Sequence record: PQ351811 | Reading direction: 5' to 3' (one strand) | Source: Shigella phage SSG23 | DNA: 64,000 bases | Shown: positions 1-64,000 of the stretch, one piece after another | Layout: the number at the start of each line of letters is the position of its first letter | Position numbering within the stretch: position 1 is the first letter of the stretch | Notes under the pieces: model-generated | Told to the model about the DNA's origin: nothing | Database searches by the model: none | Seen by the model: only the letters and a program-made list of their open reading frames with translations | Made by a program: the position numbers and the translations under genes

Positions 1-329
1 ACCGTTACGCAAAACACGGTAAAATTGATGCTGGCGTATTGAGCATGGTTATCGAAAGTAGCAATACCGAAGTAACCGATGTGGTGGAAGCACTTAAAAC
101 TAAACAGTTTGCTAATGTGCGTAAACTTGCGCCACGATATACCAATACATACGCTCAATTTGTCAAGAAACTTTATAATGAGTTGTATACTCAAGTTAAG
201 CCAGCGTCGATTATTCGTCTCACTGAGATCATCGGTGAAAATAATCAGATGTTTGCACACGCGGCTGATAAAGAGATTCACATTGTCTTTTTGTTAATGC
301 AATTAATGGTTGAATTGGAGTTCGTATAA
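1..329 (+). CDS. 44: clamp-loader large subunit (gp44-like), 3' fragment; 5' end outside window
   Basis: Frame open from window edge to TAA 327-329; stop overlaps ATG of next gene (TAATG); lies upstream of 62-regA-43 as in T4. Positional call only. Confidence 0.5.
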   Translation, partial: RYAKHGKIDAGVLSMVIESSNTEVTDVVEALKTKQFANVRKLAPRYTNTYAQFVKKLYNELYTQVKPASIIRLTEIIGENNQMFAHAADKEIHIVFLLMQLMVELEFV

Positions 330-907
330 TGTTAGGTCAATTTTTCGGTGAAGATGATACACAATTAAACGAGCATGAAATTGCATGGCGCTCTCGTGAT
401 TGGGAAAAGGTGTCTGAACTAGCGGACACATTCACCGAGAAAACCGACAATGCATTATTTGCTCTGATGGATCATATCACCTTAGATAAACAGCGCGTTA
501 ATGTGGGAAACAATTCTGCATATAACCAGAGATGGATTAACACCGCTCTTTCCCAGCACGCAGATTGTCTATATAGCGCGTATGTGATGAATTTAATCGG
601 TCATGGCCTCCCAGATCAAATGCATTTTGATTATCTCTTACAGAGTATTTCTAAGGGGAAACGATACGGTAAATGGGCTAAACTAACAGAAGAATTGGAC
701 CAAAAATTGGTTTTAATGGCAGTGGCGAAAGCATATTGTGTAAATATGGATGACGCCCGGTTTTATCTCGATTTGGCTAATGAAAAGGGATATATGGACA
801 AGTTATTGAAGCACATTAAACCGTATGCGACCGATGAACTTTTGGCGGGTGTTACTAAGAATCAGACAGAAAGGAAACGACTTAAAAAGATTATAGAAAG
901 GTGGTAA
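329..907 (+). CDS. 62: clamp-loader small subunit gp62
   Basis: 192 aa; motifs QLNEHEIAW, MNLIGHGL, KRYGKWAKL and C-terminal KRLKK..W resemble T4 gp62 as recalled; T4 synteny. Confidence 0.8.
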   Translation: MLGQFFGEDDTQLNEHEIAWRSRDWEKVSELADTFTEKTDNALFALMDHITLDKQRVNVGNNSAYNQRWINTALSQHADCLYSAYVMNLIGHGLPDQMHFDYLLQSISKGKRYGKWAKLTEELDQKLVLMAVAKAYCVNMDDARFYLDLANEKGYMDKLLKHIKPYATDELLAGVTKNQTERKRLKKIIERW

Positions 908-908
908 A

Positions 909-1271
909 ATGATTGAAATTAATTTGATTAATCCTGAAAACTTCCTTAAAATTAAGGAGACTTTAACCCGCTGCGGCATTGCCAACAATCGAGACAAGAC
1001 GCTGTATCAGTCTTGTCATATTCTCCAGAAGAAGGGGCGTTATTACATCGTTCATTTCAAGGAGTTGTTGAAATTAGATGGTCGTAGTGTTAAAATGACG
1101 TGGGAAGATGAATTACGCCGTAATAACATTGCAAAACTTCTTGCGCAGTGGAATCTATGCACCCTGATTGATAGTGATTTTGAAACTACCGAAGTTAATA
1201 ATTTCCGCGTACTGTCTTTTAAACAGAAAGAAGAGTGGACGCTGATCGAGAAATATCAGATCGGACGCTAA
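909..1271 (+). CDS. regA: translational repressor RegA
   Basis: 120 aa; MIEINLINPENFLKIKETLTRCGIANNRDKTLYQSCHILQKKG near-identical to T4 RegA N-terminus; located between 62 and 43. Confidence 0.9.
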   Translation: MIEINLINPENFLKIKETLTRCGIANNRDKTLYQSCHILQKKGRYYIVHFKELLKLDGRSVKMTWEDELRRNNIAKLLAQWNLCTLIDSDFETTEVNNFRVLSFKQKEEWTLIEKYQIGR

Positions 1272-1292
1272 GATACTGATGGGATAGGGGTG

Positions 1293-1321
1293 TTGACAAA
1301 CTAGTTCGACTCCCCTATAAT
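1293..1321 (+). promoter_or_regulatory. sigma70-like early promoter TTGACA-17-TATAAT upstream of gene 43; spacer flanked by inverted repeat ATAGGGG/CCCCTAT
   Basis: TTGACA 1293-1298, TATAAT 1316-1321, 17-bp spacer; RBS AAGGAG then ATG 1354. Confidence 0.6.
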
Positions 1322-1353
1322 GAGTGTCTTTCGTAAGTGAAGGAGTTTATATT

Positions 1354-4032
1354 ATGTATTTTCTGTCATGTGAGCGAGTAGGTGATAAGATCTACGAGCG
1401 TTATATTGATGATGCTGGACAAGAACAAGAGCGTTACGTTGAATATACGCCAACATTATTTCATCATGCCGCGCCTGGTATGGTTACTAATTATAAAGAT
1501 ATCTATGGCAAGCCTTGCATTGCTAAAAAATTCCCATCTATGAACGAGGCCAACAAATGGCGTAAAAAGATGGGGGAAATGGGGCAAGAGGCACTAGGGA
1601 TGGATGATTTTATCATCTCCTATCTGTCTGATACATATAAAGGTGAGATTCGATATGACCGAAATAAAATCCGTGTAGCATGGGTTGATATTGAGGTCAC
1701 TGCACCGGAATTTCCTAAACCAGAAGAGGCGAAATATCCTATCGATGCAATTACGCATTATGACTCCGTACATGATCGTTTCTTTGTATTTGATTTGAAA
1801 GGAAAAAACGGTGAAATCTGGGAAGCAAGAAAGTCTATTCTTCGACCTGATATTGTAGAGCGCGTTGTTTATAACGTCTATGATACAGAAGATGAATTGC
1901 TATTAGAATACATCCGATTCTTTGAGGAAAATCGACCAGTTGGCTTCACTGGCTGGAACACAGAAACATTCGATATCCCGTATATCATTAAGCGTATCAG
2001 TAATAAGTTTGGAAGTCGAACGGCAAACCGTTTAAGCCCGTGCGGTAAGATTAAATCCCGAATCTCACAGGATGATTTTGGCAACGAGCGTGAAGCATTT
2101 ACGATCATGGGGATCGAAAGCCTTGATTACATTGACCTGTACAAGAAATTTAGCTTTACGACTCAACCAACATATGCATTAGATTATGTTGCTGAATATG
2201 AGACAGGAATCGGTAAGGTTGATTATGATGGTCCGTTAAAGAAATTGCGTGATGACAACCATCAACTTTACATCGATTATAACATCGGCGACGTTGACCG
2301 TGTGCTGGCGATTGATAAAAAACGTGGTTTTATTGATCTGGTGTATAGCCTATGTTTCTATGCAAAAATTAAATTTAACCATGTTTATAATCCGATGAAA
2401 GTATGGGATGCTATTATCTTCGGATCTCTGAAAGCAGAGGGTAAAGTAGTACCGGAAAATAAGATACAGCCTAAGCAGACTTATCCCGGCGCATTTGTAA
2501 AAGAACCTGTGCCGAATGCTTACCGTTGGATGATGAGCTTTGACTTAACAAGTCTTTATCCATCTATTATTCGACAGGTTAATATTTCGCCGGAAACTAT
2601 CGCTGGGTCTTTTGATGCTGCACCGATGCACGAGTATATCAATAAAACTGCCCCGCGTCCGAGTGATGAGTATTCTTGCTCGCCTAACGGATGGATGTAT
2701 CGAAAAGATATTCATGGTATCGTACCGATTGAGATTAAAAAGGTATTCGACCAGCGTAAGCAGTACAAAAACATGATGTTGGCATGTGATCGCAATGCTG
2801 AACTCTGTAAAGCGATTCTACACGATGAAAATCATGTTTATGGGGGAACCATTAGCTATAGCGTTGAAGTTCGTCATGACTTCGATGAAGCGTTTAAATC
2901 TATGCTTTCGGAATTGAGCAAAGATACCCTAGAAAAATTGCTGGAAGAATGTAAAGACGAGTCGATCTTGTGCAACACAAACCAGCTTTCTCGAAAAGTT
3001 TTGATCAACTCCCTTTATGGTGCGTTGGGGAATCCTAAATTCCGCTTTTATGATCTCCGTAACGCTAGTGCGATCACATTGTTTGGTCAGCTTGCAATTC
3101 AGTGGATTGAGCGTAAGATTAACGAATACTTAAACGAGCTTTGCGGAACAACTGATTTTGCATATGTTCGTTATTGTGATACTGACTCCGTTTATGTGCT
3201 GGTTAACAATGTTGTTGATAAGGTTGGCGGGGAAGACCGTTTCGACGATACCGAAAAACTTGTTGACTTCCTTGATAATTTCGGTAAGCATAGAATGGAA
3301 CCGATTATCGACAAGGGATATCGCGAGTTATGCGAGTACATGAACAACTATGAGCACTTGATGTTTATGGACCGTGAGGCAATTGCCGGACCGCCTTTGA
3401 AGTCTGCGGGTATCGGTGGATTCTGGACTGGTAAAAAGCGTTATGCTCTTAATGTTTGGGATATGGAAGGAACGCGCTTTGCTGAACCTAAGCTAAAAAT
3501 CATGGGCTTGGAAACACAACGTAGTTCTACTCCTAAAGCATGTCAGAAATCACTGAAAGAATGTATTCGTCGTATGTTGCAGGAAGGTGAAGAGTCATTG
3601 CAGGAATACTACGGTATTTTTGAGCAAGAATTTAGAAAACTTGACTATCTTGAGGTTGCTGCGGTATCATCTGCAAACAACCTACAGAAATACAGCGATT
3701 CAAACGGGTATCCGATTAAGGGTTGTCCGTATGCGGTTAAGAGTGTATTGTGTTATAATCGTAATGCTCGAAAATTCGGACTAGATCCGATTCGTGAGGG
3801 CGAGAAAGTTATGATCGTACCGCTCAAAGATCGAAATCCGTTTGGAGAAATCTGTTTTGGTTGGTTGTCTGGTACTCGTATTCCGCCAGAAATTGAATCA
3901 GAAGTGTTAAAGTGGTTAGACTGGCCTTTGTTGTTTAATAAGACTTTCGTCAAACCACTGGAGAACATTACCACGGCTGCAAAGCTGCAATATGAAAAAG
4001 TTGCTTCTCTGACTGACCTGTTTGACATTTAA
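1354..4032 (+). CDS. 43: DNA polymerase gp43 (family B)
   Basis: 892 aa from RBS-proximal ATG; long collinear similarity to T4 gp43 (YGKPCIAKKFPSMNEA, DIEV exo motif, SLYPSII, NSLYGALGN, YCDTDS pol motifs). Confidence 0.95.
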   Translation: MYFLSCERVGDKIYERYIDDAGQEQERYVEYTPTLFHHAAPGMVTNYKDIYGKPCIAKKFPSMNEANKWRKKMGEMGQEALGMDDFIISYLSDTYKGEIRYDRNKIRVAWVDIEVTAPEFPKPEEAKYPIDAITHYDSVHDRFFVFDLKGKNGEIWEARKSILRPDIVERVVYNVYDTEDELLLEYIRFFEENRPVGFTGWNTETFDIPYIIKRISNKFGSRTANRLSPCGKIKSRISQDDFGNEREAFTIMGIESLDYIDLYKKFSFTTQPTYALDYVAEYETGIGKVDYDGPLKKLRDDNHQLYIDYNIGDVDRVLAIDKKRGFIDLVYSLCFYAKIKFNHVYNPMKVWDAIIFGSLKAEGKVVPENKIQPKQTYPGAFVKEPVPNAYRWMMSFDLTSLYPSIIRQVNISPETIAGSFDAAPMHEYINKTAPRPSDEYSCSPNGWMYRKDIHGIVPIEIKKVFDQRKQYKNMMLACDRNAELCKAILHDENHVYGGTISYSVEVRHDFDEAFKSMLSELSKDTLEKLLEECKDESILCNTNQLSRKVLINSLYGALGNPKFRFYDLRNASAITLFGQLAIQWIERKINEYLNELCGTTDFAYVRYCDTDSVYVLVNNVVDKVGGEDRFDDTEKLVDFLDNFGKHRMEPIIDKGYRELCEYMNNYEHLMFMDREAIAGPPLKSAGIGGFWTGKKRYALNVWDMEGTRFAEPKLKIMGLETQRSSTPKACQKSLKECIRRMLQEGEESLQEYYGIFEQEFRKLDYLEVAAVSSANNLQKYSDSNGYPIKGCPYAVKSVLCYNRNARKFGLDPIREGEKVMIVPLKDRNPFGEICFGWLSGTRIPPEIESEVLKWLDWPLLFNKTFVKPLENITTAAKLQYEKVASLTDLFDI

Positions 4033-4093
4033 GATAAAGTGTGTATAATGGCGGGTGTTGGGTGACGATACCCGCCAATGTGAGAAATATACT

Positions 4094-4282
4094 ATGAGAG
4101 ACATTGAAAAGATTAAACGTGAACGAGAGGAAGGTATAGAGCATTTCAAGAAAGTTCACGGAAATCACAGCAACGAAGTATTTGTGACGATCGATGTTGA
4201 TGCGATGAAAAAGTTAATTCAAGAGCACTACAAAGATCGAATAACAATGAAGCAATTAAAGTATTACGGATTAACTGAATAG
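4094..4282 (+). CDS. hypothetical small protein
   Basis: 62-aa ORF in the 43-uvsX gap; no motif recognised. Confidence 0.3.
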   Translation: MRDIEKIKREREEGIEHFKKVHGNHSNEVFVTIDVDAMKKLIQEHYKDRITMKQLKYYGLTE

Positions 4283-4293
4283 AGGTATTAATA

Positions 4294-5364
4294 ATGTCTG
4301 TACTGGAAAAACTGAAAAAGAACTCTACCCTGAAAACTACTGCGGTACTGTCTAAATCCAGCTTCTTTAACGAAAAAACAAATACTCGCACTAAGATCCC
4401 GATGCTGAATATTGCGTTTTCTGGTGATCTTAAAAAAGGCTTTCAATCTGGTCTGATTTTCTTTGCTGGTCCGTCTAAGCACTTTAAATCAAACATGGGA
4501 TTAACTTGTGTTAGTGCATACATGAAACAGAATCCTGATGCGGCTTGCTTGTTCTTTGATTCTGAGTTTGGTATTACTTCCGCATATCTGGAATCTATGG
4601 GAGTAGATCCTGATCGCGTGGTGCATGTTCCAATCAAGAACATCGAAGAACTTAAATTTGAAATCATGAACCAGCTTGAGCAAATTACCCGCGAAGATAA
4701 AGTGATTATCTTTATTGACTCAATCGGTAACTTAGCAAGTAAAAAAGAAGTTGAAGACGCGATTAATGAGAAATCCGCGCAGGATATGACGCGAGCTAAA
4801 GCACTTAAAGGCTTGTTCCGTATGGTTACGCCATATCTGACTATGAATGATATCCCGTGCATCGCCATTAACCACACTTACGAAACGCAAGAAATGTTTA
4901 GTAAGACCGTTATGTCCGGCGGTACTGGCGCGATGTATTCAGCCAATGAAGTTTTCATTATCGGTCGTCGTCAGCAGAAAGAAGGAACCGAAATTACTGG
5001 TTATGATTTTATCCTGAATGCGGAAAAATCACGAACCGTTAAAGAAAAATCTAAGTTCCCGATTAGCGTAACCTTTAGCGGTGGTATCGATCCATATTCT
5101 GGCTTGCTGGAATTGGCTGTAGAGTTAGGTTGGGTAGTGAAACCGTCAAACGGCTGGTATTCTCGTTCCATCCTGAATACAGAGACCGGAGAGATGGAAA
5201 CCGAAGAACGCAAGTTCCGTGCTAAAGAAACCAATAGTATTGAGTTCTGGAAACCACTTCTGACAAACGATAAGTTTAACGAAGCAATCAACGATCATTA
5301 TAAGCTGGGACAAGTGATCAGCAATGAAGCAGTTGACAAAGAAATCGAAGATATGTTAGCATAA
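4294..5364 (+). CDS. uvsX: recombinase UvsX (RecA-like)
   Basis: 356 aa; FFNEKTNTRTKIPMLNIAFSG, Walker A FAGPSKHFKSN, DSIGNLASKKE and NHTYETQEMFSKTVMSGGTG match T4 UvsX. Confidence 0.95.
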   Translation: MSVLEKLKKNSTLKTTAVLSKSSFFNEKTNTRTKIPMLNIAFSGDLKKGFQSGLIFFAGPSKHFKSNMGLTCVSAYMKQNPDAACLFFDSEFGITSAYLESMGVDPDRVVHVPIKNIEELKFEIMNQLEQITREDKVIIFIDSIGNLASKKEVEDAINEKSAQDMTRAKALKGLFRMVTPYLTMNDIPCIAINHTYETQEMFSKTVMSGGTGAMYSANEVFIIGRRQQKEGTEITGYDFILNAEKSRTVKEKSKFPISVTFSGGIDPYSGLLELAVELGWVVKPSNGWYSRSILNTETGEMETEERKFRAKETNSIEFWKPLLTNDKFNEAINDHYKLGQVISNEAVDKEIEDMLA

Positions 5365-5375
5365 CAATGGTAGTA

Positions 5376-5397
5376 AAGGGGCTACTTGCCCCTTTTT
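5376..5397 (+). terminator. rho-independent terminator after uvsX
   Basis: Hairpin AAGGGGC-tactt-GCCCCTT followed by T-run. Confidence 0.6.
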
Positions 5398-5419
5398 CAT
5401 ATCTAGAGAGGATTATATT

Positions 5420-5737
5420 ATGGATAAGAAACCAACAAGTTTAGAAGAAGCACACGGCTTGATTCAAGAAGCAATGAAGACAGTTATTCAGGAATTGATA
5501 ATTGTTGATGAAGAGGGAGAGCATCATATTGTCTATATTCATAATGTTGAATACGATCCAGACACTAAAGGTATTGTGGTCGACTACTCCACGCCGTCAG
5601 ATCGTGATGTGGTATATCCTCACGTCATTAAGGCGTTAACCGCGCAGATCAAAGAAGCAGAAGAAAAGTTGAAAAAGGAAACTTTCTGGTATAAACTCAA
5701 GACCTTTGTTATGCGTGTAGTCGGGGGCTATGTATGA
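5420..5737 (+). CDS. hypothetical protein in the gene 40 position
   Basis: 105-aa ORF between uvsX and 41, stop overlaps 41 start; positional only. Confidence 0.4.
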   Translation: MDKKPTSLEEAHGLIQEAMKTVIQELIIVDEEGEHHIVYIHNVEYDPDTKGIVVDYSTPSDRDVVYPHVIKALTAQIKEAEEKLKKETFWYKLKTFVMRVVGGYV

Positions 5738-7146
5738 TTAAAACTATCTTTTCACAGTTGATTTACAATGGCGCATTCTTTACGAATGTATGGCCTCACC
5801 TTAAAGCGGACTACTTCACCGAAGACGAAGAAAAACTGATTTATAAGCTGATTAAAAAGCACGTAGACGAATATTCTAATATTCCTACGCCAACTGCATT
5901 ACAGATTGCTTTAGACAAGGAGAGAGGCAATCAGACAACATATGAAGGGGCTAAAACTCTTCTCGATTCGCTGGAGAATACACCGGAAGACCTTGATTGG
6001 TTAATGAAGGAAACCGAAAAATTTATCCGCGACCGCGCTATGTATAATGCAATGTCACGGGCGCTAGAGATTCAGGCGAACGCACAACTACCAAAAGAGA
6101 AACAGAATAAGAAATTGCCAAGTGAAGGCGCTATTCCTGAGATCATGCAGGAAGCACTATCCATTACGTTTGATTCTGATGTAGGTCATGACTGGTTTAA
6201 TGACTTTGAAAAACGATTCTTGTTATATCAGACTAAAGCGAATAAGATCCCGTTTAAGCTGTCTATTCTGAATAAAATCACGAAAGGCGGGGCAGAGAAA
6301 AAGACATTGAATGTTTTACTTGCTGGTGTAAACGTTGGTAAATCGTTGGGATTGTGTTCTCTTGCTGCGGATTATATGGAATGTGGTTATAATGTTCTGT
6401 ATATCTCAATGGAGATGGCAGAGCATGTCGTAGCCAAACGTATTGACGCAAATTTGCTTGACATTACCTTAGATGAATTGGATGATGGCAATGTTTCCTT
6501 TGCTGAATATTCCGCACGCATGAAACGCGTCAAGAATAAGAAAGCTGGAGAACGTCCAATCGGCAAGCTGATGATCAAACAGTATCCGACTGGTGGCGCG
6601 AACTCCAATCACTTTGAGGCGTTAATGAATGAATTGCGACTCAAGAAACAGTTTAAACCTGATGTTGTGATTGTTGACTATCTGGGGATTTGCGCATCGT
6701 CTCGCTTGCGTGTATACTCTGAAAATAGTTACACACTAGTTAAGGCTATTGCGGAAGAACTTCGCGGATTTTTTGTTAAGTGGGATGTTGTTGGTTGGAC
6801 TGCGGCACAGACTACCCGCGCGGGTTGGGATGCTTCCGACCTTAACATGAGTGATACCGCTGAATCAGCAGGTCTTCCGGCTACAGCCGATTTTATGTTG
6901 GGTGTAATTGAGACCGAAGATCTTGCAAAAATGGGTGTTCAATTACTCAAGCAGATTAAATCTCGTTACGGTGATAAGAACTATTATTCACGGTTTAACG
7001 TTGGTGTGAAAAAAGGCAATCAGCGTTGGTATGAAGTCCCAAACCAGATCGCAGATCAGGAGAATGCACAAGTTAAACCACAAAGCGCACAGCAAGCCGA
7101 GAAACGAGAAAAACTCGACGAGCTAGCAAATAACATGACTTTCTAA
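5734..7146 (+). CDS. 41: replicative helicase gp41 (DnaB-like)
   Basis: 470 aa; Walker A LLAGVNVGKS; size and position as T4 gp41. Confidence 0.9.
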   Translation: MIKTIFSQLIYNGAFFTNVWPHLKADYFTEDEEKLIYKLIKKHVDEYSNIPTPTALQIALDKERGNQTTYEGAKTLLDSLENTPEDLDWLMKETEKFIRDRAMYNAMSRALEIQANAQLPKEKQNKKLPSEGAIPEIMQEALSITFDSDVGHDWFNDFEKRFLLYQTKANKIPFKLSILNKITKGGAEKKTLNVLLAGVNVGKSLGLCSLAADYMECGYNVLYISMEMAEHVVAKRIDANLLDITLDELDDGNVSFAEYSARMKRVKNKKAGERPIGKLMIKQYPTGGANSNHFEALMNELRLKKQFKPDVVIVDYLGICASSRLRVYSENSYTLVKAIAEELRGFFVKWDVVGWTAAQTTRAGWDASDLNMSDTAESAGLPATADFMLGVIETEDLAKMGVQLLKQIKSRYGDKNYYSRFNVGVKKGNQRWYEVPNQIADQENAQVKPQSAQQAEKREKLDELANNMTF

Positions 7147-7196
7147 TAAAATGCGCCCTACGGGGCGCTGGTGAATGATTTGATAGGAGATATAAC

Positions 7197-7832
7197 ATGA
7201 TCGCTAATGCTTTACCGCCAAAATGGATCGTAAGTCGTTTTTATACTCTCAAGGAAGGTAACGCACCTGATGGTCGTCCGATCCGAGATCTGTTTCTGGA
7301 GATGACTACAGCCGAAGCACAGTTTTATAATGATCTGACAGACGATAAGCCATTTCTCGTAAATTCGGTGGACCTTGATGGTAATGTTACGTCAATTATC
7401 GCACATGGTGGGGAAGTGAAAAATATTACTTCCTTGCGTGATCACGGTTGGGAAATTGCTTGTGTATTTCCTGCGGATGTACGCGGATTCTTTGATGAGG
7501 TATCTGATATTAAAGTAAATGCACTGGAACCATATGACGAGAACCCACCACTGAAAGAAGAAAAAGAGTTGACACCGGAAGATGTAGGCAGTATACTACA
7601 ACCCGACCTGTTTAAAAAGATTAGCGGTTTATGGACTATTACCCTGTATCCAACCGCATTAGGTTTAGAATTGGGTATGCCAACTTATTCTGATATTGAT
7701 AATTGGACTAAGCACATTGATAAAGATGTTGAAAAACAGCGAAACAATGCTAAACTACAGTTGAAAGAGAAACGCAAAGATCTTGAACGACAACTGAAAG
7801 AAACAAAACATTTGCTTTCTACGTTCGCTTGA
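7197..7832 (+). CDS. hypothetical protein
   Basis: 211-aa ORF with upstream RBS; no motif recognised. Confidence 0.45.
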   Translation: MIANALPPKWIVSRFYTLKEGNAPDGRPIRDLFLEMTTAEAQFYNDLTDDKPFLVNSVDLDGNVTSIIAHGGEVKNITSLRDHGWEIACVFPADVRGFFDEVSDIKVNALEPYDENPPLKEEKELTPEDVGSILQPDLFKKISGLWTITLYPTALGLELGMPTYSDIDNWTKHIDKDVEKQRNNAKLQLKEKRKDLERQLKETKHLLSTFA

Positions 7833-7862
7833 TCTATAATGAAACTCTAAGGAGACTATATT

Positions 7863-8237
7863 ATGAAAAATATGATTACACCGGAAGATGTAGCATTTAA
7901 AACCGCAAATAACGGAGACATTCTTATCTTTATTAACGGTAAACATGCTGGTATGGTTGAACCGGAAGGACGCTGGGGAGTCGCCGAACTTTATGATGTG
8001 GCTGGTGTAGATCCGAAAACTGCAATTGTTTTTCTGGCTGATAAAGATCAAATGCGTCGAAAAATTGCTGCGCTCTATAATGAAGCAGTATATTTCTACG
8101 AACCGTTTCATCGTATTAAAACGATCTCCCGCGTGACTCGAAAAGATGTTAACGCTTGTATTATCAAGATTGTAGAGAATCAGGATAAACTGACGAAAGA
8201 CCAGATCGTTGACTTACTGAAAGAGATTATTCTATGA
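7863..8237 (+). CDS. hypothetical protein
   Basis: 124-aa ORF, RBS GGAGA upstream. Confidence 0.45.
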   Translation: MKNMITPEDVAFKTANNGDILIFINGKHAGMVEPEGRWGVAELYDVAGVDPKTAIVFLADKDQMRRKIAALYNEAVYFYEPFHRIKTISRVTRKDVNACIIKIVENQDKLTKDQIVDLLKEIIL

Positions 8238-8557
8238 TTGGCTTTAAACAGTTTGTTGAAGAAAATAAACTCAAAGAAGATATGACCGCTGGCGATGCTG
8301 GCGGCAATCCTGAGAAGATCGCAGCAGGGGAAACGAGCGGATCTATTACCAATCGTGGACCTAGCGTAGTGGGTAAAGAAAAACGCAAGAAGGAGAAAGA
8401 CGGTGCTTAGTATCATCATGTTTATCGTTGGCTTGCTGTCCGCTATTATCGGTGTTGTTGTTTTCGGATTATCTGGACACAAAACAAAAACAGAAAAGTT
8501 ATCCGAGATCACAATGTATGTTGGTGTAGTTCTCATTCTGTTATCGGTGGCGCTTAA

Positions 8558-8761
8558 ATGATTACGATGAAATGTCTTAAAAGCACATATGCACTTTTTG
8601 AAGCCGGAAAAGAATATGAATTTACAGAACTTGATCCGGTAGGCCGTTTTCGTGTATTCTCTTACACATCGCCAGATGGTAGTGTCTACAAATTTGGCTT
8701 AGATGAGAACGGAGAGAATGAAAATGAAAGTGTTGGAACTTTCATGAAATTTGAGCTATAA
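8558..8761 (+). CDS. hypothetical protein
   Basis: 67-aa ORF directly upstream of primase gene. Confidence 0.4.
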   Translation: MITMKCLKSTYALFEAGKEYEFTELDPVGRFRVFSYTSPDGSVYKFGLDENGENENESVGTFMKFEL

Positions 8762-8770
8762 GAGGTTATT

Positions 8771-9799
8771 ATGATTTACTACGCAGATTATGAAATAGCG
8801 GAAAAAGCCATATACGGCGAACGAAATTTTAAACGGTTGCATACTAGCTCATTTACGCTGGTCTGTAGTTGTCCGATCTGCGGTGACTCAAAGAAAAATC
8901 ATACTCAAGCGCGATTCCGTATCTATACCTATAAGGATAGTTTGCGTTGTGGTTGTTTCAACTGTAACTACAATCAGCCGTTAGGTGAATTTCTCAAACA
9001 GTATAAGCCGGACCTATTCAGGGAATGGCTTATGGAACGACGGAAGGAACAAGGCGACCACAAGAACACCACGTTCAAGCCACTGAAAAAGGTAGAAAAG
9101 CCGGAGATTAAGAAAGTGCAAACATTGCCTTTCTGCGAGAGATTAGATACTCTTCCGGCTAATCATCCTATAATAAAGTATGTCAGTGATCGTTGCATTC
9201 CCAACGATAAATGGGATCTTCTGTATTTCACGAGAGAATGGCAAAAGGTAGCAAATCACATTAAAGCGGATACCTTCAAGAATCCGCAACCTGAACCGCG
9301 TTTAGTGATTCCTATCTTTAACCGTGAGAACAAGATAGAATCCATTCAGGGGCGAGCATTGAGAAAGGATTACGGAAAGACCAAATATATGACGATTAAA
9401 ACTCATGAGTTAGCGAGTAAGGTCTACGGTCTTGAACGTGCTGATCCGAGCAAACCAGTGTACTTCTTAGAGGGTCCGATAGATTCCCTGTTCATTGATA
9501 ATGGATGTGCTATCACTGGCGGTACTTTGGGATTGGATGAAATTCCTTTCCCTGATCAGCGAGTGTTTGTACTTGACGCCGAACCACGGTCAGCCGATAC
9601 AATGCACCGACTGGAAAAGTTTATCAATGCAGGGGAAAAGATTGTATTGTGGGATCGTTGCCCGTGGCATTCTAAAGACGTTAACGCCATGATTCAGGAC
9701 GAGGGCGCTACACGCGACCAGATCATGGAATATATCAAAGAGAACACCGTACAAGGTCTGATGGCTAAAATGCGGTTTATGAAATATTGTAAATTTTAA
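8771..9799 (+). CDS. 61: DNA primase gp61 (zinc ribbon + TOPRIM)
   Basis: 342 aa; zinc ribbon CSCPICGD...CGCFNC; TOPRIM-like EGPIDSLF...VLDAE; same length as T4 gp61. Confidence 0.85.
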   Translation: MIYYADYEIAEKAIYGERNFKRLHTSSFTLVCSCPICGDSKKNHTQARFRIYTYKDSLRCGCFNCNYNQPLGEFLKQYKPDLFREWLMERRKEQGDHKNTTFKPLKKVEKPEIKKVQTLPFCERLDTLPANHPIIKYVSDRCIPNDKWDLLYFTREWQKVANHIKADTFKNPQPEPRLVIPIFNRENKIESIQGRALRKDYGKTKYMTIKTHELASKVYGLERADPSKPVYFLEGPIDSLFIDNGCAITGGTLGLDEIPFPDQRVFVLDAEPRSADTMHRLEKFINAGEKIVLWDRCPWHSKDVNAMIQDEGATRDQIMEYIKENTVQGLMAKMRFMKYCKF

Positions 9800-9813
9800 T
9801 TAATGAGGTGAAT

Positions 9814-10332
9814 ATGTCAGAATTTAATTCTTGCGCTGGTCTGGTTAGCGACGAAACTATGTCTAAAGCTGGTATTGCGTATTCCGAGGCAATCACTAGC
9901 GGCAAAGATCCGCTGCAAGTAATGTTAGATATGCAAAAAGGCTTACAGGTCGCACTAGCTGATAAATTTGAGTGGGTGCCGCATCCTGATAAGCTGGAAA
10001 CTTGCGGGGAGATCCTTGATTGGATGAAGTTGTGGGATGACGCAATCGACGACGAGACACGAGAACTTTATGTTGCCCTGGGTGGCATGTCAAATGGCAA
10101 AGATGCAAGCGCAATTACTAAAGTGTGGAAGAAGAACCACGGCGAAGCACGAGCGCGTAAATTTGCTGATCTGTCAGATGACGATAAAATCGAAATTGCG
10201 ATGGAATTGATCGATATCTGGCATTTCGTGCTGATTAAAATGCTGGGCTTAGGTTTAACCGCTAAGGATATCTTCAAGCTGTACTACCTGAAAAATGCTG
10301 AAAATTTCGCCCGTCAAGAACGCGGCTACTAA
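9814..10332 (+). CDS. 56: dCTPase/dUTPase gp56 (MazG-like)
   Basis: DPLQVMLDMQ, HPDKLET, IFKLYYLKNAENFARQERGY match T4 gp56 almost residue-for-residue at the C-terminus. Confidence 0.85.
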   Translation: MSEFNSCAGLVSDETMSKAGIAYSEAITSGKDPLQVMLDMQKGLQVALADKFEWVPHPDKLETCGEILDWMKLWDDAIDDETRELYVALGGMSNGKDASAITKVWKKNHGEARARKFADLSDDDKIEIAMELIDIWHFVLIKMLGLGLTAKDIFKLYYLKNAENFARQERGY

Positions 10333-10368
10333 AAATTAGTTGACACTACTCTATAATGGTTTTATTAT

Positions 10369-10398
10369 GCCTCCCGTCGAAAGATTGGAGGCTTTTTA
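10369..10398 (+). terminator. rho-independent terminator after gene 56
   Basis: Hairpin GCCTCCC...GGAGGC followed by TTTTT. Confidence 0.6.
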
Positions 10399-10400
10399 TT

Positions 10401-10904
10401 ATGCAATTCACACCAGAAGAACTTAACATCATTGATGAAGTGATGAACTCTAAAGAAAATATCGATATGTCGATCCTTAATGGATTGATTGAAAAGACTG
10501 AACGGTTAGTGCATCACGAAGCCTTGTATCGCGGTGTGAGCAAAAGAGAAGGCCGTAAGCTGGATACCTTAATTGTGGGTGATTCTTTCGTTGTAGAGCG
10601 TCCTATGAGCTTTACGCCACTACAATCAACAGCAGAGGACTTTGCAACCGATGTTTATGCAACAGGAAAGATTATTGCAGTAAAACCTACCAAGCCTTGC
10701 ATGAATTATTACGAACATGCTATAGACCGAGTGGTGTCTAAAGAGTATGACAATCCGACTACTCGACTGTCTTTGTATGCTATGTTGGCTGATGAGCGCG
10801 AGTGCATATACAAGACAGGGACGACCATGATCCTTGATGAGATCGAGGAAGTTTACGCGTGCAATGGCGACCTGATAGAGATTTACAAATTTTCTTTAAT
10901 TTAA
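10401..10904 (+). CDS. hypothetical protein; possible mono-ADP-ribosyltransferase (ModA/ModB-like)
   Basis: 167 aa; candidate R-S-ExE triad (LYRGVS, S/T-rich LQST, ERECIY) with ART-like spacing; occupies the modA/modB slot between 56 and dda. Confidence 0.3.
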   Translation: MQFTPEELNIIDEVMNSKENIDMSILNGLIEKTERLVHHEALYRGVSKREGRKLDTLIVGDSFVVERPMSFTPLQSTAEDFATDVYATGKIIAVKPTKPCMNYYEHAIDRVVSKEYDNPTTRLSLYAMLADERECIYKTGTTMILDEIEEVYACNGDLIEIYKFSLI

Positions 10905-10906
10905 GT

Positions 10907-10936
10907 GTTGACAGCACAAACCAGATAGACAATAAT
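10907..10936 (+). promoter_or_regulatory. sigma70-like early promoter (PeSL-family leader, no palindrome)
   Basis: TTGACA 10907-10912, A/T-rich -10 about 18 bp downstream, conserved leader cataccaactaaggagaatcaatt before ATG 10966. Confidence 0.45.
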
Positions 10937-10965
10937 ACACACATACCAACTAAGGAGAATCAATT

Positions 10966-11721
10966 ATGAAACTGTTTGCTTTTAAATCTAACGAAGAATT
11001 GGCGCTGGTTGTTTTCCGTTTGAACTCTATCATGGCTGGCGCTTCTCGTCGTAACAAAGACTTCTCTATGAGCTTAGTCACTGTGCGTAACATCTATCGC
11101 CAGACTCATTGCGCATATTCAGGTGAGGCGTTCGGTGAAGGTGATGATGGACTCTCCTTAGAGCGCATTGATTGCAATCTGGGCTATGTTGATGGCAATG
11201 TGATTCCGGTTAAACTGAAATACAATTCTTTCCGTGGTAATCACACTATCGAATCTCTTAAAGAGATCCAGGAACTAGGAACTAACGGTAAACTTTCTGA
11301 TGATGAGATCGCCCTACGTGCAAAGTACATCGAGTGGATCGAACTTAACGAGAATCGCATCAAGAATCAGGAAATGGCGATTGAAGAAAAGAAATTAGCG
11401 GTAGAACGCCACAAAAAGCACAATGAACCGGAGAAAGCAGAGGCAGCAGAGAAAGCAATTAAAAACACTCTCTTCCGTATGGAAGAACGTTATCAGAAAA
11501 TTGCAGATCTCAAGCAAGCCCTTAGCGAAATCAACAAGAAAGAGGAAAAACTTAAGGCTATTGCAAATAATACCGAAATCGTGCTAAAATATACCAGCGT
11601 TTTGATTGAATCTCTTTCTAAGTATGAGAACTTAACGCCAGCACAAAAAGAACGCGTGAAATACGGGCTTCCGATTGATGCGTCGTGGATTGAATTGATG
11701 AAAGCGAAGGTAGGTTTATAA
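10966..11721 (+). CDS. hypothetical protein with coiled-coil C-terminal half (Srd position)
   Basis: 251-aa ORF; charged repeat-rich C-terminus; position between ART-like gene and dda matches T4 srd; no sequence confirmation. Confidence 0.4.
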   Translation: MKLFAFKSNEELALVVFRLNSIMAGASRRNKDFSMSLVTVRNIYRQTHCAYSGEAFGEGDDGLSLERIDCNLGYVDGNVIPVKLKYNSFRGNHTIESLKEIQELGTNGKLSDDEIALRAKYIEWIELNENRIKNQEMAIEEKKLAVERHKKHNEPEKAEAAEKAIKNTLFRMEERYQKIADLKQALSEINKKEEKLKAIANNTEIVLKYTSVLIESLSKYENLTPAQKERVKYGLPIDASWIELMKAKVGL

Positions 11722-12035
11722 TGCATGTATTTGCTGTATGTTATCGTGATAAAGACGGATTCTTTCAATACTCAGTGGACGCGAAAGGTCGCGTCCTAAC
11801 TTGCGAAACACATGATGCAGCGTTAGCGTCAATGTGTGATCAGATAGATTATTGTGAGAGTCTATTGGCAGGTGAACCGAAATACAAGGTTGTGCCTAAA
11901 CGAAAATTTGGTATAATCCGGTCTTCTGAAATTGTTCGGGATGGTGTAGAATACAAAATTCCAGACTATGAAAAAGAGCGGGTACGACGAGAACTCAATA
12001 CTATCTGTGTTCGCAAGGTGAGGATTTTAGGATAA
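11721..12035 (+). CDS. hypothetical protein
   Basis: 104-aa ORF, start overlaps upstream stop (TAATG). Confidence 0.4.
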   Translation: MHVFAVCYRDKDGFFQYSVDAKGRVLTCETHDAALASMCDQIDYCESLLAGEPKYKVVPKRKFGIIRSSEIVRDGVEYKIPDYEKERVRRELNTICVRKVRILG

Positions 12036-13426
12036 TGAGCAGAGTATTAACTTTCGATATGTTGACAGACGGACAAAAACATGCTTTCGATGTTCTGATG
12101 AAACGCATTGAACAAAAGAAACATACAACTGTCCGAGGTGCGGCGGGTACTGGTAAAACCGCAATGATGAAATTCATTGTTCAGGAAATGGTCCGCCGTG
12201 GTGTAACTGGTGTGGTTTTGGCAACGCCTACCCACCAGGCTAAAAAAGTTTTGAGTAAGGCGGTAGGTCGTCAAGCATTTACTTTACATGCTTTATTGCG
12301 TCTTAATCCGACCAATTATGAAGATACTCAAGTATTTGAACAAAAAGATACTCCTAAGCTAGATGATGTTCAGATCATCATTGTTGATGAAGCGAGTATG
12401 GTCGATAAGAAGTTATTTGATATTCTCATGAAGAGTATCAACGGGCGAATTGTTATTATTGCCGTGGGTGATCCGCACCAGTTACGACCAGTTGATCCGA
12501 GCGGTGCAACGTCAATTTCTCCTTTCTTCACGGTTGAAGAGTTTCAGAACGTGGAGTTAACAGAAATTAAAAGGTCTAATGCACCAATAATTGATGTGGC
12601 GACCGCTGTCCGTAACGGTAAATGGGTATTCGAAAAGCAGTGCGGTAACGAGGGTGTATTCCATAGCTCAACTCTACCGGAGTTTATGACTCGTTATTTT
12701 GAAGCAGTGAAAACGCCGGAAGACCTTCTAGAAAACCGTATTCTGGCTTACACTAATAAGAGTGTCGAAAAACTCAATGAAATTGTGCGTAAGCGCATTT
12801 ACAATACAGAAGATCCGGTCATTGTAGATGAAATTCTGGTTACTCAGGAACCGTTGATCGAATATCTGCGAGATGAACGCGGGAAGAAGATTCCTAATGT
12901 GATTTTTAACAACGGTGAGATGATCCGAGTTAAAGAGGTTATACCGCGCGAATTTACATTACGTTGCACGGGGGTAGATCCGCAACCAGTTTTAGGGTAT
13001 ACTCTTAAAGTCGAAAGCGTCGATAATGACGAAGACAAAGAGATCCTGAATCAGAAAGTTGGTTTAGATGCAGTCGGAATCACTACCGACAAACCGGATT
13101 TAGTAGAAATCAATATTCTGACAGAACAACGACAGAAGAACATTTTCTCTATCTACCTGAATACGGTAGCCGGACAATATCGCGAAATGAAGAAAGAGAA
13201 TCCAAACTTTAAACCAGATTGGGATTCTTTCTGGACGATGAAACGTATGTTCCTTAATGTAAAAGCATTACCAGCTTGCACTATTCATAAGTCACAAGGG
13301 ATCAGCGTAGACCGCGTGTTCCTGTATACTCCTTGCATGTGTACAGATAATGTTGACTTTGAACTGGCAATGCAGTTATTATATGTGGGTGTTACCCGTG
13401 CACGTTATCGGGTAGACTATATTTGA
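12035..13426 (+). CDS. dda: DNA helicase Dda (SF1)
   Basis: 463 aa; DMLTDGQKHAFDVLMK, Walker A GAAGTGKT, VDEASMVD, KRSNAPIIDVATAVRNGKW and C-terminal LLYVGVTR match T4 Dda. Confidence 0.9.
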   Translation: MSRVLTFDMLTDGQKHAFDVLMKRIEQKKHTTVRGAAGTGKTAMMKFIVQEMVRRGVTGVVLATPTHQAKKVLSKAVGRQAFTLHALLRLNPTNYEDTQVFEQKDTPKLDDVQIIIVDEASMVDKKLFDILMKSINGRIVIIAVGDPHQLRPVDPSGATSISPFFTVEEFQNVELTEIKRSNAPIIDVATAVRNGKWVFEKQCGNEGVFHSSTLPEFMTRYFEAVKTPEDLLENRILAYTNKSVEKLNEIVRKRIYNTEDPVIVDEILVTQEPLIEYLRDERGKKIPNVIFNNGEMIRVKEVIPREFTLRCTGVDPQPVLGYTLKVESVDNDEDKEILNQKVGLDAVGITTDKPDLVEINILTEQRQKNIFSIYLNTVAGQYREMKKENPNFKPDWDSFWTMKRMFLNVKALPACTIHKSQGISVDRVFLYTPCMCTDNVDFELAMQLLYVGVTRARYRVDYI

Positions 13427-13605
13427 GGAAACTATTATGATTATGCGAAATATCCCCGAATTTGACGAAGTGACGGTACGCCGTCACAATGGAACTGTTA
13501 CCATGTGTTTTAGTTGGGGTCATTATGGATGGAACGTGTCCGGCGACAGTGAAGCTGAATGTATCAATAAAATGATCGAACATTTCACTAAGCGAGGTTT
13601 TTGAT

Positions 13606-13848
13606 ATGGTTGTTATTAACGATATCTCTAAGGTAATTCATCTTGAATCAATTGTCGCGTGGAACCGTCAAAAGATTCATTGTGACTATGCACAACATGT
13701 AATGAATTTTAACAACAAGGTACGCGCATACATGGCAACGGACCGACTGTTAACCGATAATTACGGTAAAGGAATTATTGATTGTAGCGGTTTCATTCTG
13801 GACAAAAACGATCTTGAGTTGTTCCGGCATATAGCGGAGGATATTTAA
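13606..13848 (+). CDS. hypothetical protein
   Basis: 80-aa ORF between dda and dexA. Confidence 0.35.
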   Translation: MVVINDISKVIHLESIVAWNRQKIHCDYAQHVMNFNNKVRAYMATDRLLTDNYGKGIIDCSGFILDKNDLELFRHIAEDI

Positions 13849-13849
13849 A

Positions 13850-14518
13850 ATGCTTCCAGTGGATTTAATGATTGACTTTGAAAGTTTAGGTTATCCGCCT
13901 GATGGGGCGGTAATCAATATGGCGGCAATCGGATTTAAAGAAGATCCACACAATCCACCGACATTTAAAGAACTGGTTGATAATTCCTTTCTGGTAAAAT
14001 TTGATATTCCTTCCCAGAAAGGTGTAAGGATCTTTGATCATGGTGTGGTTGAATGGTGGAAGAATACCGCCTCAGAAGGCATGAGAAAGCAATTAATCAC
14101 AAATGGGACGGAAGTATCAACCAAAGAAGGTTTAGCGCGTTTTAACGCATTCTGTGAATCCGTGGGAGTAGATCCGGTTAAATCCGTAATGTGGTCACGC
14201 GGTAATGCGTTTGATATTCCGTTGCTAGTTGATATGATTCGACGCGCTCATAATACCCGTGAGACGTTCACTCTTGAACCTGTGCGATTCTGGAACATCC
14301 GAGATGTTCGCACCGCCATTGAGCGTACATTAATGCATCGTGGTATGTGTGAGTGTCCGCTACCAATGGGTACATTAGACGGATTCATCGCACATGATGC
14401 AATTCACGATTGCGCTCGCGATATTCTTATGCTAATCTATGCACAACGTTATGCTATGGGTCTGGAAGACCTGCCAGAAAATCCAGACCCAAATTCAGTT
14501 AAGAAACAAAGGGGATAA
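13850..14518 (+). CDS. dexA: exonuclease A (DexA)
   Basis: 222 aa; DFESLG, FDIPSQKG, VEWWKN, FDIPLLVDMIRR, GTLDGFIAHDAIHDCARDILM and ALRYAMGLED-type C-terminus match T4 DexA. Confidence 0.85.
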   Translation: MLPVDLMIDFESLGYPPDGAVINMAAIGFKEDPHNPPTFKELVDNSFLVKFDIPSQKGVRIFDHGVVEWWKNTASEGMRKQLITNGTEVSTKEGLARFNAFCESVGVDPVKSVMWSRGNAFDIPLLVDMIRRAHNTRETFTLEPVRFWNIRDVRTAIERTLMHRGMCECPLPMGTLDGFIAHDAIHDCARDILMLIYAQRYAMGLEDLPENPDPNSVKKQRG

Positions 14519-14519
14519 T

Positions 14520-14693
14520 ATGCCATTATACGATTATTCTTGTGAAGAACACGGTCAATTTCAGAAAATCCGCAAAATTTCCGAGCGTGAAAAGGCAGAA
14601 TGTCCTGAATGTGGGAAAGAATGTAAACAGGGATTAACTGCCCCGCGCGGTATTAATGGCGGGTATTACGATAAAAATGTGCGCGTGTCATGA
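14520..14693 (+). CDS. small zinc-ribbon protein (FmdB-like CxxC...CxxC)
   Basis: 57 aa MPLYDYSCEEHG...CPECGKEC; RBS GGGGA upstream. Confidence 0.45.
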   Translation: MPLYDYSCEEHGQFQKIRKISEREKAECPECGKECKQGLTAPRGINGGYYDKNVRVS

Positions 14694-14702
14694 GTCATAT
14701 AC

Positions 14703-14730
14703 TTGACAATCACTCAATTTTTAATATGAT
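14703..14730 (+). promoter_or_regulatory. candidate sigma70-like promoter upstream of gene 39
   Basis: TTGACA 14703-14708, 16-bp spacer, TATGAT. Confidence 0.4.
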
Positions 14731-14792
14731 TGTTGCAGCCGTCTTTGTGGCGGTTGCAGTAAGTTATGGTTATGTTATGAAGAGGTTTAATA

Positions 14793-16616
14793 ATGAGTGA
14801 GTTCCGCATTTTATCGGATCGTGAACATGTCCTTAAGCGTGCAGGAATGTACATAGGATCAACTACTTATGAAGAACATCAACGTTTCCTGTTCGGTAAG
14901 TGGACAAAAATTTCATACGTTCCTGGACTGGTTAAAATCATTGATGAGATCATCGACAACTCTGTAGATGAGGCGATCCGCACTAACTTTGAATTTGCCA
15001 ATGTGATTAGCGTCGATATCCAAAACAATATTGTTACGGTAACAGACAATGGTCGCGGTATTCCTCAACATATGGTTACTACTCCAGAGGGTACGCAGAT
15101 TCCGCAACCTGTAGCCGCATGGACACGAACAAAAGCCGGGTCTAACTTTGATGATACCAATCGATTAACGCAAGGGATGAACGGCGTAGGATCGTCGTTG
15201 TCAAATTTCTTTAGCGATTGGTTTACTGGTGTAACCTGTGACGGTGAAACAGAAATGACCGTTCAATGCACAAATGGTGCTGAAAATATCACATGGTCAT
15301 CAAAACCATCAAAATTAAAGGGAACAAAGGTTACATTTTGTCCAGACTTCGATCACTTCGAAGGTTATATGATGGACAACTCTGTTTTAGATATCGTTCA
15401 TGATCGTCTGCAATCATTGAGCGTAATATTTCCGAAGATCACGTTTAAGTTTAATGGTAAACGTATTGTTAGTAAGTTCAAGGAGTATGCTAAACTCTAT
15501 AATGATGATCCGTTTGTCATTGAAGATAAAAACTTTTCACTTGCCCTAGTTCCTGCGGTTGAGGGTGAAGGTTTTAAATCTGTATCCTTTGCTAATGGTC
15601 TGTTTACCAAAAACGGGGGAACACACGTTGATTATGTGATGGATGATCTTTGTGAAGAGATTGTAAAACGAATCAAGAAAGAATATAAGGTTGATGTTAC
15701 TAAAGCTGCGGTTAAGTCTGGTTTGACCTGTATCCTTATTGTTCGTGAATTGCCTAACCTTCGTTTTGATTCACAGACAAAAGAGCGATTGACTAACCCG
15801 ACTGGTGATATCAAGCGTCATATTGATCTGGACTTTAAAAAACTGGCTAAGGTCATTGCTAAGAAAGAAAACATTATCATGCCTATTATTGCTGTAGTTC
15901 TAGCACGCAAAGAGGCAGCAGATAAAGCGGCAGCGACTAAGGCAGCAAAGGCAGCAAAACGGGCTAAGGTTGCAAAACACGTTAAAGCTAACCTTATTGG
16001 AACTGACGCAGAAACTACCCTGTTTCTGACGGAAGGTGATTCCGCAATCAACTATCTGATTTCTGTACGTGATCAAGATTTACATGGCGGTTTCCCGTTG
16101 CGAGGTAAAACTCTTACAACGTGGGAACAACCGGAGGCAAAGATCGTTAAGAATGCCGAAATTTTTAACATCATGGCGATCACTGGCTTGCAATTTGGTG
16201 TTGATGCATTGGAAGTTATGCAATACAAAAATATTGCGATTATGACTGACGCGGATACTGACGGGATCGGATCTATTAAGCCTAGTCTGATCTCTTTCTT
16301 TGCACGTTGGCCTGAATTGTTCGAAGATGGACGAATCCGGTTTATCAAAACACCTATTATCATTGCAGAACCAAAGAAAGGTGATGATGTTCGATGGTAT
16401 TATGACCTAGAAGATTTCGAGAACGACCGAGATAATATCAAAGGTTATAACATTCGATATATCAAAGGGTTAGCATCGCTTACAGAATCAGATTATCATC
16501 GCGTGATCAATGATCCTGTCATGGAGATCATCACGTTACCGGAAAACTATAAAGAGCTATTCGATTTGCTCTATAGCGAAGATTCAGACCGCCGTAAAGA
16601 GTGGATGTGTAGCTAA
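14793..16616 (+). CDS. 39: topoisomerase II large subunit, fused gp39+gp60 form (GyrB-like ATPase + TOPRIM)
   Basis: 607 aa continuous ORF; GHKL ATPase motifs (DNGRGIP, GxxGxG-type GMNGVGSS), TOPRIM EGDSA...DADTDG; T4 splits this into 39 (516 aa) and 60. Confidence 0.85.
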   Translation: MSEFRILSDREHVLKRAGMYIGSTTYEEHQRFLFGKWTKISYVPGLVKIIDEIIDNSVDEAIRTNFEFANVISVDIQNNIVTVTDNGRGIPQHMVTTPEGTQIPQPVAAWTRTKAGSNFDDTNRLTQGMNGVGSSLSNFFSDWFTGVTCDGETEMTVQCTNGAENITWSSKPSKLKGTKVTFCPDFDHFEGYMMDNSVLDIVHDRLQSLSVIFPKITFKFNGKRIVSKFKEYAKLYNDDPFVIEDKNFSLALVPAVEGEGFKSVSFANGLFTKNGGTHVDYVMDDLCEEIVKRIKKEYKVDVTKAAVKSGLTCILIVRELPNLRFDSQTKERLTNPTGDIKRHIDLDFKKLAKVIAKKENIIMPIIAVVLARKEAADKAAATKAAKAAKRAKVAKHVKANLIGTDAETTLFLTEGDSAINYLISVRDQDLHGGFPLRGKTLTTWEQPEAKIVKNAEIFNIMAITGLQFGVDALEVMQYKNIAIMTDADTDGIGSIKPSLISFFARWPELFEDGRIRFIKTPIIIAEPKKGDDVRWYYDLEDFENDRDNIKGYNIRYIKGLASLTESDYHRVINDPVMEIITLPENYKELFDLLYSEDSDRRKEWMCS

Positions 16617-16621
16617 AACAC

Positions 16622-16649
16622 TTGACATACAAGGGAGATTCTCTATAAT
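16622..16649 (+). promoter_or_regulatory. sigma70-like early promoter with flanking GGGAG/CTCCC repeat
   Basis: TTGACA 16622-16627, 16-bp spacer, TATAAT 16644-16649. Confidence 0.55.
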
Positions 16650-16683
16650 GGGAGTCTCCCTTTTCTTTTATGAGGATTTAATA

Positions 16684-16983
16684 ATGAGCAAAAAGAATAA
16701 CATGATGATGAGCATGGCAAAGTTCATGGAAGCAGACCTGATCAAAAATACAGTACAGCATGAACGTCAGCGAGAAGCCGCAGTGATTGCAGAACAAGGT
16801 TTTCAGGTTATCCGCAATCCACCTAAAGACACGGTTAAATCGAAATACAGAGACGATTTGAAAGACCATGAAGTACGGGAACTGGTTAATGATCTGCGTG
16901 ACATTGCTATCAAATATCATGGTTATCAGTGCTTAAGAGAACTGATTGCAGAGCGAGTAATGGATGCACTGAAAAAAGATTAA
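16684..16983 (+). CDS. hypothetical protein
   Basis: 99-aa ORF from RBS-proximal ATG; ORF-track upstream extension runs through the promoter. Confidence 0.4.
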   Translation: MSKKNNMMMSMAKFMEADLIKNTVQHERQREAAVIAEQGFQVIRNPPKDTVKSKYRDDLKDHEVRELVNDLRDIAIKYHGYQCLRELIAERVMDALKKD

Positions 16984-16990
16984 AAAGTTG

Positions 16991-17019
16991 TTGACGCTGG
17001 ATCGGGGATATAGCATAAT
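16991..17019 (+). promoter_or_regulatory. PeSL-type promoter TTGACG-17-CATAAT inside palindrome GGGGATAT...ATATCCCC
   Basis: Near-identical copy at 63508-63536. Confidence 0.55.
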
Positions 17020-17040
17020 ATCCCCATCGAAAACAAAAGG

Positions 17041-17244
17041 TTGACTTATATGAAACCGTTTAAGAATGAAGAAACTCAAAAATTTTGTGAAAAAATTGCA
17101 GAAATCTACTTGACAGGAGAGAAGGAAAAGGCTAATATTATGTTCAAAGAGGCAGTTTCCTTGATGAAAGTAGCACGCTGGGAACTGATTGCAATGCAAG
17201 ACCAAATTCGTTATCTAGTAACAAAGGAGAATCAAAATGCGTAA
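17041..17244 (+). CDS. hypothetical protein
   Basis: 67-aa ORF; start uncertain (alternative ATG at 17050). Confidence 0.35.
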   Translation: MTYMKPFKNEETQKFCEKIAEIYLTGEKEKANIMFKEAVSLMKVARWELIAMQDQIRYLVTKENQNA

Positions 17245-17431
17245 CCATTACATCGAACTGGCAAGCCGTAAAGTTTCCGATCTGAAAGGCGTAATTGCTT
17301 ACTATGAAGAAGTCCTGAAAAACGAAATTGCTGATTGGGAACGTAAAGAATACAGCAAGTGCTTAGAGAAAAGCCGCGCTGAATTGGTTGACGCAGAAGC
17401 CCATCTGCAATGGGTGATTGAAAATGTGTAA
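17237..17431 (+). CDS. hypothetical protein
   Basis: 64-aa ORF, RBS AAGGAGA upstream. Confidence 0.35.
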   Translation: MRNHYIELASRKVSDLKGVIAYYEEVLKNEIADWERKEYSKCLEKSRAELVDAEAHLQWVIENV

Positions 17432-17441
17432 GGAGTAGAAA

Positions 17442-17699
17442 ATGAGTCGAAGTTTTGATTTTATGTTCGCCAAGTATCATCGAGACAAGAAATCGATGGA
17501 CCTGTTTATGGAATGTTTGAGGTATGAATATGCTCACCTTCGGAAGAACAAAATTGATCCGCAAGTTTCCTACGAAAACATCAAGAAATATGCGAAAGAA
17601 GTGATTGACAATAATTGCACCGTGACATATAATGCGTTTATTGATTTATGGGCGTGGGATGTAATCTACGCAGAGATGGACAAAGAAGATTTTAATTAA
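17442..17699 (+). CDS. hypothetical protein
   Basis: 85-aa ORF, RBS AGGAG upstream. Confidence 0.35.
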   Translation: MSRSFDFMFAKYHRDKKSMDLFMECLRYEYAHLRKNKIDPQVSYENIKKYAKEVIDNNCTVTYNAFIDLWAWDVIYAEMDKEDFN

Positions 17700-17713
17700 G
17701 TGAGGATTATATT

Positions 17714-19822
17714 ATGAAAATGCATATTGATAATGAAGAAGTATTTGGCAGTGACCTGAGCGGTGCGGTTGATTTTTCACTGAAAGCAAGTAGCAAGGCT
17801 TTTATGGTGCTTTCTAAGAACACATATCAATATTGTGAGCGTGCTTGCGTCCGTGAGTATTCGTGCAATGCTACCGACACTCACAAAGAAGCCGGAACCT
17901 TAGATCGTCCGTTTGATATTCATTTGCCGACTGCAATCGAACCGTATTTCTCTGTACGTGATTATGGTACTGGTATTCCATCTAAGAAAGAATTAGAACA
18001 ACTGTTTACGGTTTACTTTGAATCAACCAAAGACCAGACTAATGACTATATCGGATCTTTTGGTTTGGGTGCGAAGTCTGCTTATAGCTACACCGACACC
18101 TTTACAATCGTGAACTATTACAATGGTCGCGCTTATGGCTTTACTGCATTCGTGCAAAACTCTATGCCGAAAATGGTGCAGATTTTCGACGAACCAACCT
18201 ATGAAGACAATGGTCTGAAAATCACTATTCCGGTGAAAGAGAAAGATATTCAGACATGGCATCGAGAAGCACAATTTGTACTGCGTCATTTTGGGGAACA
18301 TAAACCGAATATCAACGCAATCGAAATTAATTATTTCCCTAGCTTTGATAATTATTATGTGTGTAATGGACGTGATAACGATTCCTATGTGGTATATGCA
18401 ATCATGGGTAAGATCCAGTATCCGATCCCGTATGAATATGTTCGCGGAACATGGTTAGAAGCTGTAAACCGCCAGCACCAGACCATTTACATTAATTTTG
18501 AGTTGGGTGATCTGGACCTGATGCCATCGCGTGAAGAAGTTCACTTGTCAATTGAGACTAAAGCGAACATCGAAAAACGTATTGCAGAAATCAATGAAAT
18601 GATGTTGGAAAAGGTTAAAGAGAAGATCGCCAGCATTGAAACGGAGCGTAAACTCGCGCAATTTATGAGCGAGTATTCATCGACTCAACGCAATATTATT
18701 AGCAAGATGGGTAAGATCGGACAATGGGACGATCCGGTAGCAATCTATAACAAGTTTGTAAATGCTGGTAAAGATTCGCCTAATGACGTAGAAGGTCAAG
18801 TGTATACTCTGTATCGTACTCGACACACAATCAGCAAATTGCGCCCTGCTTTCGTTAGCAGTCAATACAACATTACGCACTTTGTATGGATTCATAAAGA
18901 AGATATTCTATGTGTAATTGATGATACGGATAAACCGAAACTGCGTGCACTGACTCTTAACGGCATGGTCCAGGAATACGGCATCAATAAAAAGGTACTG
19001 GTGTTCCGTCAGAGCAACGAAAAACACATGGAGACTTTCGAGTACATCAAACAGTATTATGATGAATCGGAAATGACCGTGATTAAGGTATCCGAGGCCG
19101 ATGATCTGCGTGCTAAAGCAGTTAAGCCGGAGAAGACCGAACGTGCACAGCGTGAAGCTACTCCTAAGCTGCCTAACGTGTATATCATGGAAAAGATTGG
19201 TGACAGTTGGCATAAAACCAGCCATCATATGAAAGCGGCAGAGATTCGCGAGTTATCAGGCTTGCACATGTTCCGCGTGGGTGATGCATTCGAAAGCCGT
19301 AGCCGTCAATCGATCTATAGTGAAGATACCTTACACACGGCGCTTGACTACTTCGGGGTAACAAAGTATATTATTACCAGAAACGAGACACAAAAATATC
19401 TCGTTGACGAACAACTGGAATGCGCGCTAGAATTTGTTCGCGGTAAGCTGGCTGGTCTGGCTAAGAAGGTTAAGACCAATCATCTGGGGTATGGCGAATA
19501 TCTGGGTGTGATCACTATGTTGTTTCATGACGATGAATTAGAACGCTGTATTCCAGAATTTATTGACAGACTCTATGGTCGTCATTATAATAAAGAGGTT
19601 TCCAAGTTGCTCCTTCGTACTCGTTGGATTATGGACGAAGAAACTAAGAAGATCTGCGATGAAAAATTCACGGCAGCAAACGAACGAATTAAAGCAGTTT
19701 GTGCGAAGTTTAAAGAGAATAGCCCGTTACTGTATGATATTGTAGATAACTGGTATCGTATTCTGCATAATGACAAACGCGCACAAGACTTTATGAAACT
19801 GGTTAAGAATGTTAAATTTTAA
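17714..19822 (+). CDS. rIIA: rIIA protein (membrane-associated, GHKL-type ATPase fold)
   Basis: 702 aa; VRDYGTGIP and IGSFGLGAKSAYSYTDTF match T4 rIIA Bergerat-fold motifs; followed by rIIB. Confidence 0.85.
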   Translation: MKMHIDNEEVFGSDLSGAVDFSLKASSKAFMVLSKNTYQYCERACVREYSCNATDTHKEAGTLDRPFDIHLPTAIEPYFSVRDYGTGIPSKKELEQLFTVYFESTKDQTNDYIGSFGLGAKSAYSYTDTFTIVNYYNGRAYGFTAFVQNSMPKMVQIFDEPTYEDNGLKITIPVKEKDIQTWHREAQFVLRHFGEHKPNINAIEINYFPSFDNYYVCNGRDNDSYVVYAIMGKIQYPIPYEYVRGTWLEAVNRQHQTIYINFELGDLDLMPSREEVHLSIETKANIEKRIAEINEMMLEKVKEKIASIETERKLAQFMSEYSSTQRNIISKMGKIGQWDDPVAIYNKFVNAGKDSPNDVEGQVYTLYRTRHTISKLRPAFVSSQYNITHFVWIHKEDILCVIDDTDKPKLRALTLNGMVQEYGINKKVLVFRQSNEKHMETFEYIKQYYDESEMTVIKVSEADDLRAKAVKPEKTERAQREATPKLPNVYIMEKIGDSWHKTSHHMKAAEIRELSGLHMFRVGDAFESRSRQSIYSEDTLHTALDYFGVTKYIITRNETQKYLVDEQLECALEFVRGKLAGLAKKVKTNHLGYGEYLGVITMLFHDDELERCIPEFIDRLYGRHYNKEVSKLLLRTRWIMDEETKKICDEKFTAANERIKAVCAKFKENSPLLYDIVDNWYRILHNDKRAQDFMKLVKNVKF

Positions 19823-19833
19823 GAGGTGATATT

Positions 19834-19965
19834 ATGACTAAACTGACCGCTATCCAGAAAGAAACTATTCGTAAACAATACGCTCGCGGCTTGACTAAAG
19901 GCGAACTGGCACGAATCTATAATGTATCAGACCGCACAATCCGCAAGGTTGTCGAAGCAAAATAA
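19834..19965 (+). CDS. 43-aa helix-turn-helix peptide resembling the rIIB N-terminal domain
   Basis: MTKLTAIQKETIRKQYARGLTKGELARIYNVSDRTIRKVVEAK; RBS GAGGTGA 6 nt upstream; below ORF-track size cutoff. Confidence 0.45.
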   Translation: MTKLTAIQKETIRKQYARGLTKGELARIYNVSDRTIRKVVEAK

Positions 19966-19977
19966 TTCTGGTATAAT
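19949..19977 (+). promoter_or_regulatory. promoter with extended -10 (TTGTCG-17-TGgTATAAT) upstream of rIIB
   Basis: Overlaps 3' end of the 43-aa HTH ORF. Confidence 0.5.
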
Positions 19978-20026
19978 GATGTGAATCGGGCGGCGATAGT
20001 CGCCCACTAATAGAGGAATGAATACT

Positions 20027-21019
20027 ATGACTAAAGCAAAAATCACCGTCTCTGACCGTAACGTTCAATGCCTGGACTCTGCGAAACAAATCAAACTGGC
20101 TAAACAGTGGGGCGAAGGTAAGTTTACTACCCGCGAAGCACTTGCGGCAGCATTTGGTGTATCTCGTCGCACTGCCTCCCGTGTATTACTGATTCAGAAA
20201 GACGCAGTAGCGGAAGGTCGCAAGGCACTGGAAAACCGTAAAGCACGCCGTAAAACCAGTAAAGGAAAAGGCGGTGAACGCGCAAAAAAGCCCGTGACTA
20301 CTTCCTCAAAAATCGTAGCAATAGCCTCATCTAAATTCATTACTATTACATGTGGTGACATTGTTTATACTGCTGACCCATCACATGTTAACTTTAATGA
20401 AGCACTGGAAGCGATTAAACAAAATGATTTCATCAAAGCTATTACGCTGATTGACATTAAGAAAGCGGTTGAAGTATATTATCACGGCGCTTTCCGTATC
20501 GAAAATGGCATTGTGTATTATCATAATATTGTTCTTGATAATAATCTGACTCGTCGAGTTGTTGAGTCGATTAAAGAGAATAAGCCATATACGCACTATC
20601 TGAACTTCTTTGAGAAGTGCAAGAAAAACCCTAGCCGTAAGGCGGTAGATCGTCTGTTTGACTTCTTAGAGCACAACGACATTGAGATCGGGGAAGATGG
20701 TTGTTTCTATGCATGGAAACGTGTTGATGTTGATTATAAAGATTTCTTTACGCATACGTTTGATAATAGCCCAGGGCGCACGGTTAAAATGAAGCGTAAA
20801 GACGTGGACCCAGATGATGACCGCACTTGCTCTAATGGCCTCCATGTTGCAGCGAAACACTACATTCCGCACTATGGCGGTGGACGAGGCCGAATCATTA
20901 AATGCAAAGTTGATCCGCGTCACGTTGTAAGTATTCCGAAAGATTATGCGAATGCCAAAATGCGCTGTCATCGTTACTATGTGGTTGAAGATGTAACCGA
21001 AGGTTTTAGCCATTACTAA
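20027..21019 (+). CDS. rIIB: rIIB protein
   Basis: C-terminal two thirds match T4 rIIB (NPSRKAVDRLFDFL, FYAWK, FDNSPGRTVKM, CSNGLHV, DYANAKMR, VVEDVTE); start may be 20018 or 20027. Confidence 0.85.
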   Translation: MTKAKITVSDRNVQCLDSAKQIKLAKQWGEGKFTTREALAAAFGVSRRTASRVLLIQKDAVAEGRKALENRKARRKTSKGKGGERAKKPVTTSSKIVAIASSKFITITCGDIVYTADPSHVNFNEALEAIKQNDFIKAITLIDIKKAVEVYYHGAFRIENGIVYYHNIVLDNNLTRRVVESIKENKPYTHYLNFFEKCKKNPSRKAVDRLFDFLEHNDIEIGEDGCFYAWKRVDVDYKDFFTHTFDNSPGRTVKMKRKDVDPDDDRTCSNGLHVAAKHYIPHYGGGRGRIIKCKVDPRHVVSIPKDYANAKMRCHRYYVVEDVTEGFSHY

Positions 21020-21027
21020 CAGAGGAA

Positions 21028-21351
21028 TTGATTATGATTGATATGAAGGTTACTTGCGAAAGTGCACATGTTGAAGTAGAACAGGTATTATATCCATCTC
21101 AACGCGTTACGGTGACTTTAGACGAGGTGGATCTGGCTAATAGTGTTACCGTTGAAGATATTGCTAACGAGTATGACCATGATGAACTGTTAGATGCAAT
21201 CCCTGAACATGTTGTCATTCAGCATGTAGTAAGCAATAATGATCCATCGACTTTCATTAAAGAATATGGCGCTGATGAAATGCTCGATGAAATTGGCGAA
21301 AAGATTGTTATTGCATGGCTTGAAAACAACGGTTATACTGTAGAACAATAA
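21028..21351 (+). CDS. hypothetical acidic protein
   Basis: 107-aa ORF. Confidence 0.4.
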   Translation: MIMIDMKVTCESAHVEVEQVLYPSQRVTVTLDEVDLANSVTVEDIANEYDHDELLDAIPEHVVIQHVVSNNDPSTFIKEYGADEMLDEIGEKIVIAWLENNGYTVEQ

Positions 21352-21358
21352 TCAACAT

Positions 21359-21382
21359 AGGCCGCTTTGCGCGGCCTTTCTT
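21359..21382 (+). terminator. rho-independent terminator
   Basis: Hairpin AGGCCGC-tttgc-GCGGCCT followed by TTCTT. Confidence 0.55.
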
Positions 21383-21396
21383 AGAGGGAATATATT

Positions 21397-21690
21397 ATGA
21401 CGGTCACGATTATTACCAAATACGACGACGAAAATGTGATTTACGGTGATGTGGTTGTTGTTCACGGTCGTAGCATGAAAGTTACTGGTAATTGTAAAGA
21501 TGGTGCTATTATTTGCGGTGAACTTGTGCGAACCGTCAATCCTATCACCGACGAACAAAAGCGAGACATTATCAGAAAATTTAAAGACAGCGGATATTGT
21601 AACGTTGTGGTGATTCAAGAAAAATTTGAAGTAGGACACCTATACACAAACCAGAAAACAATTCCAGTATCAATGATGAAAGGCGGTTAA
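21397..21690 (+). CDS. hypothetical protein
   Basis: 97-aa ORF. Confidence 0.4.
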   Translation: MTVTIITKYDDENVIYGDVVVVHGRSMKVTGNCKDGAIICGELVRTVNPITDEQKRDIIRKFKDSGYCNVVVIQEKFEVGHLYTNQKTIPVSMMKGG

Positions 21691-21692
21691 TA

Positions 21693-22055
21693 ATGCTAGG
21701 TCATTCTAAAATAGAAGATTGCTCATTCAGAGCAATGAAAGATGATTTTTCTGTCCTGTATGCGTCTATCCGAGAATTGTTTGTAGATTTTAAGCAATTC
21801 AGGGAATACAAAGGCGTTAAGATGCGGGAGTGGGTATTCTGGCCTTTCTATATCATTACTCTGTTTTCTATGGTATTTTGTTTTGTCGGGATCACTATCG
21901 CTAGCTTTGTCACTTGCGTTTTCCTGATTATCCGGTGTATCATGTTTGCTTTGATTGCTGCCCCGTTTATTGTTTCAATCCTTCCGTTAAAATGGCTATT
22001 GGATTGGGCTGATAAATCTGATAAAGTAAAGAATGTGATTTGTAAGCGTGTATGA
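21693..22055 (+). CDS. hypothetical membrane protein
   Basis: 120 aa with two long hydrophobic segments (FWPFYIITLFSMVFCFVGITIASFVTCVFLII...). Confidence 0.45.
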   Translation: MLGHSKIEDCSFRAMKDDFSVLYASIRELFVDFKQFREYKGVKMREWVFWPFYIITLFSMVFCFVGITIASFVTCVFLIIRCIMFALIAAPFIVSILPLKWLLDWADKSDKVKNVICKRV

Positions 22056-22062
22056 GGTGAAG

Positions 22063-23427
22063 ATGGATAAAATTAGTCAAATTATAAACACAATTACTTA
22101 CCGTAGCCTTGAAAGCATTGTACACAATGAAGCTAAGGAATATGCGATCTATTCTGCCGAGGAACGCGGGATTCCTCAATTAGTAGATGGGCTTAAACCA
22201 GTGCAACGCTTTGTTATGGAATGTGCTTTGCAAAAGAGTAAAGGCGACCGTAAGAAATTCCGTAAGATGGCAGATATTGGATCTGGTGTTGCTGAGTTGG
22301 GGTATCACCACGGGGAAACTAATGCCGTAGAAGCTGGATCACTCATGGCGAATACATGGAGCAATAATACTCCACTGCTTGACGGTCAAGGTAACTTTGG
22401 ATCGCGTTTAGTCCAGAAAGCGGGGGCAGCACGTTATATCTTTGCTCGTGTGCATGAAAACTTCTTTAAAATCTATAAAGATATGAATTGCGCACCTAAG
22501 CACGAAGATCTGGAACACATCCCGCCAGCATTCTACTTGCCAGTCGTGCCAATGGTATTAGCTAATGGTATTAGTGGTATTGCTACAGGGTACAAAACTG
22601 ACATTTTACCGCATTCACTGGAAAGCCTCATTGAATGCACAGAGCTAGCACTTGCCGGAAAACTGGATAAAGAACCTACTGTTCAATTCCCGAAATTCAC
22701 GGGTAAAGTTATCCCGCGAGATGATCGCGATGGTGTGATTCTTGAGGGTACATATGAACTAAACGGCAAGACTAAGCTGACAATAACGGAAGTTCCTTAT
22801 AAGTTCGACCGTGAAGAATATGTAGCGGTACTGGATGCGCTGGAAGAAAAAGATCTGATTGTATCGTATAATGACCGTTGCTCTAAGGACGGATTCAGAT
22901 TTGAAGTAACCCTGAAACGCGATTATTTCAAAAGTGAAGATGAATCCGCTCGACATGAGCAGATCATGAAGGATTTTAAGTTAACGCAGCTAGTAGCACA
23001 GAATATCGTAGTAGTTAACGAACGTGGTTTAGTTGAAGTATTCGAGAAAGCGAGCGATCTGATCCGTCGATTCGTCGAAATCAGATTAGGCTATGTAGAT
23101 AAACGCATTGAATTGATGCAAGCCGAAACACTGGAAGCATACAATTATGCAATGGCTAAAGCAGAATTTATCGACCGCGTAATTAAGGGCGAAATCGAGC
23201 TACAGGGCAAGAAAAAGGCCGAGGTGATGCAATCCATCAATGGACATGAAAAACTGCGTCCATATGCCGATAAGCTCGTTTCTATGCCATTGTATAGCGT
23301 TACTCAAGAAGAGTATGATCGACTGGTCAAAGATGCCGATAAACATCATAGTGAATATGAGTATTGGACAAAGACGACCGCAATGAAGGAATATAAGAAA
23401 GATCTTAAAGAACTTAAGAAGGGTTGA
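22063..23427 (+). CDS. 52: topoisomerase II medium subunit gp52 (GyrA-like)
   Basis: GLKPVQRFV motif and size match T4 gp52; start chosen at RBS-proximal ATG. Confidence 0.85.
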   Translation: MDKISQIINTITYRSLESIVHNEAKEYAIYSAEERGIPQLVDGLKPVQRFVMECALQKSKGDRKKFRKMADIGSGVAELGYHHGETNAVEAGSLMANTWSNNTPLLDGQGNFGSRLVQKAGAARYIFARVHENFFKIYKDMNCAPKHEDLEHIPPAFYLPVVPMVLANGISGIATGYKTDILPHSLESLIECTELALAGKLDKEPTVQFPKFTGKVIPRDDRDGVILEGTYELNGKTKLTITEVPYKFDREEYVAVLDALEEKDLIVSYNDRCSKDGFRFEVTLKRDYFKSEDESARHEQIMKDFKLTQLVAQNIVVVNERGLVEVFEKASDLIRRFVEIRLGYVDKRIELMQAETLEAYNYAMAKAEFIDRVIKGEIELQGKKKAEVMQSINGHEKLRPYADKLVSMPLYSVTQEEYDRLVKDADKHHSEYEYWTKTTAMKEYKKDLKELKKG

Positions 23428-23633
23428 TTATGAAAGATTATCCCGTAGGTGGTTATGTGGCTTTCGTGTTCAACAATGAAAAGATTGCACCAATGGTCGT
23501 TGAGACTATGGAAGAAGCCAACCGGATCACTATTGAATCTCTGAACAAGTTAGCAGAGATAACAAACACACCAAAACACAGAGCAACGATAGATTATTTG
23601 ATGAAAGAATTTTTGGAGGGAAAGTATGACTGA
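23424..23633 (+). CDS. hypothetical protein
   Basis: 69-aa ORF overlapping gp52 stop. Confidence 0.35.
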   Translation: MIMKDYPVGGYVAFVFNNEKIAPMVVETMEEANRITIESLNKLAEITNTPKHRATIDYLMKEFLEGKYD

Positions 23634-24021
23634 ACGACGCATCACTGCAACTGGTTTGGGTAATCATCATGCATGGATGGTTAATCCAGACAAAAATCCT
23701 TATAAACTGTACGATACAACGATTAAACCGTGGGATAATGGCGTGTGGAAAACATCACCGACAACAGCACCTATTATGACCGATCCGAAACCGATTAGCC
23801 CGATGGCGGAACCAGTACAGATTAAGCCGTTACCATACCAGATAACGACGAATAGCATCGCCAACAAGCAAGAAAATGATATTGATATGATCTACGAGAT
23901 GATTAAACTTTGGCGTGATGTTTATCTGGGTGTTCTTTGCAACACAGATAAAAGTGCACATGCGGCAGCGGTACTTGCATCTCATGCGGTAGACGAAGCC
24001 AAAAAGAAATTTAGCAAGTAA
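23626..24021 (+). CDS. hypothetical protein
   Basis: 131-aa ORF. Confidence 0.4.
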   Translation: MTERRITATGLGNHHAWMVNPDKNPYKLYDTTIKPWDNGVWKTSPTTAPIMTDPKPISPMAEPVQIKPLPYQITTNSIANKQENDIDMIYEMIKLWRDVYLGVLCNTDKSAHAAAVLASHAVDEAKKKFSK

Positions 24022-24030
24022 CTGATTATT

Positions 24031-24059
24031 AAGCCGATCCTTGTGGTCGGCTTTTTTTT
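24031..24059 (+). terminator. rho-independent terminator (AAGCCGATCC-ttgtg-GTCGGCTT + T8)
   Basis: Strong hairpin and T-run; same element in inverted orientation at 34614-34636. Confidence 0.7.
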
Positions 24060-24072
24060 ATTTTAAAAGTTG

Positions 24073-24101
24073 TTGACTTCCATAATCCAACATTGCATAA
24101 T
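24073..24101 (+). promoter_or_regulatory. sigma70-like early promoter TTGACT-17-CATAAT
   Basis: Conserved leader cataccaaacaaaaggagattcaaaa then ATG 24133. Confidence 0.55.
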
Positions 24102-24132
24102 ACACCCATACCAAACAAAAGGAGATTCAAAA

Positions 24133-24339
24133 ATGAAAGTACGTTGCATTGAAACCGATCACATCAATTATAGCTTTAGTGTCGGGTGTGATTATGATGT
24201 TGATATATTCACGGACAATAGCGGAAACACATTTGATGTAGTTCACGGTGACTATATTTGGTTTTACTTTGACAAACAACAACTTACTGCAACCAAACGA
24301 AATGGTGATCCGGTAGCAAAATTTGAAATAATCGAATAA
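24133..24339 (+). CDS. hypothetical protein
   Basis: 68-aa ORF from RBS-proximal ATG. Confidence 0.4.
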   Translation: MKVRCIETDHINYSFSVGCDYDVDIFTDNSGNTFDVVHGDYIWFYFDKQQLTATKRNGDPVAKFEIIE

Positions 24340-24345
24340 AGTCTA

Positions 24346-24374
24346 TTGACACCAGAACAAGGGAGTAGTAACAT
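24346..24374 (+). promoter_or_regulatory. PeSL-type promoter TTGACA-17-TAACAT within palindrome GGGAGTA...TACTCCC
   Basis: Palindrome 24361-24380; conserved leader and RBS before ATG 24406. Confidence 0.55.
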
Positions 24375-24405
24375 ACTCCCATACCAAACAAAAGGAGAAT
24401 CAAAG

Positions 24406-24678
24406 ATGAGCAACAAAAACAGCAAAGTGTTAGCAATTGCAGATAAAGTAGGCTACTGGAAATGTTGGGATGATATGGAGAAATTAGGCGGTCGCTATCT
24501 CGATAACTTAGAGTTGCATTATTGCCAAGCGCGTAATGCAGAAGTTGCGGGAGTAGCAATCGAAGATATTCCGTCTAAAGTCTTCGGATTCTCTAAAGAT
24601 GATACCTTAGAGTATGTTTTTAAGGCTGTAATGGATCAAGCATGGGAAGACGCAGAGACACGCGCTCTTGATTGGTGA
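24406..24678 (+). CDS. hypothetical protein
   Basis: 90-aa ORF. Confidence 0.4.
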   Translation: MSNKNSKVLAIADKVGYWKCWDDMEKLGGRYLDNLELHYCQARNAEVAGVAIEDIPSKVFGFSKDDTLEYVFKAVMDQAWEDAETRALDW

Positions 24679-24853
24679 TAATATGAACTGGTATAAAATT
24701 TGGAAAAATCAGGTGGAGGCTTATCTAGGGTATAAGCCCACCGACGAAGAATTACTCGATGCAATGTACGAAGACGGACTAAATCCGAAAGTAGCCGCGC
24801 AAGAATACGCGGAATGGATGAAGGTCGAAGATAACCTAAAGGGGAAACTATGA
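24668..24853 (+). CDS. hypothetical protein
   Basis: 61-aa ORF; start uncertain (possibly 24683). Confidence 0.3.
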   Translation: MIGDNMNWYKIWKNQVEAYLGYKPTDEELLDAMYEDGLNPKVAAQEYAEWMKVEDNLKGKL

Positions 24854-25074
24854 AGAAAATGATTGCAATTGCTTTGCTGGCTAGTGCATGTACTGTAAAT
24901 GCTAATACCGCAGCGATGGTCGCGGCTGTAACTGCTGCAAATGCTTCCGTTATGGCTTCACAAGAGGCAGCACGCCAGCAAGCACAACAAGAAGCCCAGC
25001 GAAAAGCACATGAGGCGACGAAAAATTTTCACGAAAATAATAAAAAAGAAGTTGACGCCAAAGGTCGTCGGTAG
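24850..25074 (+). CDS. small secreted protein (N-terminal signal peptide)
   Basis: MKKMIAIALLASACTVNA signal-like N-terminus, Ala/Gln-rich mature part; 3' end overlaps next promoter. Confidence 0.4.
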   Translation: MKKMIAIALLASACTVNANTAAMVAAVTAANASVMASQEAARQQAQQEAQRKAHEATKNFHENNKKEVDAKGRR

Positions 25075-25080
25075 TATTAT
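25052..25080 (+). promoter_or_regulatory. PeSL-type promoter TTGACG-17-TATTAT
   Basis: Followed by ACTCCC half-palindrome and conserved leader. Confidence 0.5.
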
Positions 25081-25114
25081 ACTCCCATACCGAAACGAAC
25101 TGGAGGAAATAAAA

Positions 25115-25357
25115 ATGGTTAAAGTTAATGTTATCGAAGTTGCACTGTACGACGCTGGGATCTTCCTGAATGAAAAAGAAGCTGCCGTCCTCGACGAACT
25201 GAAAACTGTTTTTGTTCCTGTAGTAGAAGACGTAGAAGCAATCAAAATCGCTTCTCGTAAACTGTCCCATGAAGCATTTGACATGATTGATCCGGTTTTC
25301 AAAGTTATGCACGAATGCGCGGTTATGATGACCGAAGAAGAAGCGAAAAATTTCTAA
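25115..25357 (+). CDS. hypothetical protein
   Basis: 80-aa ORF from RBS-proximal ATG. Confidence 0.4.
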   Translation: MVKVNVIEVALYDAGIFLNEKEAAVLDELKTVFVPVVEDVEAIKIASRKLSHEAFDMIDPVFKVMHECAVMMTEEEAKNF

Positions 25358-25363
25358 AATTAG

Positions 25364-25392
25364 TTGACGTAAAGAAACGGGAGTAGTAAGAT
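25364..25392 (+). promoter_or_regulatory. PeSL-type promoter TTGACG-17-TAAGAT within palindrome GGGAGTAgtaagaTACTCCC
   Basis: Palindrome 25379-25398; leader ataccaaacgaaaggagaatcac. Confidence 0.55.
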
Positions 25393-25421
25393 ACTCCCAT
25401 ACCAAACGAAAGGAGAATCAC

Positions 25422-25634
25422 ATGAAATCTATCGAGCAAGTAGTAACCGAGTTTATGAGCTACGAAGGAAACCGCATCTTTGGACGTTCTCAAGTTCGCG
25501 AGATCGTAGAAGAAGTTGCGAGAGAGTTTGCGGAATCTGGTCACATTATCACGAAAGACCGTAAAGAAGAAGCAGTAAACCAGATCATGGCTATACAGAA
25601 AATGCGTATTAATTTACGCGTGGGTAAACATTAA
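25422..25634 (+). CDS. hypothetical protein
   Basis: 70-aa ORF. Confidence 0.4.
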   Translation: MKSIEQVVTEFMSYEGNRIFGRSQVREIVEEVAREFAESGHIITKDRKEEAVNQIMAIQKMRINLRVGKH

Positions 25635-25643
25635 AAATAGTTG

Positions 25644-25672
25644 TTGACAGGGGATCGGTGATCCCCTATAAT
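25644..25672 (+). promoter_or_regulatory. PeSL-type promoter TTGACA-[GGGGATCggtGATCCCC]-TATAAT
   Basis: 17-bp palindromic spacer with two GATC sites forms the whole spacer between consensus -35 and -10. Confidence 0.6.
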
Positions 25673-25703
25673 GAACTCATCAAGACAACGAAGGAGAATC
25701 AAA

Positions 25704-25859
25704 ATGAAACATACTCACAAATTAATGGTTAAATTTGAAGGTGCTAAGGGATATGAACGTTACGGTGTATTCTTCTCTGAGGATGATGCATGGGATGCTG
25801 GTTTGGCAACGTTCGCCGAACACAACAACATTGAAGACTTTACTGTAGAAGAAATTTAA
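25704..25859 (+). CDS. hypothetical protein
   Basis: 51-aa ORF from RBS-proximal ATG. Confidence 0.35.
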   Translation: MKHTHKLMVKFEGAKGYERYGVFFSEDDAWDAGLATFAEHNNIEDFTVEEI

Positions 25860-25867
25860 AAAAGTAG

Positions 25868-25896
25868 TTGACACCGGATTATGGGAGTAGTAAGAT
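25868..25896 (+). promoter_or_regulatory. PeSL-type promoter TTGACA-17-TAAGAT within palindrome GGGAGTAgtaagaTACTCCC
   Basis: Palindrome 25883-25902. Confidence 0.55.
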
Positions 25897-25929
25897 ACTC
25901 CCATCAAGAAAAACATTGAGGAATATATT

Positions 25930-26688
25930 ATGAAAAACATTATCGCTGCTATCGTTCTTTCTGCTACTGCTTTCGGTGCTAATGCTGCGTCCTTTGATTG
26001 CACTAAGGCTACTACCAAATCAGAGAAGTTTATTTGTGCTAATGAGTCAATCTCCGCACTGGATTCTAAACTTCATGAAGTATATGTTAAGGCCGTTAAG
26101 ATTGATCCGTCTCTGAAACAAGAGCAACGTAACTGGAATAAAACTGTTCGTGATACTATGATCAATATCGGGCAGATTCAGCCACTGGAGGCTGTATATA
26201 ACGCTCAAATCCAAAACTTGATGAATGTATTACCTAAAGAAGAAACAGCGTCAGAAAGCGATTCAGAGACTTCTGCGAAGGTTGAAAAAGAACAACCGAA
26301 ACAGGAAGCAAAAGTGGTAGAAGAACCGAAGGTTGAAACTTTTACTTATCAATGCAACATTCGCTATGAGTGGAGTATTAAAGATGGAATTTCCACCAAA
26401 ATTAAAGAAGCGCCACTGTATGCCAAATATGGAAATCAACCAGGAGATCTTCAAGTAACAATTAAAAATGGGGAAATGGTCGATTTTGTATACATTGATG
26501 AATACAACGTACACAAAGCAAACGTACAAGAAACCGTTATGACTAAAGGCGGGTTTTATAAAAATGTTGGCAAGAAAGATCTATATGAATACTCCGTTTT
26601 CGAACCAAACGACGGAACTATTCGATTTGAAAAACGTCATCCTACATTCGGTGGCGCAATTGATGTAGATCAATACGTTTGCAAGTAA
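25930..26688 (+). CDS. secreted protein with DUF1311/LprI-like (lysozyme-inhibitor family) N-terminal domain
   Basis: 252 aa; signal peptide MKNIIAAIVLSATAFGANA; FDCTKATTKSEKFICANESISALDSKLHEVY...QEQRNWNKTVRD fits DUF1311 pattern as recalled. Confidence 0.45.
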   Translation: MKNIIAAIVLSATAFGANAASFDCTKATTKSEKFICANESISALDSKLHEVYVKAVKIDPSLKQEQRNWNKTVRDTMINIGQIQPLEAVYNAQIQNLMNVLPKEETASESDSETSAKVEKEQPKQEAKVVEEPKVETFTYQCNIRYEWSIKDGISTKIKEAPLYAKYGNQPGDLQVTIKNGEMVDFVYIDEYNVHKANVQETVMTKGGFYKNVGKKDLYEYSVFEPNDGTIRFEKRHPTFGGAIDVDQYVCK

Positions 26689-26699
26689 GAGGTTAAATT

Positions 26700-26978
26700 A
26701 TGCAATTCAATAACATGAAGATCACAAAAGATTGGTGGGATGCTATGAGAGCTAACGACCGGATCGGAATTGGAAAGGCAGAAAAGACAGTTGTTATTGT
26801 CGAGTATAAAGCGACGCAAGATCTTTTAATTAAGGAACTTATTCGAGCGGGGAGCTATCAAACACCGGAGGGTCTTATTGACATGATGGTTGATAACATG
26901 TATAGTGACGAACCGCCAAACATTAAACAACATTACAAGCAGTATTACCGAAAGTGGCAGAAGTATAACCGAAAATAG
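26700..26978 (+). CDS. hypothetical protein
   Basis: 92-aa ORF. Confidence 0.4.
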   Translation: MQFNNMKITKDWWDAMRANDRIGIGKAEKTVVIVEYKATQDLLIKELIRAGSYQTPEGLIDMMVDNMYSDEPPNIKQHYKQYYRKWQKYNRK

Positions 26979-27001
26979 TTTGTTGACGTGAGGATTATAT
27001 T

Positions 27002-27193
27002 ATGGTAATTTTTAATCGCGATGGTATCATAGTTCGGCAACACCCATTCCTTGAATACTATCAGGTTGAACAATGGGGATACGGGGATTGCTCGCGCTCA
27101 TACGGTCAAAGCTGGAGATACCGTACAGTTTTTGAATCAACTAATATTGACAAAGTACGACAGAAAGTTTTAGAACTTCTTAACGATAAGTGA
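27002..27193 (+). CDS. hypothetical protein
   Basis: 63-aa ORF, RBS GAGGA upstream. Confidence 0.35.
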   Translation: MVIFNRDGIIVRQHPFLEYYQVEQWGYGDCSRSYGQSWRYRTVFESTNIDKVRQKVLELLNDK

Positions 27194-27203
27194 GGATTAC
27201 ATC

Positions 27204-27572
27204 ATGGAAATTCAAAACAATTACGAAAAATGTGTTATTATCAATGATCTGCAACGTCAATTGCACCACTACGAAACCGATTATAAGACAGCAACCAAAA
27301 CCGGAAAACTGAAAGTGTGGGAAGTTTGGTATAACCGAAACTATCTAGGCAGTATCCACAAACTTGATCGCAGTGATGTTTATACAATGCATGTAGGCGC
27401 TTGCGGTGAATCGGATGTAGCATTTAATTTCATGGAAGCACTTGCATTCTATGTAGAATATCTGGTAGACTATATCGAGTTGGAAGAGGAAGTGGTAGAA
27501 TTGCTTCCTCCACCGGAAGAAGCGCCGGAAGCAACTATCCTTAAAGCATTAAAGAAAATCTTTGTTAAGTGA
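27204..27572 (+). CDS. hypothetical protein
   Basis: 122-aa ORF, RBS GAGGA upstream. Confidence 0.4.
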   Translation: MEIQNNYEKCVIINDLQRQLHHYETDYKTATKTGKLKVWEVWYNRNYLGSIHKLDRSDVYTMHVGACGESDVAFNFMEALAFYVEYLVDYIELEEEVVELLPPPEEAPEATILKALKKIFVK

Positions 27573-27580
27573 GGTGAACT

Positions 27581-27913
27581 ATGAAAAATGTACTGATTGT
27601 ATGGGAACTGATTCCAGAAACTACCGAATTGTACATGGTACAGGTTGACGATAAAGAATTTGAAATTCTGAAACGCGTCAACTGCAAATATATTAACATT
27701 GATGACATGACCCCAGAAATGGACTATGTAAACTATGCTCTCATGCAGCCTAGCTGGATTATGGATGAAACTAAAGCAGATGCCGAATCGCTGGGTGTAC
27801 CGGAAGAAGTATTAGCGAAATGGCATCAATTCAAAGTTGAGATAAAAGAGGGTGAACCGTTTATCCCTAGCGGTATGATCGACGCGGTGATCGTAACAGG
27901 TTTTCATCTGTAA
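27581..27913 (+). CDS. hypothetical protein
   Basis: 110-aa ORF. Confidence 0.4.
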   Translation: MKNVLIVWELIPETTELYMVQVDDKEFEILKRVNCKYINIDDMTPEMDYVNYALMQPSWIMDETKADAESLGVPEEVLAKWHQFKVEIKEGEPFIPSGMIDAVIVTGFHL

Positions 27914-27925
27914 GGGTATTCTATA

Positions 27926-28258
27926 ATGTTTAATTATGACAAATATGAATCATGGAAAGCATCCGAACTGAAAGAGGCAGCGCGGTTAATCACACCGCGT
28001 CTTTATCCGGTACTGTTTAGCGCCGATAAAGTAACAAGGGAAGTAAACGAGGCGCTATCGGTTTTAGGTTATCTAATCGATAAAGTAGAGAAAACATCGG
28101 TATTCACAAATAGTGTAGAATATACCCGTTATCGAGTGTTTTTAGATTCCCTGCTCGTTGTCATTAAGGCGCTAAATGATCATAACTACACCATGAACAT
28201 GACGAAAATAATCGACGAAGCAAGAATTATGACAGAGAATATTTTCGGAAGATTTTGA
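27926..28258 (+). CDS. hypothetical protein (paralog of 28374-28688)
   Basis: 110 aa; C-terminus IIDEARIMTENIFGRF resembles IIIDARKLAENVYGKF of the next-but-one ORF. Confidence 0.4.
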   Translation: MFNYDKYESWKASELKEAARLITPRLYPVLFSADKVTREVNEALSVLGYLIDKVEKTSVFTNSVEYTRYRVFLDSLLVVIKALNDHNYTMNMTKIIDEARIMTENIFGRF

Positions 28259-28373
28259 TTATGAAAGATGATGAATCATTGAAAATTGCACTGGTTATTC
28301 TATTACAAGGTATAGAATTAGCAAACCACGAAAAAATGTTGATACAACAACGTGAAATTATGAGAGGTTGATT

Positions 28374-28688
28374 ATGAGTGATATTAAAACCGATGAAGAA
28401 ATGCAGGATATTGCAAAGGAATTAACCACCATCATGATCCGTCGCGGATCGTATAATGCAAAAACCATTATCGATGAAGTCAATACAGCGATTAAGGCAA
28501 TCGAGAAAGTAAAGTCAGACGTTGCATTTGAAAGATACACATGGGAAGATATTCGCAATCGAAGCCGCTATAATTTCTTTGTTGATTGTATTATGTCAAT
28601 GGTTGAACATTACGGGCATAGCATGAATGACATTATCATCGATGCACGTAAGCTGGCAGAGAATGTTTACGGGAAGTTTCCAGAATGA
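28374..28688 (+). CDS. hypothetical protein (paralog of 27926-28258)
   Basis: 104 aa. Confidence 0.4.
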   Translation: MSDIKTDEEMQDIAKELTTIMIRRGSYNAKTIIDEVNTAIKAIEKVKSDVAFERYTWEDIRNRSRYNFFVDCIMSMVEHYGHSMNDIIIDARKLAENVYGKFPE

Positions 28689-28933
28689 AATTAGAGCAAG
28701 CGATTGTTTATTTTGAGATGGGCTATGATATTGCTCGTGTAGAATGGGAAGATGGTGATTTTGTTCGATTGATTGATCTTCCAGAAACAGCTATTGCACT
28801 GGTCAAAGTAGAAAACGGCGTACAACGAAATTACGCGTTTTCTGACGAAGACAAACAAGCCGATGACTGGTACGCTACCTGTTTTCATCATACAGCGTCA
28901 AAATTCGATTCAGGCGCGTCTATGCGTCAATAA
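28685..28933 (+). CDS. hypothetical protein
   Basis: 82-aa ORF. Confidence 0.4.
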   Translation: MKLEQAIVYFEMGYDIARVEWEDGDFVRLIDLPETAIALVKVENGVQRNYAFSDEDKQADDWYATCFHHTASKFDSGASMRQ

Positions 28934-28937
28934 AAAA

Positions 28938-28965
28938 GAAGGGGAGGCCGAAAGGCTTCCCCTTT
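28938..28965. terminator. bidirectional terminator hairpin between convergent plus-strand block and holin gene
   Basis: AAGGGGAGGCC-gaaa-GGCTTCCCCTT with A-run upstream and T-run downstream. Confidence 0.6.
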
Positions 28966-28968
28966 AAG

Positions 28969-29625
28969 TTATCTAATCCTTCCGAGGATTCTGGCAGATT
29001 GATTACAAAGAGTATCTAAATTCTCGATATCAATATCTGGTTTATTCTTCCATGCAATGGCAATACTACCAGAATAGACATTATCGAGATTGAATATAGG
29101 ACAAGAATACATGAATCCTATATCGATATTCTCTAATTTTTTCTCCCTCGATGGAATATACTGGAAATCTTTATCGGTAAAATAGGATTTACCTAAAAGA
29201 TGCCTACGATATTCTTCACTCGTTTTATTGATAGGGAATCCGCCTAAATTCTTTTCATCGATTGTATGCGGTAGCTTTCCTTCATATGCCACCAAATCAA
29301 CAAAATAGTTTAGGTTTTTCGGACGAAAACTAAAAACAGCAGAAAAATCGGCATCAGCCGACACATGAACTATCTGTAACTGCTCCTGTGCTGCATTATC
29401 AAAATTGCGGTCTTTCTCTACCTGGAGAACGTGAGCATAAGTCTCATAACGAGTCTCTTTATACAAAGCAAACAACTCGTTTTTGCTATAAACGACAAAT
29501 GCTAATATGGACAACACGACGGCAGCAAAAACACGAAGTACGAGCAACTCCGTGCTTTTAGTTGTGAAAATAGCGCGCAGGACATTTGAGATAGCAAAGT
29601 CTTTCTCTTTTTCAGAAACTTGCAT
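28969..29625 (-). CDS. t: holin T
   Basis: 218 aa; single TM then EQLQIVHVSADADFSAVFSFRPKNLNYFVDLVAYEGKLP and ARILGR match T4 holin T. Confidence 0.85.
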   Translation of the reverse strand: MQVSEKEKDFAISNVLRAIFTTKSTELLVLRVFAAVVLSILAFVVYSKNELFALYKETRYETYAHVLQVEKDRNFDNAAQEQLQIVHVSADADFSAVFSFRPKNLNYFVDLVAYEGKLPHTIDEKNLGGFPINKTSEEYRRHLLGKSYFTDKDFQYIPSREKKLENIDIGFMYSCPIFNLDNVYSGSIAIAWKNKPDIDIENLDTLCNQSARILGRIR

Positions 29626-29658
29626 ATAATGCCCTAAGATAACTATGACAGTGTACTC

Positions 29659-29898
29659 TTATTTAGGTACTTGACTATCACTAGGTTTATCTTGCTCGTT
29701 GCTATCTTCCGACTGATCTTTATTAAACTCCTTATAAAGTTCTTCCACAAAACGGTCATCAATTGGCGTATTGGTATAAGCCGCAAGACGACGAGCGCAA
29801 TAGAAGAAAATTTTAGTGAGCATCTTTTCACTAATTAACTTTGATAATAGTTTCATTCCGAAACTAGACAAAGCACCAATGACGATATTATAGACCAT
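29659..29898 (-). CDS. hypothetical small protein between gene 37 and t (not gp38-like in size)
   Basis: 79 aa, hydrophobic/amphipathic N-terminus, acidic C-terminus. Confidence 0.35.
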   Translation of the reverse strand: MVYNIVIGALSSFGMKLLSKLISEKMLTKIFFYCARRLAAYTNTPIDDRFVEELYKEFNKDQSEDSNEQDKPSDSQVPK

Positions 29899-29940
29899 AG
29901 CCGTTTCTCCTTAGTAGTTTCCCTTCCCTGGGAGTTTTCC

Positions 29941-32883
29941 TTAATTCTTTTTAAGTTCCGCTAGTTCAGCTTTAACGGCTTTCAATTCTTCGCTCATTTC
30001 CTGAAACGCCTTAATTAAAAGAGCGTTGACAGCAGAGTTAGAAATTGTTAATATCTCTTCTGGTTTATCTGGATCGCCGACCTTAGAAGTTGTTACGGCT
30101 TCCGGCAATTCTTTTTCAAGATCCTGTGCAATAATACCAACTTCATGAGCAATGACAGTACGGTCAGTTAAAGATTTAACCTTATCGTAGGTGTATACAG
30201 TCAAGCGATTAACTTTATCGGTGGCATTCTCTTTATACTCTTCCTTGTTGATTTTAAGGCGAGCATCAGAACGAATATACACATCGTTAAACGAACCGTT
30301 ACGACCTACCGACATATCACCGGAGGCGTTAAAGTCAAAGTTGGCGTCATGAACGTTTAGGCGAGCTAAAGCATTGGTAATAGTACCACTAGGAACATGT
30401 ACACCCATTGCTGCGATATGATATTTACCCCAATGCGTCGCTTTCCATACGTTATGTGCCGAGTCAACGGATTGAGGACACCCAACCATAAGGCCAGCAG
30501 CACGGTCACGCCAGCTAGCCCAACTACCGCCAGCAACTTCACCACGAATCAGGCCATTACCGCCACCAGTTACAGTACCAGCTTCCAATTGGATCATTTT
30601 ATCTGCAAATTTCCACGTCTGGGCTTGTTTCTGACCACGGAAGCGAATAACACCAGCATCATCGGAATACATCAAACCTAGTTCTAAACCGTCTGGATCT
30701 CTAAACCAGATATGCTTATTACCAGTGCGACGAAATTCAATATCAGCACCGTTCAAAAGAATATTGCCGCCAGTGTGAATTGCTTGAGGCTTAACAGTAC
30801 CGTTGATGGCAAACTCAATTGCAGAAGTACCCGGACCGCCAGGCCGTTGAGTATACCAATGCCAACCACTTTCATCTACACACTCGAAAACCTGTTTACG
30901 GGAACCACTATTACCCCATGCACGAATGTTAAAGCCAGATGTGGCTGTACCCTTGCCCCACGTTAATTTCCCTTCTGTGGTTAAATCCCCTCGGAAGTGA
31001 GCAAGCAATCCACCATCAGCATTACGTTCGGTTGTAAAATGTGTTCCTTTCGTGTCTTCAAATTGTAAAACATTATATCGTCCAGCGTTACTATTCCCCC
31101 AATGGTTAATAGTGAAAGAATCCATCGACTGATTCCCACCCGCAGAGAAAGTAAGCAATCCTTTTTCTAAGAATACATTGTTGCTAAAACGAGCAGCACG
31201 GCTATCTCTTTCGAGAACTAATGCGCCTTCGTTACCATCACCACCTAAAGTAACTTTACCATTTGTCAAATCGTAGATGAATGGTCGGTTGCCGTTCCAT
31301 CCACCAAAACGGTCATTTTCTTCTGTGGAAAGAAGATAAATTTTCGTACCGTCATTACGCCAGAATGCACCGTAATTACCAAAGATCATGCGATATGCAT
31401 CTGAGTTAGCGGAATAGTATTGTCCGTTGGTATATACAATTTTTGTTTTTCCTGTAGTCAAATTTACTTGTCCACTACCTTCCAAATCAAATGAGTTAGC
31501 ACCAACATCATTACGCCACACAAAACCATCACTAGTACCATCCGCATGACCGATATAACCACTACGTTGGTTTTTACCATCACGACGATCCCACCACGCC
31601 ATATAGGCAGCTTGATCAGTCTGGCGATGTAAAGTCATCGCATTACCACTACCGTGCAATTCCATTTTACCAGTAATTACATATCCTTTATAGCTACCAG
31701 GTATAGCACTATTAGAATCAACTCTAAGAACTTCCGTAGAATCTGTAACACCAGTAGCAAGACGATATACAGCACCCTGAACGGTTTCATGCCAAACCAT
31801 TTCATTATAGTTACTACGGAATTTACGAATATATTTCCTACCAGTACCTCTATCATTACTCAAGTGAACAATATCATAGCTATTTTGTGTGTTGTCGTCA
31901 AAACTCAACACACCTCGTTTGTTTTCGGTGTTGAAAAGAGTTACAGCGCGACCGCCAATAACATTATCGCCAGCAGGACGTTCAGCAACAAAATCTGGAA
32001 CGTCATGCACTGTTAAATTAACATCAACACTTTTACCAAATTCAACAATAACGTTATCAGTATAACGCTGATATTTCACATAGATATCATAGTTATCGCC
32101 AGAAGTGTTAACAGCCAAAACATCAAATGATTTGTTTGTATTTCGGCGATATGCAATAACGTTAACACCTTTAGGGCGATTATTTCCACTACGAATAACA
32201 ATTTCTACAATATCAACTTGATCGTATGCAGTAACGTTATATCCGTTGCCGCCATGAATACGGAAAAATACGCTACGCCCATTTTGTGGAATCATTGCAG
32301 TTGCTAATTTAAAATAGCCTTCAACGGTATCAACAGGAACTGTAGCAAGTTTAACGTTCTTAACAAACATTCTATCTACTTCTTGTTTGCTATAAACGTT
32401 CAATTCTCCTGGAGTTGGCTTATCACCTTCGTGATACATGCGGTAACTGAATCTCTTGTTGCCATCCTTATCAAAACCATAGGTTTTAACCTGAGAGGAA
32501 CTAGAACCATATTGAAATTCAAACCCGCGACCGTGTGCTTTACCGTTAGAATGAGGAATGTTCAGAATCAAGTTAGACCAACCATCAGCATTATTCGTTC
32601 GAAACGCACCAAATTTGTCAAGGTCGCGAGCGGTTGAATCGTCCATATAGTTAGCGGTTTTACCTAAAATATAGTTGTCGCCGTCAACCTTACCAGCGAA
32701 TCTAACTTGTCGGTCATAAACCGGAGGACAACTTAAATTGATAATAGCACCGGAATCATTTTTAGTAAGAAGATATTGATCCGCAAGGTTGATTGCCAAT
32801 TCCCCCGGATTCATCGTACCAGCATCAGGTCGACGACCTTTAGTGCTAGTGCGTTTAAATTGGATTCTGCTTAAATCTGCCAT
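29941..32883 (-). CDS. 37: long tail fibre distal subunit gp37 with C-terminal intramolecular chaperone (peptidase S74-like) domain
   Basis: 980 aa; N-terminus MADLSRIQFKR...GELAINL matches T4 gp37; C-terminal about 110 aa has SDARLKIN and GIIAQDLEKELPEAV. Confidence 0.8.
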   Translation of the reverse strand: MADLSRIQFKRTSTKGRRPDAGTMNPGELAINLADQYLLTKNDSGAIINLSCPPVYDRQVRFAGKVDGDNYILGKTANYMDDSTARDLDKFGAFRTNNADGWSNLILNIPHSNGKAHGRGFEFQYGSSSSQVKTYGFDKDGNKRFSYRMYHEGDKPTPGELNVYSKQEVDRMFVKNVKLATVPVDTVEGYFKLATAMIPQNGRSVFFRIHGGNGYNVTAYDQVDIVEIVIRSGNNRPKGVNVIAYRRNTNKSFDVLAVNTSGDNYDIYVKYQRYTDNVIVEFGKSVDVNLTVHDVPDFVAERPAGDNVIGGRAVTLFNTENKRGVLSFDDNTQNSYDIVHLSNDRGTGRKYIRKFRSNYNEMVWHETVQGAVYRLATGVTDSTEVLRVDSNSAIPGSYKGYVITGKMELHGSGNAMTLHRQTDQAAYMAWWDRRDGKNQRSGYIGHADGTSDGFVWRNDVGANSFDLEGSGQVNLTTGKTKIVYTNGQYYSANSDAYRMIFGNYGAFWRNDGTKIYLLSTEENDRFGGWNGNRPFIYDLTNGKVTLGGDGNEGALVLERDSRAARFSNNVFLEKGLLTFSAGGNQSMDSFTINHWGNSNAGRYNVLQFEDTKGTHFTTERNADGGLLAHFRGDLTTEGKLTWGKGTATSGFNIRAWGNSGSRKQVFECVDESGWHWYTQRPGGPGTSAIEFAINGTVKPQAIHTGGNILLNGADIEFRRTGNKHIWFRDPDGLELGLMYSDDAGVIRFRGQKQAQTWKFADKMIQLEAGTVTGGGNGLIRGEVAGGSWASWRDRAAGLMVGCPQSVDSAHNVWKATHWGKYHIAAMGVHVPSGTITNALARLNVHDANFDFNASGDMSVGRNGSFNDVYIRSDARLKINKEEYKENATDKVNRLTVYTYDKVKSLTDRTVIAHEVGIIAQDLEKELPEAVTTSKVGDPDKPEEILTISNSAVNALLIKAFQEMSEELKAVKAELAELKKN

Positions 32884-32920
32884 TTGATAAAATCCTTAAA
32901 CGGTTATTAGAATAATATTA

Positions 32921-32948
32921 TTTAGAAAAGCGGGGAGATAATCCCCGC
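32921..32948 (-). terminator. terminator-like hairpin between genes 36 and 37
   Basis: GCGGGGA-gataa-TCCCCGC; U-run on minus strand. Confidence 0.45.
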
Positions 32949-32953
32949 TAAAA

Positions 32954-34444
32954 TTAGAAAGTACCAAAATCAATCACCGCATTAAGTGGAACCGCGCCAA
33001 CCTCTGCGGGTGTCGGTTTATGGCCTTCGTGGTAAAGTTCATAGCGATCTGTGTCTTGAGTATTTCCACGCGCTTTAATGAAAACAGCTTTAGAATCGTG
33101 TGTAATACCCAATTTTTCGGTGGCTTTGATATCGCTGATACGGTGAATCATAGCCGTGCCATCGGCACTATTTAACCCAGCATAGTAGTTATCACCGTTA
33201 TATGCACCTCTAGCCGTTTTAACGCCATTTGCAGCCGGAACAGTTAACGGTCCTGTCATGGTGTCGCCAGTTACGTTAACATAGCGAATATCGGCTAATT
33301 TACGGTGATCTACATAGTTCCATGCAGTCCACGATTCATTAGAACAGGAACGCCAGCACATCGGATGGTCAATAGATTCAGGATAATACACCTGAACAAT
33401 TCGACGAGTACCGACCGCATCTTCTGGGCGGTATACCATCAAAACGCCGTTATAATAGCTATCAGACGGTTTATTAGTACCTGATCCAGCATTTTCCACA
33501 CGATAGATACCGCGATTAATAAGAGTGTTCCAATCAACGTTTCCAATGATGGTTGGATTTGCTACCATTGATTTTTTCTCAAAGTAGCTCAAACGAACCA
33601 ATTCATTAGGACCAGCAGGATCGTTTGTCGCCAACATTCTAGGCGCTTGCAAGTTACCTTCCATAATATCACCAGCACGTTTAACCTGTGCATCATTGGT
33701 GACATTACCTAGACCAACATCGGCTTTAGTTGGTTTATTGTTGGTGTGATAAAAACGACCTTCTTTGCCATTAACAAAAATGGTAGGCTCATCTTTACTT
33801 CGGAATACCAACGTATCAAGAACGTTACCATAATAGATTTTAGTGGCATCAAAATTAATTAAATCACGTCCCCTTGCAATTAATTTCGAATCAACCGATA
33901 ATTTAACTGTGACAGTGTTTAAATTATATGTTCCTGAGAGAGTATCACCGCGACGGGAGACTAAATCCAAATCATTATTCGTCGGTTTATTGACAGGGCT
34001 ATAGACGCGCTGACCTGTGTCTTTAATGGTTGTCCCTTCGATAGTCCCTTTAGACTTAAATTCGCCCGTTGTGGTGTCAATATAAGCCATGATAACACCA
34101 TCACGGGCATTAACAAAGCCGATTGACTTCCATGAATGCAAACCCCAGCTTACACCGTCAAAATTAGCGGCATCGCTCTGTCCTTTAAAAATACCGTTCT
34201 TTTTGGTTTCCCCAGCCGATGCACTACCTACGCTTAAACCTTCCTCAAAATGAACTTGCTTTTGAAATGTACCACCCTCGGATGCACTAACAGCATCAAA
34301 ATCGGTAGCCGAAGGTCTATCAAAAGCGGTATAGATTTTATGACCTTTGTAGAAAAGCTGATCTCCCGCTGGCTGGATCGTCAAGTTTCCTTGCGTCCAA
34401 ATGGGAGATCCGCCTACAGTAGATCCATGTTTCAAATCTGCCAT
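32954..34444 (-). CDS. 36: long tail fibre hinge subunit gp36 (enlarged, 496 aa)
   Basis: N-terminus MADLKHGSTVGGSPIWTQGNLTIQPAGD matches T4 gp36 (MADLKVGSTTGGSVIWHQGNF...); much longer than T4 gp36. Confidence 0.7.
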   Translation of the reverse strand: MADLKHGSTVGGSPIWTQGNLTIQPAGDQLFYKGHKIYTAFDRPSATDFDAVSASEGGTFQKQVHFEEGLSVGSASAGETKKNGIFKGQSDAANFDGVSWGLHSWKSIGFVNARDGVIMAYIDTTTGEFKSKGTIEGTTIKDTGQRVYSPVNKPTNNDLDLVSRRGDTLSGTYNLNTVTVKLSVDSKLIARGRDLINFDATKIYYGNVLDTLVFRSKDEPTIFVNGKEGRFYHTNNKPTKADVGLGNVTNDAQVKRAGDIMEGNLQAPRMLATNDPAGPNELVRLSYFEKKSMVANPTIIGNVDWNTLINRGIYRVENAGSGTNKPSDSYYNGVLMVYRPEDAVGTRRIVQVYYPESIDHPMCWRSCSNESWTAWNYVDHRKLADIRYVNVTGDTMTGPLTVPAANGVKTARGAYNGDNYYAGLNSADGTAMIHRISDIKATEKLGITHDSKAVFIKARGNTQDTDRYELYHEGHKPTPAEVGAVPLNAVIDFGTF

Positions 34445-34477
34445 AAAGTAACCTCAAAAATTAGTTATAGTTCCGAG

Positions 34478-34485
34478 TATTTATA
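34478..34485 (-). promoter_or_regulatory. T4-type late promoter TATAAATA upstream of gene 36
   Basis: Plus-strand TATTTATA 34478-34485, about 34 nt upstream of start codon at 34444. Confidence 0.6.
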
Positions 34486-34603
34486 GAATGTTAACAAAAT
34501 ATCGCTTCGCGACGTGCCGTAGGCACTGACTATTTTTTAACCGAAACAAACTTTTCTATATTCTAAAGATCTTTCTTCGTTTTGGCTACGTTTTAACCAA
34601 CTG

Positions 34604-34636
34604 TATAAAAATAAAGCCGACCACATGGATCGGCTT
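34604..34636 (-). terminator. rho-independent terminator after gene 35 (minus strand)
   Basis: Hairpin 34614-34636 nearly identical (1 mismatch in 23) to reverse complement of terminator at 24031-24053; U-run on minus strand. Confidence 0.6.
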
Positions 34637-34646
34637 GTTAAAAATG

Positions 34647-35786
34647 TTAATCAACATCGAACTCTTTAAAGTTGTTGGATGTGATATGTTTATTATCTCT
34701 AGGCAGCTTAAGAAGACTCATTACAGGGTTAGTAAAATCACCGTTATCCTGAATATGAGTTGTTCTAACACCATTAACACCAAAGGAAGTAGGACCAGTC
34801 GTTTTGACAACCCCACTGATCGGCGTTATTAGTATGTTTCTAACTTTAACAATACCTTCATTGGAGTTGGTTGGATATCTAACGCAACCAGTTACTACAC
34901 TATCAACTCCTTCCGGTACAGTATAAACAGCTTCAAACTTTTCCCATTGATCTTTTTTGCTGGCATTGTATCGAACACCAGTTTTGTATTGTCCATCAGT
35001 AAAATAGTTGTGATAGAAACGCGCTGTTACGTTAGCTGCGGCTGCGGCACTATCACGGAACAATTCAAAAGATATTGATAGTTTGTCACCCGCCTTTATG
35101 TTAAAATCTTCAAGTGGTGCGCTGATCTCATCATGAGGCCATTGTATTAGCTCGAAATGTTCGGCATCTTCGCTAACATACTCAACCGGATAATCTAAAA
35201 ATCTCTGTGGTGTTCCTGTGATCGCAAGATCATCTATAGTATCATAAACCTTCTCAATTTGTATAGACGAATCTTGTCCTTCCCCGTGGGTCGCTTGCAT
35301 ACCCTCACAAACAATTTTACCCATTTTCGTAGAATAAATTGCTGCATATGATACACGAGGCATTTGCTGTAACAAAATATGGTTAGGGAATGATACAGCC
35401 CCCAGCTTAGAGAATACATCATCGCTTACCGGGTCTGCAAACAATTCTCCATGCGTTGCCATCGCAATGATATAGTCACCTTTCAGCAAAGAAAGATAAT
35501 CACGCATTGCCAAAACAGCACCCCGACCATAGAATACCTTTTCTTCGTGTAGTTGTCCAGTTTGGGTAAGAACTTTAAAATTTAGGCCAGTTTCATAGCC
35601 AGTCCCGACGATCTCCACTCCATTAAATCTAATCCTTGCTGGTTTGGTAGAATCCGCATTAGATCCGCGTACTTCCAGCTTATACATCACAGAGTTGTTT
35701 TCTGAAATGCTTGTAAATGTCGCGGAGTCCTCATCGAAATGCGCAAATTTAATTCCAGTGTTGCGTAATTCTATCTCTTGTGTCAT
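34647..35786 (-). CDS. 35: tail fibre protein in the gp35 (hinge connector) position
   Basis: 379 aa between gp34 and gp36 homologs, same size class as T4 gp35; not sequence-confirmed. Confidence 0.5.
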   Translation of the reverse strand: MTQEIELRNTGIKFAHFDEDSATFTSISENNSVMYKLEVRGSNADSTKPARIRFNGVEIVGTGYETGLNFKVLTQTGQLHEEKVFYGRGAVLAMRDYLSLLKGDYIIAMATHGELFADPVSDDVFSKLGAVSFPNHILLQQMPRVSYAAIYSTKMGKIVCEGMQATHGEGQDSSIQIEKVYDTIDDLAITGTPQRFLDYPVEYVSEDAEHFELIQWPHDEISAPLEDFNIKAGDKLSISFELFRDSAAAAANVTARFYHNYFTDGQYKTGVRYNASKKDQWEKFEAVYTVPEGVDSVVTGCVRYPTNSNEGIVKVRNILITPISGVVKTTGPTSFGVNGVRTTHIQDNGDFTNPVMSLLKLPRDNKHITSNNFKEFDVD

Positions 35787-35819
35787 AATAACCCCATAGG
35801 GGGCTTTCGCCCCCTTTAA

Positions 35820-38800
35820 TTAGTCTTCCCAGATAAAGTCTACGGTACGAGTCAGATTATTGGCGATGATTTTAACATTACCAACTTTGATCCAATCACG
35901 AACCGTCATAGAGTTCATTAAACCACCTTCCGCAACCACTGCCCCGATTTCCTGAGCGGTAGGCTTATTCTGTTTGGTGTAAATTTCACCCCAGGCGGTC
36001 CATTGACCACCAGTACCGGAACGGATATAATGTTTATGAGTACCATCAGGGGACCAAAGCTGGGTAAGCCCGTCCTCGTCAGTGCCCCATTGCATCAGAG
36101 TACCGTTTTTCTTCTCTGGATAAGTATCTTTGATGTTCTTGGTAGTAACGCGCATATTCCAGAAACCGATATTACCGATTGCCGGAGCGGTTGCCGCGCT
36201 AGCTTCATGCTTAACAGAAACAATAGGCGCATTATCCATAATCAGCTTACCGACCATTGTATCGCCAGCATTCTTAACAAACTGACGGTTAAGAACTTCG
36301 TCAGCGTTTCCTGCGTGTACGATCTGATATTTCTGTCCGGCGATCTCTGTAGTTAACGTTTGATAACCTGCCTTGATGTTAACACTTCCACCGTGACCGA
36401 TATTCAACATACCATCAGGGGAACGAGTCATTGCCGGATTAGACTGGTCAACAATGTATAAACCGCCTTGTTTCGCATACAGGTTACGACCTGCAATAAA
36501 GTCTCGATATGCTGCCGCGTCGCCATTATGTTCCATAGCAAAGGCGTAATGCTCGACAAATCCAGAATCGTTAATCTTACCAAAAGCGATAGCATCACTA
36601 TCAACAACTTGCGCTGTTCCAGTACCACCAACGATAATAGACCATGAGTTTTCCATACCTTCCGATGCGGTTGTGCCGTGCAGAGTAATTCCGGTGTGAC
36701 CGTCAACTCCACGCTCACCCAATACCAGATGACCATTACTCGGATCATCAGTCGAGTTCTTAGTCACAAACAGAGTTTCAAAGGAACCAGATTTTAAGCA
36801 CTCTAAATCGCCCTTCACGTTAACGTTTTTATTAAACGTGTAATTGCTCTCAATGGTCTGGTCAATGTCTCTACGCGCCCATTTAGCGGCCTCTACGTTA
36901 CCCAATTTCAAACTATTCTGAGCGGTTGCCATCTTAGGTAAGAAATTAGCAAGTGCGTAGTTTAATCCTTTAGGGGTAACAGCTATTCCGTCATGCTGGT
37001 AATTTCCTAGTTCTTGAGTAGAACCTTGCAGATTATCACCAACAAAACAGTTTTCCTGAGTAGCAACTTTCAAGAAACCACGACGCGCTTCGGTTGCTTT
37101 CCATGTATCCTCTGTCTGAACAACATATTTGAAGTTCTTCGGAGAAATTGCTACATTGTCCAGTGTACCAGCGACGGTTTCGGCTTGAGTACCAACTCGG
37201 ATAATACCTTCTTTAACTTCGGTGGCCTTTTTGCCTTGCAGCTTTTTAGGGGTAATGATCGTGGCGTCATCTTTTCCCGCATCGGTAAGCTGAGTAGTAG
37301 CAACTTTAGCGACACCTTTTGTATCTTCGGTTGCATCAAGACCGCTGATCATGATACCTTGCCACAAATCACCAGTAAGGTTAAGCCCCTGAGTCGGATC
37401 TACTTTCAAACGCTGTGCATTCTCAAAGAAGGTTTTAATCTTCAATGGGGTAGAAATGCGAGCGTCGTCACGACCTGCGTCAAATTCCGGCTGAGTTGCA
37501 ATTTCTGCTAAACCGTGTAGAGTTTCCGTCGCACGGCGAGTATGCAGCTTTTTAGGCGTGATGATATGGTTATCACTCTGACCTAAGTTTGTTTCTTCCT
37601 GAGTTGCAATTTCAGCGATACCAGTACGCGATTCGGTAGCAGTACGTTTCGTTAGCGTGCGAGTAGTGATCAGCAATGCATCTTGCGGGGTTGATTCTGT
37701 AGCCCCTTGCACTTCCGCGTCAGTTGCCAGATAGCCAACACCACGGGAAGTTTCGGTCGCCTTGACCTCGTTGATGTTTTGTGGTGTAACAATTTTAGCA
37801 TGGTCATTGATGTTATAGATCCCTGTACCAGCTTCGCCACGTCGAGCGGCAGCACGACCGCCTACCTGAACAATTTCAGCAATACCAGCGAGGTCTTCGG
37901 AAGCGCGACGTTCTTCTAATTTCTTAGGAGTAATAGCGCGGGTATCGTCTAAACCTTCATTGGTTTCGTGCTGGGTTGCAATTTCCATCACACCACGACG
38001 GGCTTCGGTAGCAACACAGTCATTTAACTTTTTAGGTGTAACGATAACATCATCCAGGAAGCTGGAACCAGTATCTTGATGCGTTTCCGCCTGAGTAGCA
38101 ATACGAGCAATACCGCGTCGAGTTTCGTTGGCGGTTTTATTAGCCAGCATTTTTGGCGTTACTGCAACTTCGTCGCTAGGATTCTCTTCATGGTTTTTAT
38201 TCGTTTCATTCTGGGTAGCCAGTGCAATTACACCAACACGCTCTTTGCGAGTCGGATCTACTCGTTCTACGATCGGGTGAGCGTGTGCTACCAACCAGTG
38301 TTTCTTACCATCATCACCTTCTGAATAAGAGAACTCCAGATAAGGTACATAATCATTTGCAGCGTTGAACGACAATTCAGACACTTCCTTCCACGTCTCG
38401 GTCCCGTTGAATGGGTACTCGCTACGTTTCGGAAACTGAACCATGTTTTTCTGCATAAGGATTTTTGTATCCTCTGCGGCGGTGATAATACGGCAATTCT
38501 GGTTTCCGTGCATATACTGCATAGAAACTTGGATACGATCACCAGGCTCGACGTTGGTCGGTAGCGTCAGAGTAACATCATGATCACCAAATACAGCAAC
38601 ATAGCTATTAGGTTGCAAGCGAGTGTCATCGATGATCGGTTTAAGACGAACAGACTGATCACCATCCCACACACGCCATAAGTTTTCCGGCTTATCAAAG
38701 ATGAATACACCATGACCGCTACGCTTACCGATAATCTCTTTTAGACCGAACGTGCCGATTGATTGTTCTTCTGCGTGCTCATGGACTTTAACCGTAACGT

Positions 38801-39560
38801 GGTTGGTTGCGGTTAATCCGTCAAGGTCTGTAGTCTGGATCATGTCGCCATTGTTGGCAAACTTAGGAAGCACTAAGGTAATATTACCCAATGAACTACG
38901 ACGAAATACTTGATCACCATTCTGCATTTGAATAGCATCAATTGCTGGCTGTGCGTACACACCGCGCGGCTCTGTTCCCGTCTGATAAACGTGCCAACGA
39001 TTGCGAACAAAGATGAAATAGTTCATTGCATAAGGGGTAGTGCAATGCCATTTTCGGTTATACACATTACCGTTATGATAGAACTCATGCCCTGAACTCA
39101 AGAACGATAATTCGTTAACACCACACTTGCCACCGATATCTTTTACTGTTATAGTGTCTCCCTCTGCTGGTTTATTTGGCATAGAGAAAGTCAAGTTTGC
39201 AAATTGACCATCTGCTGCGATATAATCACCAGACTTTAAAGGAGTATCACCGGAAGTTGCTGCAACATAGTCCCAACGTGGGTCCGTGCGCAGTGCTTGC
39301 CATTTAGTCGGGTCAAAATCACCTGCTGGCTTTGTGATATCTTCTTTTGCATAATACGGGCGGTTTTGATAGATTGTAGTTCCGTATTGATCATAACCGC
39401 GAGTTGTGTCATACTGAGTAATACCATTATGGTAATTGAAAAATTCAACGTTGACCGCATCGGTGTTGACATTCTTATCAGCCAATGCTACATTGACGAC
39501 CTTTTCATTACCAGCGTCAAAGCCAAATGTGGCCTTGAAATGTTGAGAAAAATCTGCCAT
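35820..39560 (-). CDS. 34: long tail fibre proximal subunit gp34
   Basis: 1246 aa; N-terminus and repeated ...ITPKKL.../...TETRRG(I/V)A(E/R)IAT... modules match T4 gp34; C-terminus ...VDFIWED. Confidence 0.9.
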   Translation of the reverse strand: MADFSQHFKATFGFDAGNEKVVNVALADKNVNTDAVNVEFFNYHNGITQYDTTRGYDQYGTTIYQNRPYYAKEDITKPAGDFDPTKWQALRTDPRWDYVAATSGDTPLKSGDYIAADGQFANLTFSMPNKPAEGDTITVKDIGGKCGVNELSFLSSGHEFYHNGNVYNRKWHCTTPYAMNYFIFVRNRWHVYQTGTEPRGVYAQPAIDAIQMQNGDQVFRRSSLGNITLVLPKFANNGDMIQTTDLDGLTATNHVTVKVHEHAEEQSIGTFGLKEIIGKRSGHGVFIFDKPENLWRVWDGDQSVRLKPIIDDTRLQPNSYVAVFGDHDVTLTLPTNVEPGDRIQVSMQYMHGNQNCRIITAAEDTKILMQKNMVQFPKRSEYPFNGTETWKEVSELSFNAANDYVPYLEFSYSEGDDGKKHWLVAHAHPIVERVDPTRKERVGVIALATQNETNKNHEENPSDEVAVTPKMLANKTANETRRGIARIATQAETHQDTGSSFLDDVIVTPKKLNDCVATEARRGVMEIATQHETNEGLDDTRAITPKKLEERRASEDLAGIAEIVQVGGRAAARRGEAGTGIYNINDHAKIVTPQNINEVKATETSRGVGYLATDAEVQGATESTPQDALLITTRTLTKRTATESRTGIAEIATQEETNLGQSDNHIITPKKLHTRRATETLHGLAEIATQPEFDAGRDDARISTPLKIKTFFENAQRLKVDPTQGLNLTGDLWQGIMISGLDATEDTKGVAKVATTQLTDAGKDDATIITPKKLQGKKATEVKEGIIRVGTQAETVAGTLDNVAISPKNFKYVVQTEDTWKATEARRGFLKVATQENCFVGDNLQGSTQELGNYQHDGIAVTPKGLNYALANFLPKMATAQNSLKLGNVEAAKWARRDIDQTIESNYTFNKNVNVKGDLECLKSGSFETLFVTKNSTDDPSNGHLVLGERGVDGHTGITLHGTTASEGMENSWSIIVGGTGTAQVVDSDAIAFGKINDSGFVEHYAFAMEHNGDAAAYRDFIAGRNLYAKQGGLYIVDQSNPAMTRSPDGMLNIGHGGSVNIKAGYQTLTTEIAGQKYQIVHAGNADEVLNRQFVKNAGDTMVGKLIMDNAPIVSVKHEASAATAPAIGNIGFWNMRVTTKNIKDTYPEKKNGTLMQWGTDEDGLTQLWSPDGTHKHYIRSGTGGQWTAWGEIYTKQNKPTAQEIGAVVAEGGLMNSMTVRDWIKVGNVKIIANNLTRTVDFIWED

Positions 39561-39588
39561 TATTGGGTCTCCTTTTATAGTATGTTCA

Positions 39589-39596
39589 TATTTATA
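39589..39596 (-). promoter_or_regulatory. T4-type late promoter TATAAATA upstream of gene 34
   Basis: Plus-strand TATTTATA 39589-39596, about 29 nt upstream of start codon at 39560. Confidence 0.6.
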
Positions 39597-39634
39597 AAAT
39601 GAGGCTTGATAGAAACAAAAGAGGATGATATACT

Positions 39635-39820
39635 ATGGTTAAAGTTGATTTGTCAGACGGCGCAAAATGGATAGTTGACAGAATCCCAGATAAGGATTAC
39701 AATTATTTCCGTGCCGAATTAAACAATGCAATTCTGCGAGTTATGGAGAAATACGGGTATGATCGTGAAGTATCTAACTCGTTTGGCGAATATGTTGTTG
39801 TGAGAGTGGAGAGAACTTAA
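39635..39820 (+). CDS. hypothetical protein
   Basis: 61-aa ORF directly upstream of rnh. Confidence 0.3.
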   Translation: MVKVDLSDGAKWIVDRIPDKDYNYFRAELNNAILRVMEKYGYDREVSNSFGEYVVVRVERT

Positions 39821-39822
39821 TT

Positions 39823-40770
39823 ATGACGTATAACCCGTTTACAAAAACTACCGCTACACTTAATGATTTCTTCGATGATCCAGAAGATAAACTGCCGGAA
39901 GGTGTGCATTTGATTGATATGTCGCAGCTTATGATTGCTACTATCTCTCATACATTTAAGCCGGAAGATCCGATTAATGAAGGTATGATTCGTCATCTTA
40001 TCCTTGACACCATGCGTTATAATATGACAAAATTCAAAGAGCAATACCCGATTACGGTACTTGCCTTTGACTCTAGCAAAGGTTACTGGCGACGTGATAT
40101 CGCACCATATTACAAACGTAACCGCAAGGAAAAGCGAGACGCAGATCCGCGTGATTGGGATATGATCTTTGCGGCGATCAATAAGATCACCGAAGAGTTT
40201 AAAGAGAACATGCCTTATCACGTTATTAAGGTTGACAAAATTGAAGCAGATGATATAATCGCTGTGTTAACTAAAAAGTTTTCTGTAGAAGGTCGCCAGG
40301 TGCTAATCAACTCCGGCGATGGTGACTACACACAGTTGCACAAATACAAAAACGTGAAACAGTGGGCACCAGTACAGAAAGCATGGAAGAAGTGCAAATA
40401 TGGTAGCCCATACAAAGACCTTATGGTAAAATGTGTTAAGGGCGACGCAAAAGACGGTGTAGCCTCTGTCAAATGTCGTAGTGATTTTATTATCTCTCGA
40501 CTGGAAGGGGAGCGAGCTAAACCAATTGCAACCAAATGGTTAGAGCAAATTTTCGATGTCGAAGATCCAAAGTCTTTGATGACAGAGGAAGAAGCACGAC
40601 GCTTTGACGAAAACCGCGAACTTATTGATTTTGAATTTATTCCTGATAACATCGAATATGAAATTTTGTTAGCCTGGGAGAAATCTAAACCAGCACCACG
40701 CGGTAAAATTTATAACTATTTTGTAACAAATGCGTTAGTTAAAATGTTGCAGAAAATTGGTGAGTTCTAA
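39823..40770 (+). CDS. rnh: RNase H / 5'-3' exonuclease (FEN family)
   Basis: 315 aa; VRHLILD, GYWRRDIAPYYK, MPYHVIKVDKIEADDIIAVL, DGDYTQLHKYKNVKQW, PRGKIYNYFV and C-terminal ..KIGEF match T4 Rnh. Confidence 0.9.
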   Translation: MTYNPFTKTTATLNDFFDDPEDKLPEGVHLIDMSQLMIATISHTFKPEDPINEGMIRHLILDTMRYNMTKFKEQYPITVLAFDSSKGYWRRDIAPYYKRNRKEKRDADPRDWDMIFAAINKITEEFKENMPYHVIKVDKIEADDIIAVLTKKFSVEGRQVLINSGDGDYTQLHKYKNVKQWAPVQKAWKKCKYGSPYKDLMVKCVKGDAKDGVASVKCRSDFIISRLEGERAKPIATKWLEQIFDVEDPKSLMTEEEARRFDENRELIDFEFIPDNIEYEILLAWEKSKPAPRGKIYNYFVTNALVKMLQKIGEF

Positions 40771-40780
40771 GGGTTGACAC

Positions 40781-41377
40781 ATGAAAGAACTTGAATTAAA
40801 ATACTATGCTCATTCACAGGAAGGTGTAGAAACAATCTGTGATTTGTGGGTGGCAATGTATGACGGGTACAATCTCATAGACCGAGATAACATATTAAAA
40901 CACGAATTTTATTATGATACCGAAGATCATGCACTGCGTCGAAAAGGAATTTATGCTCGACTTGACGTTAACAGATCATTGATCATGGTCAAAATAGGTG
41001 ATAGTGAATCTGGACTATTCAACCGAGAAGAAATTACTTTTTCAACAATGGATGATTTCTATCACTATGTTGATAGTCTAGGCGTAAACTCCGACCTTAT
41101 CGTCCCTTTACTGCAAGTTATGACATATCGCAAGTCATTGACACTTGACCTTGAGGGTGCTATAGTGGAAATGTGCAAAGACACTTTCTATTATTGCAAA
41201 GTAGGCGAAGGAATGGGCGACGCTCACTATGAACTTGAGTTCGAGTTAAAATCAGGTGATGAAAAAGCACTTGACATTATCCGAGAAATGATGCTAGAAT
41301 ATGTCGGCGATGATTTAAGTCCTAGCGAAATCTCAAAAGCTGAACGTGGTTTTCAATTAATGATTAAAGAGGGTTAA
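40781..41377 (+). CDS. CYTH-domain (triphosphate tunnel metalloenzyme) protein
   Basis: 198 aa; N-terminal ExExK (ELELKY), YYDTEDHALRRKGIYARLD, NREEIT, YELEFELK fit CYTH (CyaB/ThTPase) signature as recalled. Confidence 0.55.
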   Translation: MKELELKYYAHSQEGVETICDLWVAMYDGYNLIDRDNILKHEFYYDTEDHALRRKGIYARLDVNRSLIMVKIGDSESGLFNREEITFSTMDDFYHYVDSLGVNSDLIVPLLQVMTYRKSLTLDLEGAIVEMCKDTFYYCKVGEGMGDAHYELEFELKSGDEKALDIIREMMLEYVGDDLSPSEISKAERGFQLMIKEG

Positions 41378-41381
41378 TATT

Positions 41382-41657
41382 ATGACTGAACAGAAAAAAG
41401 AAAAAGTAGTATTTGACGAAGCAGTACACGGAAATACCCTGGCACAACTGATTAAAGAAGCCAGCGATCAGAAAACCATTCAAGAAGCATACGGCGATAA
41501 GATCAAAGAGATCAAACAGCGTGCTAAAGAAGAATTAGGAGTAGATGGTAAAATGTGGGGCATTCTGTTTAAACTGTATCACCAGCAACAGCGCGAAACC
41601 TTCGAAGCGGAACGCGATGAAGCGGTAGAACTCTATGATCGGGTGTTCAATGCTTAA
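41382..41657 (+). CDS. hypothetical protein in the dsbA position
   Basis: 91-aa ORF upstream of 33; positional only. Confidence 0.35.
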   Translation: MTEQKKEKVVFDEAVHGNTLAQLIKEASDQKTIQEAYGDKIKEIKQRAKEELGVDGKMWGILFKLYHQQQRETFEAERDEAVELYDRVFNA

Positions 41658-41904
41658 TGAACATGCGGTAAAGGCCGCGAACAAAACAGCAAACGGTCTT
41701 GCAATCGAAAAACTGGTCGTTGAAGAGGGATTGACTTATCTTGAAGCGACAACGCAGTTTGTAGAGGAAAACTCTATCGAATATGGTCACTATCAGAAAT
41801 ATATTCCGGTGTCCATTATTGACAAGATCACACAAGAATGTATAGTAAATAGAACGCTCAGGAAGGGAGTGATCGACGAACCGACCAACACTCTCGATAT
41901 TTAA
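41650..41904 (+). CDS. 33: late transcription co-activator gp33
   Basis: EKLVVEEGLTYLEATTQFVEENSI...YIPVSIIDKI and C-terminal PTNTLDI match T4 gp33; start uncertain. Confidence 0.8.
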   Translation: MLNEHAVKAANKTANGLAIEKLVVEEGLTYLEATTQFVEENSIEYGHYQKYIPVSIIDKITQECIVNRTLRKGVIDEPTNTLDI

Positions 41905-41913
41905 GGGGTATGT

Positions 41914-42594
41914 ATGATCAGAAACCGTCTTCCTCCAGATCCAGATATGCGAATTAATGCTAAATCTGTGTATATGTTATATTGCATGATGAAAGCTCAT
42001 ATGAACGGGCGTTATGATTGTGTAAAATATAATTGGAGGATGCGGTTATCTGATGCCGCATTCAATAAACGCAGAGATAAGTATTATTTCGCGAAATTAG
42101 CGGAAAAGTACAATCTAAGAGAATTATACTTCCTATTCCTAAGCAATCTGGTAGCTAATACCGATGCATGGGTAGGTGAAATCACTGATGTTGACGCATA
42201 CGGATTTTACATGGAGTATATCGGTAAGATCACTGATGCGGCAACACGATTTGACGATGACATTAAAAGTCTTGTATACTTCTCCGAGAAACGCGGGGTT
42301 ACTCTTAAAGAGCTAATTACATACAATCCCGCAACCGAAACTAGCGGTATCTTTAAGCTACTGCAAAATCGGATTATATCGTTTGAGTCGTTTATGTTGT
42401 TAGATAGCTTTCTAAATATAATCGACGAACACGACAAGGTAGCCAAAGACTTGATTTGGCAAACTTATAGTGTTAAAATGAAGGCGTACAAGAAACTACT
42501 TGTTATTGACGCCACAAAAGCAAGAGCATTATTTGTTAAAGTAGTTAAAGAGTGTAAAGAAATATCTCAATTAAAAGCCGAAACAAATAGTTGA
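41914..42594 (+). CDS. 59: helicase loader gp59
   Basis: 226 aa; KSVYMLYCMMKAHMNGRYDCVKYNWRMRLSDAAFNKRRDKYYF, LVANTDAW, IFKLLQNRIISFESFMLLDSFLNIIDEHD match T4 gp59. Confidence 0.9.
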   Translation: MIRNRLPPDPDMRINAKSVYMLYCMMKAHMNGRYDCVKYNWRMRLSDAAFNKRRDKYYFAKLAEKYNLRELYFLFLSNLVANTDAWVGEITDVDAYGFYMEYIGKITDAATRFDDDIKSLVYFSEKRGVTLKELITYNPATETSGIFKLLQNRIISFESFMLLDSFLNIIDEHDKVAKDLIWQTYSVKMKAYKKLLVIDATKARALFVKVVKECKEISQLKAETNS

Positions 42595-42618
42595 CAAGTA
42601 AATCTAAATCTGTATAAT
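42591..42618 (+). promoter_or_regulatory. sigma70-like promoter with extended -10 (TTGACA-16-TGtTATAAT) upstream of gene 32
   Basis: -35 overlaps the gp59 stop codon. Confidence 0.55.
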
Positions 42619-42654
42619 AGTCTAGTAAATTAATCAAAAGAAGGAATAGTGAAT

Positions 42655-43596
42655 ATGTTTAAACGCCAAGATTCTTCCAAACTGCAAGCTCAACTGGCCG
42701 CACTGAAAGGTGGCAACGGTTTCTCTAAAGAAGATCCGAAAGAGTGGAAGATTAAGACTGATGCAGCAGGTAACGGTGAAGCCCTGATTCGCTTCCTGCC
42801 GTCTAAGACAGAAGACGGTCTGCCGATTGTGAAACTGGTAAACCATTCCTTCAAAGTTAATGGAAAATGGTATTGGGAAAACTGCTCCAGCACCCACGGT
42901 GATTTTGATTCTTGCCCTGTGTGCAAATATATTAACGAAAAAGATTTGTACAATACCGATAAAACCGAATGGCAACTGATCAAGCGTAAAGCGTCTTACT
43001 ACGCAAATATTCTGGTACTGAAAGATCCTCAAGCACCGGAAAACGAAGGCAAGGTATTTAAATTCCGCTTCGGTCAGAAAATTTATGATAAGATCGTTGC
43101 AATGGTGAACGTGAATACCGATATGGGCGAAGTTCCGGTCGATGTAACTTGTGTGTTCTCCGGTGCTAACTTCCTCCTGAAAGCTAAGAAGGTTGATAAA
43201 CACCAGAACTATGATGATTCTCGTTTCATGCAGCAATCACAGCTTCCGAAAATTGAAGACGAAGCATACCAGAAATATCTGATGGAAAACATGGTTGATC
43301 TGGGTGAGATTGTAGCACCTAGCCAGTTTAAACCGTTTGACGAACTGGAAACCAAATTTAAGAAAACTATGGGTGTGTCTATGGTAGCGGGTGCTGCGGC
43401 TTCCAGTGCTGCGGCGGCGATTAACAGCCAGCTTGATGATTTTGATGCTCAGATGAATGCATTCGATTCTGGTATTACCGCAGCTAGCACGGCGTCAGAT
43501 TCTTCCGCTGATGACCTGATGGCATCTCTGGACCTGGGTGGCGGTACTTCCTCCGCTTCTGATCTGGATGACCTGGATTCTCTGTTAGCGATGTAA
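42655..43596 (+). CDS. 32: single-stranded DNA-binding protein gp32
   Basis: [67 protein letters not shown] and acidic Ser/Asp-rich C-terminus match T4 gp32. Confidence 0.9.
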
Positions 43597-43607
43597 TGAA
43601 TTTTTAT

Positions 43608-43632
43608 AGCCTCCCTTCGGGGAGGCTTTTTT
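43608..43632 (+). terminator. rho-independent terminator after gene 32
   Basis: AGCCTCCC-ttcg-GGGAGGCT followed by T6. Confidence 0.7.
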
Positions 43633-43658
43633 ATTACCTAAAAATTTATGAAAAGGTG

Positions 43659-43686
43659 TTGACATGTTGGTGAGGTAATGTATAAT
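43659..43686 (+). promoter_or_regulatory. sigma70-like early promoter TTGACA-16-TATAAT
   Basis: Consensus hexamers; leader ends ggaggattaaca before ATG 43716. Confidence 0.55.
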
Positions 43687-43715
43687 GAACTCATCGAAAC
43701 AATGGAGGATTAACA

Positions 43716-44045
43716 ATGTTTTTGAATGCTACCCTTTCCCAGAAAAGTGATAAAATCGAACTTCTGTATGTCATTGCTGATGTGGACGTACAACGAAGAA
43801 ATATAGATTTAAAAATTCACAAATATTATACTATGAGTGAATATCATGAAATCGAGATCCCACATAGTGTGTATCCTGCATTATTGTTAGGAAAAGGAAA
43901 TCTAAGTGAATATTCTTTGAAAGTCATCAAAGATTCTAAATCAATGCTTGCTCATATGGAAAAAGATTTTCTTGATGAAATTTCCGCGCTAGTTATTAAA
44001 CTGAAAGAAGAAACAGCACCGCTTTTCATGGAACAAAAAGGTTGA
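43716..44045 (+). CDS. hypothetical protein
   Basis: 109-aa ORF. Confidence 0.4.
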   Translation: MFLNATLSQKSDKIELLYVIADVDVQRRNIDLKIHKYYTMSEYHEIEIPHSVYPALLLGKGNLSEYSLKVIKDSKSMLAHMEKDFLDEISALVIKLKEETAPLFMEQKG

Positions 44046-44069
44046 CTCCGAACACAGATGATGTATAAT
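44042..44069 (+). promoter_or_regulatory. sigma70-like promoter TTGACT-16-TGtTATAAT
   Basis: -35 overlaps stop of preceding ORF. Confidence 0.5.
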
Positions 44070-44100
44070 ACAAACATCAAAACAAAGAGAGGATTATATT

Positions 44101-44430
44101 ATGTGGACAGTAGAACAAATCGTAGATGAAACAGTAAGTATTATCGCATGTGGCACTATTGAAGAATGCCTTAAAGCCGCTAACCGTGAATGTATTATGG
44201 TTTATGAAGCCCGTCGCGGTGATGGTACTGTGTTAACCAGCGACTATCGATATGAACCAAAAATGATTACCTTTCGTTTTTGGGAAAATGGTGTTAATGT
44301 TGGGGTATCTCACTTAAAACGTTTTCGTGATTATTCTGACCGTTATTTCATCACACCGGATAATGGTCAAGAATTTAAGACAGCAATCACCGAAGAAAAT
44401 GTAAACGAAAACTTCTTTAAACTGATTTGA
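44101..44430 (+). CDS. hypothetical protein
   Basis: 109-aa ORF. Confidence 0.4.
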   Translation: MWTVEQIVDETVSIIACGTIEECLKAANRECIMVYEARRGDGTVLTSDYRYEPKMITFRFWENGVNVGVSHLKRFRDYSDRYFITPDNGQEFKTAITEENVNENFFKLI

Positions 44431-44444
44431 TAGGAGATTATATT

Positions 44445-45014
44445 ATGATTCAATGTGTATTTGCGATTGGTGACACTAAAATGTCAGATGAAAATTGGGC
44501 GTTTGGTTTTAAAGGTGGCTTACCGTGGGGTCGTCCAATCAAAAAGGATATGGAAAACTTCCAAATGCGCACTATGACGCGGTTTAGCGATGCTGCGGTA
44601 GTAATGGGGCGTAATACCTTTGAAAGTCTTCCTAAAGCTCTTGCAGGACGTCTTAATGTGGTTATTAGCACCGATGCCAGTAAGCCGACACCAAAAGCTA
44701 AAAACGGCGACCAGCCAGATGTGTATACTGGAATTGAATTAAAGGATCTGTTAAAAGCCCTTGAGAAAACGCAAGGTTTGGTAAGCGTTATCGGTGGACC
44801 TTCCCTGATTGAAAAAGCAGTTGAGTTTGCGGACCGTATTGTGTTAACGTATGTTCAACGTTCAGGAATCAACGATCCGTTTGAATATGATGTTGGTATC
44901 TCTAAGGAAATGATTCAGGAATTGTATTTTGACTTTGCAACAAAAGAAGAACATAATTACTTCCTTGATGATTACCTGATCAGTGAGCAAATTTTAGAAC
45001 GTAAGAAGGCGTAA
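44445..45014 (+). CDS. frd: dihydrofolate reductase
   Basis: AFGFKGGLPWG, MGRNTFESLP, VSVIGGPSL DHFR motifs; adjacent to td as in T4. Confidence 0.85.
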   Translation: MIQCVFAIGDTKMSDENWAFGFKGGLPWGRPIKKDMENFQMRTMTRFSDAAVVMGRNTFESLPKALAGRLNVVISTDASKPTPKAKNGDQPDVYTGIELKDLLKALEKTQGLVSVIGGPSLIEKAVEFADRIVLTYVQRSGINDPFEYDVGISKEMIQELYFDFATKEEHNYFLDDYLISEQILERKKA

Positions 45015-45015
45015 C

Positions 45016-45108
45016 ATGAAAATTCTGACAGATTATGAGTGTAAACATTGCGGTGAATCTTTGATGTTTGCTGGTAGTCGGTGTTTACATTGTGGGAGGG
45101 AACAATAA
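45016..45108 (+). CDS. 30-aa zinc-ribbon-like peptide
   Basis: MKILTDYECKHCGESLMFAGSRCLHCGREQ; CxxC...CxxC; stop overlaps next ATG. Confidence 0.3.
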   Translation: MKILTDYECKHCGESLMFAGSRCLHCGREQ

Positions 45109-45377
45109 TGAAAATAACCATTATTCAATTATGGTCGGCTACCAGTGAAAACTACGCAGTAGCCGTAGATTATTACGGTTTACAATATCTCTATGATGAA
45201 GCGAGCGCATCATGGCTTCCGGTGCAAGAAAATAGCGATATCTCAAGACCTGCTACTGTATTCGATCCGGGCGTTGTCTTTATCAATATTGACGAGACAG
45301 TAGCAAAACTGCGTAAGAAAGCAATCAATAAGAAAAAGGTGATGTGGGATGAAAGAATATTTGAAACTATTGCGTGA
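45108..45377 (+). CDS. hypothetical protein
   Basis: 89-aa ORF; 3' end overlaps td start. Confidence 0.35.
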   Translation: MKITIIQLWSATSENYAVAVDYYGLQYLYDEASASWLPVQENSDISRPATVFDPGVVFINIDETVAKLRKKAINKKKVMWDERIFETIA

Positions 45378-46581
45378 TGTTCTTGATAATGGCTGGCCTC
45401 GTGAAGACCGAACGGGGGTAGGTACGCTCTCTAAATTCGGCGCAGAGATGCGAATTGACTTAAGCAAGGGTTTCCCCTTACTGACAACTAAAAAGATGGC
45501 TACAGCCTCTGTAATTGGCGAGTTGCTATGGTTTATGGAAGGGTCGCTGGACCGCCGTCGCTTACAGGAAATTACACGCGGTAAATTCGATGACGAAGCC
45601 TTTGATATTTGGCGCGGTAACTGTCTTGATATGAAAGAAAAGAATCCTTTGCGATTCAACGGCTATAATGTTGGCAATATGTATGGTATGGCGTGGCGAC
45701 GCAAGCCGATTCATCCACACGGTGAAATCAAAATTAAGCGCGTTAAGAGCAAATATACACATACATTTAAGCACCCGTGGGTAGAAGACTTTACGCCAAC
45801 CAACGACACAGAAGACCGTTTATGTGCTATCTGGCGTGGTATGCGTTATGAAGAGTTTGATTCTGAATATAATCAATTCTTAGTAGCAGACCACTGGAAG
45901 ACTCAATCCAATTTTGTTAATGATGCATACTGCTTGTGGGGATTCCAGGAATGGGTAGATGATGGTTATTTCGGTTATCTGCTTGATAGTGATTATCTGG
46001 GTGGGGATATGTTCGCACCGGATACCACAATCTTTGTTAATATGGACGTAGACACATCAAGCCCTAAAGACGATGAAGAATATATCTATCGCCCGAAGAT
46101 TTGGGAAGACCAGTTACAAAACGTGATTGAACAAATTAAAAATAATCCAACGGATCGCCGGATCATTATTGACTCATGGAACGTACAAGGAACACATAAT
46201 GCTGTATTAGGTGTATGTCATCCTTTCGTGCAATTCTACGTCAATGAAGGTAAACTGTCCTGTATGTGGTTTCAGCGAAGCGTAGACAGCTTTTTGGGCT
46301 TGCCCTTTAACGTCGCCAGCTATGCGCTGTTAACTCACATCATAGCGAAAATGTGCGACCTTGAGGTTGGCGAACTGATTTTCTCCGGCGGAGATACTCA
46401 CATTTACAAAAACCACTTTGACCAAGTTATGGAGCAATTAAACCGTGTTCCGTTTGATAAACCAACAATTGAGTTGCCGGAATTTAAATCTTTAGATGAG
46501 GTATTGACAAAAACTCCGAAAGACTTTAAAATTCACAACTATCAAAGCCACCCGGCAATCACCGCTCAAATGGCAGTATAA
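45349..46581 (+). CDS. td: thymidylate synthase (ThyA family) with large internal insertion
   Basis: 410 aa; both ends collinear with E. coli ThyA/T4 Td (DRTGVGTLS, FPLLTTKK, catalytic VCHPFVQFY, LGLPFNVASYALL, GGDTHIY); about 125 aa inserted after YGMAWRR. Confidence 0.85.
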   Translation: MKEYLKLLRDVLDNGWPREDRTGVGTLSKFGAEMRIDLSKGFPLLTTKKMATASVIGELLWFMEGSLDRRRLQEITRGKFDDEAFDIWRGNCLDMKEKNPLRFNGYNVGNMYGMAWRRKPIHPHGEIKIKRVKSKYTHTFKHPWVEDFTPTNDTEDRLCAIWRGMRYEEFDSEYNQFLVADHWKTQSNFVNDAYCLWGFQEWVDDGYFGYLLDSDYLGGDMFAPDTTIFVNMDVDTSSPKDDEEYIYRPKIWEDQLQNVIEQIKNNPTDRRIIIDSWNVQGTHNAVLGVCHPFVQFYVNEGKLSCMWFQRSVDSFLGLPFNVASYALLTHIIAKMCDLEVGELIFSGGDTHIYKNHFDQVMEQLNRVPFDKPTIELPEFKSLDEVLTKTPKDFKIHNYQSHPAITAQMAV

Positions 46582-46587
46582 ACAAAT

Positions 46588-46605
46588 GCGGGGAGAAATC
46601 CCCGC
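46588..46605 (+). repeat. GC-rich stem-loop GCGGGGA-gaaa-TCCCCGC
   Basis: Same stem-loop inside promoter at 49189-49206; related copies 32930, 53189, 57904. Confidence 0.5.
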
Positions 46606-46617
46606 AAGGAGTATCAA

Positions 46618-46920
46618 ATGAAAATATGCCGCGTTGTAAACAAGTACAATAGCGATTTTGATGTTAATATTCAGCGTGGTACTATGTGGGGAAATCCATA
46701 CACCGCCAAAGAATACGGACGAGAGAAAGCTATTGCATTATACAAAGAGTGGTTGTATAATAAGATTCGAAATGGTGAGATAACACGAGCGCATTTAGAA
46801 GTATTAAGACATATGCGCTTAGGTTGTACTTGCTACCCTAAGAAATGCCACGGTGAAGTATTGGCGGATCTCGTTAATAGAGTTTTCGGCGATACTCCAG
46901 AAAATACGCTTGATATATGA
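46618..46920 (+). CDS. DUF4326-family protein with gp33-like C-terminal tail
   Basis: 100 aa; GNPYT and LGCTCYPKKCHGEVL fit DUF4326 pattern as recalled; C-terminus DTPENTLDI closely matches gp33 C-terminus DEPTNTLDI. Confidence 0.5.
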   Translation: MKICRVVNKYNSDFDVNIQRGTMWGNPYTAKEYGREKAIALYKEWLYNKIRNGEITRAHLEVLRHMRLGCTCYPKKCHGEVLADLVNRVFGDTPENTLDI

Positions 46921-46931
46921 AGTGAGGTAAT

Positions 46932-49175
46932 ATGATTAAAAATGTTGTTAAGTCTTCCGGTCTGACTGTTCCGTTTGAAAAAGAAAAAGTAATGAAAATT
47001 CTGGAAGCGGCAGCCGAAGGTCATAACGTTGATCCATATGAATTGTTTGATATGGTTGAACCGCTTCTGACAGAAGGTATGTCTACCAACGATATCCAGA
47101 AAGTATTGATTAAGGTCGCCGCAGATAACATTACTGTAGAAACACCTGATTATCAATATGTAGCAAGTAACCTTGCAATGTTCGCGCTTCGTAAATCAGT
47201 ATATGGTCAATTCCAACCGATTGATTTTTACAGCCATATTGAGCGTAATATTGCAACCGGAAAATATGATCGCGAAATTCTGCAAAAGTATTCCCGTGAA
47301 GAAGTGGAATATCTGGAGAAATTCATCGATCATAAACTTGATTTTAAAATGACCTATGCTGGTGCGATGCAGTTAAAAGAGAAATATCTTGTTCAGGATC
47401 GCAGCACTAAGAAAATCATTGAAACACCGCAATTTGCGTATATGCTGATCGGTATGTGCTTACATCAAGAAGAGACAGAAAATCGACTTGAACATGTGAT
47501 TGATTTTTATAATGCTGTTGCGAATAAGCAAATTTCTCTGCCTACTCCGATTATGGCGGGTGTGCGTACCCCGACACGACAATTTAGTTCGTGTGTGGTG
47601 ATTGAAAGTGATGACTCATTGCAGGGCATCAATGAAACAGCAAATGCAATCATCAAGTATATTAGTAAGCGTGCTGGTATCGGCATCAATGCTGGTATGA
47701 TTCGCGCGGAAGGATCTAAGATCGGGCATGGTGAAGTTCGTCATACTGGCGTTATCCCGTTCTGGAAACATTTTCAGACTGCCGTTAAGTCATGTTCACA
47801 AGGCGGTATTCGTGGCGGGGCAGCGACTCTCTATTACCCAATGTGGCATTTAGAGTTTGAAAGTCTTATTGTGTTGAAGAACAACAAAGGGGTAGAAGAT
47901 AACCGCATCCGTCATCTTGATTACGGCGTACAGATTAATAACCTGATGGTAGAGCGATTCCTTAAACGCGATTACATTACTCTGTTTAGTCCAGATGTTG
48001 CGGGTGGCTTGTTGTGGGATCTGTACTTCCGAGATGAGGAAGGATTCCGCCAGCTTTACGAAAAACTGGAAAAAGATCCGAGTGTGCGTAAAACTCGTGT
48101 TAAAGCCGAAGACCTGTTTTTAGCGGTGGCAATTGAACGTTTTAACACTGGTCGAATCTATCCAGCGTTCACAGACAACATGAACAATCACGGGGCGTTT
48201 ATTCGTAATGTAGCACCGATTAAACAATCTAACCTGTGTTGTGAAATTGCTCTGCCGACAAAACCGATGGGTCGTGATGATTCAGAGATCAGCCTATGCA
48301 CTTTGGCAGCATATGTTTTAGGTAATTTCGATATCGAAAACATGGAAGAAGTAGAACGCATTGCTATGGTTATGGTGCGTGCGCTTGACAACTTGTTAGA
48401 TTATCAGGATTATCCTGTAAAACAAGCACTGACAGCCAAAAAACGTCGCTCTCTGGGTGTTGGCGTGACTAACTTTGCATCATATCTGGCGGATAATTTC
48501 TTCACATATGAAGACGCTAACGAGTTTACGCATAAAACGTTTGAACGCTTGCAATATGCTCTGATTAAGGCTAGTGTGCAACTGGCTAAAGAGAAGGGTG
48601 CTTGCGAACTGATGCACGAAACACGTTATGGTCGCGGTGAACTTCCTATTGACTGGTACAAAAAGACAGTAGATGAACTGGTTGATCCGGTGTATGAGAT
48701 GGATTGGGAAGAACTGCGCGAAGACCTGAAAAAATATGGCATTCGTAACAGTACGCTTTCGGCGCTGATGCCTTGTGAGTCGTCTTCTCAGGTGTCTAAC
48801 AGCACAAACGGTATTGAACCGCCTCGCGGGATTGTATCGGTTAAAGGATCAAAGGAAGGACAATTTAATCAGGTTATTCCGAACGTAGAGAATAATGCTG
48901 ATGTTATTGACCTGCTTTGGACACTGATCAAGAAAGGTAACAAGCCTTATCTGACACTGGCAGCGATCATGCAGAAGTTTGTAGATCAGGCGATTAGTTC
49001 CAATACATCCTACGATCCAAGCACTTATAAGACTGGTAAAGTCGATATTGCTGATGTATTAGATGATATGTTGTTTGCTCAATATTACGGCCTCAAGACA
49101 CTGTATTACGCTAACGTGCGTGATGGTGCTGATGGTACGGAAGACGCTAGCGAATGTTCATCTTGCAAACTGTAA
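46932..49175 (+). CDS. nrdA: ribonucleotide reductase large subunit NrdA (class Ia)
   Basis: 747 aa; N-terminal ATP-cone, active-site region NLCCEI, C-terminal CxxC tail (CSSCKL). Confidence 0.9.
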   Translation: MIKNVVKSSGLTVPFEKEKVMKILEAAAEGHNVDPYELFDMVEPLLTEGMSTNDIQKVLIKVAADNITVETPDYQYVASNLAMFALRKSVYGQFQPIDFYSHIERNIATGKYDREILQKYSREEVEYLEKFIDHKLDFKMTYAGAMQLKEKYLVQDRSTKKIIETPQFAYMLIGMCLHQEETENRLEHVIDFYNAVANKQISLPTPIMAGVRTPTRQFSSCVVIESDDSLQGINETANAIIKYISKRAGIGINAGMIRAEGSKIGHGEVRHTGVIPFWKHFQTAVKSCSQGGIRGGAATLYYPMWHLEFESLIVLKNNKGVEDNRIRHLDYGVQINNLMVERFLKRDYITLFSPDVAGGLLWDLYFRDEEGFRQLYEKLEKDPSVRKTRVKAEDLFLAVAIERFNTGRIYPAFTDNMNNHGAFIRNVAPIKQSNLCCEIALPTKPMGRDDSEISLCTLAAYVLGNFDIENMEEVERIAMVMVRALDNLLDYQDYPVKQALTAKKRRSLGVGVTNFASYLADNFFTYEDANEFTHKTFERLQYALIKASVQLAKEKGACELMHETRYGRGELPIDWYKKTVDELVDPVYEMDWEELREDLKKYGIRNSTLSALMPCESSSQVSNSTNGIEPPRGIVSVKGSKEGQFNQVIPNVENNADVIDLLWTLIKKGNKPYLTLAAIMQKFVDQAISSNTSYDPSTYKTGKVDIADVLDDMLFAQYYGLKTLYYANVRDGADGTEDASECSSCKL

Positions 49176-49183
49176 AATAAGTG

Positions 49184-49212
49184 TTGACGCGGGGAGAAAT
49201 CCCCGCTATAAT
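49184..49212 (+). promoter_or_regulatory. PeSL-type promoter TTGACG-[GCGGGGAgaaaTCCCCGC]-TATAAT
   Basis: Palindromic 17-bp spacer 49189-49206. Confidence 0.6.
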
Positions 49213-49243
49213 ACAACCATCAAAAACAAATGAGGATTTTATT

Positions 49244-49411
49244 ATGACCAAATTAAAATGTGTTGCTGTAGATTTTGAGCTAGCTGATAGCTTTGTTGTC
49301 GGTGATGAATATGATGCTCGACATGATGGGACTTGCTACTACGTTAAGGATGAATACGGCGTAGAATGGGCTATTCTTCCTGATGATAAATGTTTTGAGG
49401 TTGTCGGATAA
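49244..49411 (+). CDS. hypothetical protein
   Basis: 55-aa ORF from RBS-proximal ATG. Confidence 0.3.
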   Translation: MTKLKCVAVDFELADSFVVGDEYDARHDGTCYYVKDEYGVEWAILPDDKCFEVVG

Positions 49412-49584
49412 TGGCTACTGTATGGTTATTGATTGCAATAAGCAATTCAATGTATAATTACGGAAATATGTCAAGCATTGAATTTGCCACAAAGCAGGAT
49501 TGCGTTAAAGCTCGCGAGATTATCCGCGAAGACAATAAACGCTTTATGAATCTGTATTGCATTGAAAAGCAGAAGGTGAACTAA
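49411..49584 (+). CDS. 57-aa micro-protein (tandem paralog A)
   Basis: MATVWLLIAISNSMYNYGNMSSIEFATKQDC...; start overlaps upstream stop (TAATG); below ORF-track cutoff. Confidence 0.35.
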   Translation: MATVWLLIAISNSMYNYGNMSSIEFATKQDCVKAREIIREDNKRFMNLYCIEKQKVN

Positions 49585-49751
49585 TGGCTACATTATGGTT
49601 ATTGCTTTCCGTTAGTGTCGGCGTATATAATAAAGGAACTGTTACCAGCGTAGAGTTTTCATCACATCAAAGTTGTTTTGAAGCCATGCAGGAATTGCAA
49701 CAGGATAGCGAAATAAACAGAAATACTAAGTTCTTTTGTGTTAAAAAGTGA
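49584..49751 (+). CDS. 55-aa micro-protein (tandem paralog B)
   Basis: MATLWLLLSVSVGVYNKGTVTSVEFSSHQSC...; start overlaps stop of paralog A. Confidence 0.35.
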   Translation: MATLWLLLSVSVGVYNKGTVTSVEFSSHQSCFEAMQELQQDSEINRNTKFFCVKK

Positions 49752-49820
49752 TAGTGAGGTGAATTAATCCTTCTTCTGGATACCTGATAAATAATGGTAT
49801 ACAGAAAAGAGGATTTATTC

Positions 49821-50468
49821 ATGAACTTACAAAAACTACACGACGCAATCATAGAAAAAGCGAAGATAAGAGGAACCGTTGAAGGATATAAGGAAACACA
49901 TCATATTTTACCGCGATCTATGGGTGGCGGTGATGAAGTCGATAACCTGATTGATTTGACAGCCAAAGAACATTTTGTGATTCATCACCTGCTAGCAAAA
50001 ATTCATGGTGGACCTATGGCGCAAGCATTTGGTATGATGTGTTTGGCAAAAAATGCTAAGACCAATAAAAGAGATTATGTTGTTTCGTCTAGGGTATATG
50101 AACAAGCTAGGGTACTGATATCTGAACAAAGAAAGGGTAAGCCTATGAAAGAAGAAACGCGAAGAAAGATTAGCGAATCTTCGAAAGGTGTATTGAAATC
50201 AGAAGAGACAAAAGCTAAAATGCGTAAACCAAAAACAAAGGAGCACGCGTTAAACATTTCAAAAGCTAGAATGGGAAGTAAAAATCCTATGTTTGGGAAA
50301 CCATCGCCAACTAAAGGAATACCACATAGCGAGGAAATGAGAAAGCTGATTGCACAAAGGACAAAGGAAGCAACAATGGCAGATCCTTGTCCGCATTGCG
50401 GTAAAATTACCAATAAAGGCAATGCTCTACGATGGCACTTTGATAACTGCAAAATGAGGAATATGTGA
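49821..50468 (+). CDS. HNH homing endonuclease (MobE-like; HNH + NUMOD3 repeats + C-terminal zinc finger)
   Basis: ETHHILPRSMGGGDEVDNLIDLTAKEHFVIH; repeated basic K-rich motifs; CPHCGK; inserted between nrdA and nrdB like T4 mobE. Confidence 0.75.
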   Translation: MNLQKLHDAIIEKAKIRGTVEGYKETHHILPRSMGGGDEVDNLIDLTAKEHFVIHHLLAKIHGGPMAQAFGMMCLAKNAKTNKRDYVVSSRVYEQARVLISEQRKGKPMKEETRRKISESSKGVLKSEETKAKMRKPKTKEHALNISKARMGSKNPMFGKPSPTKGIPHSEEMRKLIAQRTKEATMADPCPHCGKITNKGNALRWHFDNCKMRNM

Positions 50469-51635
50469 ATGGGAAATACGGTATTTAATCGTGAACATGT
50501 TGATATTATGAATGAACCGATGTTTCTGGGTAGCGGTTTAGGTATCGCTCGTTATGACATTCAGCGTCATCAAGTATTTGAAGAACTAATTGAAAAATCT
50601 CTGTCATTTTTCTGGCGTCCAGAAGAGATTTCACTTGCAACTGACCGCATTCAATATCTGAATATGGGCGATGTTGAAAAACGTTTCTTTACAGAAAACT
50701 TGAAGTATCAGACATTACTTGATTCTATTCAAGGTCGCGCACCATCCGCAGCATTTGGTCCAATTGTATCTGATCCGACTCTCGATACATGGTTGCAAAC
50801 ATGGACATTCAGCGAGACAATTCATAGCCGCAGTTATACTCACATTATGCGTAACTGTTTCATTGATCCGGCTAGTGAGTTTGACCAGATCATCGATAAC
50901 CCTGCTATCATGAAGCGAGCGGAATCTATCGGGCAATATTATGATGATGTTCTTTATTGGATTCGTAAGTATGAGAATGCAAAAGAAGATCTCCGCTATT
51001 GGGAAGAACGAGACGACCAGACAGCATTAGATGATGCAAGAAGAGTTTTTGAAGATACAAAACGAGATCTGATGGCGTCGATTTATCTGTGTGCACACTG
51101 CGTTAATGCACTGGAAGCAATCCGTTTTTATGTATCCTTTGCATGTACTTTCAGCTTTGCCGAACGTGGTTTACTGGAAGGTAACGCGAAGATCATGAAA
51201 TTTATTGCGCGTGATGAACAACTTCACTTAAAAGGTACACAATACATTATTCGTCAATGGCAAACGGGGGCTGACGGTGATGAGTGGAAACAGATTGCGG
51301 AAGAACTTGAAGACGAAGCAACGAAAATCTTTCTGGATGTTGTCGAGCAAGAAAAAGAATGGGTAGACCACCTATTCGCAATGGGGGCAATTCCTAACCT
51401 GTCACCGGAAATTCTGAAAACCTATGTAGAATACCTGGCAGATTCCCGTATGCGTGCTGCCGGACTGAAAAGCCCGTTTAGTGTTCGTCGTCATCCTTTA
51501 CCGTGGATGCGTAAGTGGTTAAACTCTGACGAAGTTCAAAACGCGGCGCAAGAAGTAGAGATCATGTATCTGGTATCTCAGGTTAATACCGATTTAACAG
51601 ACGACGACTACAACCGATTCGGGAAATATCTATGA
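50469..51635 (+). CDS. nrdB: ribonucleotide reductase small subunit NrdB
   Basis: 388 aa; VDIMNEPMFLGSGLGIARYDIQRHQVFEEL matches T4 NrdB N-terminus; uninterrupted (no intron). Confidence 0.9.
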   Translation: MGNTVFNREHVDIMNEPMFLGSGLGIARYDIQRHQVFEELIEKSLSFFWRPEEISLATDRIQYLNMGDVEKRFFTENLKYQTLLDSIQGRAPSAAFGPIVSDPTLDTWLQTWTFSETIHSRSYTHIMRNCFIDPASEFDQIIDNPAIMKRAESIGQYYDDVLYWIRKYENAKEDLRYWEERDDQTALDDARRVFEDTKRDLMASIYLCAHCVNALEAIRFYVSFACTFSFAERGLLEGNAKIMKFIARDEQLHLKGTQYIIRQWQTGADGDEWKQIAEELEDEATKIFLDVVEQEKEWVDHLFAMGAIPNLSPEILKTYVEYLADSRMRAAGLKSPFSVRRHPLPWMRKWLNSDEVQNAAQEVEIMYLVSQVNTDLTDDDYNRFGKYL

Positions 51636-52108
51636 TATATTTTGTCGATTTAGATTTTACGATCACAGATCCAACGCATCGACTAGCTAAGATGCCAACC
51701 GAAAATCTTGATAAAGTCGAGTCATGGATCGAATATAACAAGGCATGTGGGGGAGATTCCCCCATTTACGATGTAATTCGTGTTATCAATGCTCTTTCTG
51801 ACAACGGTCATTTGATTTACATCCTCACCGGACGAAGTTCACATGCTTACATAGAAACGGTGGAATGGCTGATCGCTAATGATGTGTGTTTCGATAAAAT
51901 CTTTATGAGAGGTCGCAATGATTCCCGTAAAGACTATCACATCAAATTAGAGGTAATTAAATCCTTTGATAAAGATGAAGTTGTCGGAGTCTTTGAGGAT
52001 AACCCGGAAGTGATTAAAGTTCTCAGAGAAAACGGCTATCGTGTCTTTGACGTAGGAAATCACAAAGACAAGACACGAGCGGATATTGCAAATCACGGTC
52101 ATGATTAA
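51632..52108 (+). CDS. HAD-superfamily phosphatase-like protein
   Basis: 158 aa; N-terminal DLDFT (DxDxT) motif and later GRSS... region. Confidence 0.45.
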   Translation: MIYFVDLDFTITDPTHRLAKMPTENLDKVESWIEYNKACGGDSPIYDVIRVINALSDNGHLIYILTGRSSHAYIETVEWLIANDVCFDKIFMRGRNDSRKDYHIKLEVIKSFDKDEVVGVFEDNPEVIKVLRENGYRVFDVGNHKDKTRADIANHGHD

Positions 52109-52118
52109 TGTTTGTTCA

Positions 52119-52145
52119 AAGTCGCCCATAGTGGCGACTTTTTTG
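52119..52145 (+). terminator. rho-independent terminator
   Basis: AAGTCGCC-catagt-GGCGACTT followed by T-run. Confidence 0.7.
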
Positions 52146-52155
52146 TTATTGGGTG

Positions 52156-52184
52156 TTGACAATCGGATCTTGCCATAGCATAAT
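52156..52184 (+). promoter_or_regulatory. sigma70-like early promoter TTGACA-17-CATAAT
   Basis: Leader acatcgaaacggaggaacat before ATG 52209. Confidence 0.55.
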
Positions 52185-52208
52185 ACGCACATCGAAACGG
52201 AGGAACAT

Positions 52209-52427
52209 ATGGAAACAGAAGAACAAGTCATTGCATATTTTCATCGTAAAAAGATGAAACTTAGAATCGAAAAACAGTACATCAATCACTATATTGACCG
52301 AGTCCACTTAACAAGTACACCTTACCTATTCCGGTTGATAAACCCTCGAAAACGGTGGGATAAGTTGGATAGAAACACAAAAATAATTGATAAACTCACC
52401 CAATGGTGGAATGAATACAACAAGTAA
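52209..52427 (+). CDS. hypothetical protein
   Basis: 72-aa ORF; stop lies in the A-run of the following PeSL. Confidence 0.4.
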   Translation: METEEQVIAYFHRKKMKLRIEKQYINHYIDRVHLTSTPYLFRLINPRKRWDKLDRNTKIIDKLTQWWNEYNK

Positions 52428-52478
52428 AAAAGTAGTTGACACTGAATAACGGGGGTAGTAATATACCCCCATCGAAAC
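52427..52478 (+). repeat. PeSL copy 1: 52-bp promoter/stem-loop cassette (TTGACA-17-TAATAT, palindrome GGGGGTA...TACCCCC)
   Basis: 52 bp identical to 52703-52754. Confidence 0.7.
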
Positions 52479-52492
52479 AAAGGAGAATCAAA

Positions 52493-52711
52493 ATGAAATT
52501 TATCTGCACCGACTCTATCAGCAAACACTTTGTAGTAGGCGAAGTATACGAATCTACTACCATTCGTCAGCGTGACCTGATGGGTCGCCTTTACAATCAG
52601 CCAGTATTCATTATTGGTGAAGAATTGTTCTACATTGAAAACCGTCCGTGGGTTGCTTTCAATAAACGAGGACGCAAGGTAGCAAAATTCGAACTTGTCA
52701 TTAAAAAGTAG
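52493..52711 (+). CDS. hypothetical protein flanked by identical PeSLs
   Basis: 72-aa ORF from RBS-proximal ATG; stop TAG inside second PeSL copy. Confidence 0.45.
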   Translation: MKFICTDSISKHFVVGEVYESTTIRQRDLMGRLYNQPVFIIGEELFYIENRPWVAFNKRGRKVAKFELVIKK

Positions 52712-52754
52712 TTGACACTGAATAACGGGGGTAGTAATATACCCCCATCGAAAC
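52703..52754 (+). repeat. PeSL copy 2: 52-bp promoter/stem-loop cassette
   Basis: 52-bp exact direct repeat of 52427-52478. Confidence 0.7.
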
Positions 52755-52781
52755 GAAACTAACTTACTAAGGAGTATCAAG

Positions 52782-53180
52782 ATGATTAAATTTCAAACTC
52801 GCAAAGACGTTCTGGACTTCGTTAAAGTTTTCGGTTACGCTGCATTGCAACATGCAATGGACAAAATGACCATCACCCCAGATCAGACTATGCTGATCCG
52901 TATGGTTAAAGCAACCGCCTACAAAAACGACATTACCCTCTCAGAAATCAACGACGGTAATACTGTCCGCGAGGTGATTGTTTCTTTCGAATCACCGAAA
53001 ATTGGCGGTTTTCATACCACGATGTTAGGCGAAATCACTGTCACTGTATACGGGCAAGGTGGCGGAGTGTTCACCGTAAAAGAAGCGATGGAAAACGGGA
53101 CACTGAACAAAGAAAAACTGGAATTTGTCCTGAAAATCATCAAGGAGCGTAACGAAGCTCGCGATATTCTGGAAAGTTAA
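52782..53180 (+). CDS. hypothetical protein
   Basis: 132-aa ORF. Confidence 0.4.
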   Translation: MIKFQTRKDVLDFVKVFGYAALQHAMDKMTITPDQTMLIRMVKATAYKNDITLSEINDGNTVREVIVSFESPKIGGFHTTMLGEITVTVYGQGGGVFTVKEAMENGTLNKEKLEFVLKIIKERNEARDILES

Positions 53181-53230
53181 TAAGGTGGGCGGGAGAAATC
53201 CCGCCTTTGTTGTGACGTGAGGAAAGGATA

Positions 53231-53692
53231 ATGATTAATGAGCTAATAGAAAACTATGGATTCGTTAAATATTCATGTTTAGAGTGTAAAGATGGTGATG
53301 TGATTCTACCGCCTCAGAAGAACCGTTTAAATGTTCTTTACGCTATTGTGGTTGATGATGAACTGGTATATATTGGTCAGACTGTTAATCTAAGAAAGCG
53401 GATCAATTATTACCGGACTAGCATTAACAGACAGACACCAACGGCGGATACTCGCAAGAGTAAGAATATTCATAAGGCGCTAGAGGAAGGGAAGACAGTA
53501 ACATTCTATTACCGCCAGTGCTTTGAGTTGTACATCGAGAATCCAACGGGTAAGGATATTATAAGCACTGCCGATATCGAAGAACCTGTTTTGATCACCA
53601 AATTTAAACCAGAATGGAACACAAATTATGTCAACAAAAGAAAACAACAAAAAAGTTTTAGCATTGTTCAAAAATCTGATGACACTATGTGA
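53231..53692 (+). CDS. denA: endonuclease II (DenA; GIY-YIG family)
   Basis: YGFVKY..., NVLYAIVVDDELVYIGQTVNLRKRINYYRTSINR, ARQCF match T4 DenA; about 17 aa longer at C-terminus. Confidence 0.85.
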   Translation: MINELIENYGFVKYSCLECKDGDVILPPQKNRLNVLYAIVVDDELVYIGQTVNLRKRINYYRTSINRQTPTADTRKSKNIHKALEEGKTVTFYYRQCFELYIENPTGKDIISTADIEEPVLITKFKPEWNTNYVNKRKQQKSFSIVQKSDDTM

Positions 53693-54797
53693 CGGATCTG
53701 ATACGTTCTATTACAAAGATGAAATTACGGCAATGCAAACCCGTATGCGCATTTTTAGTTATCTGTACTTGAGCAAACCTGAAATGTGGAATAAACCAGA
53801 TGCGTTAGAGTGTCGCGGGATCATGTTTGAAATCGATGATAAAGACCGACCAGTCCGCATTGCATCTCGTCCTATGGAGAAGTTTTTTAATTTAGGCGAG
53901 AATGACCGCGCTCGCTTTAAGCCGGAAGAGGTGGAAATGGTCATGGACAAAATGGACGGTAGTCTAGTAAGCACATACATTGATAACGGCTATGTTCAGT
54001 TGAAGTCTAAAGCGGCCTTGTACTCAAGCCAGGCAGAGAGAGCAAACGGTCTTCTGTATTCAGAGAAGTATGCGGAACTACGTGCTAAGATCGCCGATAT
54101 TGGATCTGATTATACTTTCAACTTTGAATATACAGCACCAAGCAACCGAATTGTTGTAGAATACAACGAACCGTCGCTAACACTTCTGAATGTACGCCAT
54201 AACGTCACAGGAGAGTATGTACCGCATCAAATTCTATTCGCCGATGCAATCCTGCGTCCTCATCTGGTAAATGCGTTACAGGTTGATTCAGCGCGGTTTA
54301 GCAATATTCTTGATGAAGTTCGGACCGCAGAAGGTATCGAGGGAATTGTTGCACGAACCAAAGACGGTCAGATGTTCAAGGTGAAAAGTGAATGGTATAT
54401 TGGTGTGCATAACATTAAAAACACATCGATGTTTCCTAATAACCTGATCTACTATGTCGTAGAAAGCGAAACCGATGATTTGCGTGCTGCATATGAAGGT
54501 GAACCGGAAGCACTGGAACGAATCGAGCTATTCGAGGAAGCATTCAGGTCTATTCTTCGCAATGCCTTCACGACAGCAACAGAATTTTATAACGCACACG
54601 CGGGAGAAGACAGAAAGACATATGCATCCAATGCGACTATCGAATCACGTAAACATGGTGATGCACAAGCATATATTTTCATGTGTCTGATGATTGCATT
54701 TGATGGTCTTGATTATGACCGTATTCTGGCTTCAATGAAAACTTACTATCTACGGAATTATAAGAAACTGATTCCGGCTGATAAGATTGATTGGTAA
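53628..54797 (+). CDS. 63: RNA ligase 1 (gp63)
   Basis: DALECRGIMFE, PVRIASRPMEKFFNL, KMDGSLVSTY (ligase lysine motif), LLNVR.NVTGEY, KLIPADKIDW-type end match T4 Rnl1; start overlaps denA 3' end. Confidence 0.9.
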   Translation: MSTKENNKKVLALFKNLMTLCDGSDTFYYKDEITAMQTRMRIFSYLYLSKPEMWNKPDALECRGIMFEIDDKDRPVRIASRPMEKFFNLGENDRARFKPEEVEMVMDKMDGSLVSTYIDNGYVQLKSKAALYSSQAERANGLLYSEKYAELRAKIADIGSDYTFNFEYTAPSNRIVVEYNEPSLTLLNVRHNVTGEYVPHQILFADAILRPHLVNALQVDSARFSNILDEVRTAEGIEGIVARTKDGQMFKVKSEWYIGVHNIKNTSMFPNNLIYYVVESETDDLRAAYEGEPEALERIELFEEAFRSILRNAFTTATEFYNAHAGEDRKTYASNATIESRKHGDAQAYIFMCLMIAFDGLDYDRILASMKTYYLRNYKKLIPADKIDW

Positions 54798-54839
54798 TAA
54801 TAAGCGGGGCTTGCCCCGCCTATTGTCGTTGGGGGTAAT

Positions 54840-55163
54840 ATGTCAAAGCTGATATACGTTGTTATCATATCTGTGTTGCTGGGGGTAGGCGGCAATATGT
54901 GGTGGGAAAATAAGAAGGAGGTGGACCGATTAAATCAGGAATTTACAGAGTATAAGAAAAAGACAGATGAAAAGATGAAGGTCGTAGACTCACTACAAAA
55001 GGAGATGTACGGGATAAGAACTAAGTTCGCGGAAGAACAAAACAAAGCAATGAAAGACGCTACGCGAGGCTATGTAGTAGCACAAAAACCTAAGTTGGTA
55101 GAGAAACAGCTTAATGATTCATTTAAGGAGTTTACCGAAGAATTAAAGGAGGCGACTAAATGA
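54840..55163 (+). CDS. putative i-spanin (N-terminal TM + coiled coil)
   Basis: 107 aa; TM LIYVVIISVLLGVGG then charged helical region; position next to pseT as T4 pseT.3. Confidence 0.45.
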   Translation: MSKLIYVVIISVLLGVGGNMWWENKKEVDRLNQEFTEYKKKTDEKMKVVDSLQKEMYGIRTKFAEEQNKAMKDATRGYVVAQKPKLVEKQLNDSFKEFTEELKEATK

Positions 55164-55612
55164 GCATAGAAATATTGCCTACGCAAGAGCAGATAAGCAA
55201 TTTTAATCTGGTTGATTATCTGGGGATAGGTGCAAGCATTATTATCCTGATGGTGTTTTCAATTTTCGTAATACATTGGATGTTTAAGAAAGCACATAAG
55301 AATTTCCAGACCGCCATAATCCATGTTTTTGCTGTACCGATTGTATTTGCGCTTTCTTCATGTACAATGGACCATTATTCACAGGAACCGAAATTACATC
55401 CACCACTACCAGCACCAATAGAAAAAGTTGACATTGACCTGAATGTGGATACAATAGACGGTAAGCCTAGAGTTTCTATGTCGTGGGAGGACTCCCAAAA
55501 ATTTAGAGTCTGGTTGGCTGATATTAAGAGATATACACTTGAAAGTAAGTTGATCATGTGTTATTATCGCAAAGAACTCAATGAGGAACGGTGTAAACCG
55601 AAGGAGAAATAA
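55160..55612 (+). CDS. putative o-spanin (lipoprotein); start uncertain
   Basis: Internal signal plus lipobox FALSSC; possible true start at an internal ATG near 55280. Confidence 0.4.
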   Translation: MSIEILPTQEQISNFNLVDYLGIGASIIILMVFSIFVIHWMFKKAHKNFQTAIIHVFAVPIVFALSSCTMDHYSQEPKLHPPLPAPIEKVDIDLNVDTIDGKPRVSMSWEDSQKFRVWLADIKRYTLESKLIMCYYRKELNEERCKPKEK

Positions 55613-56490
55613 TGCCGAAATGTGAAGTGATTTTAACCGTTGGTTGTTCTGGGTCCGGTAAAACTACATGGGCTATGGAAACATGTAAACGGTTTAGTAA
55701 TTATCGTAATGTGAATCGTGATGATCTTCGTCTTATGTTGTTTGGTGTTGACTCACCTTTGAAATACAAATATACTAAGGAAAAGGAAAAGCTGGTAGAG
55801 TCTATTCAGAGAATGATTGCTCGCGAGACTCTATCACGCGGATTGAGTATCATTATCTCTGATACCAACCTGAAAGAAAAACATCGTGTATTCTACAAAG
55901 AACTTGCAAAAGAATTTAACGCGGTGTATACTGAACAAGTGTTCAATGAACCGTTTGAGACACTAAAGAAACGTAATTTCTATCGCGGCGAGAAAGCAAT
56001 TCCGCTATCTCATTTGCGTAACCAATTTTATCTGATGCAGGAATATATGGGTCAAGAAGTATACAAACCGAATACCATGCTGCCAAAGGCAGTGATCTTT
56101 GATATTGATGGAACATTAGCGGATAAGGGCGGTCGTCATCCGTTTGACTGGACAAAGGTCAAAGAAGATAAACCGCGTCCGCAAGTGATCGAAATGCTTA
56201 AACTGTATCGTGATAATGGTTATCGTATCATTACATGCTCAGGGCGTGAGGATGTTTGCGAAGAAGATACGCTGCAATGGTTGCGTGAACAGGGTATTGA
56301 ACCTAGCGATCACTTCCAGCGTGAAACTAATGATCGACGTCCAGACCATGAAGTCAAGAAAGAAATTTTCTTCTCTGAAATTGCACCGCGTTATCATGTT
56401 GTTTTGGCGGTAGATGACCGTGATCAAGTGGTTGACATGTACCGCGCAATCGGTGTAGAATGTTTTCAGGTTAACTACGGAGACTTTTAA
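55612..56490 (+). CDS. pseT: polynucleotide 5'-kinase/3'-phosphatase
   Basis: 292 aa; Walker A GCSGSGKTTWA, IISDTNL, HAD DIDGTLA, CSGRE, VVLAVDDRDQVVDMYRAIGVECFQV...GDF match T4 Pnk. Confidence 0.9.
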   Translation: MPKCEVILTVGCSGSGKTTWAMETCKRFSNYRNVNRDDLRLMLFGVDSPLKYKYTKEKEKLVESIQRMIARETLSRGLSIIISDTNLKEKHRVFYKELAKEFNAVYTEQVFNEPFETLKKRNFYRGEKAIPLSHLRNQFYLMQEYMGQEVYKPNTMLPKAVIFDIDGTLADKGGRHPFDWTKVKEDKPRPQVIEMLKLYRDNGYRIITCSGREDVCEEDTLQWLREQGIEPSDHFQRETNDRRPDHEVKKEIFFSEIAPRYHVVLAVDDRDQVVDMYRAIGVECFQVNYGDF

Positions 56491-56693
56491 TGTTTACCGA
56501 TAAAATTAAGAAATTAGGCGAATCACTTGCTAAACGTGGTTTTAATGTTGAGATTGAACCAGCACCAATTAACCCGTTTAGCGATGAGCGTCGTAGTGTA
56601 TATGTCATTATGAGCAATGATCATGGTGTGAATACATTCAATGTAAAACAGTATAGCGACGGGTCAGTAGAATACTTTCGCGTATACGGTTAA
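56490..56693 (+). CDS. hypothetical protein
   Basis: 67-aa ORF. Confidence 0.35.
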   Translation: MFTDKIKKLGESLAKRGFNVEIEPAPINPFSDERRSVYVIMSNDHGVNTFNVKQYSDGSVEYFRVYG

Positions 56694-56714
56694 TTGATAT
56701 GTGAGGATTATATT

Positions 56715-57221
56715 ATGTTATCACAAACTTACATGCAGATCGCCTATCTGATCGCAAAGAACTCTAAATGTGTTTCGTGGAAGGTAGGCGCACTAATTGA
56801 AAAAGACGGTCGAATCATTTCTACTGGATTTAATGGCACTCCGGCAGGGCAAGTAAATTGTAGCTGTCATGCACATAAAAGCGGTTGGCTGGATGATGAA
56901 GGTAAAATGATCCCTGAAAAGCGACCGGAACATAGCGCATGGTCACAGAAAAACGAGATCCACGCTGAATTAAATGCTATTTTGTTTGCTGCCCGTAATG
57001 GTGTATCGATTGAAGGGGCTAGTATGTGGTGCACTGCTTCACCGTGTCCAGATTGCGCTAAAGCAATTGCAAACAGTGGCATTAAACATCTATACTATTG
57101 CGATACATACGACCGAAATGGTGGGCGTGATTGGGCTGATATTTTGGATAAAGCCGACATTACGGTTACGCGTATTCCAAAAGCATTATTGACTGATTTG
57201 AAGGGTATTGATAATGACTGA
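56715..57221 (+). CDS. cd: dCMP deaminase
   Basis: QIAYLIAKNSKCVSWKVGALIEKDGRIISTGFNGTPAG, HAELNAILFAARNG, SPCPDCAKAIANSGIK match T4 Cd. Confidence 0.85.
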   Translation: MLSQTYMQIAYLIAKNSKCVSWKVGALIEKDGRIISTGFNGTPAGQVNCSCHAHKSGWLDDEGKMIPEKRPEHSAWSQKNEIHAELNAILFAARNGVSIEGASMWCTASPCPDCAKAIANSGIKHLYYCDTYDRNGGRDWADILDKADITVTRIPKALLTDLKGIDND

Positions 57222-57528
57222 ACAAATTGATAATATCGTACTTCGTGAAGCACTCAAGAAAATGTTTTCGGTCGGTACTCACTCTTTGCAGTTTACTAAG
57301 AAAGATGGTACTGTCCGAGATATGATCGCCACGCGAGATCCGGCACTGATGCCATTTGAAACATACGAAAAGTGGTTAGTGCCTAATGTTGATAAACCGC
57401 GTAAAGAATCAGAAACATCTTTGCCAGTATATGAAATTGCAGTTGAAGGTTTTCGTAGCTTCGGGCTTGATAGTCTGATTCATGTAAACGGCTTAACGCC
57501 AGCGCAGATCATCGAAATTTATAAATAA
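57214..57528 (+). CDS. hypothetical protein
   Basis: 104-aa ORF overlapping cd stop. Confidence 0.4.
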   Translation: MTEQIDNIVLREALKKMFSVGTHSLQFTKKDGTVRDMIATRDPALMPFETYEKWLVPNVDKPRKESETSLPVYEIAVEGFRSFGLDSLIHVNGLTPAQIIEIYK

Positions 57529-57569
57529 TTCATCATTAAACTGTATTGATTTGAAGAGGTAATAAAATT

Positions 57570-57893
57570 ATGACCGTTAAGACTCCTAAAGCACTTGGTG
57601 ATTATGTAATTATCGAAGCTAAAGCAGAAAGCGCAGGGACCGAAGTAAAAAGCTCTATGGGGATCATTATTGAGCAAAAGCGCAATATGGGCGAGATTCC
57701 GCTGGTAGGTAAGATTATTGATATTGGTGAAACTGTAGATAAAGAATTGCTGGGTAAAACTGTTCTACTGCCACACGGCAAGATGAATAAAGTTCCTCAC
57801 CCAGACGTTATTAACGGCGTTAAGAAGGAAGAAGAGATCGATCTTAAATGGACTGTAACACACAAACAGAATATTGTGGTAGTTTACGGTTAA
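57570..57893 (+). CDS. 31: co-chaperonin gp31 (GroES-like)
   Basis: 107 aa; GDYVIIEA..., mobile-loop-like region, KVPHPDV matches T4 gp31 NVPHPFV; position next to cd. Confidence 0.75.
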   Translation: MTVKTPKALGDYVIIEAKAESAGTEVKSSMGIIIEQKRNMGEIPLVGKIIDIGETVDKELLGKTVLLPHGKMNKVPHPDVINGVKKEEEIDLKWTVTHKQNIVVVYG

Positions 57894-57975
57894 TGATTTT
57901 AAACGGCGGGAATTATCCCGCCTATATTTTGGCTATATGATTTTGTAAGTTATTGATTATTAAGGAATTTTTATT

Positions 57976-58140
57976 ATGAAAACTATGAATGTAAACATCC
58001 ACGAAATCCATACCGAAGTATTCACCGAAGAAGACCAGTTTGGTGTATGGGTAAATCCTCACTCGATTACTATCGATATTCCTCATGACGATTACGATCC
58101 GTTCTCTATGATTAGCGAGATTAGTTTCAATGACTTCTGA
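57976..58140 (+). CDS. hypothetical 54-aa protein
   Basis: RBS-preceded ATG; below ORF-track cutoff. Confidence 0.3.
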   Translation: MKTMNVNIHEIHTEVFTEEDQFGVWVNPHSITIDIPHDDYDPFSMISEISFNDF

Positions 58141-58609
58141 AATTGATATCTATGCGGGTGGACCTTATCCATCTGGCGAGTTGAGTAATTTCAATAAAAG
58201 ACCATTCCGTCTATTTGGTTGCGATATTAACAGCACAGAAGGATTTTTACAGGGGCTAAGATTTAAGAACCCTCAGAGACAAAGAGAAATCTTTTTGATG
58301 CACGGTGGCAAAGCAAAAAGAACCGGAAGGACTGAAAAGATAGAGAATCACATGCTATATTTTCAGGGTCGCCCGATTCATCGAATGAGTGAGCATTATT
58401 ACAGACTGGTACATCTGGCATTTGTTACGATGGCACGGAATAACCCAGAATTTTGTAAAGCATTACTCGCTACCGGAAATAAGAAATTGCGTCATAGCAT
58501 AGGTGGAACTGATCCGTTAAAGACCATATTGACCGAATCGGAATTTTGTAGTATCCTCAATGATATTCGTGAACGTTTAACAAAACGAGGTGAAAATGTC
58601 AATTCTTAA
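58130..58609 (+). CDS. NADAR-like (YbiA/DUF1768 family) protein
   Basis: 159 aa; ELSNF, STEGFLQGLRF (cf. YbiA DFSNF...TSEHYFQAQKF), KALLATGNKKL fit NADAR pattern as recalled. Confidence 0.5.
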   Translation: MTSEIDIYAGGPYPSGELSNFNKRPFRLFGCDINSTEGFLQGLRFKNPQRQREIFLMHGGKAKRTGRTEKIENHMLYFQGRPIHRMSEHYYRLVHLAFVTMARNNPEFCKALLATGNKKLRHSIGGTDPLKTILTESEFCSILNDIRERLTKRGENVNS

Positions 58610-60092
58610 TATCATTAATCAGCTTGCAGCGACCGACAAAACATCGCTGAAAGAAAAGATCCTGAAAGAATCTGCAAGCAATGAAACGCTGAAAGAATGC
58701 TTTTATCTGGCATATTGCAAACAGGTTACGTTTGGCGTAAAGAAATACGATAAACCGTCGCGTTATTCATCTGTGTTGTCTTTATCCGGTGCATTACAGG
58801 TCTTTAAAAATAAACTTGCCACGCGTCAAGTAACTGGTAATGCCGCATTACAGCTAGTTACCGATACTCTGACTTGCTTGTCAGAAGATGATGCTAAAGT
58901 TGCAATGATGGTCCTGAATCGTGATCTGGAATGCGGTTGTTCCGCTACCACAGCAAACAAGGTATGGAAGAAGCTGATTCCTCAGCAGCCGTGCCATCTT
59001 GCATCGTCATGTTCTGATAAGACTATTGCCAATATCAAATATCCGGCGTATGCACAACTTAAAAGCGATGGCGCTCGTGGTATGGCTGATATTGACGGGG
59101 AAACATTAGCAATCTATACCCGTTCAGGTAATACCTATCAGGGGCTGGATGATTTGTTTGCTGTTTTAGAGCGTCTACGAGGCCGTGGAGTTGTTTTAGA
59201 TGGTGAGTTGGTATATATGCCTACCCTTTCGCAAACACCAGCGCAGAACTTCGTTGATAGCGTTTATGATGGTACTCTGTCATGGATATTTGAAGAAGAG
59301 GAAATGCCATTAACGCCAGTAGCGGAAGCAGTGAAAGAATCAGTTGTTGCAGATCGTCAGACCGGAAATGGTATCCTTAACAAATCACTGAAAGGAACTA
59401 TTCCGAAAGAAGAAGCCCAATGTATTGTATACACCGTCTGGGATGTTATCGACCGTGATGTGTATTACGGAAACGAGAAAGCAACGAAGCAGTATAAAGA
59501 TCGATTTGAGGAACTAAAACAGATTGTTGAAGAACTTAACGATCCTCGTGTTCAGATAATCGAAAATACTGTAGTTAACAATATCGATGAGGCTCGCGAA
59601 GTATATCATCGCTATGTAAACATGGGATTAGAAGGTATTATCCTTAAAAATTTACATGGTGTATTTGAAGATCGTCGCAGTAAAGATCAGGTTAAATTTA
59701 AAGAAGTGATTGACTTCGACGCGGAAATTGTTGATGTATATCCGCATAGTAAAGATCCTAACAAGGTAGGCGGTTTTACTGTCCGTAGTGCGTGCGGACG
59801 AATGACGACTAACACCGGATCGGGATTGACCGACACCACAACCGAAAAAGATGATGATGGTATTGAACGTGTAATTCCGTTCGATCGTCGAAATGAACTC
59901 GACCGAGAAATGTTATGGGCTGACCGTCATAACCTGATTGGAAAAGTCATTGAGATGACATGCAACGGGTATATCCGCAGCAAATCACGTAAAGAAGATG
60001 AACCGGAGTTCTCTTTATTTCTCCCGATCATCAAACGTATTCGCTACGACAAGACCACTGCAAATACAGTAAAAGAGGTATTCGATGTGTGA
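58596..60092 (+). CDS. 30: ATP-dependent DNA ligase gp30
   Basis: NRDLECG, ANKVW, YPAYAQLKSDGARG (ligase KxDG), VLDGELVY, GIANKSLKGTI, EGIILKN, KFKEV match T4 gp30. Confidence 0.9.
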   Translation: MSILNIINQLAATDKTSLKEKILKESASNETLKECFYLAYCKQVTFGVKKYDKPSRYSSVLSLSGALQVFKNKLATRQVTGNAALQLVTDTLTCLSEDDAKVAMMVLNRDLECGCSATTANKVWKKLIPQQPCHLASSCSDKTIANIKYPAYAQLKSDGARGMADIDGETLAIYTRSGNTYQGLDDLFAVLERLRGRGVVLDGELVYMPTLSQTPAQNFVDSVYDGTLSWIFEEEEMPLTPVAEAVKESVVADRQTGNGILNKSLKGTIPKEEAQCIVYTVWDVIDRDVYYGNEKATKQYKDRFEELKQIVEELNDPRVQIIENTVVNNIDEAREVYHRYVNMGLEGIILKNLHGVFEDRRSKDQVKFKEVIDFDAEIVDVYPHSKDPNKVGGFTVRSACGRMTTNTGSGLTDTTTEKDDDGIERVIPFDRRNELDREMLWADRHNLIGKVIEMTCNGYIRSKSRKEDEPEFSLFLPIIKRIRYDKTTANTVKEVFDV

Positions 60093-60561
60093 TAATGAAG
60101 GGGCGAAAGCCCCTAAACCTAAAAAATTGTCAAAGAAAGAGCAACGCCAGATCCTGAAAATGAAATACGGTGGACGTTGTGCCTATTGTGGCGAGGAACT
60201 AGGGGATCGCTGGCACGCAGACCACATCAAACCAGTATTGCGACGCTCAAAAGTAGTCTATGATGAAAGTGGACGAATTGCCCGTAATGATGATGGATCG
60301 TGGAAGTATAAGGTTGTAGGAATGCATAAACCGGAGCACGATATACTTGATAACATGAATCCGGCTTGTGTGCAATGCAATCTTTACAAAAGCTGTATGG
60401 GCTTAGAATACTGGCGTAAGTGTATACGCGAGAACTTCCAGAAGTACATTCAACGTAACATGGGATTACGTGCGGCTAAACGCTTTGGCTTACTTTCAAT
60501 CCACGATCAGCCAGTAGAATTTTATTTCGAAAAGTACGAGCGCGAGCATCAAGAAAAATAA
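60085..60561 (+). CDS. HNH endonuclease (free-standing)
   Basis: 158 aa; CAYCGEEL...HADHIKPV...NMNPACVQCNLYK classical HNH motif. Confidence 0.7.
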   Translation: MCDNEGAKAPKPKKLSKKEQRQILKMKYGGRCAYCGEELGDRWHADHIKPVLRRSKVVYDESGRIARNDDGSWKYKVVGMHKPEHDILDNMNPACVQCNLYKSCMGLEYWRKCIRENFQKYIQRNMGLRAAKRFGLLSIHDQPVEFYFEKYEREHQEK

Positions 60562-60574
60562 TTCAAAAAAGTTG

Positions 60575-60603
60575 TTGACAGGGGATCGCCGATCCCCTAT
60601 ACT
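60575..60603 (+). promoter_or_regulatory. PeSL-type promoter TTGACA-[GGGGATCgccGATCCCC]-TATACT
   Basis: Palindromic 17-bp spacer with two GATC sites. Confidence 0.6.
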
Positions 60604-60637
60604 GCACACATACCGAAACGAACTAGGAGAATCAATT

Positions 60638-60817
60638 ATGAACTTCAACGAAATCATCGCTAAAATCCGCTACAACGAAGAAACCATTGAACTGATGCAA
60701 AACAATATCACCAATGGTTATATGATTGCAGCGTCACAAGAAATCATTGATTTGACAGTAGCAGAAAATGCTCAGTTGAAACATCAACTTTCAACGGCTG
60801 GCGTGATTGTTATGTAA
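60638..60817 (+). CDS. hypothetical protein
   Basis: 59-aa ORF from RBS-proximal ATG. Confidence 0.4.
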   Translation: MNFNEIIAKIRYNEETIELMQNNITNGYMIAASQEIIDLTVAENAQLKHQLSTAGVIVM

Positions 60818-60834
60818 TAAAGAGAGGTGACTAA

Positions 60835-61167
60835 ATGGCAAAAGTTCAGGTAGGCGAGGTCTTCAAAATGGAAGACCACACCGTGGAAGAGATGAAAGGC
60901 GCGGTATTGAAAGTAACTAATTCAATGTGGCGTAGTGTGCTTTACATCAACTTTATCGACGGTGATGTGTGGTGGGCTAGTGATAACGTTAAATGGGGCG
61001 TTAAATGGGACGAAGAAGGCAATATGGCCATCAAGTTCTACAAAGGTCATACTCACTGGTTAGGAACAGAGGATGTTGTAGAAGTTCTGGCGGTTGATGT
61101 TATGCCAGGAGAGATCGAAAGTCTTAGCGGAACCGCAAAAGAAGCATTGACACGCCATTTTGTGTGA
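60835..61167 (+). CDS. hypothetical protein, member of HxHW...LAVDV paralog family
   Basis: 110 aa; ...GHTHWLGTEDVVEVLAVDV... Confidence 0.45.
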   Translation: MAKVQVGEVFKMEDHTVEEMKGAVLKVTNSMWRSVLYINFIDGDVWWASDNVKWGVKWDEEGNMAIKFYKGHTHWLGTEDVVEVLAVDVMPGEIESLSGTAKEALTRHFV

Positions 61168-61224
61168 TGTAATATAACAATCATTGGGAGGGGTAATACT
61201 CTCCCACAAATTGAGGATAATATT

Positions 61225-61416
61225 ATGTGTGGTCTTAAAATGGTTGCTGAATATAAGCAAACTGGTAATGTCATGATGTATCGTCGCAATGCTAACGAAG
61301 ACTGGAAACCTTCCAACCGAATTAAATCCATTCAGACGTTTATGAATAACATCAAAGAAAACCTTTTCGTTAAGCGTGCTGGTGTTGGACATTGGGAAGT
61401 TTACGAAGTTGTATAA
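61225..61416 (+). CDS. hypothetical protein
   Basis: 63-aa ORF, RBS GAGGA upstream. Confidence 0.4.
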   Translation: MCGLKMVAEYKQTGNVMMYRRNANEDWKPSNRIKSIQTFMNNIKENLFVKRAGVGHWEVYEVV

Positions 61417-61432
61417 TTTTGAGGAAATTGTT

Positions 61433-61726
61433 ATGGAACATACTAATTTGTTTGTAGCCGAACCTTTCGTTGAAGGCAATAAAAATCTGGCTAATACCGT
61501 TATTCTTTATGAAGATTGGATCTTTTACATCGACGAGCATTTAGATGTATTTTGTCGCACAGATAAAAGCGACCAATTTCCAATTGAAAAAAATCGAACA
61601 TCAAATCATTGGTACGGCGGGAATGACGAAACCGACCTAGCTATTGTTCTCGAATCAGGCGTAGAATCTGAACATGCCAATGAAGTGGCAGACAAATTTA
61701 TGAAATACGCATATAAAGCATTATAA
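61433..61726 (+). CDS. hypothetical protein
   Basis: 97-aa ORF from RBS-proximal ATG. Confidence 0.4.
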   Translation: MEHTNLFVAEPFVEGNKNLANTVILYEDWIFYIDEHLDVFCRTDKSDQFPIEKNRTSNHWYGGNDETDLAIVLESGVESEHANEVADKFMKYAYKAL

Positions 61727-61731
61727 AGTTG

Positions 61732-61760
61732 TTGACAGGGGATCACAGATCCCCTATAAT
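61732..61760 (+). promoter_or_regulatory. PeSL-type promoter TTGACA-[GGGGATCacaGATCCCC]-TATAAT
   Basis: Palindromic spacer 61738-61754 with two GATC sites. Confidence 0.6.
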
Positions 61761-61794
61761 GCACACATACCAACGAGATATAGGAGAATCAAAA

Positions 61795-61962
61795 ATGTTC
61801 CAGACTAAAGAAGAATGTGAAGCATACATTGTAGCAAACCACGGTGAAGACTACCTGAAATTCGATATCGTAGTAGCACAGAAGATCACCGGAATGGTTG
61901 CAAAATATCTGGGTGTTAAAGAAGGTTACTATCCGAGCAACGCACCAGAAATTAACAAATAA
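61795..61962 (+). CDS. hypothetical protein
   Basis: 55-aa ORF from RBS-proximal ATG. Confidence 0.35.
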   Translation: MFQTKEECEAYIVANHGEDYLKFDIVVAQKITGMVAKYLGVKEGYYPSNAPEINK

Positions 61963-61965
61963 TAG

Positions 61966-61994
61966 TTGACAATGATTAACGGGAGTAGTAAGAT
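61966..61994 (+). promoter_or_regulatory. PeSL-type promoter TTGACA-17-TAAGAT within palindrome GGGAGTAgtaagaTACTCCC
   Basis: Same module as 25364 and 25868. Confidence 0.55.
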
Positions 61995-62026
61995 ACTCCC
62001 ATCAAGAAAACAAACGGAGAATCAAA

Positions 62027-62206
62027 ATGAAAGCTATCGAAGTTCAGAAGTACATGGAAATCATCGTTGAAGGTAAAGCACATTTAGTGTTGACTACTCA
62101 CGTAGGATATGATAAAAATGTACATATGCTGGTAGACAATATCGGTTGGATGAAGTTTAATCCTAACGAGAATATACAAGCTCAAGAAATGACCATCCCT
62201 TTCTAA
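62027..62206 (+). CDS. hypothetical 59-aa protein
   Basis: RBS ACGGAGA then ATG; below ORF-track cutoff. Confidence 0.35.
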   Translation: MKAIEVQKYMEIIVEGKAHLVLTTHVGYDKNVHMLVDNIGWMKFNPNENIQAQEMTIPF

Positions 62207-62218
62207 GAGGAATATATT

Positions 62219-62497
62219 ATGATGCGAATTACTGCAACACTGGATAAGACACACAAAGAAAGATTTTTCGGTATGATCTTAAAAACGCCGATTTTCGATA
62301 ATTACCTTTATGTTGACTATGAAGGCCATATTAGCTATAAATGTAAAAATGATATTCGTGATTCCTTTGGTGATAAATCACAAGCTGATATTCATGACCA
62401 CTGGTGGACCTTCGACGAACCTTTACGGATTATCGCAGTTGATGTAAAAACAATAAAAGAAGCTGATAAGGTAGTTAACGATTATGAGCAAATTTAA
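62219..62497 (+). CDS. hypothetical protein, member of HxHW...(I/L)AVDV paralog family
   Basis: 92 aa; ...IHDHWWTFDEPLRIIAVDV... Confidence 0.45.
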   Translation: MMRITATLDKTHKERFFGMILKTPIFDNYLYVDYEGHISYKCKNDIRDSFGDKSQADIHDHWWTFDEPLRIIAVDVKTIKEADKVVNDYEQI

Positions 62498-62693
62498 AGA
62501 CTACAAAGCATATCAACAGATCCTGCGAGTATATGACGCGGAGTTCGCCGAAAAGATGATGGAAGATGCATCAAAATGCCCGTCCTTTTCTGGAAACAAG
62601 AATCATTATTCGACCGGGATTGTATCGTGGAAAGAAACCGCATATACTAAACAATGGATAGATGTGTTTTCAAAAACTCTTGAATGGTGTTAA
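62484..62693 (+). CDS. hypothetical protein (MSKFKDY tandem paralog 1)
   Basis: 69 aa. Confidence 0.4.
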   Translation: MSKFKDYKAYQQILRVYDAEFAEKMMEDASKCPSFSGNKNHYSTGIVSWKETAYTKQWIDVFSKTLEWC

Positions 62694-62695
62694 TT

Positions 62696-62911
62696 ATGAG
62701 CAAATTTAAAGATTATCGAGCATATAAAGCGATCTGCGATATATTCGATGAAAAGACCGCTCATGCAATGATGGAAGATGCAGAACAATATGAATCATTC
62801 GTCAATTCCAAAGATTGCGCAGTAAACGGGATTGTGTGTTGGAAAGATACAAAGTATGAAGAAAAATGGATTACCGTGTATTACGGAGAACTAGAATATG
62901 AAATTAACTAA
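62696..62911 (+). CDS. hypothetical protein (MSKFKDY tandem paralog 2)
   Basis: 71 aa. Confidence 0.4.
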   Translation: MSKFKDYRAYKAICDIFDEKTAHAMMEDAEQYESFVNSKDCAVNGIVCWKDTKYEEKWITVYYGELEYEIN

Positions 62912-63218
62912 AAAGATTTTTCCAGAATTGCGTAACTGTCTGTTACTGGTTACTGAATATAAGCCGTATACGATCTACTTGTACGTTGATGAAAATCTGA
63001 AAATCCGTTACTATGATTATACTTCTCCAGTGATGAAATCATTTGCTCACTCGATCGCAAATAACTGTATGAATCATAATCATTGGGTATCAGAAACGGA
63101 TGACGATGCGTCAGAAGTTGTAGTGGTTGCATGGAATCTATCACCAGCGGAAGCAGATCAAGCACGCATTAAGCATTATGCGAAAAACAATTGGTTTGAC
63201 CTTATAAGTGAGGACTAA
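62898..63218 (+). CDS. hypothetical protein, divergent member of HxHW paralog family
   Basis: 106 aa; ...NHNHWVSETDDDASEVVVVAWN... Confidence 0.4.
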   Translation: MKLTKKIFPELRNCLLLVTEYKPYTIYLYVDENLKIRYYDYTSPVMKSFAHSIANNCMNHNHWVSETDDDASEVVVVAWNLSPAEADQARIKHYAKNNWFDLISED

Positions 63219-63222
63219 TATT

Positions 63223-63501
63223 ATGTTCAAAGTAGGTGATAAGTTTATTCTTAGTCGTGATATTCTCCCTAATCTGAAAGGTTGTATCATCAATCCTAGT
63301 AAAAATTCATGGTTTTATCTGTTTATCGATGATGATCTAAATGTACGCGCCGAATATAAAGAAGGTCTTCGTACTGGTCTAGGCTTCTTTCACGATCATG
63401 ACCATAGCCATTGGCTAAACGGTGGATTCGAAGCAACGGTGTTAGCGGTTGATGTGACTTACACCAACATCATAGAAAAATATCAAAAAATTATTTTATA
63501 A
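63223..63501 (+). CDS. hypothetical protein, member of HxHW...LAVDV paralog family
   Basis: 92 aa; ...HDHSHWLNGGFEATVLAVDV... Confidence 0.45.
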   Translation: MFKVGDKFILSRDILPNLKGCIINPSKNSWFYLFIDDDLNVRAEYKEGLRTGLGFFHDHDHSHWLNGGFEATVLAVDVTYTNIIEKYQKIIL

Positions 63502-63507
63502 AAAGTG

Positions 63508-63536
63508 TTGACACCGGATAGGGGATATAGCATAAT
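63508..63536 (+). promoter_or_regulatory. PeSL-type promoter TTGACA-17-CATAAT inside palindrome GGGGATAT...ATATCCCC
   Basis: Near-identical to 16991-17019. Confidence 0.55.
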
Positions 63537-63582
63537 ATCCCCATCGAAACGAGATACACTTTCTAACTAGGAGAATCAAATT

Positions 63583-63870
63583 ATGGCATACATCACTATC
63601 ACTCTGAAAGTTAACAAATTCGCTCACGCTGCACACGAAACCGACAATGCAATCCGCAACAATAAGTTTGCACGTCTGGTACGCGATGCAGTAGCTAAAG
63701 AGTTCAACTTCAAATTTGCAGATGGTAAAGTTATCACTAAATGGACTCATGACGGCGAAACTAAAGTAGAACTTGCTGACAACTTCGCAAATCAGGAATA
63801 TGCGCACCGTCGCATTAATGAAATTATCAGCGATGAACTCTACTACGGCGTACAGGAAGGACTGTTTTAA
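63583..63870 (+). CDS. hypothetical protein
   Basis: 95-aa ORF. Confidence 0.4.
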   Translation: MAYITITLKVNKFAHAAHETDNAIRNNKFARLVRDAVAKEFNFKFADGKVITKWTHDGETKVELADNFANQEYAHRRINEIISDELYYGVQEGLF

Positions 63871-63874
63871 TATA

Positions 63875-63898
63875 AAGGGGGCTTTAAAGCCCCCTTTT
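63875..63898 (+). terminator. rho-independent terminator
   Basis: AAGGGGG-ctttaaag-CCCCCTT followed by T-run. Confidence 0.7.
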
Positions 63899-63923
63899 CA
63901 TCCAACTATTGAGGATAATACTA

Positions 63924-64000
63924 TGAAAGATATTACTTTTGAGTTTACCCGCGAAATTCTCCCAATGCTTCGAAAGTCTCTACTTAAGCTAGAGAACAGT
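63924..64000 (+). CDS. hypothetical protein, 5' fragment (continues beyond window)
   Basis: RBS GAGGA then ATG 63924; open to window end. Confidence 0.3.

Follow-up and report, generated by a model that had tools for sequence, protein, structure and literature searches.

Between gene 43 (DNA polymerase) and uvsX (RecA-like recombinase), the 64-kb stretch of phage DNA analysed here (hereafter the window) holds only 261 bp, counted from the gene 43 stop at 4032 to the uvsX start at 4294. This gap contains a promoter and stem-loop cassette, followed by one plausible plus-strand open reading frame of 62 aa (ORF62; Table 1). Three minus-strand reading frames at the locus (3916-4149, 3968-4168 and 4146-4391) run opposite to gene 43, ORF62 or uvsX and have no annotation in either Shigella phage SFHK24 or RB49. 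The flanking replication genes keep the order of T4 (45, 44, 62, regA, 43 ... uvsX, 40, 41, 61, 56), in which the corresponding interval spans about 3.6 kb and carries imm.1, imm, 42, beta-gt and segA. A preliminary description of this DNA had reported a slot without imm, 42 and beta-gt and with only a 62-aa reading frame, which agrees both with the stop and start positions and with the SFHK24 annotation; its account of the T4 interval was right for imm, 42 and beta-gt and left out imm.1 and segA. Its notion of a canonical slot after gene 43 is also a real one for phages that bear gene 42, such as T4 and Aeromonas phage 31. The empty gap is a structural fact of gene order that carries no statistical signal, and a chance test is inapplicable to it. 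Comparison of the gap and the window with Rfam matched no family, and on that ground we rejected the idea that the gap hides an RNA element.

Table 1. Features of the gap, its flanks and the nucleotide-metabolism genes (positions in the window)
Feature	Position	Strand	Details
PeSL upstream of gene 43	1285..1321	+	TTGACA 1293-1298, 17 nt, TATAAT 1316-1321
Gene 43, DNA polymerase	1354..4032	+	Start as in the SFHK24 annotation; frame open from GTG 1324
Sigma-70 early-type promoter in the gap	4022..4049	+	TTGACA 4022-4027, 16 nt, TATAAT 4044-4049
Stem-loop	4049..4077	+	12-bp stem TGGCGGGTGTTG / CGATACCCGCCA, 5-nt loop; GGCGGG...CCCGCC, G-run/C-run pairing
ORF62 (= RB49ORF025c, phrog_12120)	4094..4282	+	ATG 4094, 62 aa; 75 aa from GTG 4055
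uvsX, RecA-like recombinase	4294..5364	+	97.2% nt identical to RB49 uvsX
Gene 56 homologue, all-alpha NTP pyrophosphohydrolase	9814..10332	+	51-52% to T4 gp56, full length
frd, dihydrofolate reductase	44445..45014	+	Pfam DHFR_1 E = 2e-20; 34% to T4 Frd
td, thymidylate synthase	45349..46581	+	Pfam Thymidylat_synt E = 2e-84; 47% to T4 Td
denA, endonuclease II homologue (GIY-YIG)	53231..53692	+	49-51% to T4 DenA
cd, dCMP deaminase	56715..57221	+	56% to T4 Cd; Pfam dCMP_cyt_deam_1 E = 1.5e-23

The window corresponds to nt 76162-140161 of SFHK24 (record PQ351812.1) with 0 mismatches. SFHK24 was isolated on Shigella flexneri and is classified in the Straboviridae, genus Krischvirus (RB49-like or 'pseudo-T-even' phages), and on nucleotide identity we assign the window to an RB49-like phage of this genus. 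All whole-genome checks were run on the complete SFHK24 sequence of 168,820 bp; a literature search on SFHK24 itself found nothing. When a 3-kb query around the gap was compared with sequence records, it matched SFHK24 at 100% and 57 other RB49-like phages at 90-99%, giving 58 Krischvirus records that match at least 80% of the query (identity 90-100%). Gene by gene, RB49 and SFHK24 are 92.5-98.3% identical with the exception of gene 56, and gene 43 shares 96.5% of its nucleotides with its RB49 counterpart at a dN/dS of 0.008.

The promoter in the gap agrees with the sigma-70 consensus at 12/12 positions, its -35 box falls within the final codons of gene 43, and the RB49 record AY343333 (2003) annotates identical -35 and -10 boxes as a 'hypothetical early promoter', together with ORF025c. 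The 76-nt segment that holds the stem-loop (4025-4100) folds at -27 kcal/mol (z = -5.6), and 0/200 shuffled sequences were as stable. A terminator scan found no T-run or T-tail downstream of the stem-loop and, because this tail is missing, the structure as read from its letters is not a canonical intrinsic terminator. Transcripts of the adjacent promoter, which should start around 4056, would contain little of the stem's 5' arm. The promoter upstream of gene 43 is likewise a perfect sigma-70 consensus, and its -35 and -10 boxes are bracketed by a TAGGGG/CCCCTA stem. Arrangements of this kind were named 'promoter-early stem-loop' (PeSL) by Arbiol, Comeau and Krisch in 2010, who proposed them as mediators of excision and insertion, and in RB49 and phi1 they border gene 43 on both sides (PMC2839356). 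The gap shows each of the features by which a PeSL is recognized, namely a strong sigma-70-like promoter, an adjacent stable stem-loop and a small ORFan directly downstream. As one half of a PeSL, the stem-loop at 4049-4077 probably attenuates read-through from gene 43, judging from the same study (PMC2839356). The promoter half would drive the 62-aa ORFan and probably add early transcription into uvsX, 40 and 41.

ORF62 begins 17 nt past the stem and is at least 96.8% identical across all of the Krischvirus records (58/58). Its product, annotated as 'hypothetical protein' in SFHK24, is highly charged, has no hydrophobic segment and carries the conserved motif IEHFKxxHGNHSxEV. Comparison with Pfam, NCBIfam and PADLOC gave no match, the family phrog_12120 carries no function, and a word-indexed homologue search returned near-identical proteins only. 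An exhaustive HMMER search among 1.84 billion proteins yielded 8 cluster representatives of 56-77 aa. With tblastn we found distant homologues (45-50% identity) that share the motif in Salmonella phage Akira, where the protein is free-standing and 60 aa long, and in Klebsiella phage BUCT791, where it forms the N-terminus of a 430-aa DUF2800/PD-(D/E)XK nuclease. A single-sequence AlphaFold model of ORF62 was poor (pLDDT 66) and consisted of three helices. Two candidate roles were rejected. The protein is highly charged and has no hydrophobic stretch, which speaks against an Imm analogue, and its small size and lack of a catalytic domain rule it out as a replacement for gp42 or beta-gt. Two hints, namely that a homologue is fused to a RecB/Cas4-type nuclease and that ORF62 lies between polymerase and recombinase, suggest that this small protein has an accessory or adaptor role in DNA replication or recombination, which we offer as a best guess and a tentative one.

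The preliminary description had left two alternatives for the DNA of this phage: unmodified cytosine, as suggested for RB49-like phages, or modification genes that lie elsewhere in the genome. The latter would be the ordinary T-even case, with hmC made by gene 42 and glucosyltransferases encoded outside the window; it could draw on the presence of gp56 and DenA, which are partners of gp42 in T4, and on the fact that no more than 64 kb of the 168.8-kb genome fall within the window. A tblastn search of the whole SFHK24 genome with T4 gp42, a-gt, b-gt, imm, imm.1, alc, denB, arn and ndd gave a best E value of 0.013, and this match is of T4 gp42 on its paralogue td, at 23% identity. For T4 a-gt and b-gt there was nothing below E = 0.6, and no pseudogene remnants of 42 or beta-gt were seen in SFHK24 by tblastn. 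The genes alc, denB and arn, invariable companions of gene 42 (PMC2993671 Table 4), are missing from the genome as well; tblastn gave no matches for them (best E = 0.27 to 1.5). At the T4 position of alpha-gt, the 55-47 interval, SFHK24 has two small ORFs only. A Pfam/PHROGs scan covered every unannotated ORF of 250 aa or more (seven) and 14 others, some annotated and some not. It found no glycosyltransferase, TET or thymidylate-synthase-like domain, although a highly divergent glycosyltransferase might escape such a scan; the domains that it did find were Ig, DEAD helicase, CYTH, RlaP, SLT and DUF262. On these homology searches, the presence of known T-even modification genes elsewhere in the genome is refuted, and we consider the ordinary T-even case exceedingly improbable.

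The same complement of genes has been reported for relatives of this phage. In the RB49 type, gene 42, alc and denB are absent while 56 and denA are present, as tabulated by Petrov et al. in 2010 (PMC2993671 Table 4), and a 2025 survey lists Krischvirus as positive for dCTPase and denA and negative for hmC, denB, ndd and alc (PMC12115623 Table 4). A 2021 paper found DenA and dCTPase-dUTPase homologues in the RB43 and RB49 types and no genes for synthesis of a non-canonical base (PMC8056088).

The chemistry of virion DNA from related phages also argues against hmC. Yaung et al. in 2014 found that HpaII and NheI cut RB49 DNA and do not cut T4 DNA (PMC4041780 Fig. S1); because these enzymes cut it, RB49 DNA is without hmC or ghmC. 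A 2026 study by HPLC-MS detected canonical nucleosides only in Krischvirus TB34 (PMC13390438). Both results count against the ordinary T-even case. For another Krischvirus, SAP, which is 99.96% identical to TB34, the same study reported 5-hmdC (about one third) and alpha-gentiobiosyl-hmdC (about two thirds), together with cleavage by BrxU, and its authors found no responsible genes (PMC13390438). This result would speak for a further reading, in which cytosine or another base is hypermodified by an unrecognisable pathway encoded among roughly 170 ORFans: SAP, like TB34, shares with the window ORF62, the insertion in Td and the class of gene 56 allele, and more than half of the ORFs of SFHK24 are without an assigned function. 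Against this, the near-identical TB34 has canonical cytosine (PMC13390438), RB49 DNA is open to HpaII and NheI (PMC4041780), and the modification profile of SAP equals that of seven Tequatrovirus phages in the same study (PMC13390438 section 7). The most economical reading of the SAP result, which is ours and not a claim of its authors, is a mixed or swapped preparation. We regard hypermodification by an unrecognisable pathway as very unlikely, and it is highly improbable that certain members of Krischvirus, perhaps this phage among them, replace cytosine with hmC or gentiobiosyl-hmC by means of enzymes unlike gp42 and the known DNA glycosyltransferases. If the SAP result is real, gene content alone fails to predict the modification state in Krischvirus, and if such cryptic modification did exist, gp56, DenA and some of the ORFans would be part of its pathway, which might be switchable.

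Further evidence for cytosine DNA comes from the avoidance of restriction sites. We compared hexamer counts in the SFHK24 genome with maximal-order Markov expectations, and counts of restriction sites with third-order Markov simulations. Of the 64 six-base palindromes, 22 are absent from SFHK24, and for 18 of these the expected count is 5 or higher; the absences include TCCGGA (0 observed, 71 expected), GAATTC (0/48), AAGCTT (0/39), GGATCC (0/34), AGCGCT (0/29) and CCGCGG (0/28). Only 10 of the 3966 non-palindromic hexamers are absent. In T4, 99 kb of which were examined, every palindrome whose expected count reaches 5 does occur. Recognition sites of restriction systems in SFHK24 are depleted as well, with 0 EcoKI sites (16.7 ± 3.4 expected), 1 EcoAI site (10.4 expected), 0 Eco57I sites (CTGAAG; 88 ± 11 expected), 1 RCCGGY (115 expected), 0 CCWWGG (65 expected) and 76 CCWGG (198 expected), and the same sites show no depletion in T4. 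These figures reproduce a published contrast, in which 55.8% of E. coli restriction-modification sites are avoided by T4-like coliphages without hydroxymethylase and 2.4% by those with it (PMC6286503). Such a purge argues that the DNA of this lineage is readable by restriction enzymes and has long been exposed to them. Avoidance on this scale would be pointless for hmC DNA, which again tells against the ordinary T-even case, and its occurrence throughout the genus is difficult to reconcile with hypermodification by an unrecognisable pathway. GATC is not depleted in SFHK24, which fits the presence of a Dam homologue. This homologue (46% to T4 Dam) is one of three predicted DNA methyltransferases; of the two others, CDS0250 matched nothing in PDB or Pfam and has a motif-level resemblance only to C5-methyltransferases. 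Site-specific methylation, possibly of some cytosines, may thus occur in this phage.

Taken together, the missing modification genes, the chemistry of RB49 and TB34 and the site avoidance support the first alternative of the preliminary description, that of unmodified cytosine as in RB49-like phages, and the whole-genome search for gene 42 and glucosyltransferase homologues was negative for the second. The DNA of RB49-like (Krischvirus) phages almost certainly contains ordinary cytosine and escapes restriction because the cutting sites have been purged from the genome. To call the identity of the modification open, as that description did, was an overstatement, given that the state of the RB49 group has been textbook knowledge since 2002-2010.

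What the retained nucleotide-metabolism genes do in a phage with cytosine DNA is a separate matter. All of those previously listed for the window (gp56, DenA, Cd, Td and Frd) were found, by identity to T4 proteins and by Pfam. Cd, Td and Frd belong to the ordinary enzymes of dTMP synthesis, and in T4, together with gp56, they route dC and dU nucleotides to dTMP, a pathway that also sanitises dUTP. Gene 56 is syntenic with its T4 counterpart, adjoining gene 61, and T4 gp56 itself is a dCTPase-dUTPase; a PDB sequence search with the gp56 of this phage found no relative. In Td the dUMP-specificity position is occupied by Asn (LPFNVASYA) and the C-terminus is complete, whereas T4 gp42 lacks this Asn and shows Asp in the corresponding stretch (FGFRND). 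We therefore read the td product as a genuine thymidylate synthase, and the idea that it might be a hidden dCMP hydroxymethylase was rejected in view of the specificity Asn, the 47% identity to T4 Td and the full C-terminus. Td also carries an insertion of 135 aa (nt 45700-46104) that is found throughout the genus and in unrelated phage thyA genes. DenA keeps the catalytic-type residues that align with R57, E118 and N130 of T4 EndoII.

These genes could be the scar of a lost module: an ancestor with hmC would have lost imm-42-beta-gt, for instance through PeSL-mediated excision, leaving gp56 and DenA behind without a function of their own. The proposal gains from the location of gene 42, which directly follows 43 in T4 and, at a large evolutionary distance, in Aeromonas phage 31, a position that must be old because these two share it, and from the PeSLs that flank gene 43 and have been proposed to act in excision and insertion (PMC2839356). 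It fares less well with the genes themselves. Relative to RB49, dN/dS is 0.035 for denA, 0.018 for cd and 0.048 for td (0.02-0.05 for these three) and 0.127 for frd, and because of these low values and the conserved catalytic-type residues of DenA the retained genes are not decaying relics; purifying selection on denA, cd and td is strong. Gene 56 is intact in two deeply diverged alleles. Homologues of gp56 and denA are far more widely distributed than gene 42, including in other lineages without it (PMC2993671 Table 4; PMC12115623 Tables 3 and 4), with genome counts of 412 against 353 (PMC12115623 Table 3), and in another lineage without gene 42, gene 43 abuts uvsX. The site purge, moreover, implies long residence as cytosine DNA. 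On balance a scar with functionless leftovers is unlikely. These data fit both a loss of the module in Krischvirus and a gain in the T-evens. The wider occurrence of gp56 and denA also bears on the label 'cytosine-exclusion-associated' that had been given to these genes: the genes are indeed present, but the label is T4-centric, because gp56 and denA are far commoner than gene 42.

Gene 56 stands out in comparisons within the genus. The ORF (window 9822-10321) is 63-75% identical to that of RB49, with at least 93% identity on both flanks. Two alleles are found, an SFHK24-type in 15 records and an RB49-type in about 40, with a nucleotide identity between them of 72.6-74%; SFHK24 and RB49 themselves share about 72% of nucleotides in this gene and 69% of amino acids in its product. 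The residues common to the gp56 of T4 and of Aeromonas phage 31 are conserved in both alleles. Gene 56 is thus the site of a gene-precise mosaic in a genus that is otherwise roughly 97% identical.

We consider it highly likely that, as a whole, the Krischvirus gap is a PeSL with its ORFan in a phage that has cytosine DNA, a purge of restriction sites and a retained route to dTMP. In the mechanism that we propose, the junction after gene 43 in Krischvirus never holds the T-even hmC module and would instead be occupied by one small mobile regulatory cassette. The phage DNA would be made with ordinary cytosine, and the T4-style discriminators of cytosine DNA (alc, denB, arn and ndd) are missing. 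Defence against restriction would lie in the near-total purge of enterobacterial sites, to which site-specific methyltransferases may add. The enzymes gp56, Cd, Td and Frd would be kept as the phage's own dTMP route, in which dCTP, dCDP, dUTP and dUDP flow to dCMP or dUMP and on to dTMP while uracil is kept out of DNA; such a flux may be useful for building a genome of 40% G+C from a host pool of 51% G+C. In T4, gp56 acts as a cytosine excluder as well, though only in combination with gp42, and we infer that its dCTPase activity here is lower or better balanced than in T4. DenA may be kept as an enzyme that nicks host DNA, with the phage genome presumably protected from it.

The absence of the hmC module, plain cytosine and the PeSLs around gene 43 in RB49 types are already published or annotated in GenBank. 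The present analysis makes two questions concrete, namely what role gp56 and an intact EndoII have in a phage with cytosine DNA, and why two alleles of gene 56 persist. The cytosine DNA itself has some practical relevance, in that Krischvirus phages go into phage-therapy cocktails; having unmodified DNA, they are open to attack by CRISPR and restriction systems, escape type IV systems and are capable of generalized transduction (PMC12115623).

Compared with the T4 hmC system, this phage has homologues of gp56, DenA, Cd, Td, Frd and Dam (34-56% identity) but lacks gp42, both glucosyltransferases, Alc, DenB, Arn, Imm and Ndd genome-wide. Klebsiella phages RCIP0009 and phiKp_8 and Escherichia phage phT4A likewise have gp56 homologues and no modification module after gene 43. 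In these phages, which are about 69% identical to the window in nucleotides, gene 43 leads directly to uvsX across a 74-bp spacer with no ORFan, so that an empty junction is common. With the PeSL and ORFan cassettes described previously (PMC2839356), the gap shares a consensus promoter that adjoins a stem-loop of G-run/C-run pairing and a placement from the stop codon of one gene to the start of a small ORFan. It differs from them in two respects: it lies inside the conserved replication module and not in a hyperplastic region, and its ORFan is fixed in 58/58 genomes whereas those of the published cassettes are variably present. The window is about 97% identical in nucleotides to RB49, phi1, JSE and TB34 over the 43-uvsX region and shares with Krischvirus phages the presence of 56 and denA and the absence of 42, gt, alc, denB and ndd (PMC12115623 Table 4). 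SFHK24 differs from RB49 in its gene 56 allele, which it has in common with 14 other Krischvirus records, and in a slightly larger genome, and the order of gene 43, early promoter, 62-aa ORF (RB49ORF025c) and uvsX is identical in the two.

Throughout the window and the whole genome of Shigella phage SFHK24, the RB49-like Krischvirus that contains the window at 100% identity, we observed an extreme purge of enterobacterial restriction sites, and the overall pattern of avoidance has already been published (PMC6286503). The SFHK24 genome lacks 22 of the 64 hexamer palindromes, and has no EcoKI sites (17 expected), no Eco57I sites (88 expected), no CCWWGG (65 expected) and a single RCCGGY (115 expected). 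Counts of GATC, NheI, XbaI and EcoRV sites in the same genome gave no depletion, and comparable site depletion was not seen in T4. As to the DNA itself, T6-type hmC and gentiobiosyl-hmC have been reported for Krischvirus SAP (OZ034687.1), a modification profile equal to that of seven Tequatrovirus phages in the same study, and plain cytosine for TB34 (OX001802.1), which is 99.96% identical to SAP; the authors left the SAP result without explanation (PMC13390438).

Beyond the window, SFHK24 encodes three predicted DNA methyltransferases. The first is a Dam homologue with 46% identity to that of T4 and a DPPY motif. Another, inserted amid the baseplate genes, carries an NPPF motif and matches Eco57I methylase in Pfam, even though the genome has no sites for Eco57I. 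The third, of 238 aa, has C5-methyltransferase-like motifs (FDGSG, FPPC and ENP) and no match in Pfam or PDB. Two genes 3' of this C5-like gene lies an ORF whose domain matches GmrSD_N/DUF262 in Pfam (E = 8.6e-20) and NsnA in PADLOC (2e-20); the ORF is without the C-terminal nuclease half present in GmrSD. It is pure speculation that its product might target the modified DNA of rival phages.

Coordinates of features in the window, in pieces of the SFHK24 genome (L001, L002, L004) and in two other phages (L007, L008)
Feature	Location	Strand	Remarks
Second perfect consensus promoter	window 1285-1321		TTGACA-17 nt-TATAAT; directly 5' of gene 43
Gene 56	window 9814-10332
198-aa ORF	window 40781-41377		annotated hypothetical; between RNase H-like exonuclease gene and dsbA
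td	window 45349-46581
td insertion	window 45700-46104		135 aa, in-frame; starts after YGMAWR
Homing endonuclease gene (so annotated)	window 49794-50468		free-standing; between nrdA and nrdB
HNH endonuclease gene (so annotated)	window 60085-60561		free-standing homing type; immediately after DNA ligase
Predicted methyltransferase	L001:19645-20484	-
Predicted methyltransferase	L002:10768-11580	+
Predicted methyltransferase	L004:6951-7667	+
GmrSD_N/DUF262 ORF	L004:7998-8516	+	172 aa
ORF62 domain, free-standing	L007:2447-2629		60-aa protein; Salmonella phage Akira (Akiravirus)
ORF62 domain, N-terminal	L008:2468-3760		430-aa DUF2800/PD-(D/E)XK nuclease; Klebsiella phage BUCT791

The -35 and -10 boxes of the promoter upstream of gene 43 are enclosed by a stem, in agreement with the published account of PeSLs (promoter-early stem-loop cassettes) on both sides of that gene. 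The domain of ORF62, the 62-aa ORFan between gene 43 and uvsX, is marked by the motif IEHFKxxHGNHSxEV and occurs fused N-terminally to a DUF2800/PD-(D/E)XK nuclease in Klebsiella siphophages.

Gene 56 is a mosaic with gene-precise borders within Krischvirus: the ORF has 63-75% nucleotide and 69% amino acid identity to RB49, and the flanks on both sides have at least 93% nucleotide identity. TB34 and SAP are among the 15 records with the SFHK24-type allele, as is 'Krischvirus RB49' in a resequenced version (OZ035808), and about 40 Krischvirus records have the RB49-type allele; the phage collection contains no nearer donor.

Among the other genes of the window, the 198-aa ORF matches the CYTH (triphosphate tunnel) domain of Pfam at E = 1.5e-6. 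The insertion in td is present in all Krischvirus with 88-100% identity, the remainder of the gene being less variable, and its distant relatives (31-32%) are found in thyA of Klebsiella jumbo phage KP13-7 and Vibrio phages D181 and D69. With this insertion, thymidylate synthase, the td product, is 410 aa long in SFHK24 compared with 286 in T4, and the nrdA-nrdB interval, which holds only three small ORFs in RB49, includes a homing endonuclease gene in SFHK24.

Follow-up and report, generated by a model that had tools for sequence, protein, structure and literature searches.

The 167-aa open reading frame that runs from the ATG at 10401 to the TAA at 10902-10904 raises the question of whether the phage encodes an ADP-ribosyltransferase (ART) in the place where T4 carries modA and modB, as an earlier note made from the sequence had proposed, and whether such an enzyme would form a writer and eraser pair with a NADAR-like gene elsewhere in the window, that is, the whole stretch of 64,000 nucleotides analyzed here. 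A 2 kb query covering the locus (9800-11800) matches Shigella phage SFHK24 (PQ351812.1) at 100% identity and 57 other records at 91-99% identity, essentially all of them RB49-like phages of the genus Krischvirus, and the window is, judging from these matches, a Krischvirus (RB49-like) genome. In SFHK24, the CDS at identical coordinates is named 'RNA polymerase ADP-ribosylase', and the same gene appears as 'modB, ModB ADP-ribosylase' in the RB49 record AY343333. Other records use the names ADP-ribosylase, ModA or ModB ADP-ribosyltransferase, and NAD--protein ADP-ribosyltransferase, and of the 25 listed Krischvirus records most name it an ADP-ribosylase. The gene is therefore already known, its modB label having been public since 2003, and the ART reading is the standing annotation. 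It has little value as a discovery, being covered by the RB49 modB record, PHROG 832, and the Pfam family Mod_ADP_RT. The features of the locus are collected in Table 1.

Table 1. Coordinates of the mod gene, its predicted catalytic motifs, and the putative upstream signals in the window.
Feature	Position	Strand	Basis
Mod-family ADP-ribosyltransferase CDS, 167 aa	10401..10904	+	Sequence similarity, predicted fold, synteny
R44 codon, 'R' of R-S-E, predicted NAD+ binding	10530..10532	+	Invariant; aligns with ModB R73
S70-F71-T72 codons, S-x-S/T motif	10608..10616	+	S70 and F71 invariant; predicted strand 69-72
E132-R133-E134 codons, ExE motif	10794..10802	+	Both Glu invariant; EQE aligned in ModA/ModB
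Sigma-70-type early-promoter-like site, TTGACA-N17-TATTAT	10340..10368	+	Consensus match, 11/12 positions
Hairpin GCCUCC/GGAGGC (10369-10392) and U-run (10393-10397)	10369..10397	+	-15 kcal/mol, z -2.87 vs shuffles
Shine-Dalgarno GGAGG, 9 nt before ATG	10387..10391	+	Sequence; annotated RBS in Makalu_003

A longer, 182-aa reading from an ATG at 10356, given in a mechanical list of open reading frames, was rejected. That ATG lies within the spacer of the promoter-like site, and the longer start is further disfavoured by the position of the GGAGG relative to ATG 10401 and by the equivalent methionine being the start in all close homologues.

The 167-aa protein is similar both to a Mod-family profile, PHROG 832 'RNA polymerase ADP-ribosylase' (E 1.2e-20), and to the two T4 enzymes themselves. 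BLASTP gave 33% identity to T4 ModB over residues 2-113 (E 1e-10, 44 bits), to which the confident ModB alignment is limited, and 23% identity to T4 ModA over residues 3-155 (E 1e-6, 32 bits). A tblastn search detected relatives in 464 phage records, where the annotation is nearly always that of a Mod-type ADP-ribosylase from a T4-like phage, and close homologues, including a cluster at 98% identity, carry the precomputed Pfam assignment PF26816, which is Mod_ADP_RT. A Pfam scan of the protein returned a sub-threshold DUF5507 match only, because the release scanned predates PF26816, and an NCBIfam scan gave no match. Nothing significantly similar was found when PDB sequences were searched with the single protein, and the family profile reached Vis (E 0.032) and XopAI (E 0.22) in the same sequences at sub-significant values. 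Word-indexed searches returned three and then 12 homologues and an exhaustive search of representatives 21, which makes the Mod family a small one.

The three elements that the earlier note had picked out, a YRG, a Ser/Thr-rich segment, and an ERE, are indeed present, as Y43-R44-G45, S70-F71-T72 followed by S76-T77, and E132-R133-E134, respectively. In an alignment of 26 family members with 19-98% identity to the query, from which the T4 ModA row was left out, the sole invariant columns are R44, G45, S70, F71, F81, E132, and E134, and the R44, S70, and E132 motifs are not a matter of chance, since they are among these few columns. Within the segment L42-Y43-R44-G45, R44-G45 aligns with R73-G74 of T4 ModB, in which the R73A substitution was reported to abolish ADP-ribosyltransferase activity (PMC10468400), and E132-x-E134 aligns with the E-Q-E of both T4 ModA and T4 ModB. 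The family profile likewise places the YRG, SFS, and ExE motifs onto 'YRG', 'TSTS', and 'EAE' of Vis, and the ExE onto 'EQE' of XopAI. An AlphaFold2 model built on the 26-sequence alignment (mean pLDDT 93.8, pTM 0.87) puts R44 on strand 42-45, S70-T72 on strand 69-72, and the ExE just before strand 135-137. A fold comparison gave Foldseek matches to ARTs in the PDB with E as low as 3.5e-7, together with query-normalised TM-scores of 0.81-0.93 to those predicted viral structures that bear the names ADP-ribosylase, ModA, or ModB. All the features of the R-S-E clade are thus found in the protein, namely the predicted ART fold with its split beta-sheet NAD+ pocket, an Arg on beta-1, an S-x-S/T on beta-2, and a (Q/E)-x-E. 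The PHROG 832 match, the similarity to T4 ModA and ModB, the invariant R-S-E residues, the model, and the synteny described below bear out the ADP-ribosyltransferase reading and support the assignment of the protein to the phage Mod family within the R-S-E clade.

The protein is shorter than its characterised relatives, which might suggest a catalytically dead ART-fold protein retained for a binding or structural role. The comparison with RB49 argues against such a decay of function: the two genes differ at 12 nucleotides, 11 of them synonymous and only one in a non-synonymous codon, and the mod gene is under strong purifying selection. Every catalytic position is moreover intact and invariant, and the model shows the NAD-pocket fold at high confidence, so that a dead enzyme appears very improbable.

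In the R-S-E toxins of the C3, iota, and VIP2 types, the Arg and the serine of the STS motif give the NAD+ pocket its shape, the catalytic residue is the second Glu of the ExE, and the first goes with arginine acceptors. By analogy with the solved R-S-E enzymes, NAD+ would be bound by R44 and S70 of the phage protein, catalysis would depend on the glutamate E134, and specificity for arginine would come from E132. It is very likely that the gene encodes an arginine-specific mono-ADP-ribosyltransferase of the Mod family and the R-S-E clade that acts early on host proteins. Such an enzyme would use NAD+ to place a single ADP-ribose on arginines of host proteins early in infection, and its targets may belong to host transcription or translation, as do those of T4 ModA, which ADP-ribosylates the two RNA polymerase alpha subunits at Arg265, and of T4 ModB, which acts on arginines in S1, EF-Tu, and trigger factor. 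We infer the catalytic activity, the arginine specificity, the host-protein targets, and the early timing; a literature search found no published biochemical data on any Krischvirus Mod protein. The bacterial mono-ARTs of the R-S-E clade (VIP2, iota-like toxins, Vis, Certhrax, C3, SpvB, and HopU1) share 8-21% identity with the query, which is phage-encoded and intracellular and, unlike them, has no secretion or translocation domains.

The fold and the R-S-ExE residues alone do not fix the acceptor, and in the tree the query branches separately from ModA and ModB. An ART-fold enzyme with an acceptor other than host-protein arginine can therefore be envisaged, either nucleic-acid bases, as in pierisin- or Scabin-type enzymes, or a specific host defence protein, as was reported for the phage ART AcrIF11; phage ARTs with anti-defence roles are described (PMC12421852). 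This reading is improbable, and modification of host-protein arginines is preferred.

The relationship to the two T4 enzymes is less direct than the public label suggests. T4 ModB, for which S1, L2, EF-Tu, and trigger factor are substrates of both ADP-ribosylation and RNAylation, has 207 aa, 40 residues more than the query, which is without the N-terminal extension of about 30 residues and the insert of about 12 residues before the ExE that are found in T4 ModA and ModB. Common to the query and T4 ModB are the R-G, S-F-T, and E-x-E motifs, the slot upstream of srd, and an early-promoter-like site upstream. T4 ModA (200 aa), which adjoins ModB in the T4 slot and represents a divergent branch of the Mod family, has the R and the ExE as in the query but S-A-S where the query and ModB have S-F-T. 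In a neighbour-joining tree, the query was placed with six short relatives (161-176 aa) on a separate branch, recovered in only 48/100 bootstrap resamples, and not in a group with ModB that leaves out ModA and the other Mod branches. The distances were 1.86 between query and ModB, 2.09 between query and ModA, and 1.93 between ModA and ModB, at which divergence such a tree is weak. The query would thus be a clear orthologue of neither ModA nor ModB. On the same sequence grounds, the 'modB' label is to be regarded as nominal, and the targets would not be transferable from T4.

The label would be exact if the protein were a ModB-type RNAylating enzyme with NAD-capped RNA as its main substrate, which it would join to host ribosomal proteins, since T4 ModB was reported to RNAylate S1 and L2, i.e., to transfer NAD-capped RNA onto them (PMC10468400). 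The query scores slightly higher against ModB than against ModA (44 vs 32 bits) and was nearer to ModB in 79/100 bootstrap resamples. However, its branch in the tree is separate from that of ModB, the confident alignment stops at residue 113, and RNAylation is not decidable from sequence, which leaves this reading unlikely, if still worth serious consideration beside the arginine-specific mono-ADP-ribosyltransferase preferred here.

The number of Mod genes also differs between the two groups of phages. Counted as tblastn places per record, each Krischvirus record has one Mod match and many T4-type records have two, and the mod gene is, by this sequence count, the only Mod paralogue in RB49-like phages. 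Because there is one Mod where T4 has two, and because it branches apart from both, the single minimal protein may combine the roles of ModA and ModB, acting on RNA polymerase alpha and the translation apparatus and possibly in RNAylation, or it may have a target set of its own, and its translation may be gated by a hairpin; we regard this extension as tentative and rather doubtful. A naturally minimal, single-copy Mod of 167 aa with a confident model could suit the study of target choice and of the use of NAD-capped RNA. A diverged alt gene was also reported in RB49 (PMC1524935), so the phage would have at least two ARTs.

The earlier note had also placed the gene in the slot occupied by modA and modB in T4, and the gene order agrees with this. 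In both the window and RB49, the order is primase (61), dCTPase (56), mod, srd, Y01A (dda.1), dda, and, further on, dexA, and in T4, modB-modA lies directly upstream of srd-dda.1-dda-dexA. The gene thus adjoins srd, dda.1, and dda, an early-region position. A distant member of the family (39% identity) on a 169-kb T4-like metagenomic contig is likewise located directly upstream of Y01A-Dda. On the same contig, genes for a Mom-like protein, a Tad2-like protein (a weak match), and an N6/N4 methyltransferase are found between dCTPase and Mod (2997-4932), which makes the slot a variable insertion site.

The two neighbours of mod in the window have features of their own. Gene 56 on the upstream side (dCTPase, 9814-10332, plus strand) has 72% DNA identity to its RB49 counterpart, with 53 non-synonymous codon differences, unlike mod, srd, Y01A, and dda, which are 94-98% identical to those of RB49, and its allele looks like a mosaic replacement of a single gene. 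On the downstream side, 10966-11721 (plus strand) encodes a 251-aa Srd-like protein (PHROG 1400, E 1e-73), the N-terminal part of which also matches HNH-endonuclease and endonuclease VII PHROGs (E 1e-12 to 1e-5), and this gene has its own TTGACA-N17-AATAAT site at 10908-10936.

The short interval between gene 56 and mod may determine how the enzyme is expressed. Positions 10333-10400 are nearly identical to RB49 (one indel), though the adjoining gene 56 is only 72% identical. The interval carries an early-promoter-like site, identical in RB49, sites of this kind being recognised by consensus match only, with four found in the region vs 3.2 expected. Directly 3' of it is a predicted hairpin, the 3' arm of which contains the Shine-Dalgarno GGAGG. 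At this position, the Makalu_003 record annotates a 'terminator' that overlaps the RBS, and a terminator scan of the region did not call the hairpin 10369-10397. From the energy prediction, the hairpin resembles a terminator that would stop read-through from gene 56. A transcript starting about 7 nt after the -10 hexamer (near 10375) would be missing the 5' arm, leaving the RBS free, whereas transcripts reading through from gene 56 would contain the whole hairpin, with termination or poor translation as the outcome. Only transcripts from mod's own early-type promoter would then be translated efficiently. We infer this model of expression from consensus matching and energy prediction. Similar arrangements of hairpin and RBS occur in some T4 genes. 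If true, gating by a promoter inside a hairpin would prevent a toxic enzyme from being made from read-through transcripts.

The second part of the question concerns the proposed eraser. No family under the name NADAR came up in Pfam scans of 20 open reading frames or in a PHROG scan of 10. The open reading frame at 58130-58609 was indicated by its motif and by phmmer with an approximate E. coli YbiA query (E 0.12, 'LSNF...STEGFLQG'), a lead only, and this frame is almost certainly the 'NADAR-like gene' of the earlier note. It is located on the plus strand, 47 kb from the mod gene, and encodes a gp30.3-family protein (PF08010, E 1.2e-38) with 38% identity to T4 gp30.3; one of its homologues carries the NADAR family PF08719 in addition to PF08010. 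T4 gp30.3 has been renamed AdfN, reportedly a DNA ADP-ribosylglycohydrolase of NADAR fold that reverses the modification of guanine by the host toxin DarT1 (PMC11825919). The residue matching the T4 catalytic E36 is conserved in the window's protein, and T4 K43 is replaced by Arg. That NADAR genes are found together with ARTs in T4-like phages was already noted (PMC9503650). The suggestion that both a writer and an eraser of ADP-ribosylation are encoded therefore stands insofar as an ART and an ADP-ribose-removing enzyme are both present, as in T4. Its extension to a matched pair would be doubtful, since the reported substrate of T4 AdfN is the ADP-ribosyl-guanine that host DarT1 forms in DNA, rather than protein arginine. 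Specificity of NADAR proteins for guanine is also reported, and our search found no report of NADAR or AdfN activity on ADP-ribosyl-arginine. On present knowledge, and by analogy with T4, the mod ART and the gp30.3 homologue would act on different substrates and serve different purposes.

Several other open reading frames of the window, all on the plus strand, have domain matches of their own. The 198-aa product of 40781-41377, annotated as hypothetical, contains a CYTH (triphosphate tunnel metalloenzyme) domain (Pfam E 1.5e-6), and its gene adjoins that of an RNase H-like exonuclease. Two small early-region frames, likewise annotated as hypothetical, match an LprI lysozyme-inhibitor-like domain (25930-26688, E 1.3e-5) and a WYL_2 Sm-like domain (57214-57528, E 3e-9). 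Finally, 51632-52108 encodes a stand-alone HAD phosphatase of 158 aa that is similar to the polynucleotide kinase phosphatase domain (PF25109, E 1.6e-13) and is separate from a full-length pseT-like gene further downstream.

Follow-up and report, generated by a model that had tools for sequence, protein, structure and literature searches.

Two near-identical predicted terminator hairpins on opposite strands of a Krischvirus genome and the likely history of their resemblance

Why should a T4-type phage genome carry nearly the same 23-bp hairpin twice, on opposite strands and 10.6 kb apart, and does such a pair point to a mobile module, to an old copying event or to a shared terminator design? 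The question arises in a window of 64,000 nt (the whole stretch of DNA that was analysed), for which an earlier note had described one hairpin present on both strands with a single loop mismatch; direct sequence matching bears this description out. Site 1 (hairpin 1), AAGCCGATCCTTGTGGTCGGCTT, lies at window positions 24031-24053 on the plus strand, and site 2 (hairpin 2), AAGCCGATCCATGTGGTCGGCTT, at 34614-34636 on the minus strand, where it agrees with site 1 at 22 of 23 positions and differs by a T-to-A change in the loop. When the window was subjected to dinucleotide-preserving shuffling, none of 100 shuffled sequences contained two matches at three or fewer mismatches. The window is 100% identical to positions 76162-140161 of the record of Shigella phage SFHK24 (PQ351812.1; complete genome 168,820 bp), to which all record coordinates given below refer. 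This phage belongs to the genus Krischvirus, a group of RB49-like T4-type phages, and 58 related records were found. In the complete genome, for which the earlier note had proposed a search with the 23-mer, sites 1 and 2 are the only copies at up to five substitutions, that is, two in 168.8 kb. A third, looser relative, AAGCCGTCCTTGTGGGCGGCTT, which matches in the loop and outer stem, follows a DNA methyltransferase gene (record 19619-19640, minus strand).

The likeness of the two sites is narrowly bounded. It comprises the hairpin and the T-rich tail, with 30 of 32 nt identical and one gap; beyond these, no homology was detected by alignment or by self-BLAST of the genome, and the flanks of the two sites are unrelated. 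Because the stem is palindromic, the sites are identical at 16 of 23 positions even when read on the same strand, and the inverted orientation of the pair is set by the loop, by a U.G wobble (position 8/16) and by the T-tail.

Both hairpins have the features expected of Rho-independent terminators. Each has a 9-bp stem with five G-C pairs and a 5-nt loop (AAGCCGAUC-CUUGU-GGUCGGCUU in hairpin 1 and AAGCCGAUC-CAUGU-GGUCGGCUU in hairpin 2), and the folding energies of -12.7 kcal/mol (z -3.76) and -12.6 kcal/mol (z -3.72), respectively, are well below those of shuffled sequence. The stem runs directly into a U-rich tract, formed at site 1 by TT within the stem and TTTTTTATTTT (24054-24064, plus strand) and at site 2 by TT within the stem and TATTTTTATA, the T-rich tail UAUUUUUAUA following ...GGCUU at 34604-34613 on the minus strand. 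At both sites the T-run occurs on the transcribed strand only, and since the opposite strands lack it, both predicted terminators would be one-directional. The preceding stop codon lies 9 nt before hairpin 1 (ORF 23626-24021, plus strand) and 10 nt before hairpin 2 (gene 35, minus strand). Furthermore, the orthologues of both sites are already annotated as terminators in the phages GEC-3S, G2248 and Makalu_003, and a promoter is annotated after the site-1 orthologue in GEC-3S. Compared with canonical Rho-independent terminators of E. coli and phages, the two sites are alike in the G+C-rich 9-bp stem, the short loop, the immediate U-run and the location after a stop codon; no essential difference was found, and the pair is unusual only in that one genome holds two terminators identical at 22 of 23 positions. 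Stem, energy, T-run, stop-codon position and annotation in relatives thus all agree with the earlier designation of both hairpins as terminators, and both copies are very probably Rho-independent terminators, each facing the way in which its own transcription unit is read. From what is known of intrinsic termination, the 9-bp G+C-rich hairpin would form in the nascent RNA, and the following U-run would leave a weak RNA:DNA hybrid from which the polymerase is released.

Searches of RNA families and host genomes gave no other identity for the hairpins. At gathering thresholds, no Rfam family was found anywhere in the window, and permissive scans of both sites returned only sub-threshold matches, in which unrelated sRNA models aligned through their terminator ends. 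An origin of the hairpin from the host was rejected, as no counterpart occurs in 5,426 complete E. coli genomes. A separate observation concerns the annotation of SFHK24, in which CDS0191, a 29-aa 'hypothetical protein' at window 34537-34626 (minus strand), begins with the ATG of the hairpin 2 loop and spans the T-tail and the 110-nt element described below. This call is almost certainly spurious, because its ATG is missing in relatives with a TCGT loop.

The two predicted terminators stand in very different surroundings, and the gene context given in the earlier note was correct for both, site 1 following gp52 and two small ORFs and site 2 following the stop codon of gene 35. On the plus strand, gene 52 (22063-23427; DNA topoisomerase II medium subunit; CDS0169 in PQ351812.1 and gene 52 in RB49 and Phi1) opens the early/middle '52 block', which runs into hairpin 1. 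The last ORF of this block (23626-24021) encodes 131 aa and is a homologue of RB49 ORF265c. The T-tract after hairpin 1 doubles as the AT-rich upstream region of a predicted early promoter of sigma-70 type, AAAGTTGTTGACT-N17-CATAAT, at 24066-24101 on the plus strand (TTGACT-17-CATAAT at 24073-24101), which is followed by a conserved ACACCCATACC...AGGAGA leader and by the ATG, at 24134, of an ORFan of 68 aa (24134-24340, plus strand).

This arrangement corresponds to the promoter-early stem-loop (PeSL) cassettes, which were defined in RB49 and phi1 (Arbiol et al., 2010; PMC2839356) and were also described for T4-like phages in a later study (Comeau et al., 2014; PMC4122927). The published cassettes include a subclass with the stem-loop upstream of the -35 element, and they mediate the shuffling of ORFans; strong terminator activity was demonstrated only for a different stem-loop, that of PeSL211/210 (Arbiol et al., 2010; PMC2839356). 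PeSL stem-loops are furthermore documented as crossover points, including crossovers inside the loop. In the genome studied here, 16 cassettes of the pattern AAAGTTGTTGAC-N17-YATAAT were found, all on the plus strand, nearly all intergenic and mostly ahead of hypothetical ORFs. Site 1 fits this pattern, and a terminator hairpin lies upstream, in the AT-rich region, in 4 of the 16. By self-BLAST, the promoter and leader of site 1 match more than 10 other intergenic cassettes. A consensus promoter, an AT-rich region and a stem-loop are therefore combined at site 1 within a dispersed family, with an ORFan indel whose breakpoints lie in the cassettes; every feature of the published PeSLs is shared, in a phage of the same genus in which they were defined. 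Judged by its sequence, site 1 supplies the stem-loop to a PeSL cassette of the published type, which joins a predicted terminator to an early promoter. Hairpin 1 would accordingly stop transcription of the rIIA-rIIB-52 early/middle block by the host RNA polymerase on the plus strand, and the strong sigma-70 early promoter of the cassette would restart transcription into the ORFan-rich hyperplastic region.

The segment next to site 1 offers a clean example of PeSL-mediated shuffling in its own right. An ORFan cassette at window 24112-24380 (plus strand) consists of the 68-aa ORF and its own PeSL, whose stem-loop, GGGAGTAGTAACATACTCCC (24361-24380, plus strand), overlaps the -10 element of that PeSL and forms the right-hand boundary of the cassette. 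By alignment, and in agreement with gaps in coverage, the ORFan occurs in SFHK24 and Makalu_003 but not in RB49, GEC-3S, Phi1 or kaaroe. The junction of the indel falls between CATAATACA and CCCATACC, in the -10 region common to the two flanking PeSLs.

Site 2, in contrast, has only the stem-loop in common with a PeSL. Its neighbours are core late genes, and a late promoter comes after it. It is placed on the late-gene strand, after gene 35 (34647-35786, minus strand; long tail fibre proximal connector), and is predicted to terminate the late transcript of genes 34-35. Beyond its T-rich tail come a dispersed repeat element of about 110 nt (34491-34600, minus strand), the late promoter TATAAATA for gene 36, read directly at 34478-34485 on the minus strand, and gene 36 itself (32954-34444, minus strand; long tail fibre distal connector), the first gene past the terminator; genes 36 and 37 and the holin gene lie downstream of site 2. 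No PeSL-type promoter adjoins the site, which lies between core tail-fibre genes 35 and 36 and not in a hyperplastic region ahead of an ORFan; nearby there is only a weak TAGCCA-17-TAGAAT, within the unrelated 110-nt repeat, and then the late promoter. Nowhere in the genome does the minus strand show the PeSL promoter pattern, and site 2 is therefore not a PeSL.

The nature of site 2 becomes clear from comparison with the same junction in other T4-like phages. In T4, the stop codon of gene 35 is followed by GGGACCCTTCGGGTTCCC, a T5 run, TATAAATA and gene 36, and site 2 matches this junction in both position and order (stop, hairpin, T-run, TATAAATA, gene 36). The order of stop, hairpin, T-run and late promoter also recurs, with different hairpins, in Mineola (Jiaodavirus), Konradin (Lazarusvirus) and Pantoea phage Phynn, the late promoter past the T-run being TATAAATA in T4, Mineola and Konradin and CATAAATA in Phynn. 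The hairpin sequence is thus genus-specific: it is GGGACCC-UUCG-GGUUCCC in T4, AAGGAAGCC-UUCG-GGCUUCCUU in Mineola and AAGGACC-GCAA-GGUCCUU in Konradin. In addition, a terminator between genes 35 and 36 was predicted in all six genomes of an earlier study, RB49 included (Nolan et al., 2006; PMC1524935). The spacer between the two genes measures about 200 nt in Krischvirus, compared with 43-62 nt in T4 and the other genera, because the 110-nt repeat element lies between the terminator and the late promoter. On this comparison, site 2 is the Krischvirus form of the conserved T4-type junction of predicted terminator and late promoter, and the presence of a 35/36 terminator across genera means that it is ancestral and not an inserted module. 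The comparative genomics of the 35/36 junction that the earlier note had suggested consequently speaks against its claim that a mobile module separates a tail-fibre gene from its neighbour here: a terminator and a late promoter occupy this junction in T4, Mineola, Konradin and Phynn, and the terminator is reported as conserved in six T4-like genomes (PMC1524935). The late transcript of tail-fibre genes 34-35, made from the minus strand, would end at hairpin 2, just ahead of the late promoter of gene 36.

Within the genus, both hairpins are fixtures. They occur at fixed positions in 58 of 58 Krischvirus records and in relatives from IMG/VR, and in the 57 records other than SFHK24 both sites keep their strand and lie about 9-11 kb apart. 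These comparisons rest on GenBank records, the IMG/VR locus searches having returned three and two loci only. Across 10-12 genomes the stems are invariant, with the sole exception of kaaroe, in which the U.G pair is changed to C-G, a strengthening substitution; all other substitutions fall in the loop. At site 1 the loop is TTGT in SFHK24, RB49, GEC-3S, Makalu_003, Skers, kaaroe, Phi1, ECD7, LF73P4 and one IMG/VR contig, and GTGT in G2248; at site 2 it is either ATGT or TCGT. The combinations observed for site 1 and site 2 are TTGT/ATGT, TTGT/TCGT and GTGT/TCGT. Concerted evolution of the two sites was rejected, as the loop variants do not co-vary. The strength of conservation is illustrated by a deeper relative, the contig IMGVR_UViG_3300005711_000027, whose gp35 is 87% identical and in which hairpin 2 is identical at 23 of 23 positions and the surrounding spacer has diverged.

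Two further observations were made during these comparisons. A scan of IMG/VR for AAGCCGATCCNTGTGGTCGGCTT returned seven stretches, three of them Krischvirus-like and four inovirus-like (L006, L007, L009 and L010). The latter are human-associated contigs of one lineage and contain the exact 23-mer with loop G, as in the site-1 variant of G2248; their hairpin has a 158-aa ORF on one side and a coat-like ORF of 74 aa on the other, without a T-run, and the four contigs show no similarity to any phage record. They probably represent a chance occurrence of a palindromic 23-mer. The second observation concerns window 30000-33250, which covers the distal tail fibre gene 37 together with the beginning of gene 36 and is the most divergent stretch among relatives, with 60-85% identity or no possible alignment; the gene complement there differs in G2248 and Skers, with extra small ORFs and a gp38-like adhesin. 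The mosaicism of this stretch concerns host range and has no relation to the hairpins.

The 110-nt element at 34491-34600 is an extra, repeated component of the 35/36 spacer, separate from the hairpin repeat and lacking in the corresponding spacers of T4 and the other genera. It contains an inverted repeat, TTGGTTA-N5-TAGCCAA / TAACCAA, whose arms are conserved and whose spacer varies in relatives, the palindrome AAAGATCTTT, the sigma-70-like TAGCCA-17-TAGAAT, and the hairpins GTGCC-TAC-GGCAC and GCGAAGC followed by a T-run. A second copy, 90% identical, lies upstream of gene 3 (record 32076-32183, plus strand) in the same orientation, and partial copies precede CDS0276 (record 163224-163256 and 163373-163415, plus strand). 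No Rfam match was obtained for the element; it may be a site of protein binding, a unit that yields a small RNA, or an early promoter under regulation. In the 35/36 spacer of Makalu_003 (L021), one of its hairpins reads GTGCC-GTA-GGCAC as against GTGCC-TAC-GGCAC at window ~34514-34526, and this exact inversion of the loop is the signature of a template-switch (hairpin flip) mutation.

The element also marks the breakpoints of one unusual genome. Compared with SFHK24, LF73P4 (OZ035795.1; loci L019 and L025-L027) shows two large rearrangements, with junctions at ~37.3-37.6, 56.8, 82.9-83.2 and 141.4 kb; collinearity holds among the other 57. The four junctions fall exactly in repeats: two are the reciprocal junctions expected of an exchange between inverted 110-nt copies (SFHK24 32.1 and 110.7 kb), and two are those of an exchange between near-identical PeSLs (53.46 and 136.73 kb). 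Throughout the rearrangements every gene keeps its own promoter. LF73P4 could represent either a real double inversion or rearrangement, or a mis-assembly induced by the repeats.

How, then, did two terminators in such different settings come to be nearly identical? Among 942 terminator pairs of the genome, sites 1 and 2 score highest (0.96, compared with a median of 0.26 and a 99th percentile of 0.72). In a simple model, in which sets of 40 hairpins were drawn from the genome's own position-specific base-pair frequencies, a pair with at most one mismatch arose in 22 of 20,000 sets, or about 0.1% by chance. The rarity of such pairs in the simulation, together with the top score, makes old copying or conversion more likely than convergence, and we hold with moderate confidence, from these sequence comparisons, that the two sites share a common origin. 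A single event in the genus ancestor, by which a short patch passed from one terminator to another through copying or gene conversion, would account for the pair, and purifying selection may then have kept the hairpin at both sites. Since the site-2 loops ATGT and TCGT are each one step from TTGT, ancestral site 2 may have equalled site 1 and could have matched it at 23 of 23 positions. No footprint of the event survives in the form of flanking homology, and the direction of copying is not readable from the pair.

The proposal in the earlier note that the module was 'recombinationally copied' is thus sustained as history, by the rank of the pair among the 942, by the simulation and by the location of site 1 in a PeSL, a published recombination substrate; as a description of the present it finds no sign. 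The term 'mobile' finds no support, given the fixed positions in 58 of 58 records, the lack of flanking homology, the absence of a mosaic breakpoint at site 2 and the independent drift of the loops. The lack of co-variation between loops, combined with fixation in 58 genomes, leaves no sign of present-day mobility or conversion. Likewise, neither the presence/absence polymorphism nor the position polymorphism of a MITE- or REP-like element was seen, and the genome of 168.8 kb holds two copies and one looser relative. Taken as a whole, the explanation that we consider likely is that of two ordinary terminators whose near-identity stems from old copying and which are not currently mobile.

Against copying stands the possibility that the hairpins arose separately and became alike through one narrow Krischvirus terminator design. 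Such a design exists: terminators of this genome follow the order A-run, AGCC, 2-4 pairs, CC-tetraloop-GG, GGCT and T-run, and about 15 loci share the AGCC...GGCT frame. Other near-twin pairs score 0.90 (161982/163131), 0.88 and 0.87, and the stem AGCCGTCC/GGGCGGCT is identical at record 19619-19640 (minus strand) and 163131-163150 (plus strand); further positions of twin terminators are record 161982-162001 (plus strand) and, in LF73P4, 153935 and 13265. Between SFHK24 and LF73P4, the loops on these stems interchange TTGT, TTCG and TCCT, and repeated terminator stems with drifting loops are a general feature of the genome. The stereotyped design and the other near-twins indicate that constraint plus convergence explains part of the similarity. 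As the whole explanation, however, independent convergence appears rather unlikely, for the simulation that yielded so few pairs with at most one mismatch already incorporated the genome's own design, and the two sites have in common a U.G wobble, unusual in itself and identically placed, as well as a loop outside the UUCG and GNRA types. A more dynamic view would treat the short dispersed regulatory repeats of Krischvirus, from terminator hairpins and PeSLs to the 110-nt element, as live recombination substrates that occasionally rearrange the whole genome, with the twin hairpins produced by gene conversion and the LF73P4 rearrangement real; this we regard as doubtful.

Two other roles for the pair were weighed and judged very improbable. 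The inverted 23-bp repeats might act at the DNA level, as recombination sites bounding a 10.6-kb variable segment that includes ORFans, the holin gene and genes 37 and 36. It is equally improbable that they permit inversion or cassette exchange of host-range genes, as such sites would. The segment between the hairpins is indeed the most variable part of the region, PeSL stem-loops are known crossover points, even within the loop, and in the LF73P4 assembly a rearrangement has its breakpoint in the adjacent 110-nt inverted repeat. No inversion between the hairpins was found in any of the 58 records, however, the LF73P4 crossover falls in the 110-nt element and not in the hairpin, and 23 bp without flanking homology constitutes a very short substrate. 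The 250-bp identity profiles against eight relatives also led to rejection of the related idea of a cassette boundary, as they show no breakpoint at hairpin 2 and, at site 1, only the PeSL indel. There is similarly little likelihood that the stem with its U.G wobble and the CC-UUGU-GG apex are recognised by some factor of the phage or the host that binds RNA or DNA, or that such recognition, for example in protection or processing of mRNA 3' ends, keeps the sites identical. The strict conservation of the stems at both sites, even where gp35 is 87% identical, and the same apex and outer stem in the third terminator would fit a recognition element, but about 37 other terminator-like hairpins of the genome do without the sequence. 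The loop, which is the usual recognition surface, is moreover the variable part (TTGT, GTGT, ATGT, TCGT), and the hairpin has neither an Rfam family nor a host counterpart. Old copying between two ordinary terminators therefore remains the preferred reading of the pair.

Much of what is described here has precedents, as both hairpins are already annotated as predicted terminators in relatives, and earlier publications describe the PeSL cassettes as well as the terminator at the 35/36 junction. One detail is new, namely that the gene 35 terminator of Krischvirus has nearly the same sequence as a PeSL stem-loop situated 10.6 kb off on the other strand. The pair matters little alone, and the 110-nt repeat and the LF73P4 rearrangement are the more intriguing leads; repeats beside terminators can confuse assemblies, or truly rearrange genomes. 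In a small way, the twin hairpins are evidence for copying or homogenisation of terminator sequences inside a T4-like genome.

Follow-up and report, generated by a model that had tools for sequence, protein, structure and literature searches.

Promoter-stem-loop cassettes in phages and bacteria

In 2010, PeSL (promoter-early stem-loop) cassettes were described for RB49 and phi1, coliphages of the RB49 type (Arbiol et al., 2010; PMC2839356). A published PeSL comprises an AT-rich region with the upstream stop codon, sigma-70 -35 and -10 elements, a stem-loop, and a 3' Shine-Dalgarno sequence with a start codon. The stem-loop is placed between -35 and -10, overlapping -10, or upstream of -35. The same work reported lacZ promoter and terminator tests and mini-circle evidence for PeSLs (PMC2839356). 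For RB49, which is without motA, the consensus of early promoters is in agreement with 5'-end mapping (Nolan et al., PMC1524935).

Composite promoter-terminator motifs likewise adjoin variable hyperplastic-region ORFs in T4/PST, in KVP40/nt-1 (Comeau et al., 2014; PMC4122927) and at the T4 internal-protein loci. Unlike the elements studied here, they use T4-type early promoters and weaker AT-rich stems, and Arbiol et al. regard the PeSL-like elements of T4-type phages as analogs, not homologs (PMC2839356). Lambdoid morons and integron cassettes also insert a single accessory gene with its own expression signals between existing genes (PMC2839356). However, morons are not thought to move through regulatory sequences, and integrons need an integrase and attC sites, whereas PeSL homology comes from the repeated promoter cassette, with no dedicated recombinase known. 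In bacteria, promoter-coupled terminators overlap the termination and initiation signals of neighbouring units. As outlined by Fletcher et al. (2026; bioRxiv 10.64898/2026.08.19.745784), the stem-loop DNA of these elements forms the -35, with the T-tract ahead of the -10. Compared with that outline, the hairpins described below differ in overlapping the -10 or the spacer and in having no T-tract.

The gene 52-gene t block and its cassettes

The window, i.e. the whole analysed stretch of 64,000 nucleotides from Shigella phage SSG23, shows 100% identity to SFHK24, a Shigella phage of the genus Krischvirus (RB49 group), by sequence comparison. Topoisomerase gene 52 and holin gene t bound the flagged block, a variable region (RB49 ORFs 266-255; 93% identity to RB49 across the block); in T4, motA-arn-asiA occupies this interval. 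The repeated promoter/stem-loop elements in this block are real, and they are the PeSL cassettes described for RB49-type phages, as the earlier note had proposed; the phage identity and the element parts both fit. They share genus, genome interval, parts and part order with the RB49/phi1 PeSLs, and the positions of their stem-loops all match subclasses already described. ORFan indels and chimeric PeSLs occur in both, and nothing essential differs. Because PeSLs have already been described for this type of phage, the finding confirms known biology. RB49 lacks ORF1, ORF4 and ORF5, all three present here as cassette ORFs, and phi1 ORF263.1 is missing from this genome. Very probably, the block is the Krischvirus gene 52-gene t accessory region, with six RB49/phi1-type PeSLs in its left 1.9 kb that work as proposed below.

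At the left border, the canonical intrinsic terminator noticed earlier was recovered at 24031-24059 (+ strand; 9-bp stem at 24031-24053, then the T-run TTTTTTTTATTT). It ends the transcription unit of gene 52, ORF268 and ORF267, and it is also the stem-loop part of PeSL1, which belongs to the subclass with the stem-loop upstream of -35. The right border had been set at 28260. Since holin gene t (218 aa; Pfam Phage_holin_T, E 4.9e-61) lies at 28969-29625 on the minus strand, the real end is 28933. The block is closed by a GC-rich stem-loop with A-run and T-run flanks (28938-28964, no strand assigned), which separates ORF16 from the holin gene's 3' end; the GEC-3S annotation has a terminator on both strands at the corresponding site. 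About 15 ORFs of 50-250 aa had been estimated; we count 13 within 24061-28260 and 16 as far as the holin, and they are 36-252 aa long.

Six full cassettes lie at 24060-25930, all on the + strand. Each is a unit of 65-80 nt that starts within the AT-rich region holding the upstream ORF's stop codon and continues with a strong host sigma-70 promoter, made up of TTGACN, a spacer of 17 bp in all six, and a -10 hexamer. The conserved initiation site C-A-T follows 5-7 nt past the -10, and an A/C-rich leader of about 25 nt then leads to the ribosome-binding site and the next ORF's ATG. Matches to the composite pattern TTGAC-N19-A-N3-T-N5-CAT number 16 in the window (0.33 expected); every one is on the + strand, and six fall within the 1.9-kb cassette stretch. 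Meanwhile, TACTCCCAT occurs seven times (0.31 expected), and a direct-repeat family of 66 nt has four copies.

In PeSL1 (24060-24132), the AT-rich region is followed by -35 TTGACT (24073-24078), -10 CATAAT (24096-24101), a putative +1 at 24108, the A of CAT, and the leader CCCATACCAAACAAAAGGAGA. This cassette precedes the variable gene ORF1 (24133-24339, +; 68 aa, phrog_9122). PeSL2 (24332-24405; -35 TTGACA 24346-24351, -10 TAACAT 24369-24374, predicted +1 24381) lies ahead of ORF2 (24406-24678, +; 90 aa, RB49p266). ORF3 (24683-24853, +; 56 aa, RB49p265) follows after a gap of 4 nt with no PeSL in between, and the start of ORF4 (24850-25074, +; 74 aa) overlaps the ORF3 stop (ATGA). ORF4 is unannotated in the SFHK24 record and variable among relatives; its N-terminus, MKKMIAIALLASAC, reads like a signal peptide or lipoprotein signal, and its last 8 codons form the -35 and spacer of PeSL3 (25038-25114; -35 TTGACG 25052-25057, -10 TATTAT 25075-25080, predicted +1 25087). 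Next comes ORF5 (25115-25357, +; 80 aa), which has no PHROG or Pfam hit and is confined to 31 phage records, whose names all point to Krischvirus or close relatives. PeSL4 (25346-25421; -35 TTGACG 25364-25369, -10 TAAGAT 25387-25392, predicted +1 25399) precedes ORF6 (25422-25634, +; 70 aa, RB49p264). PeSL5 (25630-25703), whose promoter matches the consensus at 12/12 positions (-35 TTGACA 25644-25649, -10 TATAAT 25667-25672, predicted +1 25679), precedes the variable gene ORF7 (25704-25859, +; 51 aa, RB49p263), present in 35 phage records. PeSL6 (25852-25929; -35 TTGACA 25868-25873, -10 TAAGAT 25891-25896, predicted +1 25903) is the final promoter ahead of the ORF8-16 cluster.

Taken together, the promoter-block observation is partly confirmed and its PeSL interpretation is supported. 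The earlier note had given every ORF its own promoter, counted at least seven promoters, and placed an AAGGAGA ribosome-binding site in all of them. Of the 16 ORFs, only 6 are preceded by a cassette of their own, and AAGGAGA is found in four of these six cassettes. The would-be seventh promoter, TTGACG at 26983, was rejected for ORF10: it lies only 19 nt upstream of the ORF10 ATG, so that the start codon would fall inside the spacer. It belongs to a truncated PeSL (26972-26988, +) that retains the AT-rich part and -35 only, with AAAATAGTTTGTTGACG fused straight to the ORF10 ribosome-binding site. This remnant is alike in RB49 and GEC-3S and tandemly triplicated in phi1. We also rejected TTGACA-17-TATAGT at 26878 as a PeSL; it lies inside ORF9 and is without other PeSL features.

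Hairpins and their possible roles

Four cassettes contain strong GC-rich hairpins of 7-9 bp, whose 3' arm ends at or before position -1. The palindromes in which the earlier note had placed several of the promoters were all located and fold stably (-11.9 to -13.6 kcal/mol, z -1.8 to -4.2). GGGAGTA..TACTCCC overlaps the -10 in PeSL2 (24361-24380; -11.9 kcal/mol, z -4.2), PeSL4 (25379-25398; -11.9 kcal/mol, z -3.9) and PeSL6 (25881-25904, 9 bp; -13.6 kcal/mol, z -3.1), and GGGGATC..GATCCCC of PeSL5 (25649-25667; -12.8 kcal/mol) lies within the spacer. The PeSL3 hairpin is degenerate (GGTAGTA/TACTCCC, one mismatch, z -1.75), and folding gives no hairpin between -35 and +1 of PeSL1 (MFE 0).

On the basis of these promoters, unmodified host RNA polymerase would fire all six right after infection. 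Each hairpin lies upstream of its own +1 and would thus be transcribed only by polymerases reading through from the upstream cassette. On such read-through RNA it may act as an attenuator, a terminator or a 3'-end protector, insulating the cassettes from one another. The sequence 3' of the hairpins is AUACCAAAC or UAUAAUG in place of a U-tract, which makes them poor canonical intrinsic terminators, and a terminator scan finds two of them terminator-like, on the minus strand only. In the literature, terminator activity is reported for PeSL211/210 only.

The arms differ among copies yet stay complementary: GGGAGTA/TACTCCC, GGGGGTA/TACCCCC, GGGGATAT/ATATCCCC, GGGGATC/GATCCCC and GCGGGGA/TCCCCGC. 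In JK32, PeSL6 carries a compensatory change (TGGAGTA/TACTCCA). Counting against the proposed hairpin action, orthologous hairpins are broken in some relatives (GEC-3S PeSL4, E26 PeSL3, phi1 PeSL6), and PeSL1 and PeSL3 are without a good one. The arm variation bears on whether the palindromes are instead sites for a dimeric DNA-binding protein, which could be a phage regulator shutting off early promoters at the -10 or a recombination protein targeting the cassettes. Perfect inverted repeats do overlap or abut the -10, GGGAGTA-N6-TACTCCC occurs four times in the window, and Arbiol et al. speculate that GGGG...CCCC is the target of a specific DNA-binding protein (PMC2839356). The outline of Fletcher et al. 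(2026) also allows terminator palindromes to double as transcription-factor binding sites. However, at least five unrelated arm sequences occur, in three positions or registers relative to -35 and -10, and analogous cassettes of T1-like siphoviruses use more than eight, so many that one protein could not read all. The compensatory change alters the sequence and retains the pairing, and no candidate regulator was found in the block. We therefore consider protein sites very unlikely.

On the other hand, the hairpins might act at the promoter itself. The 3' arm would then provide a discriminator rich in G+C, with CCC directly ahead of +1, and supercoiling could extrude the inverted repeat; either would tune open-complex stability or the response to ppGpp/DksA and supercoiling. 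The most frequent class has a 3' arm that coincides exactly with the -6 to -1 discriminator, and RB49 early promoters prefer C at -3 to -1 (Nolan et al., PMC1524935). Yet the PeSL5-type hairpin is wholly in the spacer and the PeSL1 stem-loop is upstream of -35, so the position relative to promoter elements is not fixed; the sole constant is a hairpin upstream of +1. Moreover, in the lacZ test of Arbiol et al., a stem-loop by itself lowered read-through (PMC2839356). A promoter-level role is unlikely, and we favor an action on read-through RNA.

Cassette exchange and the ORF8-16 cluster

All 15 related genomes compared have the motifs, in syntenic positions. Across these relatives, the ORF1 and ORF7 cassettes are gained or lost via PeSL-to-PeSL crossovers that left chimeric PeSLs, which shows cassette recombination comparatively for both genes and upholds the proposed shuffling of accessory genes. 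For ORF1, the indel breakpoints are 24137 and 24373, with an in-register overlap of 37 nt, and genomes without ORF1 (RB49, phi1, GEC-3S and 8 further relatives examined) carry a chimeric PeSL in which the PeSL1 promoter is joined to the end of the PeSL2 leader. For ORF7, the breakpoints are 25655 and 25852, and the overlap of 26-31 nt lies in the AT-rich/-35 part; the chimeric version is present in KMB43. Both the ORF4+5 indel and the ORF263.1 insertion have one of their ends within a PeSL, in its AT-rich part. We propose that the cassettes supply 26-37 nt in-register identity patches for the phage recombination system, and that recombination between two of them would delete, insert or swap the enclosed ORF, leaving a single chimeric PeSL.

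Alternatively, the cassettes are ordinary early promoters, alike by ancestry and host constraints, and illegitimate recombination makes indels of which only those ending in intergenic DNA survive. PeSL spans make up 8.5% of the interval and contain six of the 11 distinct breakpoints (binomial 1.2e-4), but this enrichment is confounded: PeSLs are nearly all the intergenic DNA of the variable part, and selection for intact genes alone would also cluster surviving breakpoints there. Furthermore, two of seven indel classes have ends unrelated to PeSLs, namely the in-frame ORF3-ORF4 fusion (24845/25000) and the ORF8 domain swap (26331/26670). Against this, the ORF1 and ORF7 indels end at the same register of two different PeSLs, their junctions share 26-37 nt and chimeric PeSLs are present, the signature of homologous, not illegitimate, exchange. 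PCR evidence of PeSL mini-circles in RB49 and phi1 has also been published (PMC2839356). Cassettes without a role in shuffling are thus improbable, and PeSL-mediated exchange is preferred.

The nearest homologs of ORF1 outside Krischvirus are in T1-like siphoviruses. We notice that such phages, which belong to a different virus family (Drexlerviridae: Sfin-1, PKP126), carry analogous repeated promoter-hairpin cassettes. As here, the -10 marks the centre of the hairpin, which stops immediately short of a CAT or CAC start; next come a leader of the CCCCATCGAAAC or CCCATACCAAC type, a ribosome-binding site and ATG. They also stand upstream of small early ORFs, the ORF1 homolog included, and are enriched at indel breakpoints. 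The upstream half differs, with TAGCAC-N3-TTGYTAAA about 22 nt before the -10 in place of TTGACA-N17. Exact k-mer sharing between the two sets is not above chance, which is compatible with homology or convergence.

The earlier description of a hyperplastic block applies from 24061 to about 26700. Downstream, the PeSL-free stretch 26700-28933 has no indel >100 bp among the 15 relatives. ORF8-16 (25930-28933) form a single tightly packed cluster in which no PeSL was found; most likely PeSL6 feeds it as one early cluster, which ends at the stem-loop before the holin gene. ORF8 (25930-26688, +; 252 aa, RB49p262) is a secreted two-domain protein in which a signal peptide and a helical LprI-like domain are followed by an E/K-rich linker and, at the C-terminus, by an 8-stranded beta domain. 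Its C-terminal part (26331-26670) is an exchangeable allele. With ORF4, it bears out the predicted secreted proteins, as both N-termini read like signal peptides. The 5' half of ORF8 has 96% identity to an E. coli gene.

ORF9 (26700-26978), ORF10 (27002-27193), ORF11 (27204-27572), ORF12 (27581-27913), ORF13 (27926-28258), ORF14 (28261-28371), ORF15 (28374-28688) and ORF16 (28685-28933), all on the + strand, overlap or are separated by gaps of 2-23 nt. They are kept in all relatives examined, and ORF11 is 98-100% identical across 58 records. ORF13 and ORF15 are the expected paralogs. The suggested anti-defence cargo has one concrete match, the Tad2-like ORF16.

Position and architecture of the cassettes

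The accessory-gene block is bordered on the left by topoisomerase gene 52 with ORF268 and ORF267, and on the right by holin gene t on the opposite strand. Its 4.2-kb region is 100% identical to that of Shigella phage SFHK24 (PQ351812.1, genus Krischvirus) and 92–96% identical to ~60 further Krischvirus records, among them RB49, in which the equivalents of the block are ORF266 to ORF255. In T4, the 52-to-t interval contains motA.1, motA, arn.4–arn.1, arn, asiA.1 and asiA, and the search for a motA ortholog in RB49 was unsuccessful (PMC1524935). The block thus lies at the site where T4-type phages hold anti-restriction and early host-takeover genes.

Six promoter-early stem-loop (PeSL) cassettes at 24060–25930, PeSL1 to PeSL6, precede ORF1, ORF2, ORF5, ORF6, ORF7 and ORF8, respectively, all of them ORFs without known function. 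Their −35 elements locate at 24073, 24346, 25052, 25364, 25644 and 25868. In each cassette, an AT-rich stretch that holds the stop codon of the gene upstream (e.g. TAAAATTAGTTGACG, TAAAAATAGTTGTTGACA, TAAAAAAGTAGTTGACA) is followed by TTGACN, a spacer of exactly 17 bp, the −10 hexamer, five bases, CAT, an A/C-rich leader, a Shine-Dalgarno sequence and ATG, and 9–12 of 12 positions match a sigma-70-like −35/−10. The exception is the stop codon of PeSL3, where that of ORF4 falls in the spacer; the −35 and most of the spacer (25052–25074) lie inside the ORF4 CDS, covering its last 8 codons (EVDAKGRR) and then the stop.

Arbiol et al. (2010) described ~50 PeSLs each in RB49 and phi1, with 51 counted for RB49 (PMC2839356). 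A published PeSL consists of a sigma-70 consensus promoter, an AT-rich upstream region and a stable, often polyG/polyC stem-loop in one of five positions; most lie in hyperplastic regions before ORFans and contribute a 3′-terminal Shine-Dalgarno sequence and start codon (PMC2839356). The cassettes here show every sequence-level defining feature: among other things, they lie between genes in a hyperplastic region, carry a Shine-Dalgarno sequence and a start codon at their 3′ ends, and occur in many copies concentrated in variable regions (16 strict and ~8 looser elements in 64 kb). The earlier note, which had named PeSLs of RB49-group T4-type phages, therefore identified them rightly: the feature is real, and PeSLs are already known in exactly this phage group. 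The value of the result is confirmation, as a sequence-only reading recognised a published class of mobile regulatory cassette in a genome new to the databases.

Within the 64 kb of the window, the composite pattern TTGAC-N19-A-N3-T-N5-CAT is matched 16 times where 0.33 is expected, each time on the plus strand, and 6 of the 16 sit inside the 1.9 kb of the six cassettes. The looser elements, also on the plus strand, have 16- or 18-bp spacers and are otherwise alike. TACTCCCAT occurs 7 times (0.31 expected), and a repeat finder returned a 66-nt family of 4 copies. A generic promoter scan of 20–32 kb with loose thresholds found 35 promoters against 34.2 expected, which is no excess, so that the excess becomes visible only with the composite motif. 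The late-promoter motif TATAAATA was not found in the block, so nothing points to early promoters overlapping with late ones there, and Rfam contained no known RNA family matching 23800–29100.

We also notice that PeSL6 (25881–25912) and the PeSL at 61966 (61979–62010) share an identical 30-nt core, GGGAGTAGTAAGATACTCCCATCAAGAAAA, 36 kb apart, and that identical hairpins recur in the window at 52436/52712, 16991/63508 and 60575/61732. These copies are potential substrates for long-range ectopic recombination.

Four of the cassettes form strong hairpins: PeSL2 (MFE −11.9 kcal/mol, z −4.2), PeSL4 (−11.9 kcal/mol, z −3.9), PeSL5 (−12.8 kcal/mol, z −1.8) and PeSL6 (−13.6 kcal/mol, z −3.1). Three of the four overlap the −10, and one sits between the −35 hexamer and its −10 partner. 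PeSL3 has a degenerate stem (z −1.75), and folding gives no hairpin for PeSL1. PeSL1 starts 14 nt past a canonical terminator, whose hairpin stands upstream of the −35, an arrangement corresponding to the published PeSL subclass with the stem-loop upstream of the −35. This terminator (24031–24053 plus T-run), noted in the earlier reading, is genuine.

The arm pairs in the window vary yet stay complementary (GGGAGTA/TACTCCC, GGGGGTA/TACCCCC, GGGGATAT/ATATCCCC, GGGGATC/GATCCCC and GCGGGGA/TCCCCGC) and occur in three different registers. Among relatives, PeSL6 of JK32 carries TGGAGTA/TACTCCA, a compensatory double change, and PeSL6 of phi1 a G-U wobble; the hairpins of GEC-3S PeSL4 and E26 PeSL3 are disrupted. 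The varying complementary arms and the JK32 change favour, in this small sample, selection for pairing rather than for one protein-binding sequence.

We infer that transcription starts at the A of CAT, 7 nt past the −10. In every case the hairpin's 3′ arm extends no further than the C of the conserved CAT, so with this start site no cassette would transcribe its own hairpin. The hairpins here are not followed by a U-tract, which leaves the role of efficient intrinsic terminator unproven for the six cassettes; an attenuator or a 3′-end protector would fit equally well. The published terminator test concerned one PeSL, other than these six, and promoter and terminator/attenuator activity in vivo, as well as mini-circles, were reported for PeSL193/192, 206/205 and 211/210 of RB49/phi1 only (PMC2839356). 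In a consensus scan, the PeSL hairpins at 24361–24380 and 25377–25400 qualify as terminator-like on the minus strand alone, since the purine-rich spacer reads as a T-rich tail there. They could act as a barrier to antisense transcription arriving from the holin side.

Gene map and exchange among relatives

The reading of a separate cassette for each small ORF holds for six ORFs and fails for the remainder of the 16 present up to the holin. The ORF number, first put at about 15, becomes these 16, of which 13 lie within 24061–28260. ORF2 and ORF3 are separated by 4 nt, ORF3 and ORF4 overlap by 4 nt, and ORF8 to ORF16 are spaced by 2–23 nt or overlap. The block does not end at 28260 as proposed; the holin gene occupies 28969–29625 on the minus strand, and the true end is therefore 28933. 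A supposed seventh promoter also has to be withdrawn. Its TTGACG (26983) stands 19 nt before the ORF10 ATG and runs directly into the ORF10 ribosome-binding site; it is a PeSL stump, with the AT-rich part and −35 only, identical in RB49 and GEC-3S. At that site the window, RB49 and GEC-3S have the single truncated stump AAAATAGTTTGTTGACG, and phi1 (4790–4895 of its sequence L017, against window 26960–27010) carries a tandem triplication of a 27-nt unit, AAGTACAACCGAAAATAAGTTGTTGAC. The phi1 triplication is a local amplification of the PeSL 5′ half and the end of ORF261.

In the GenBank record of SFHK24, no PeSL is annotated, ORF4 (24850–25074) is missing, and ORF5 is given as 24941–25357, reading through PeSL3. 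In FL04, KMB43 and W115, two genes with the sizes of ORF4 and ORF5 are annotated with a gap between them, and GEC-3S has a promoter annotated between the two equivalents. The practical yield is a corrected gene and operon map of six cassette-driven units followed by one conserved 3-kb cluster, which splits the ORFs that vary among relatives (ORF1, 4, 5 and 7) from nine that are fixed in the genus.

Window 23400–29700 was aligned with its counterpart in 14 relatives, and the phi1 locus was inspected in addition. Seven classes of indel or replacement were found. The ORF1 cassette (class 1) is absent in 10 of the 14 aligned relatives and in phi1. The alignment ends at 24136/7 and restarts at 24373, with 37 nt of the relative covered by both pieces, which places an in-register crossover in the −10-to-ATG half common to PeSL1 and PeSL2. 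Where ORF1 is missing, the genomes have a chimeric cassette, in which the PeSL1 promoter, devoid of a hairpin, is joined to the GGAGAATCAAAGATG end of PeSL2. The ORF7 cassette (class 2) is absent in 5 of 14, with breakpoints at 25655 and 25852, an overlap of 26–31 nt in the AT-rich/−35 part of PeSL5 and PeSL6, and a chimera in KMB43. ORF4 and ORF5 together (class 3) are absent in RB49, JK32, TB34 and GoldenSnicker; the right end, 25346, falls in the AT-rich part of PeSL4, and the left end is the ORF3 3′ end. In classes 4 and 5, a phi1-type ORF263.1 is inserted or substituted between 25624–25633 and 25853, the AT-rich borders of PeSL5 and PeSL6. The last two classes are unrelated to PeSLs: a 155-bp in-frame deletion joins ORF3 to the ORF4 tail in phiS, E26 and 011D4 (class 6), and the C-terminal half of ORF8 (26331–26670) is replaced in GEC-3S, E26 and MIZ6 (class 7), the phi1 equivalent of ORF8 being the same longer 801-nt gene.

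Of 11 distinct breakpoints, 6 fall in PeSL spans, which make up 8.5% of the interval (binomial 1.2e-4); since PeSLs fill nearly all intergenic DNA here, this enrichment is confounded with selection for intact genes. The in-register overlaps and chimeras are the stronger argument for shuffling. Across the PeSL-free 26700–28933, no indel >100 bp occurs in the 14 aligned relatives. Gene prevalence in the phage collection agrees with the indel pattern: ORF1 is found in 13 records at ≥90% identity, ORF5 in 31 and ORF7 in 35, and ORF11 in 58 (98–100% identity). Arbiol et al. proposed that PeSL–PeSL recombination inserts, deletes and replaces ORFans through mini-circles (PMC2839356). The comparison of gene content supports PeSL-mediated shuffling, which the earlier note had cited for RB49-group phages, with indel borders in or beside PeSLs and chimeric PeSLs left behind.

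Two further observations concern this interval. Records named RB49 disagree in the block: NC_005066.1/AY343333.1 are without ORF4 and ORF5, and OZ035808.1 (‘Krischvirus RB49’) has ORF5 and gives a single-piece alignment over 24373–28260. Either an indel bordered by a PeSL has set the stocks apart, or one of the records bears the wrong name. In addition, an 18-nt inverted repeat (24829–24846/28957–28974) matches at 17/18 positions with arms 4.1 kb apart, where a rough estimate expects ~0.01 such pairs in 5 kb. The left arm is the ORF3 3′ end, where the ORF4/5 indels have their left breakpoint, and the right arm comprises the 3′ end of the holin gene and one arm of the terminal stem-loop.

Cargo genes ORF16 and ORF8

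Besides side observations worth a note, the analysis leaves three leads: ORF16, ORF8 and the cassettes of T1-like siphoviruses. Most block ORFs match only PHROGs of unknown function, and ORF4 and ORF5 have no PHROG or Pfam match. The description of the cargo as secreted proteins, paralogs and unknowns is accurate, given the signal peptide of ORF8, the paralogs ORF13 and ORF15 (27% identity, E 6e-8) and the PHROGs of unknown function. Its designation as anti-defence cargo finds one candidate, ORF16, which belongs to the conserved half of the block and not to the plastic half.

ORF16 (28685–28933) is RB49p255, the last gene before the holin, just beyond 28260. Its 82 aa lie within the ~80–90 aa expected of a DUF2829 protein, and residues 1–63 match Pfam PF11195 (DUF2829, Tad2-like) at 28.4 bits, above the cut-off of 25 (E 2.4e-6); a sequence search of the PDB gave no match. 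ORF16 has few relatives, 2 by word-index search and 8 by full scan, so the structure model was built on 5 sequences. The AlphaFold model has a pLDDT of 73.6, and each of its 8 best PDB matches is a Tad2 structure, from SPO1 or Myroides, with TM 0.55–0.62 and probability 1.0 at an E of only ~1e-2. By Pfam and predicted fold, ORF16 is a Tad2-like protein. Tad2 proteins are phage sponges that bind and sequester immune signalling nucleotides, inhibiting Thoeris, CBASS and Pycsar. ORF16, annotated only as hypothetical in the record of every relative examined, is a candidate immune-signal sponge that ends the conserved early cluster of all examined Krischviruses.

ORF8 (25930–26688) matches Pfam PF07007 (LprI) over residues 24–76, with 26 bits against a cut-off of 22, behind a signal peptide read from the sequence as MKNIIAAIVLSATAFGANA|A. 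Its model displays a helical LprI domain, then a linker that is E/K-rich and disordered, and a C-terminal beta domain predicted with confidence. The LprI family is named after one mycobacterial member, and lysozyme inhibition by ORF8 is putative. The fold search returned only weak similarities to small beta-barrels (NHBA, TbpB, fHbp, lipocalin/FABP; E ≥6e-3), from which we did not infer a function for the beta domain.

The first 408 nt of ORF8 (25930–26337), encoding the signal peptide, LprI domain and linker, are 95–96% identical in DNA to an E. coli chromosomal gene, annotated as ‘lysozyme inhibitor LprI family’ and present in 26 of 5,426 complete E. coli genomes. In E. coli EC416 (7001–7408 of sequence L023), this gene has prophage-like genes with IS421 to one side and hicAB-yncJ to the other, and thus stands at an apparent prophage edge. 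From the ATG the identity extends as far as the linker, the point at which the Krischvirus alleles switch as well. Upstream, the E. coli gene has CCATACCAAAAGAGG, resembling a PeSL leader. Behind the near-invariant N-terminal half, the C-terminal beta domain (26331–26670) has at least three alleles with ~30% identity, namely the window type, the GEC-3S/E26/MIZ6 type, to which phi1 probably belongs, and the E. coli type. This domain-swap pattern suggests a diversifying interaction. The lead here is a secreted LprI-like protein with a 5′ half near-identical to an E. coli gene and an exchangeable C-terminal domain.

Cassettes of T1-like siphoviruses

The nearest ORF1 homologs outside Krischvirus are found in T1-like siphoviruses (61% identity for gp25 of Shigella phage Sfin-1, ~41% in Klebsiella Webervirus), and there too a promoter-hairpin cassette precedes the gene. 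These phages (Drexlerviridae) have ~20 such cassettes per 50-kb genome, in the order TAGCAC-N3-TTGYTAAA, hairpin centred on the −10, CAT start, CCCCATCGAAAC or CCCATACCAAC leader, ribosome-binding site and ATG. In Sfin-1, GCAC-N3-TTGYTAAA occurs 24 times against 0.44 expected, and downstream of most copies come a hairpin with the −10 at its centre, a CAT or CAC, a leader rich in A and C, a ribosome-binding site and ATG (e.g. 13339–13409, 14352–14430 and 19058–19132; in Klebsiella phage PKP126, 274–344 and 1430–1501). The Drexlerviridae hairpins use >8 arm sequences, one of them the window's GGGAGTA..TACTCCCACACCAAACGAAA.

The layout of these cassettes resembles that of the Krischvirus PeSLs, through either homology or convergence. 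PeSL profiles gave no nhmmer match in the Sfin-1 genome, which was then scanned by position-weight matrix with a noisy shuffle null (maximum 22.7). The window and Sfin-1 have no more exact k-mers in common than chance would give; they share one 18-mer in a PeSL and an equally long match in non-PeSL sequence. With k-mer sharing at chance and the nhmmer search null, we do not claim sequence homology.

Two published PeSL studies deal with T4-type phages only (PMC2839356, PMC4122927). We tentatively consider, as a possibility on the doubtful side, that the PeSL design (hairpin ending at −1 around the −10, CAT start, CCCATACCAAAC or CCCATCGAAAC type leader) extends beyond them, based on the Drexlerviridae cassettes, the ORF1 homolog, the indel borders and the PeSL-type leader on the E. 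coli copy of ORF8. If truly shared rather than convergent, it would provide a common ‘linker’ for swapping small early genes among unrelated virulent coliphages and prophages during co-infection. PeSL-like T1 cassettes with the same breakpoint behaviour would extend the shuffling model past the T4 group, a question that its authors left open. Three Tunavirus comparisons gave 17 indel breakpoints, of which 8, including those of cassette-to-cassette deletions, fall in cassettes, which constitute 8.8% of the sequence (binomial 4e-5). One 70-nt cassette is 88–98% identical over >250 Drexlerviridae records, with flanks that do not match.
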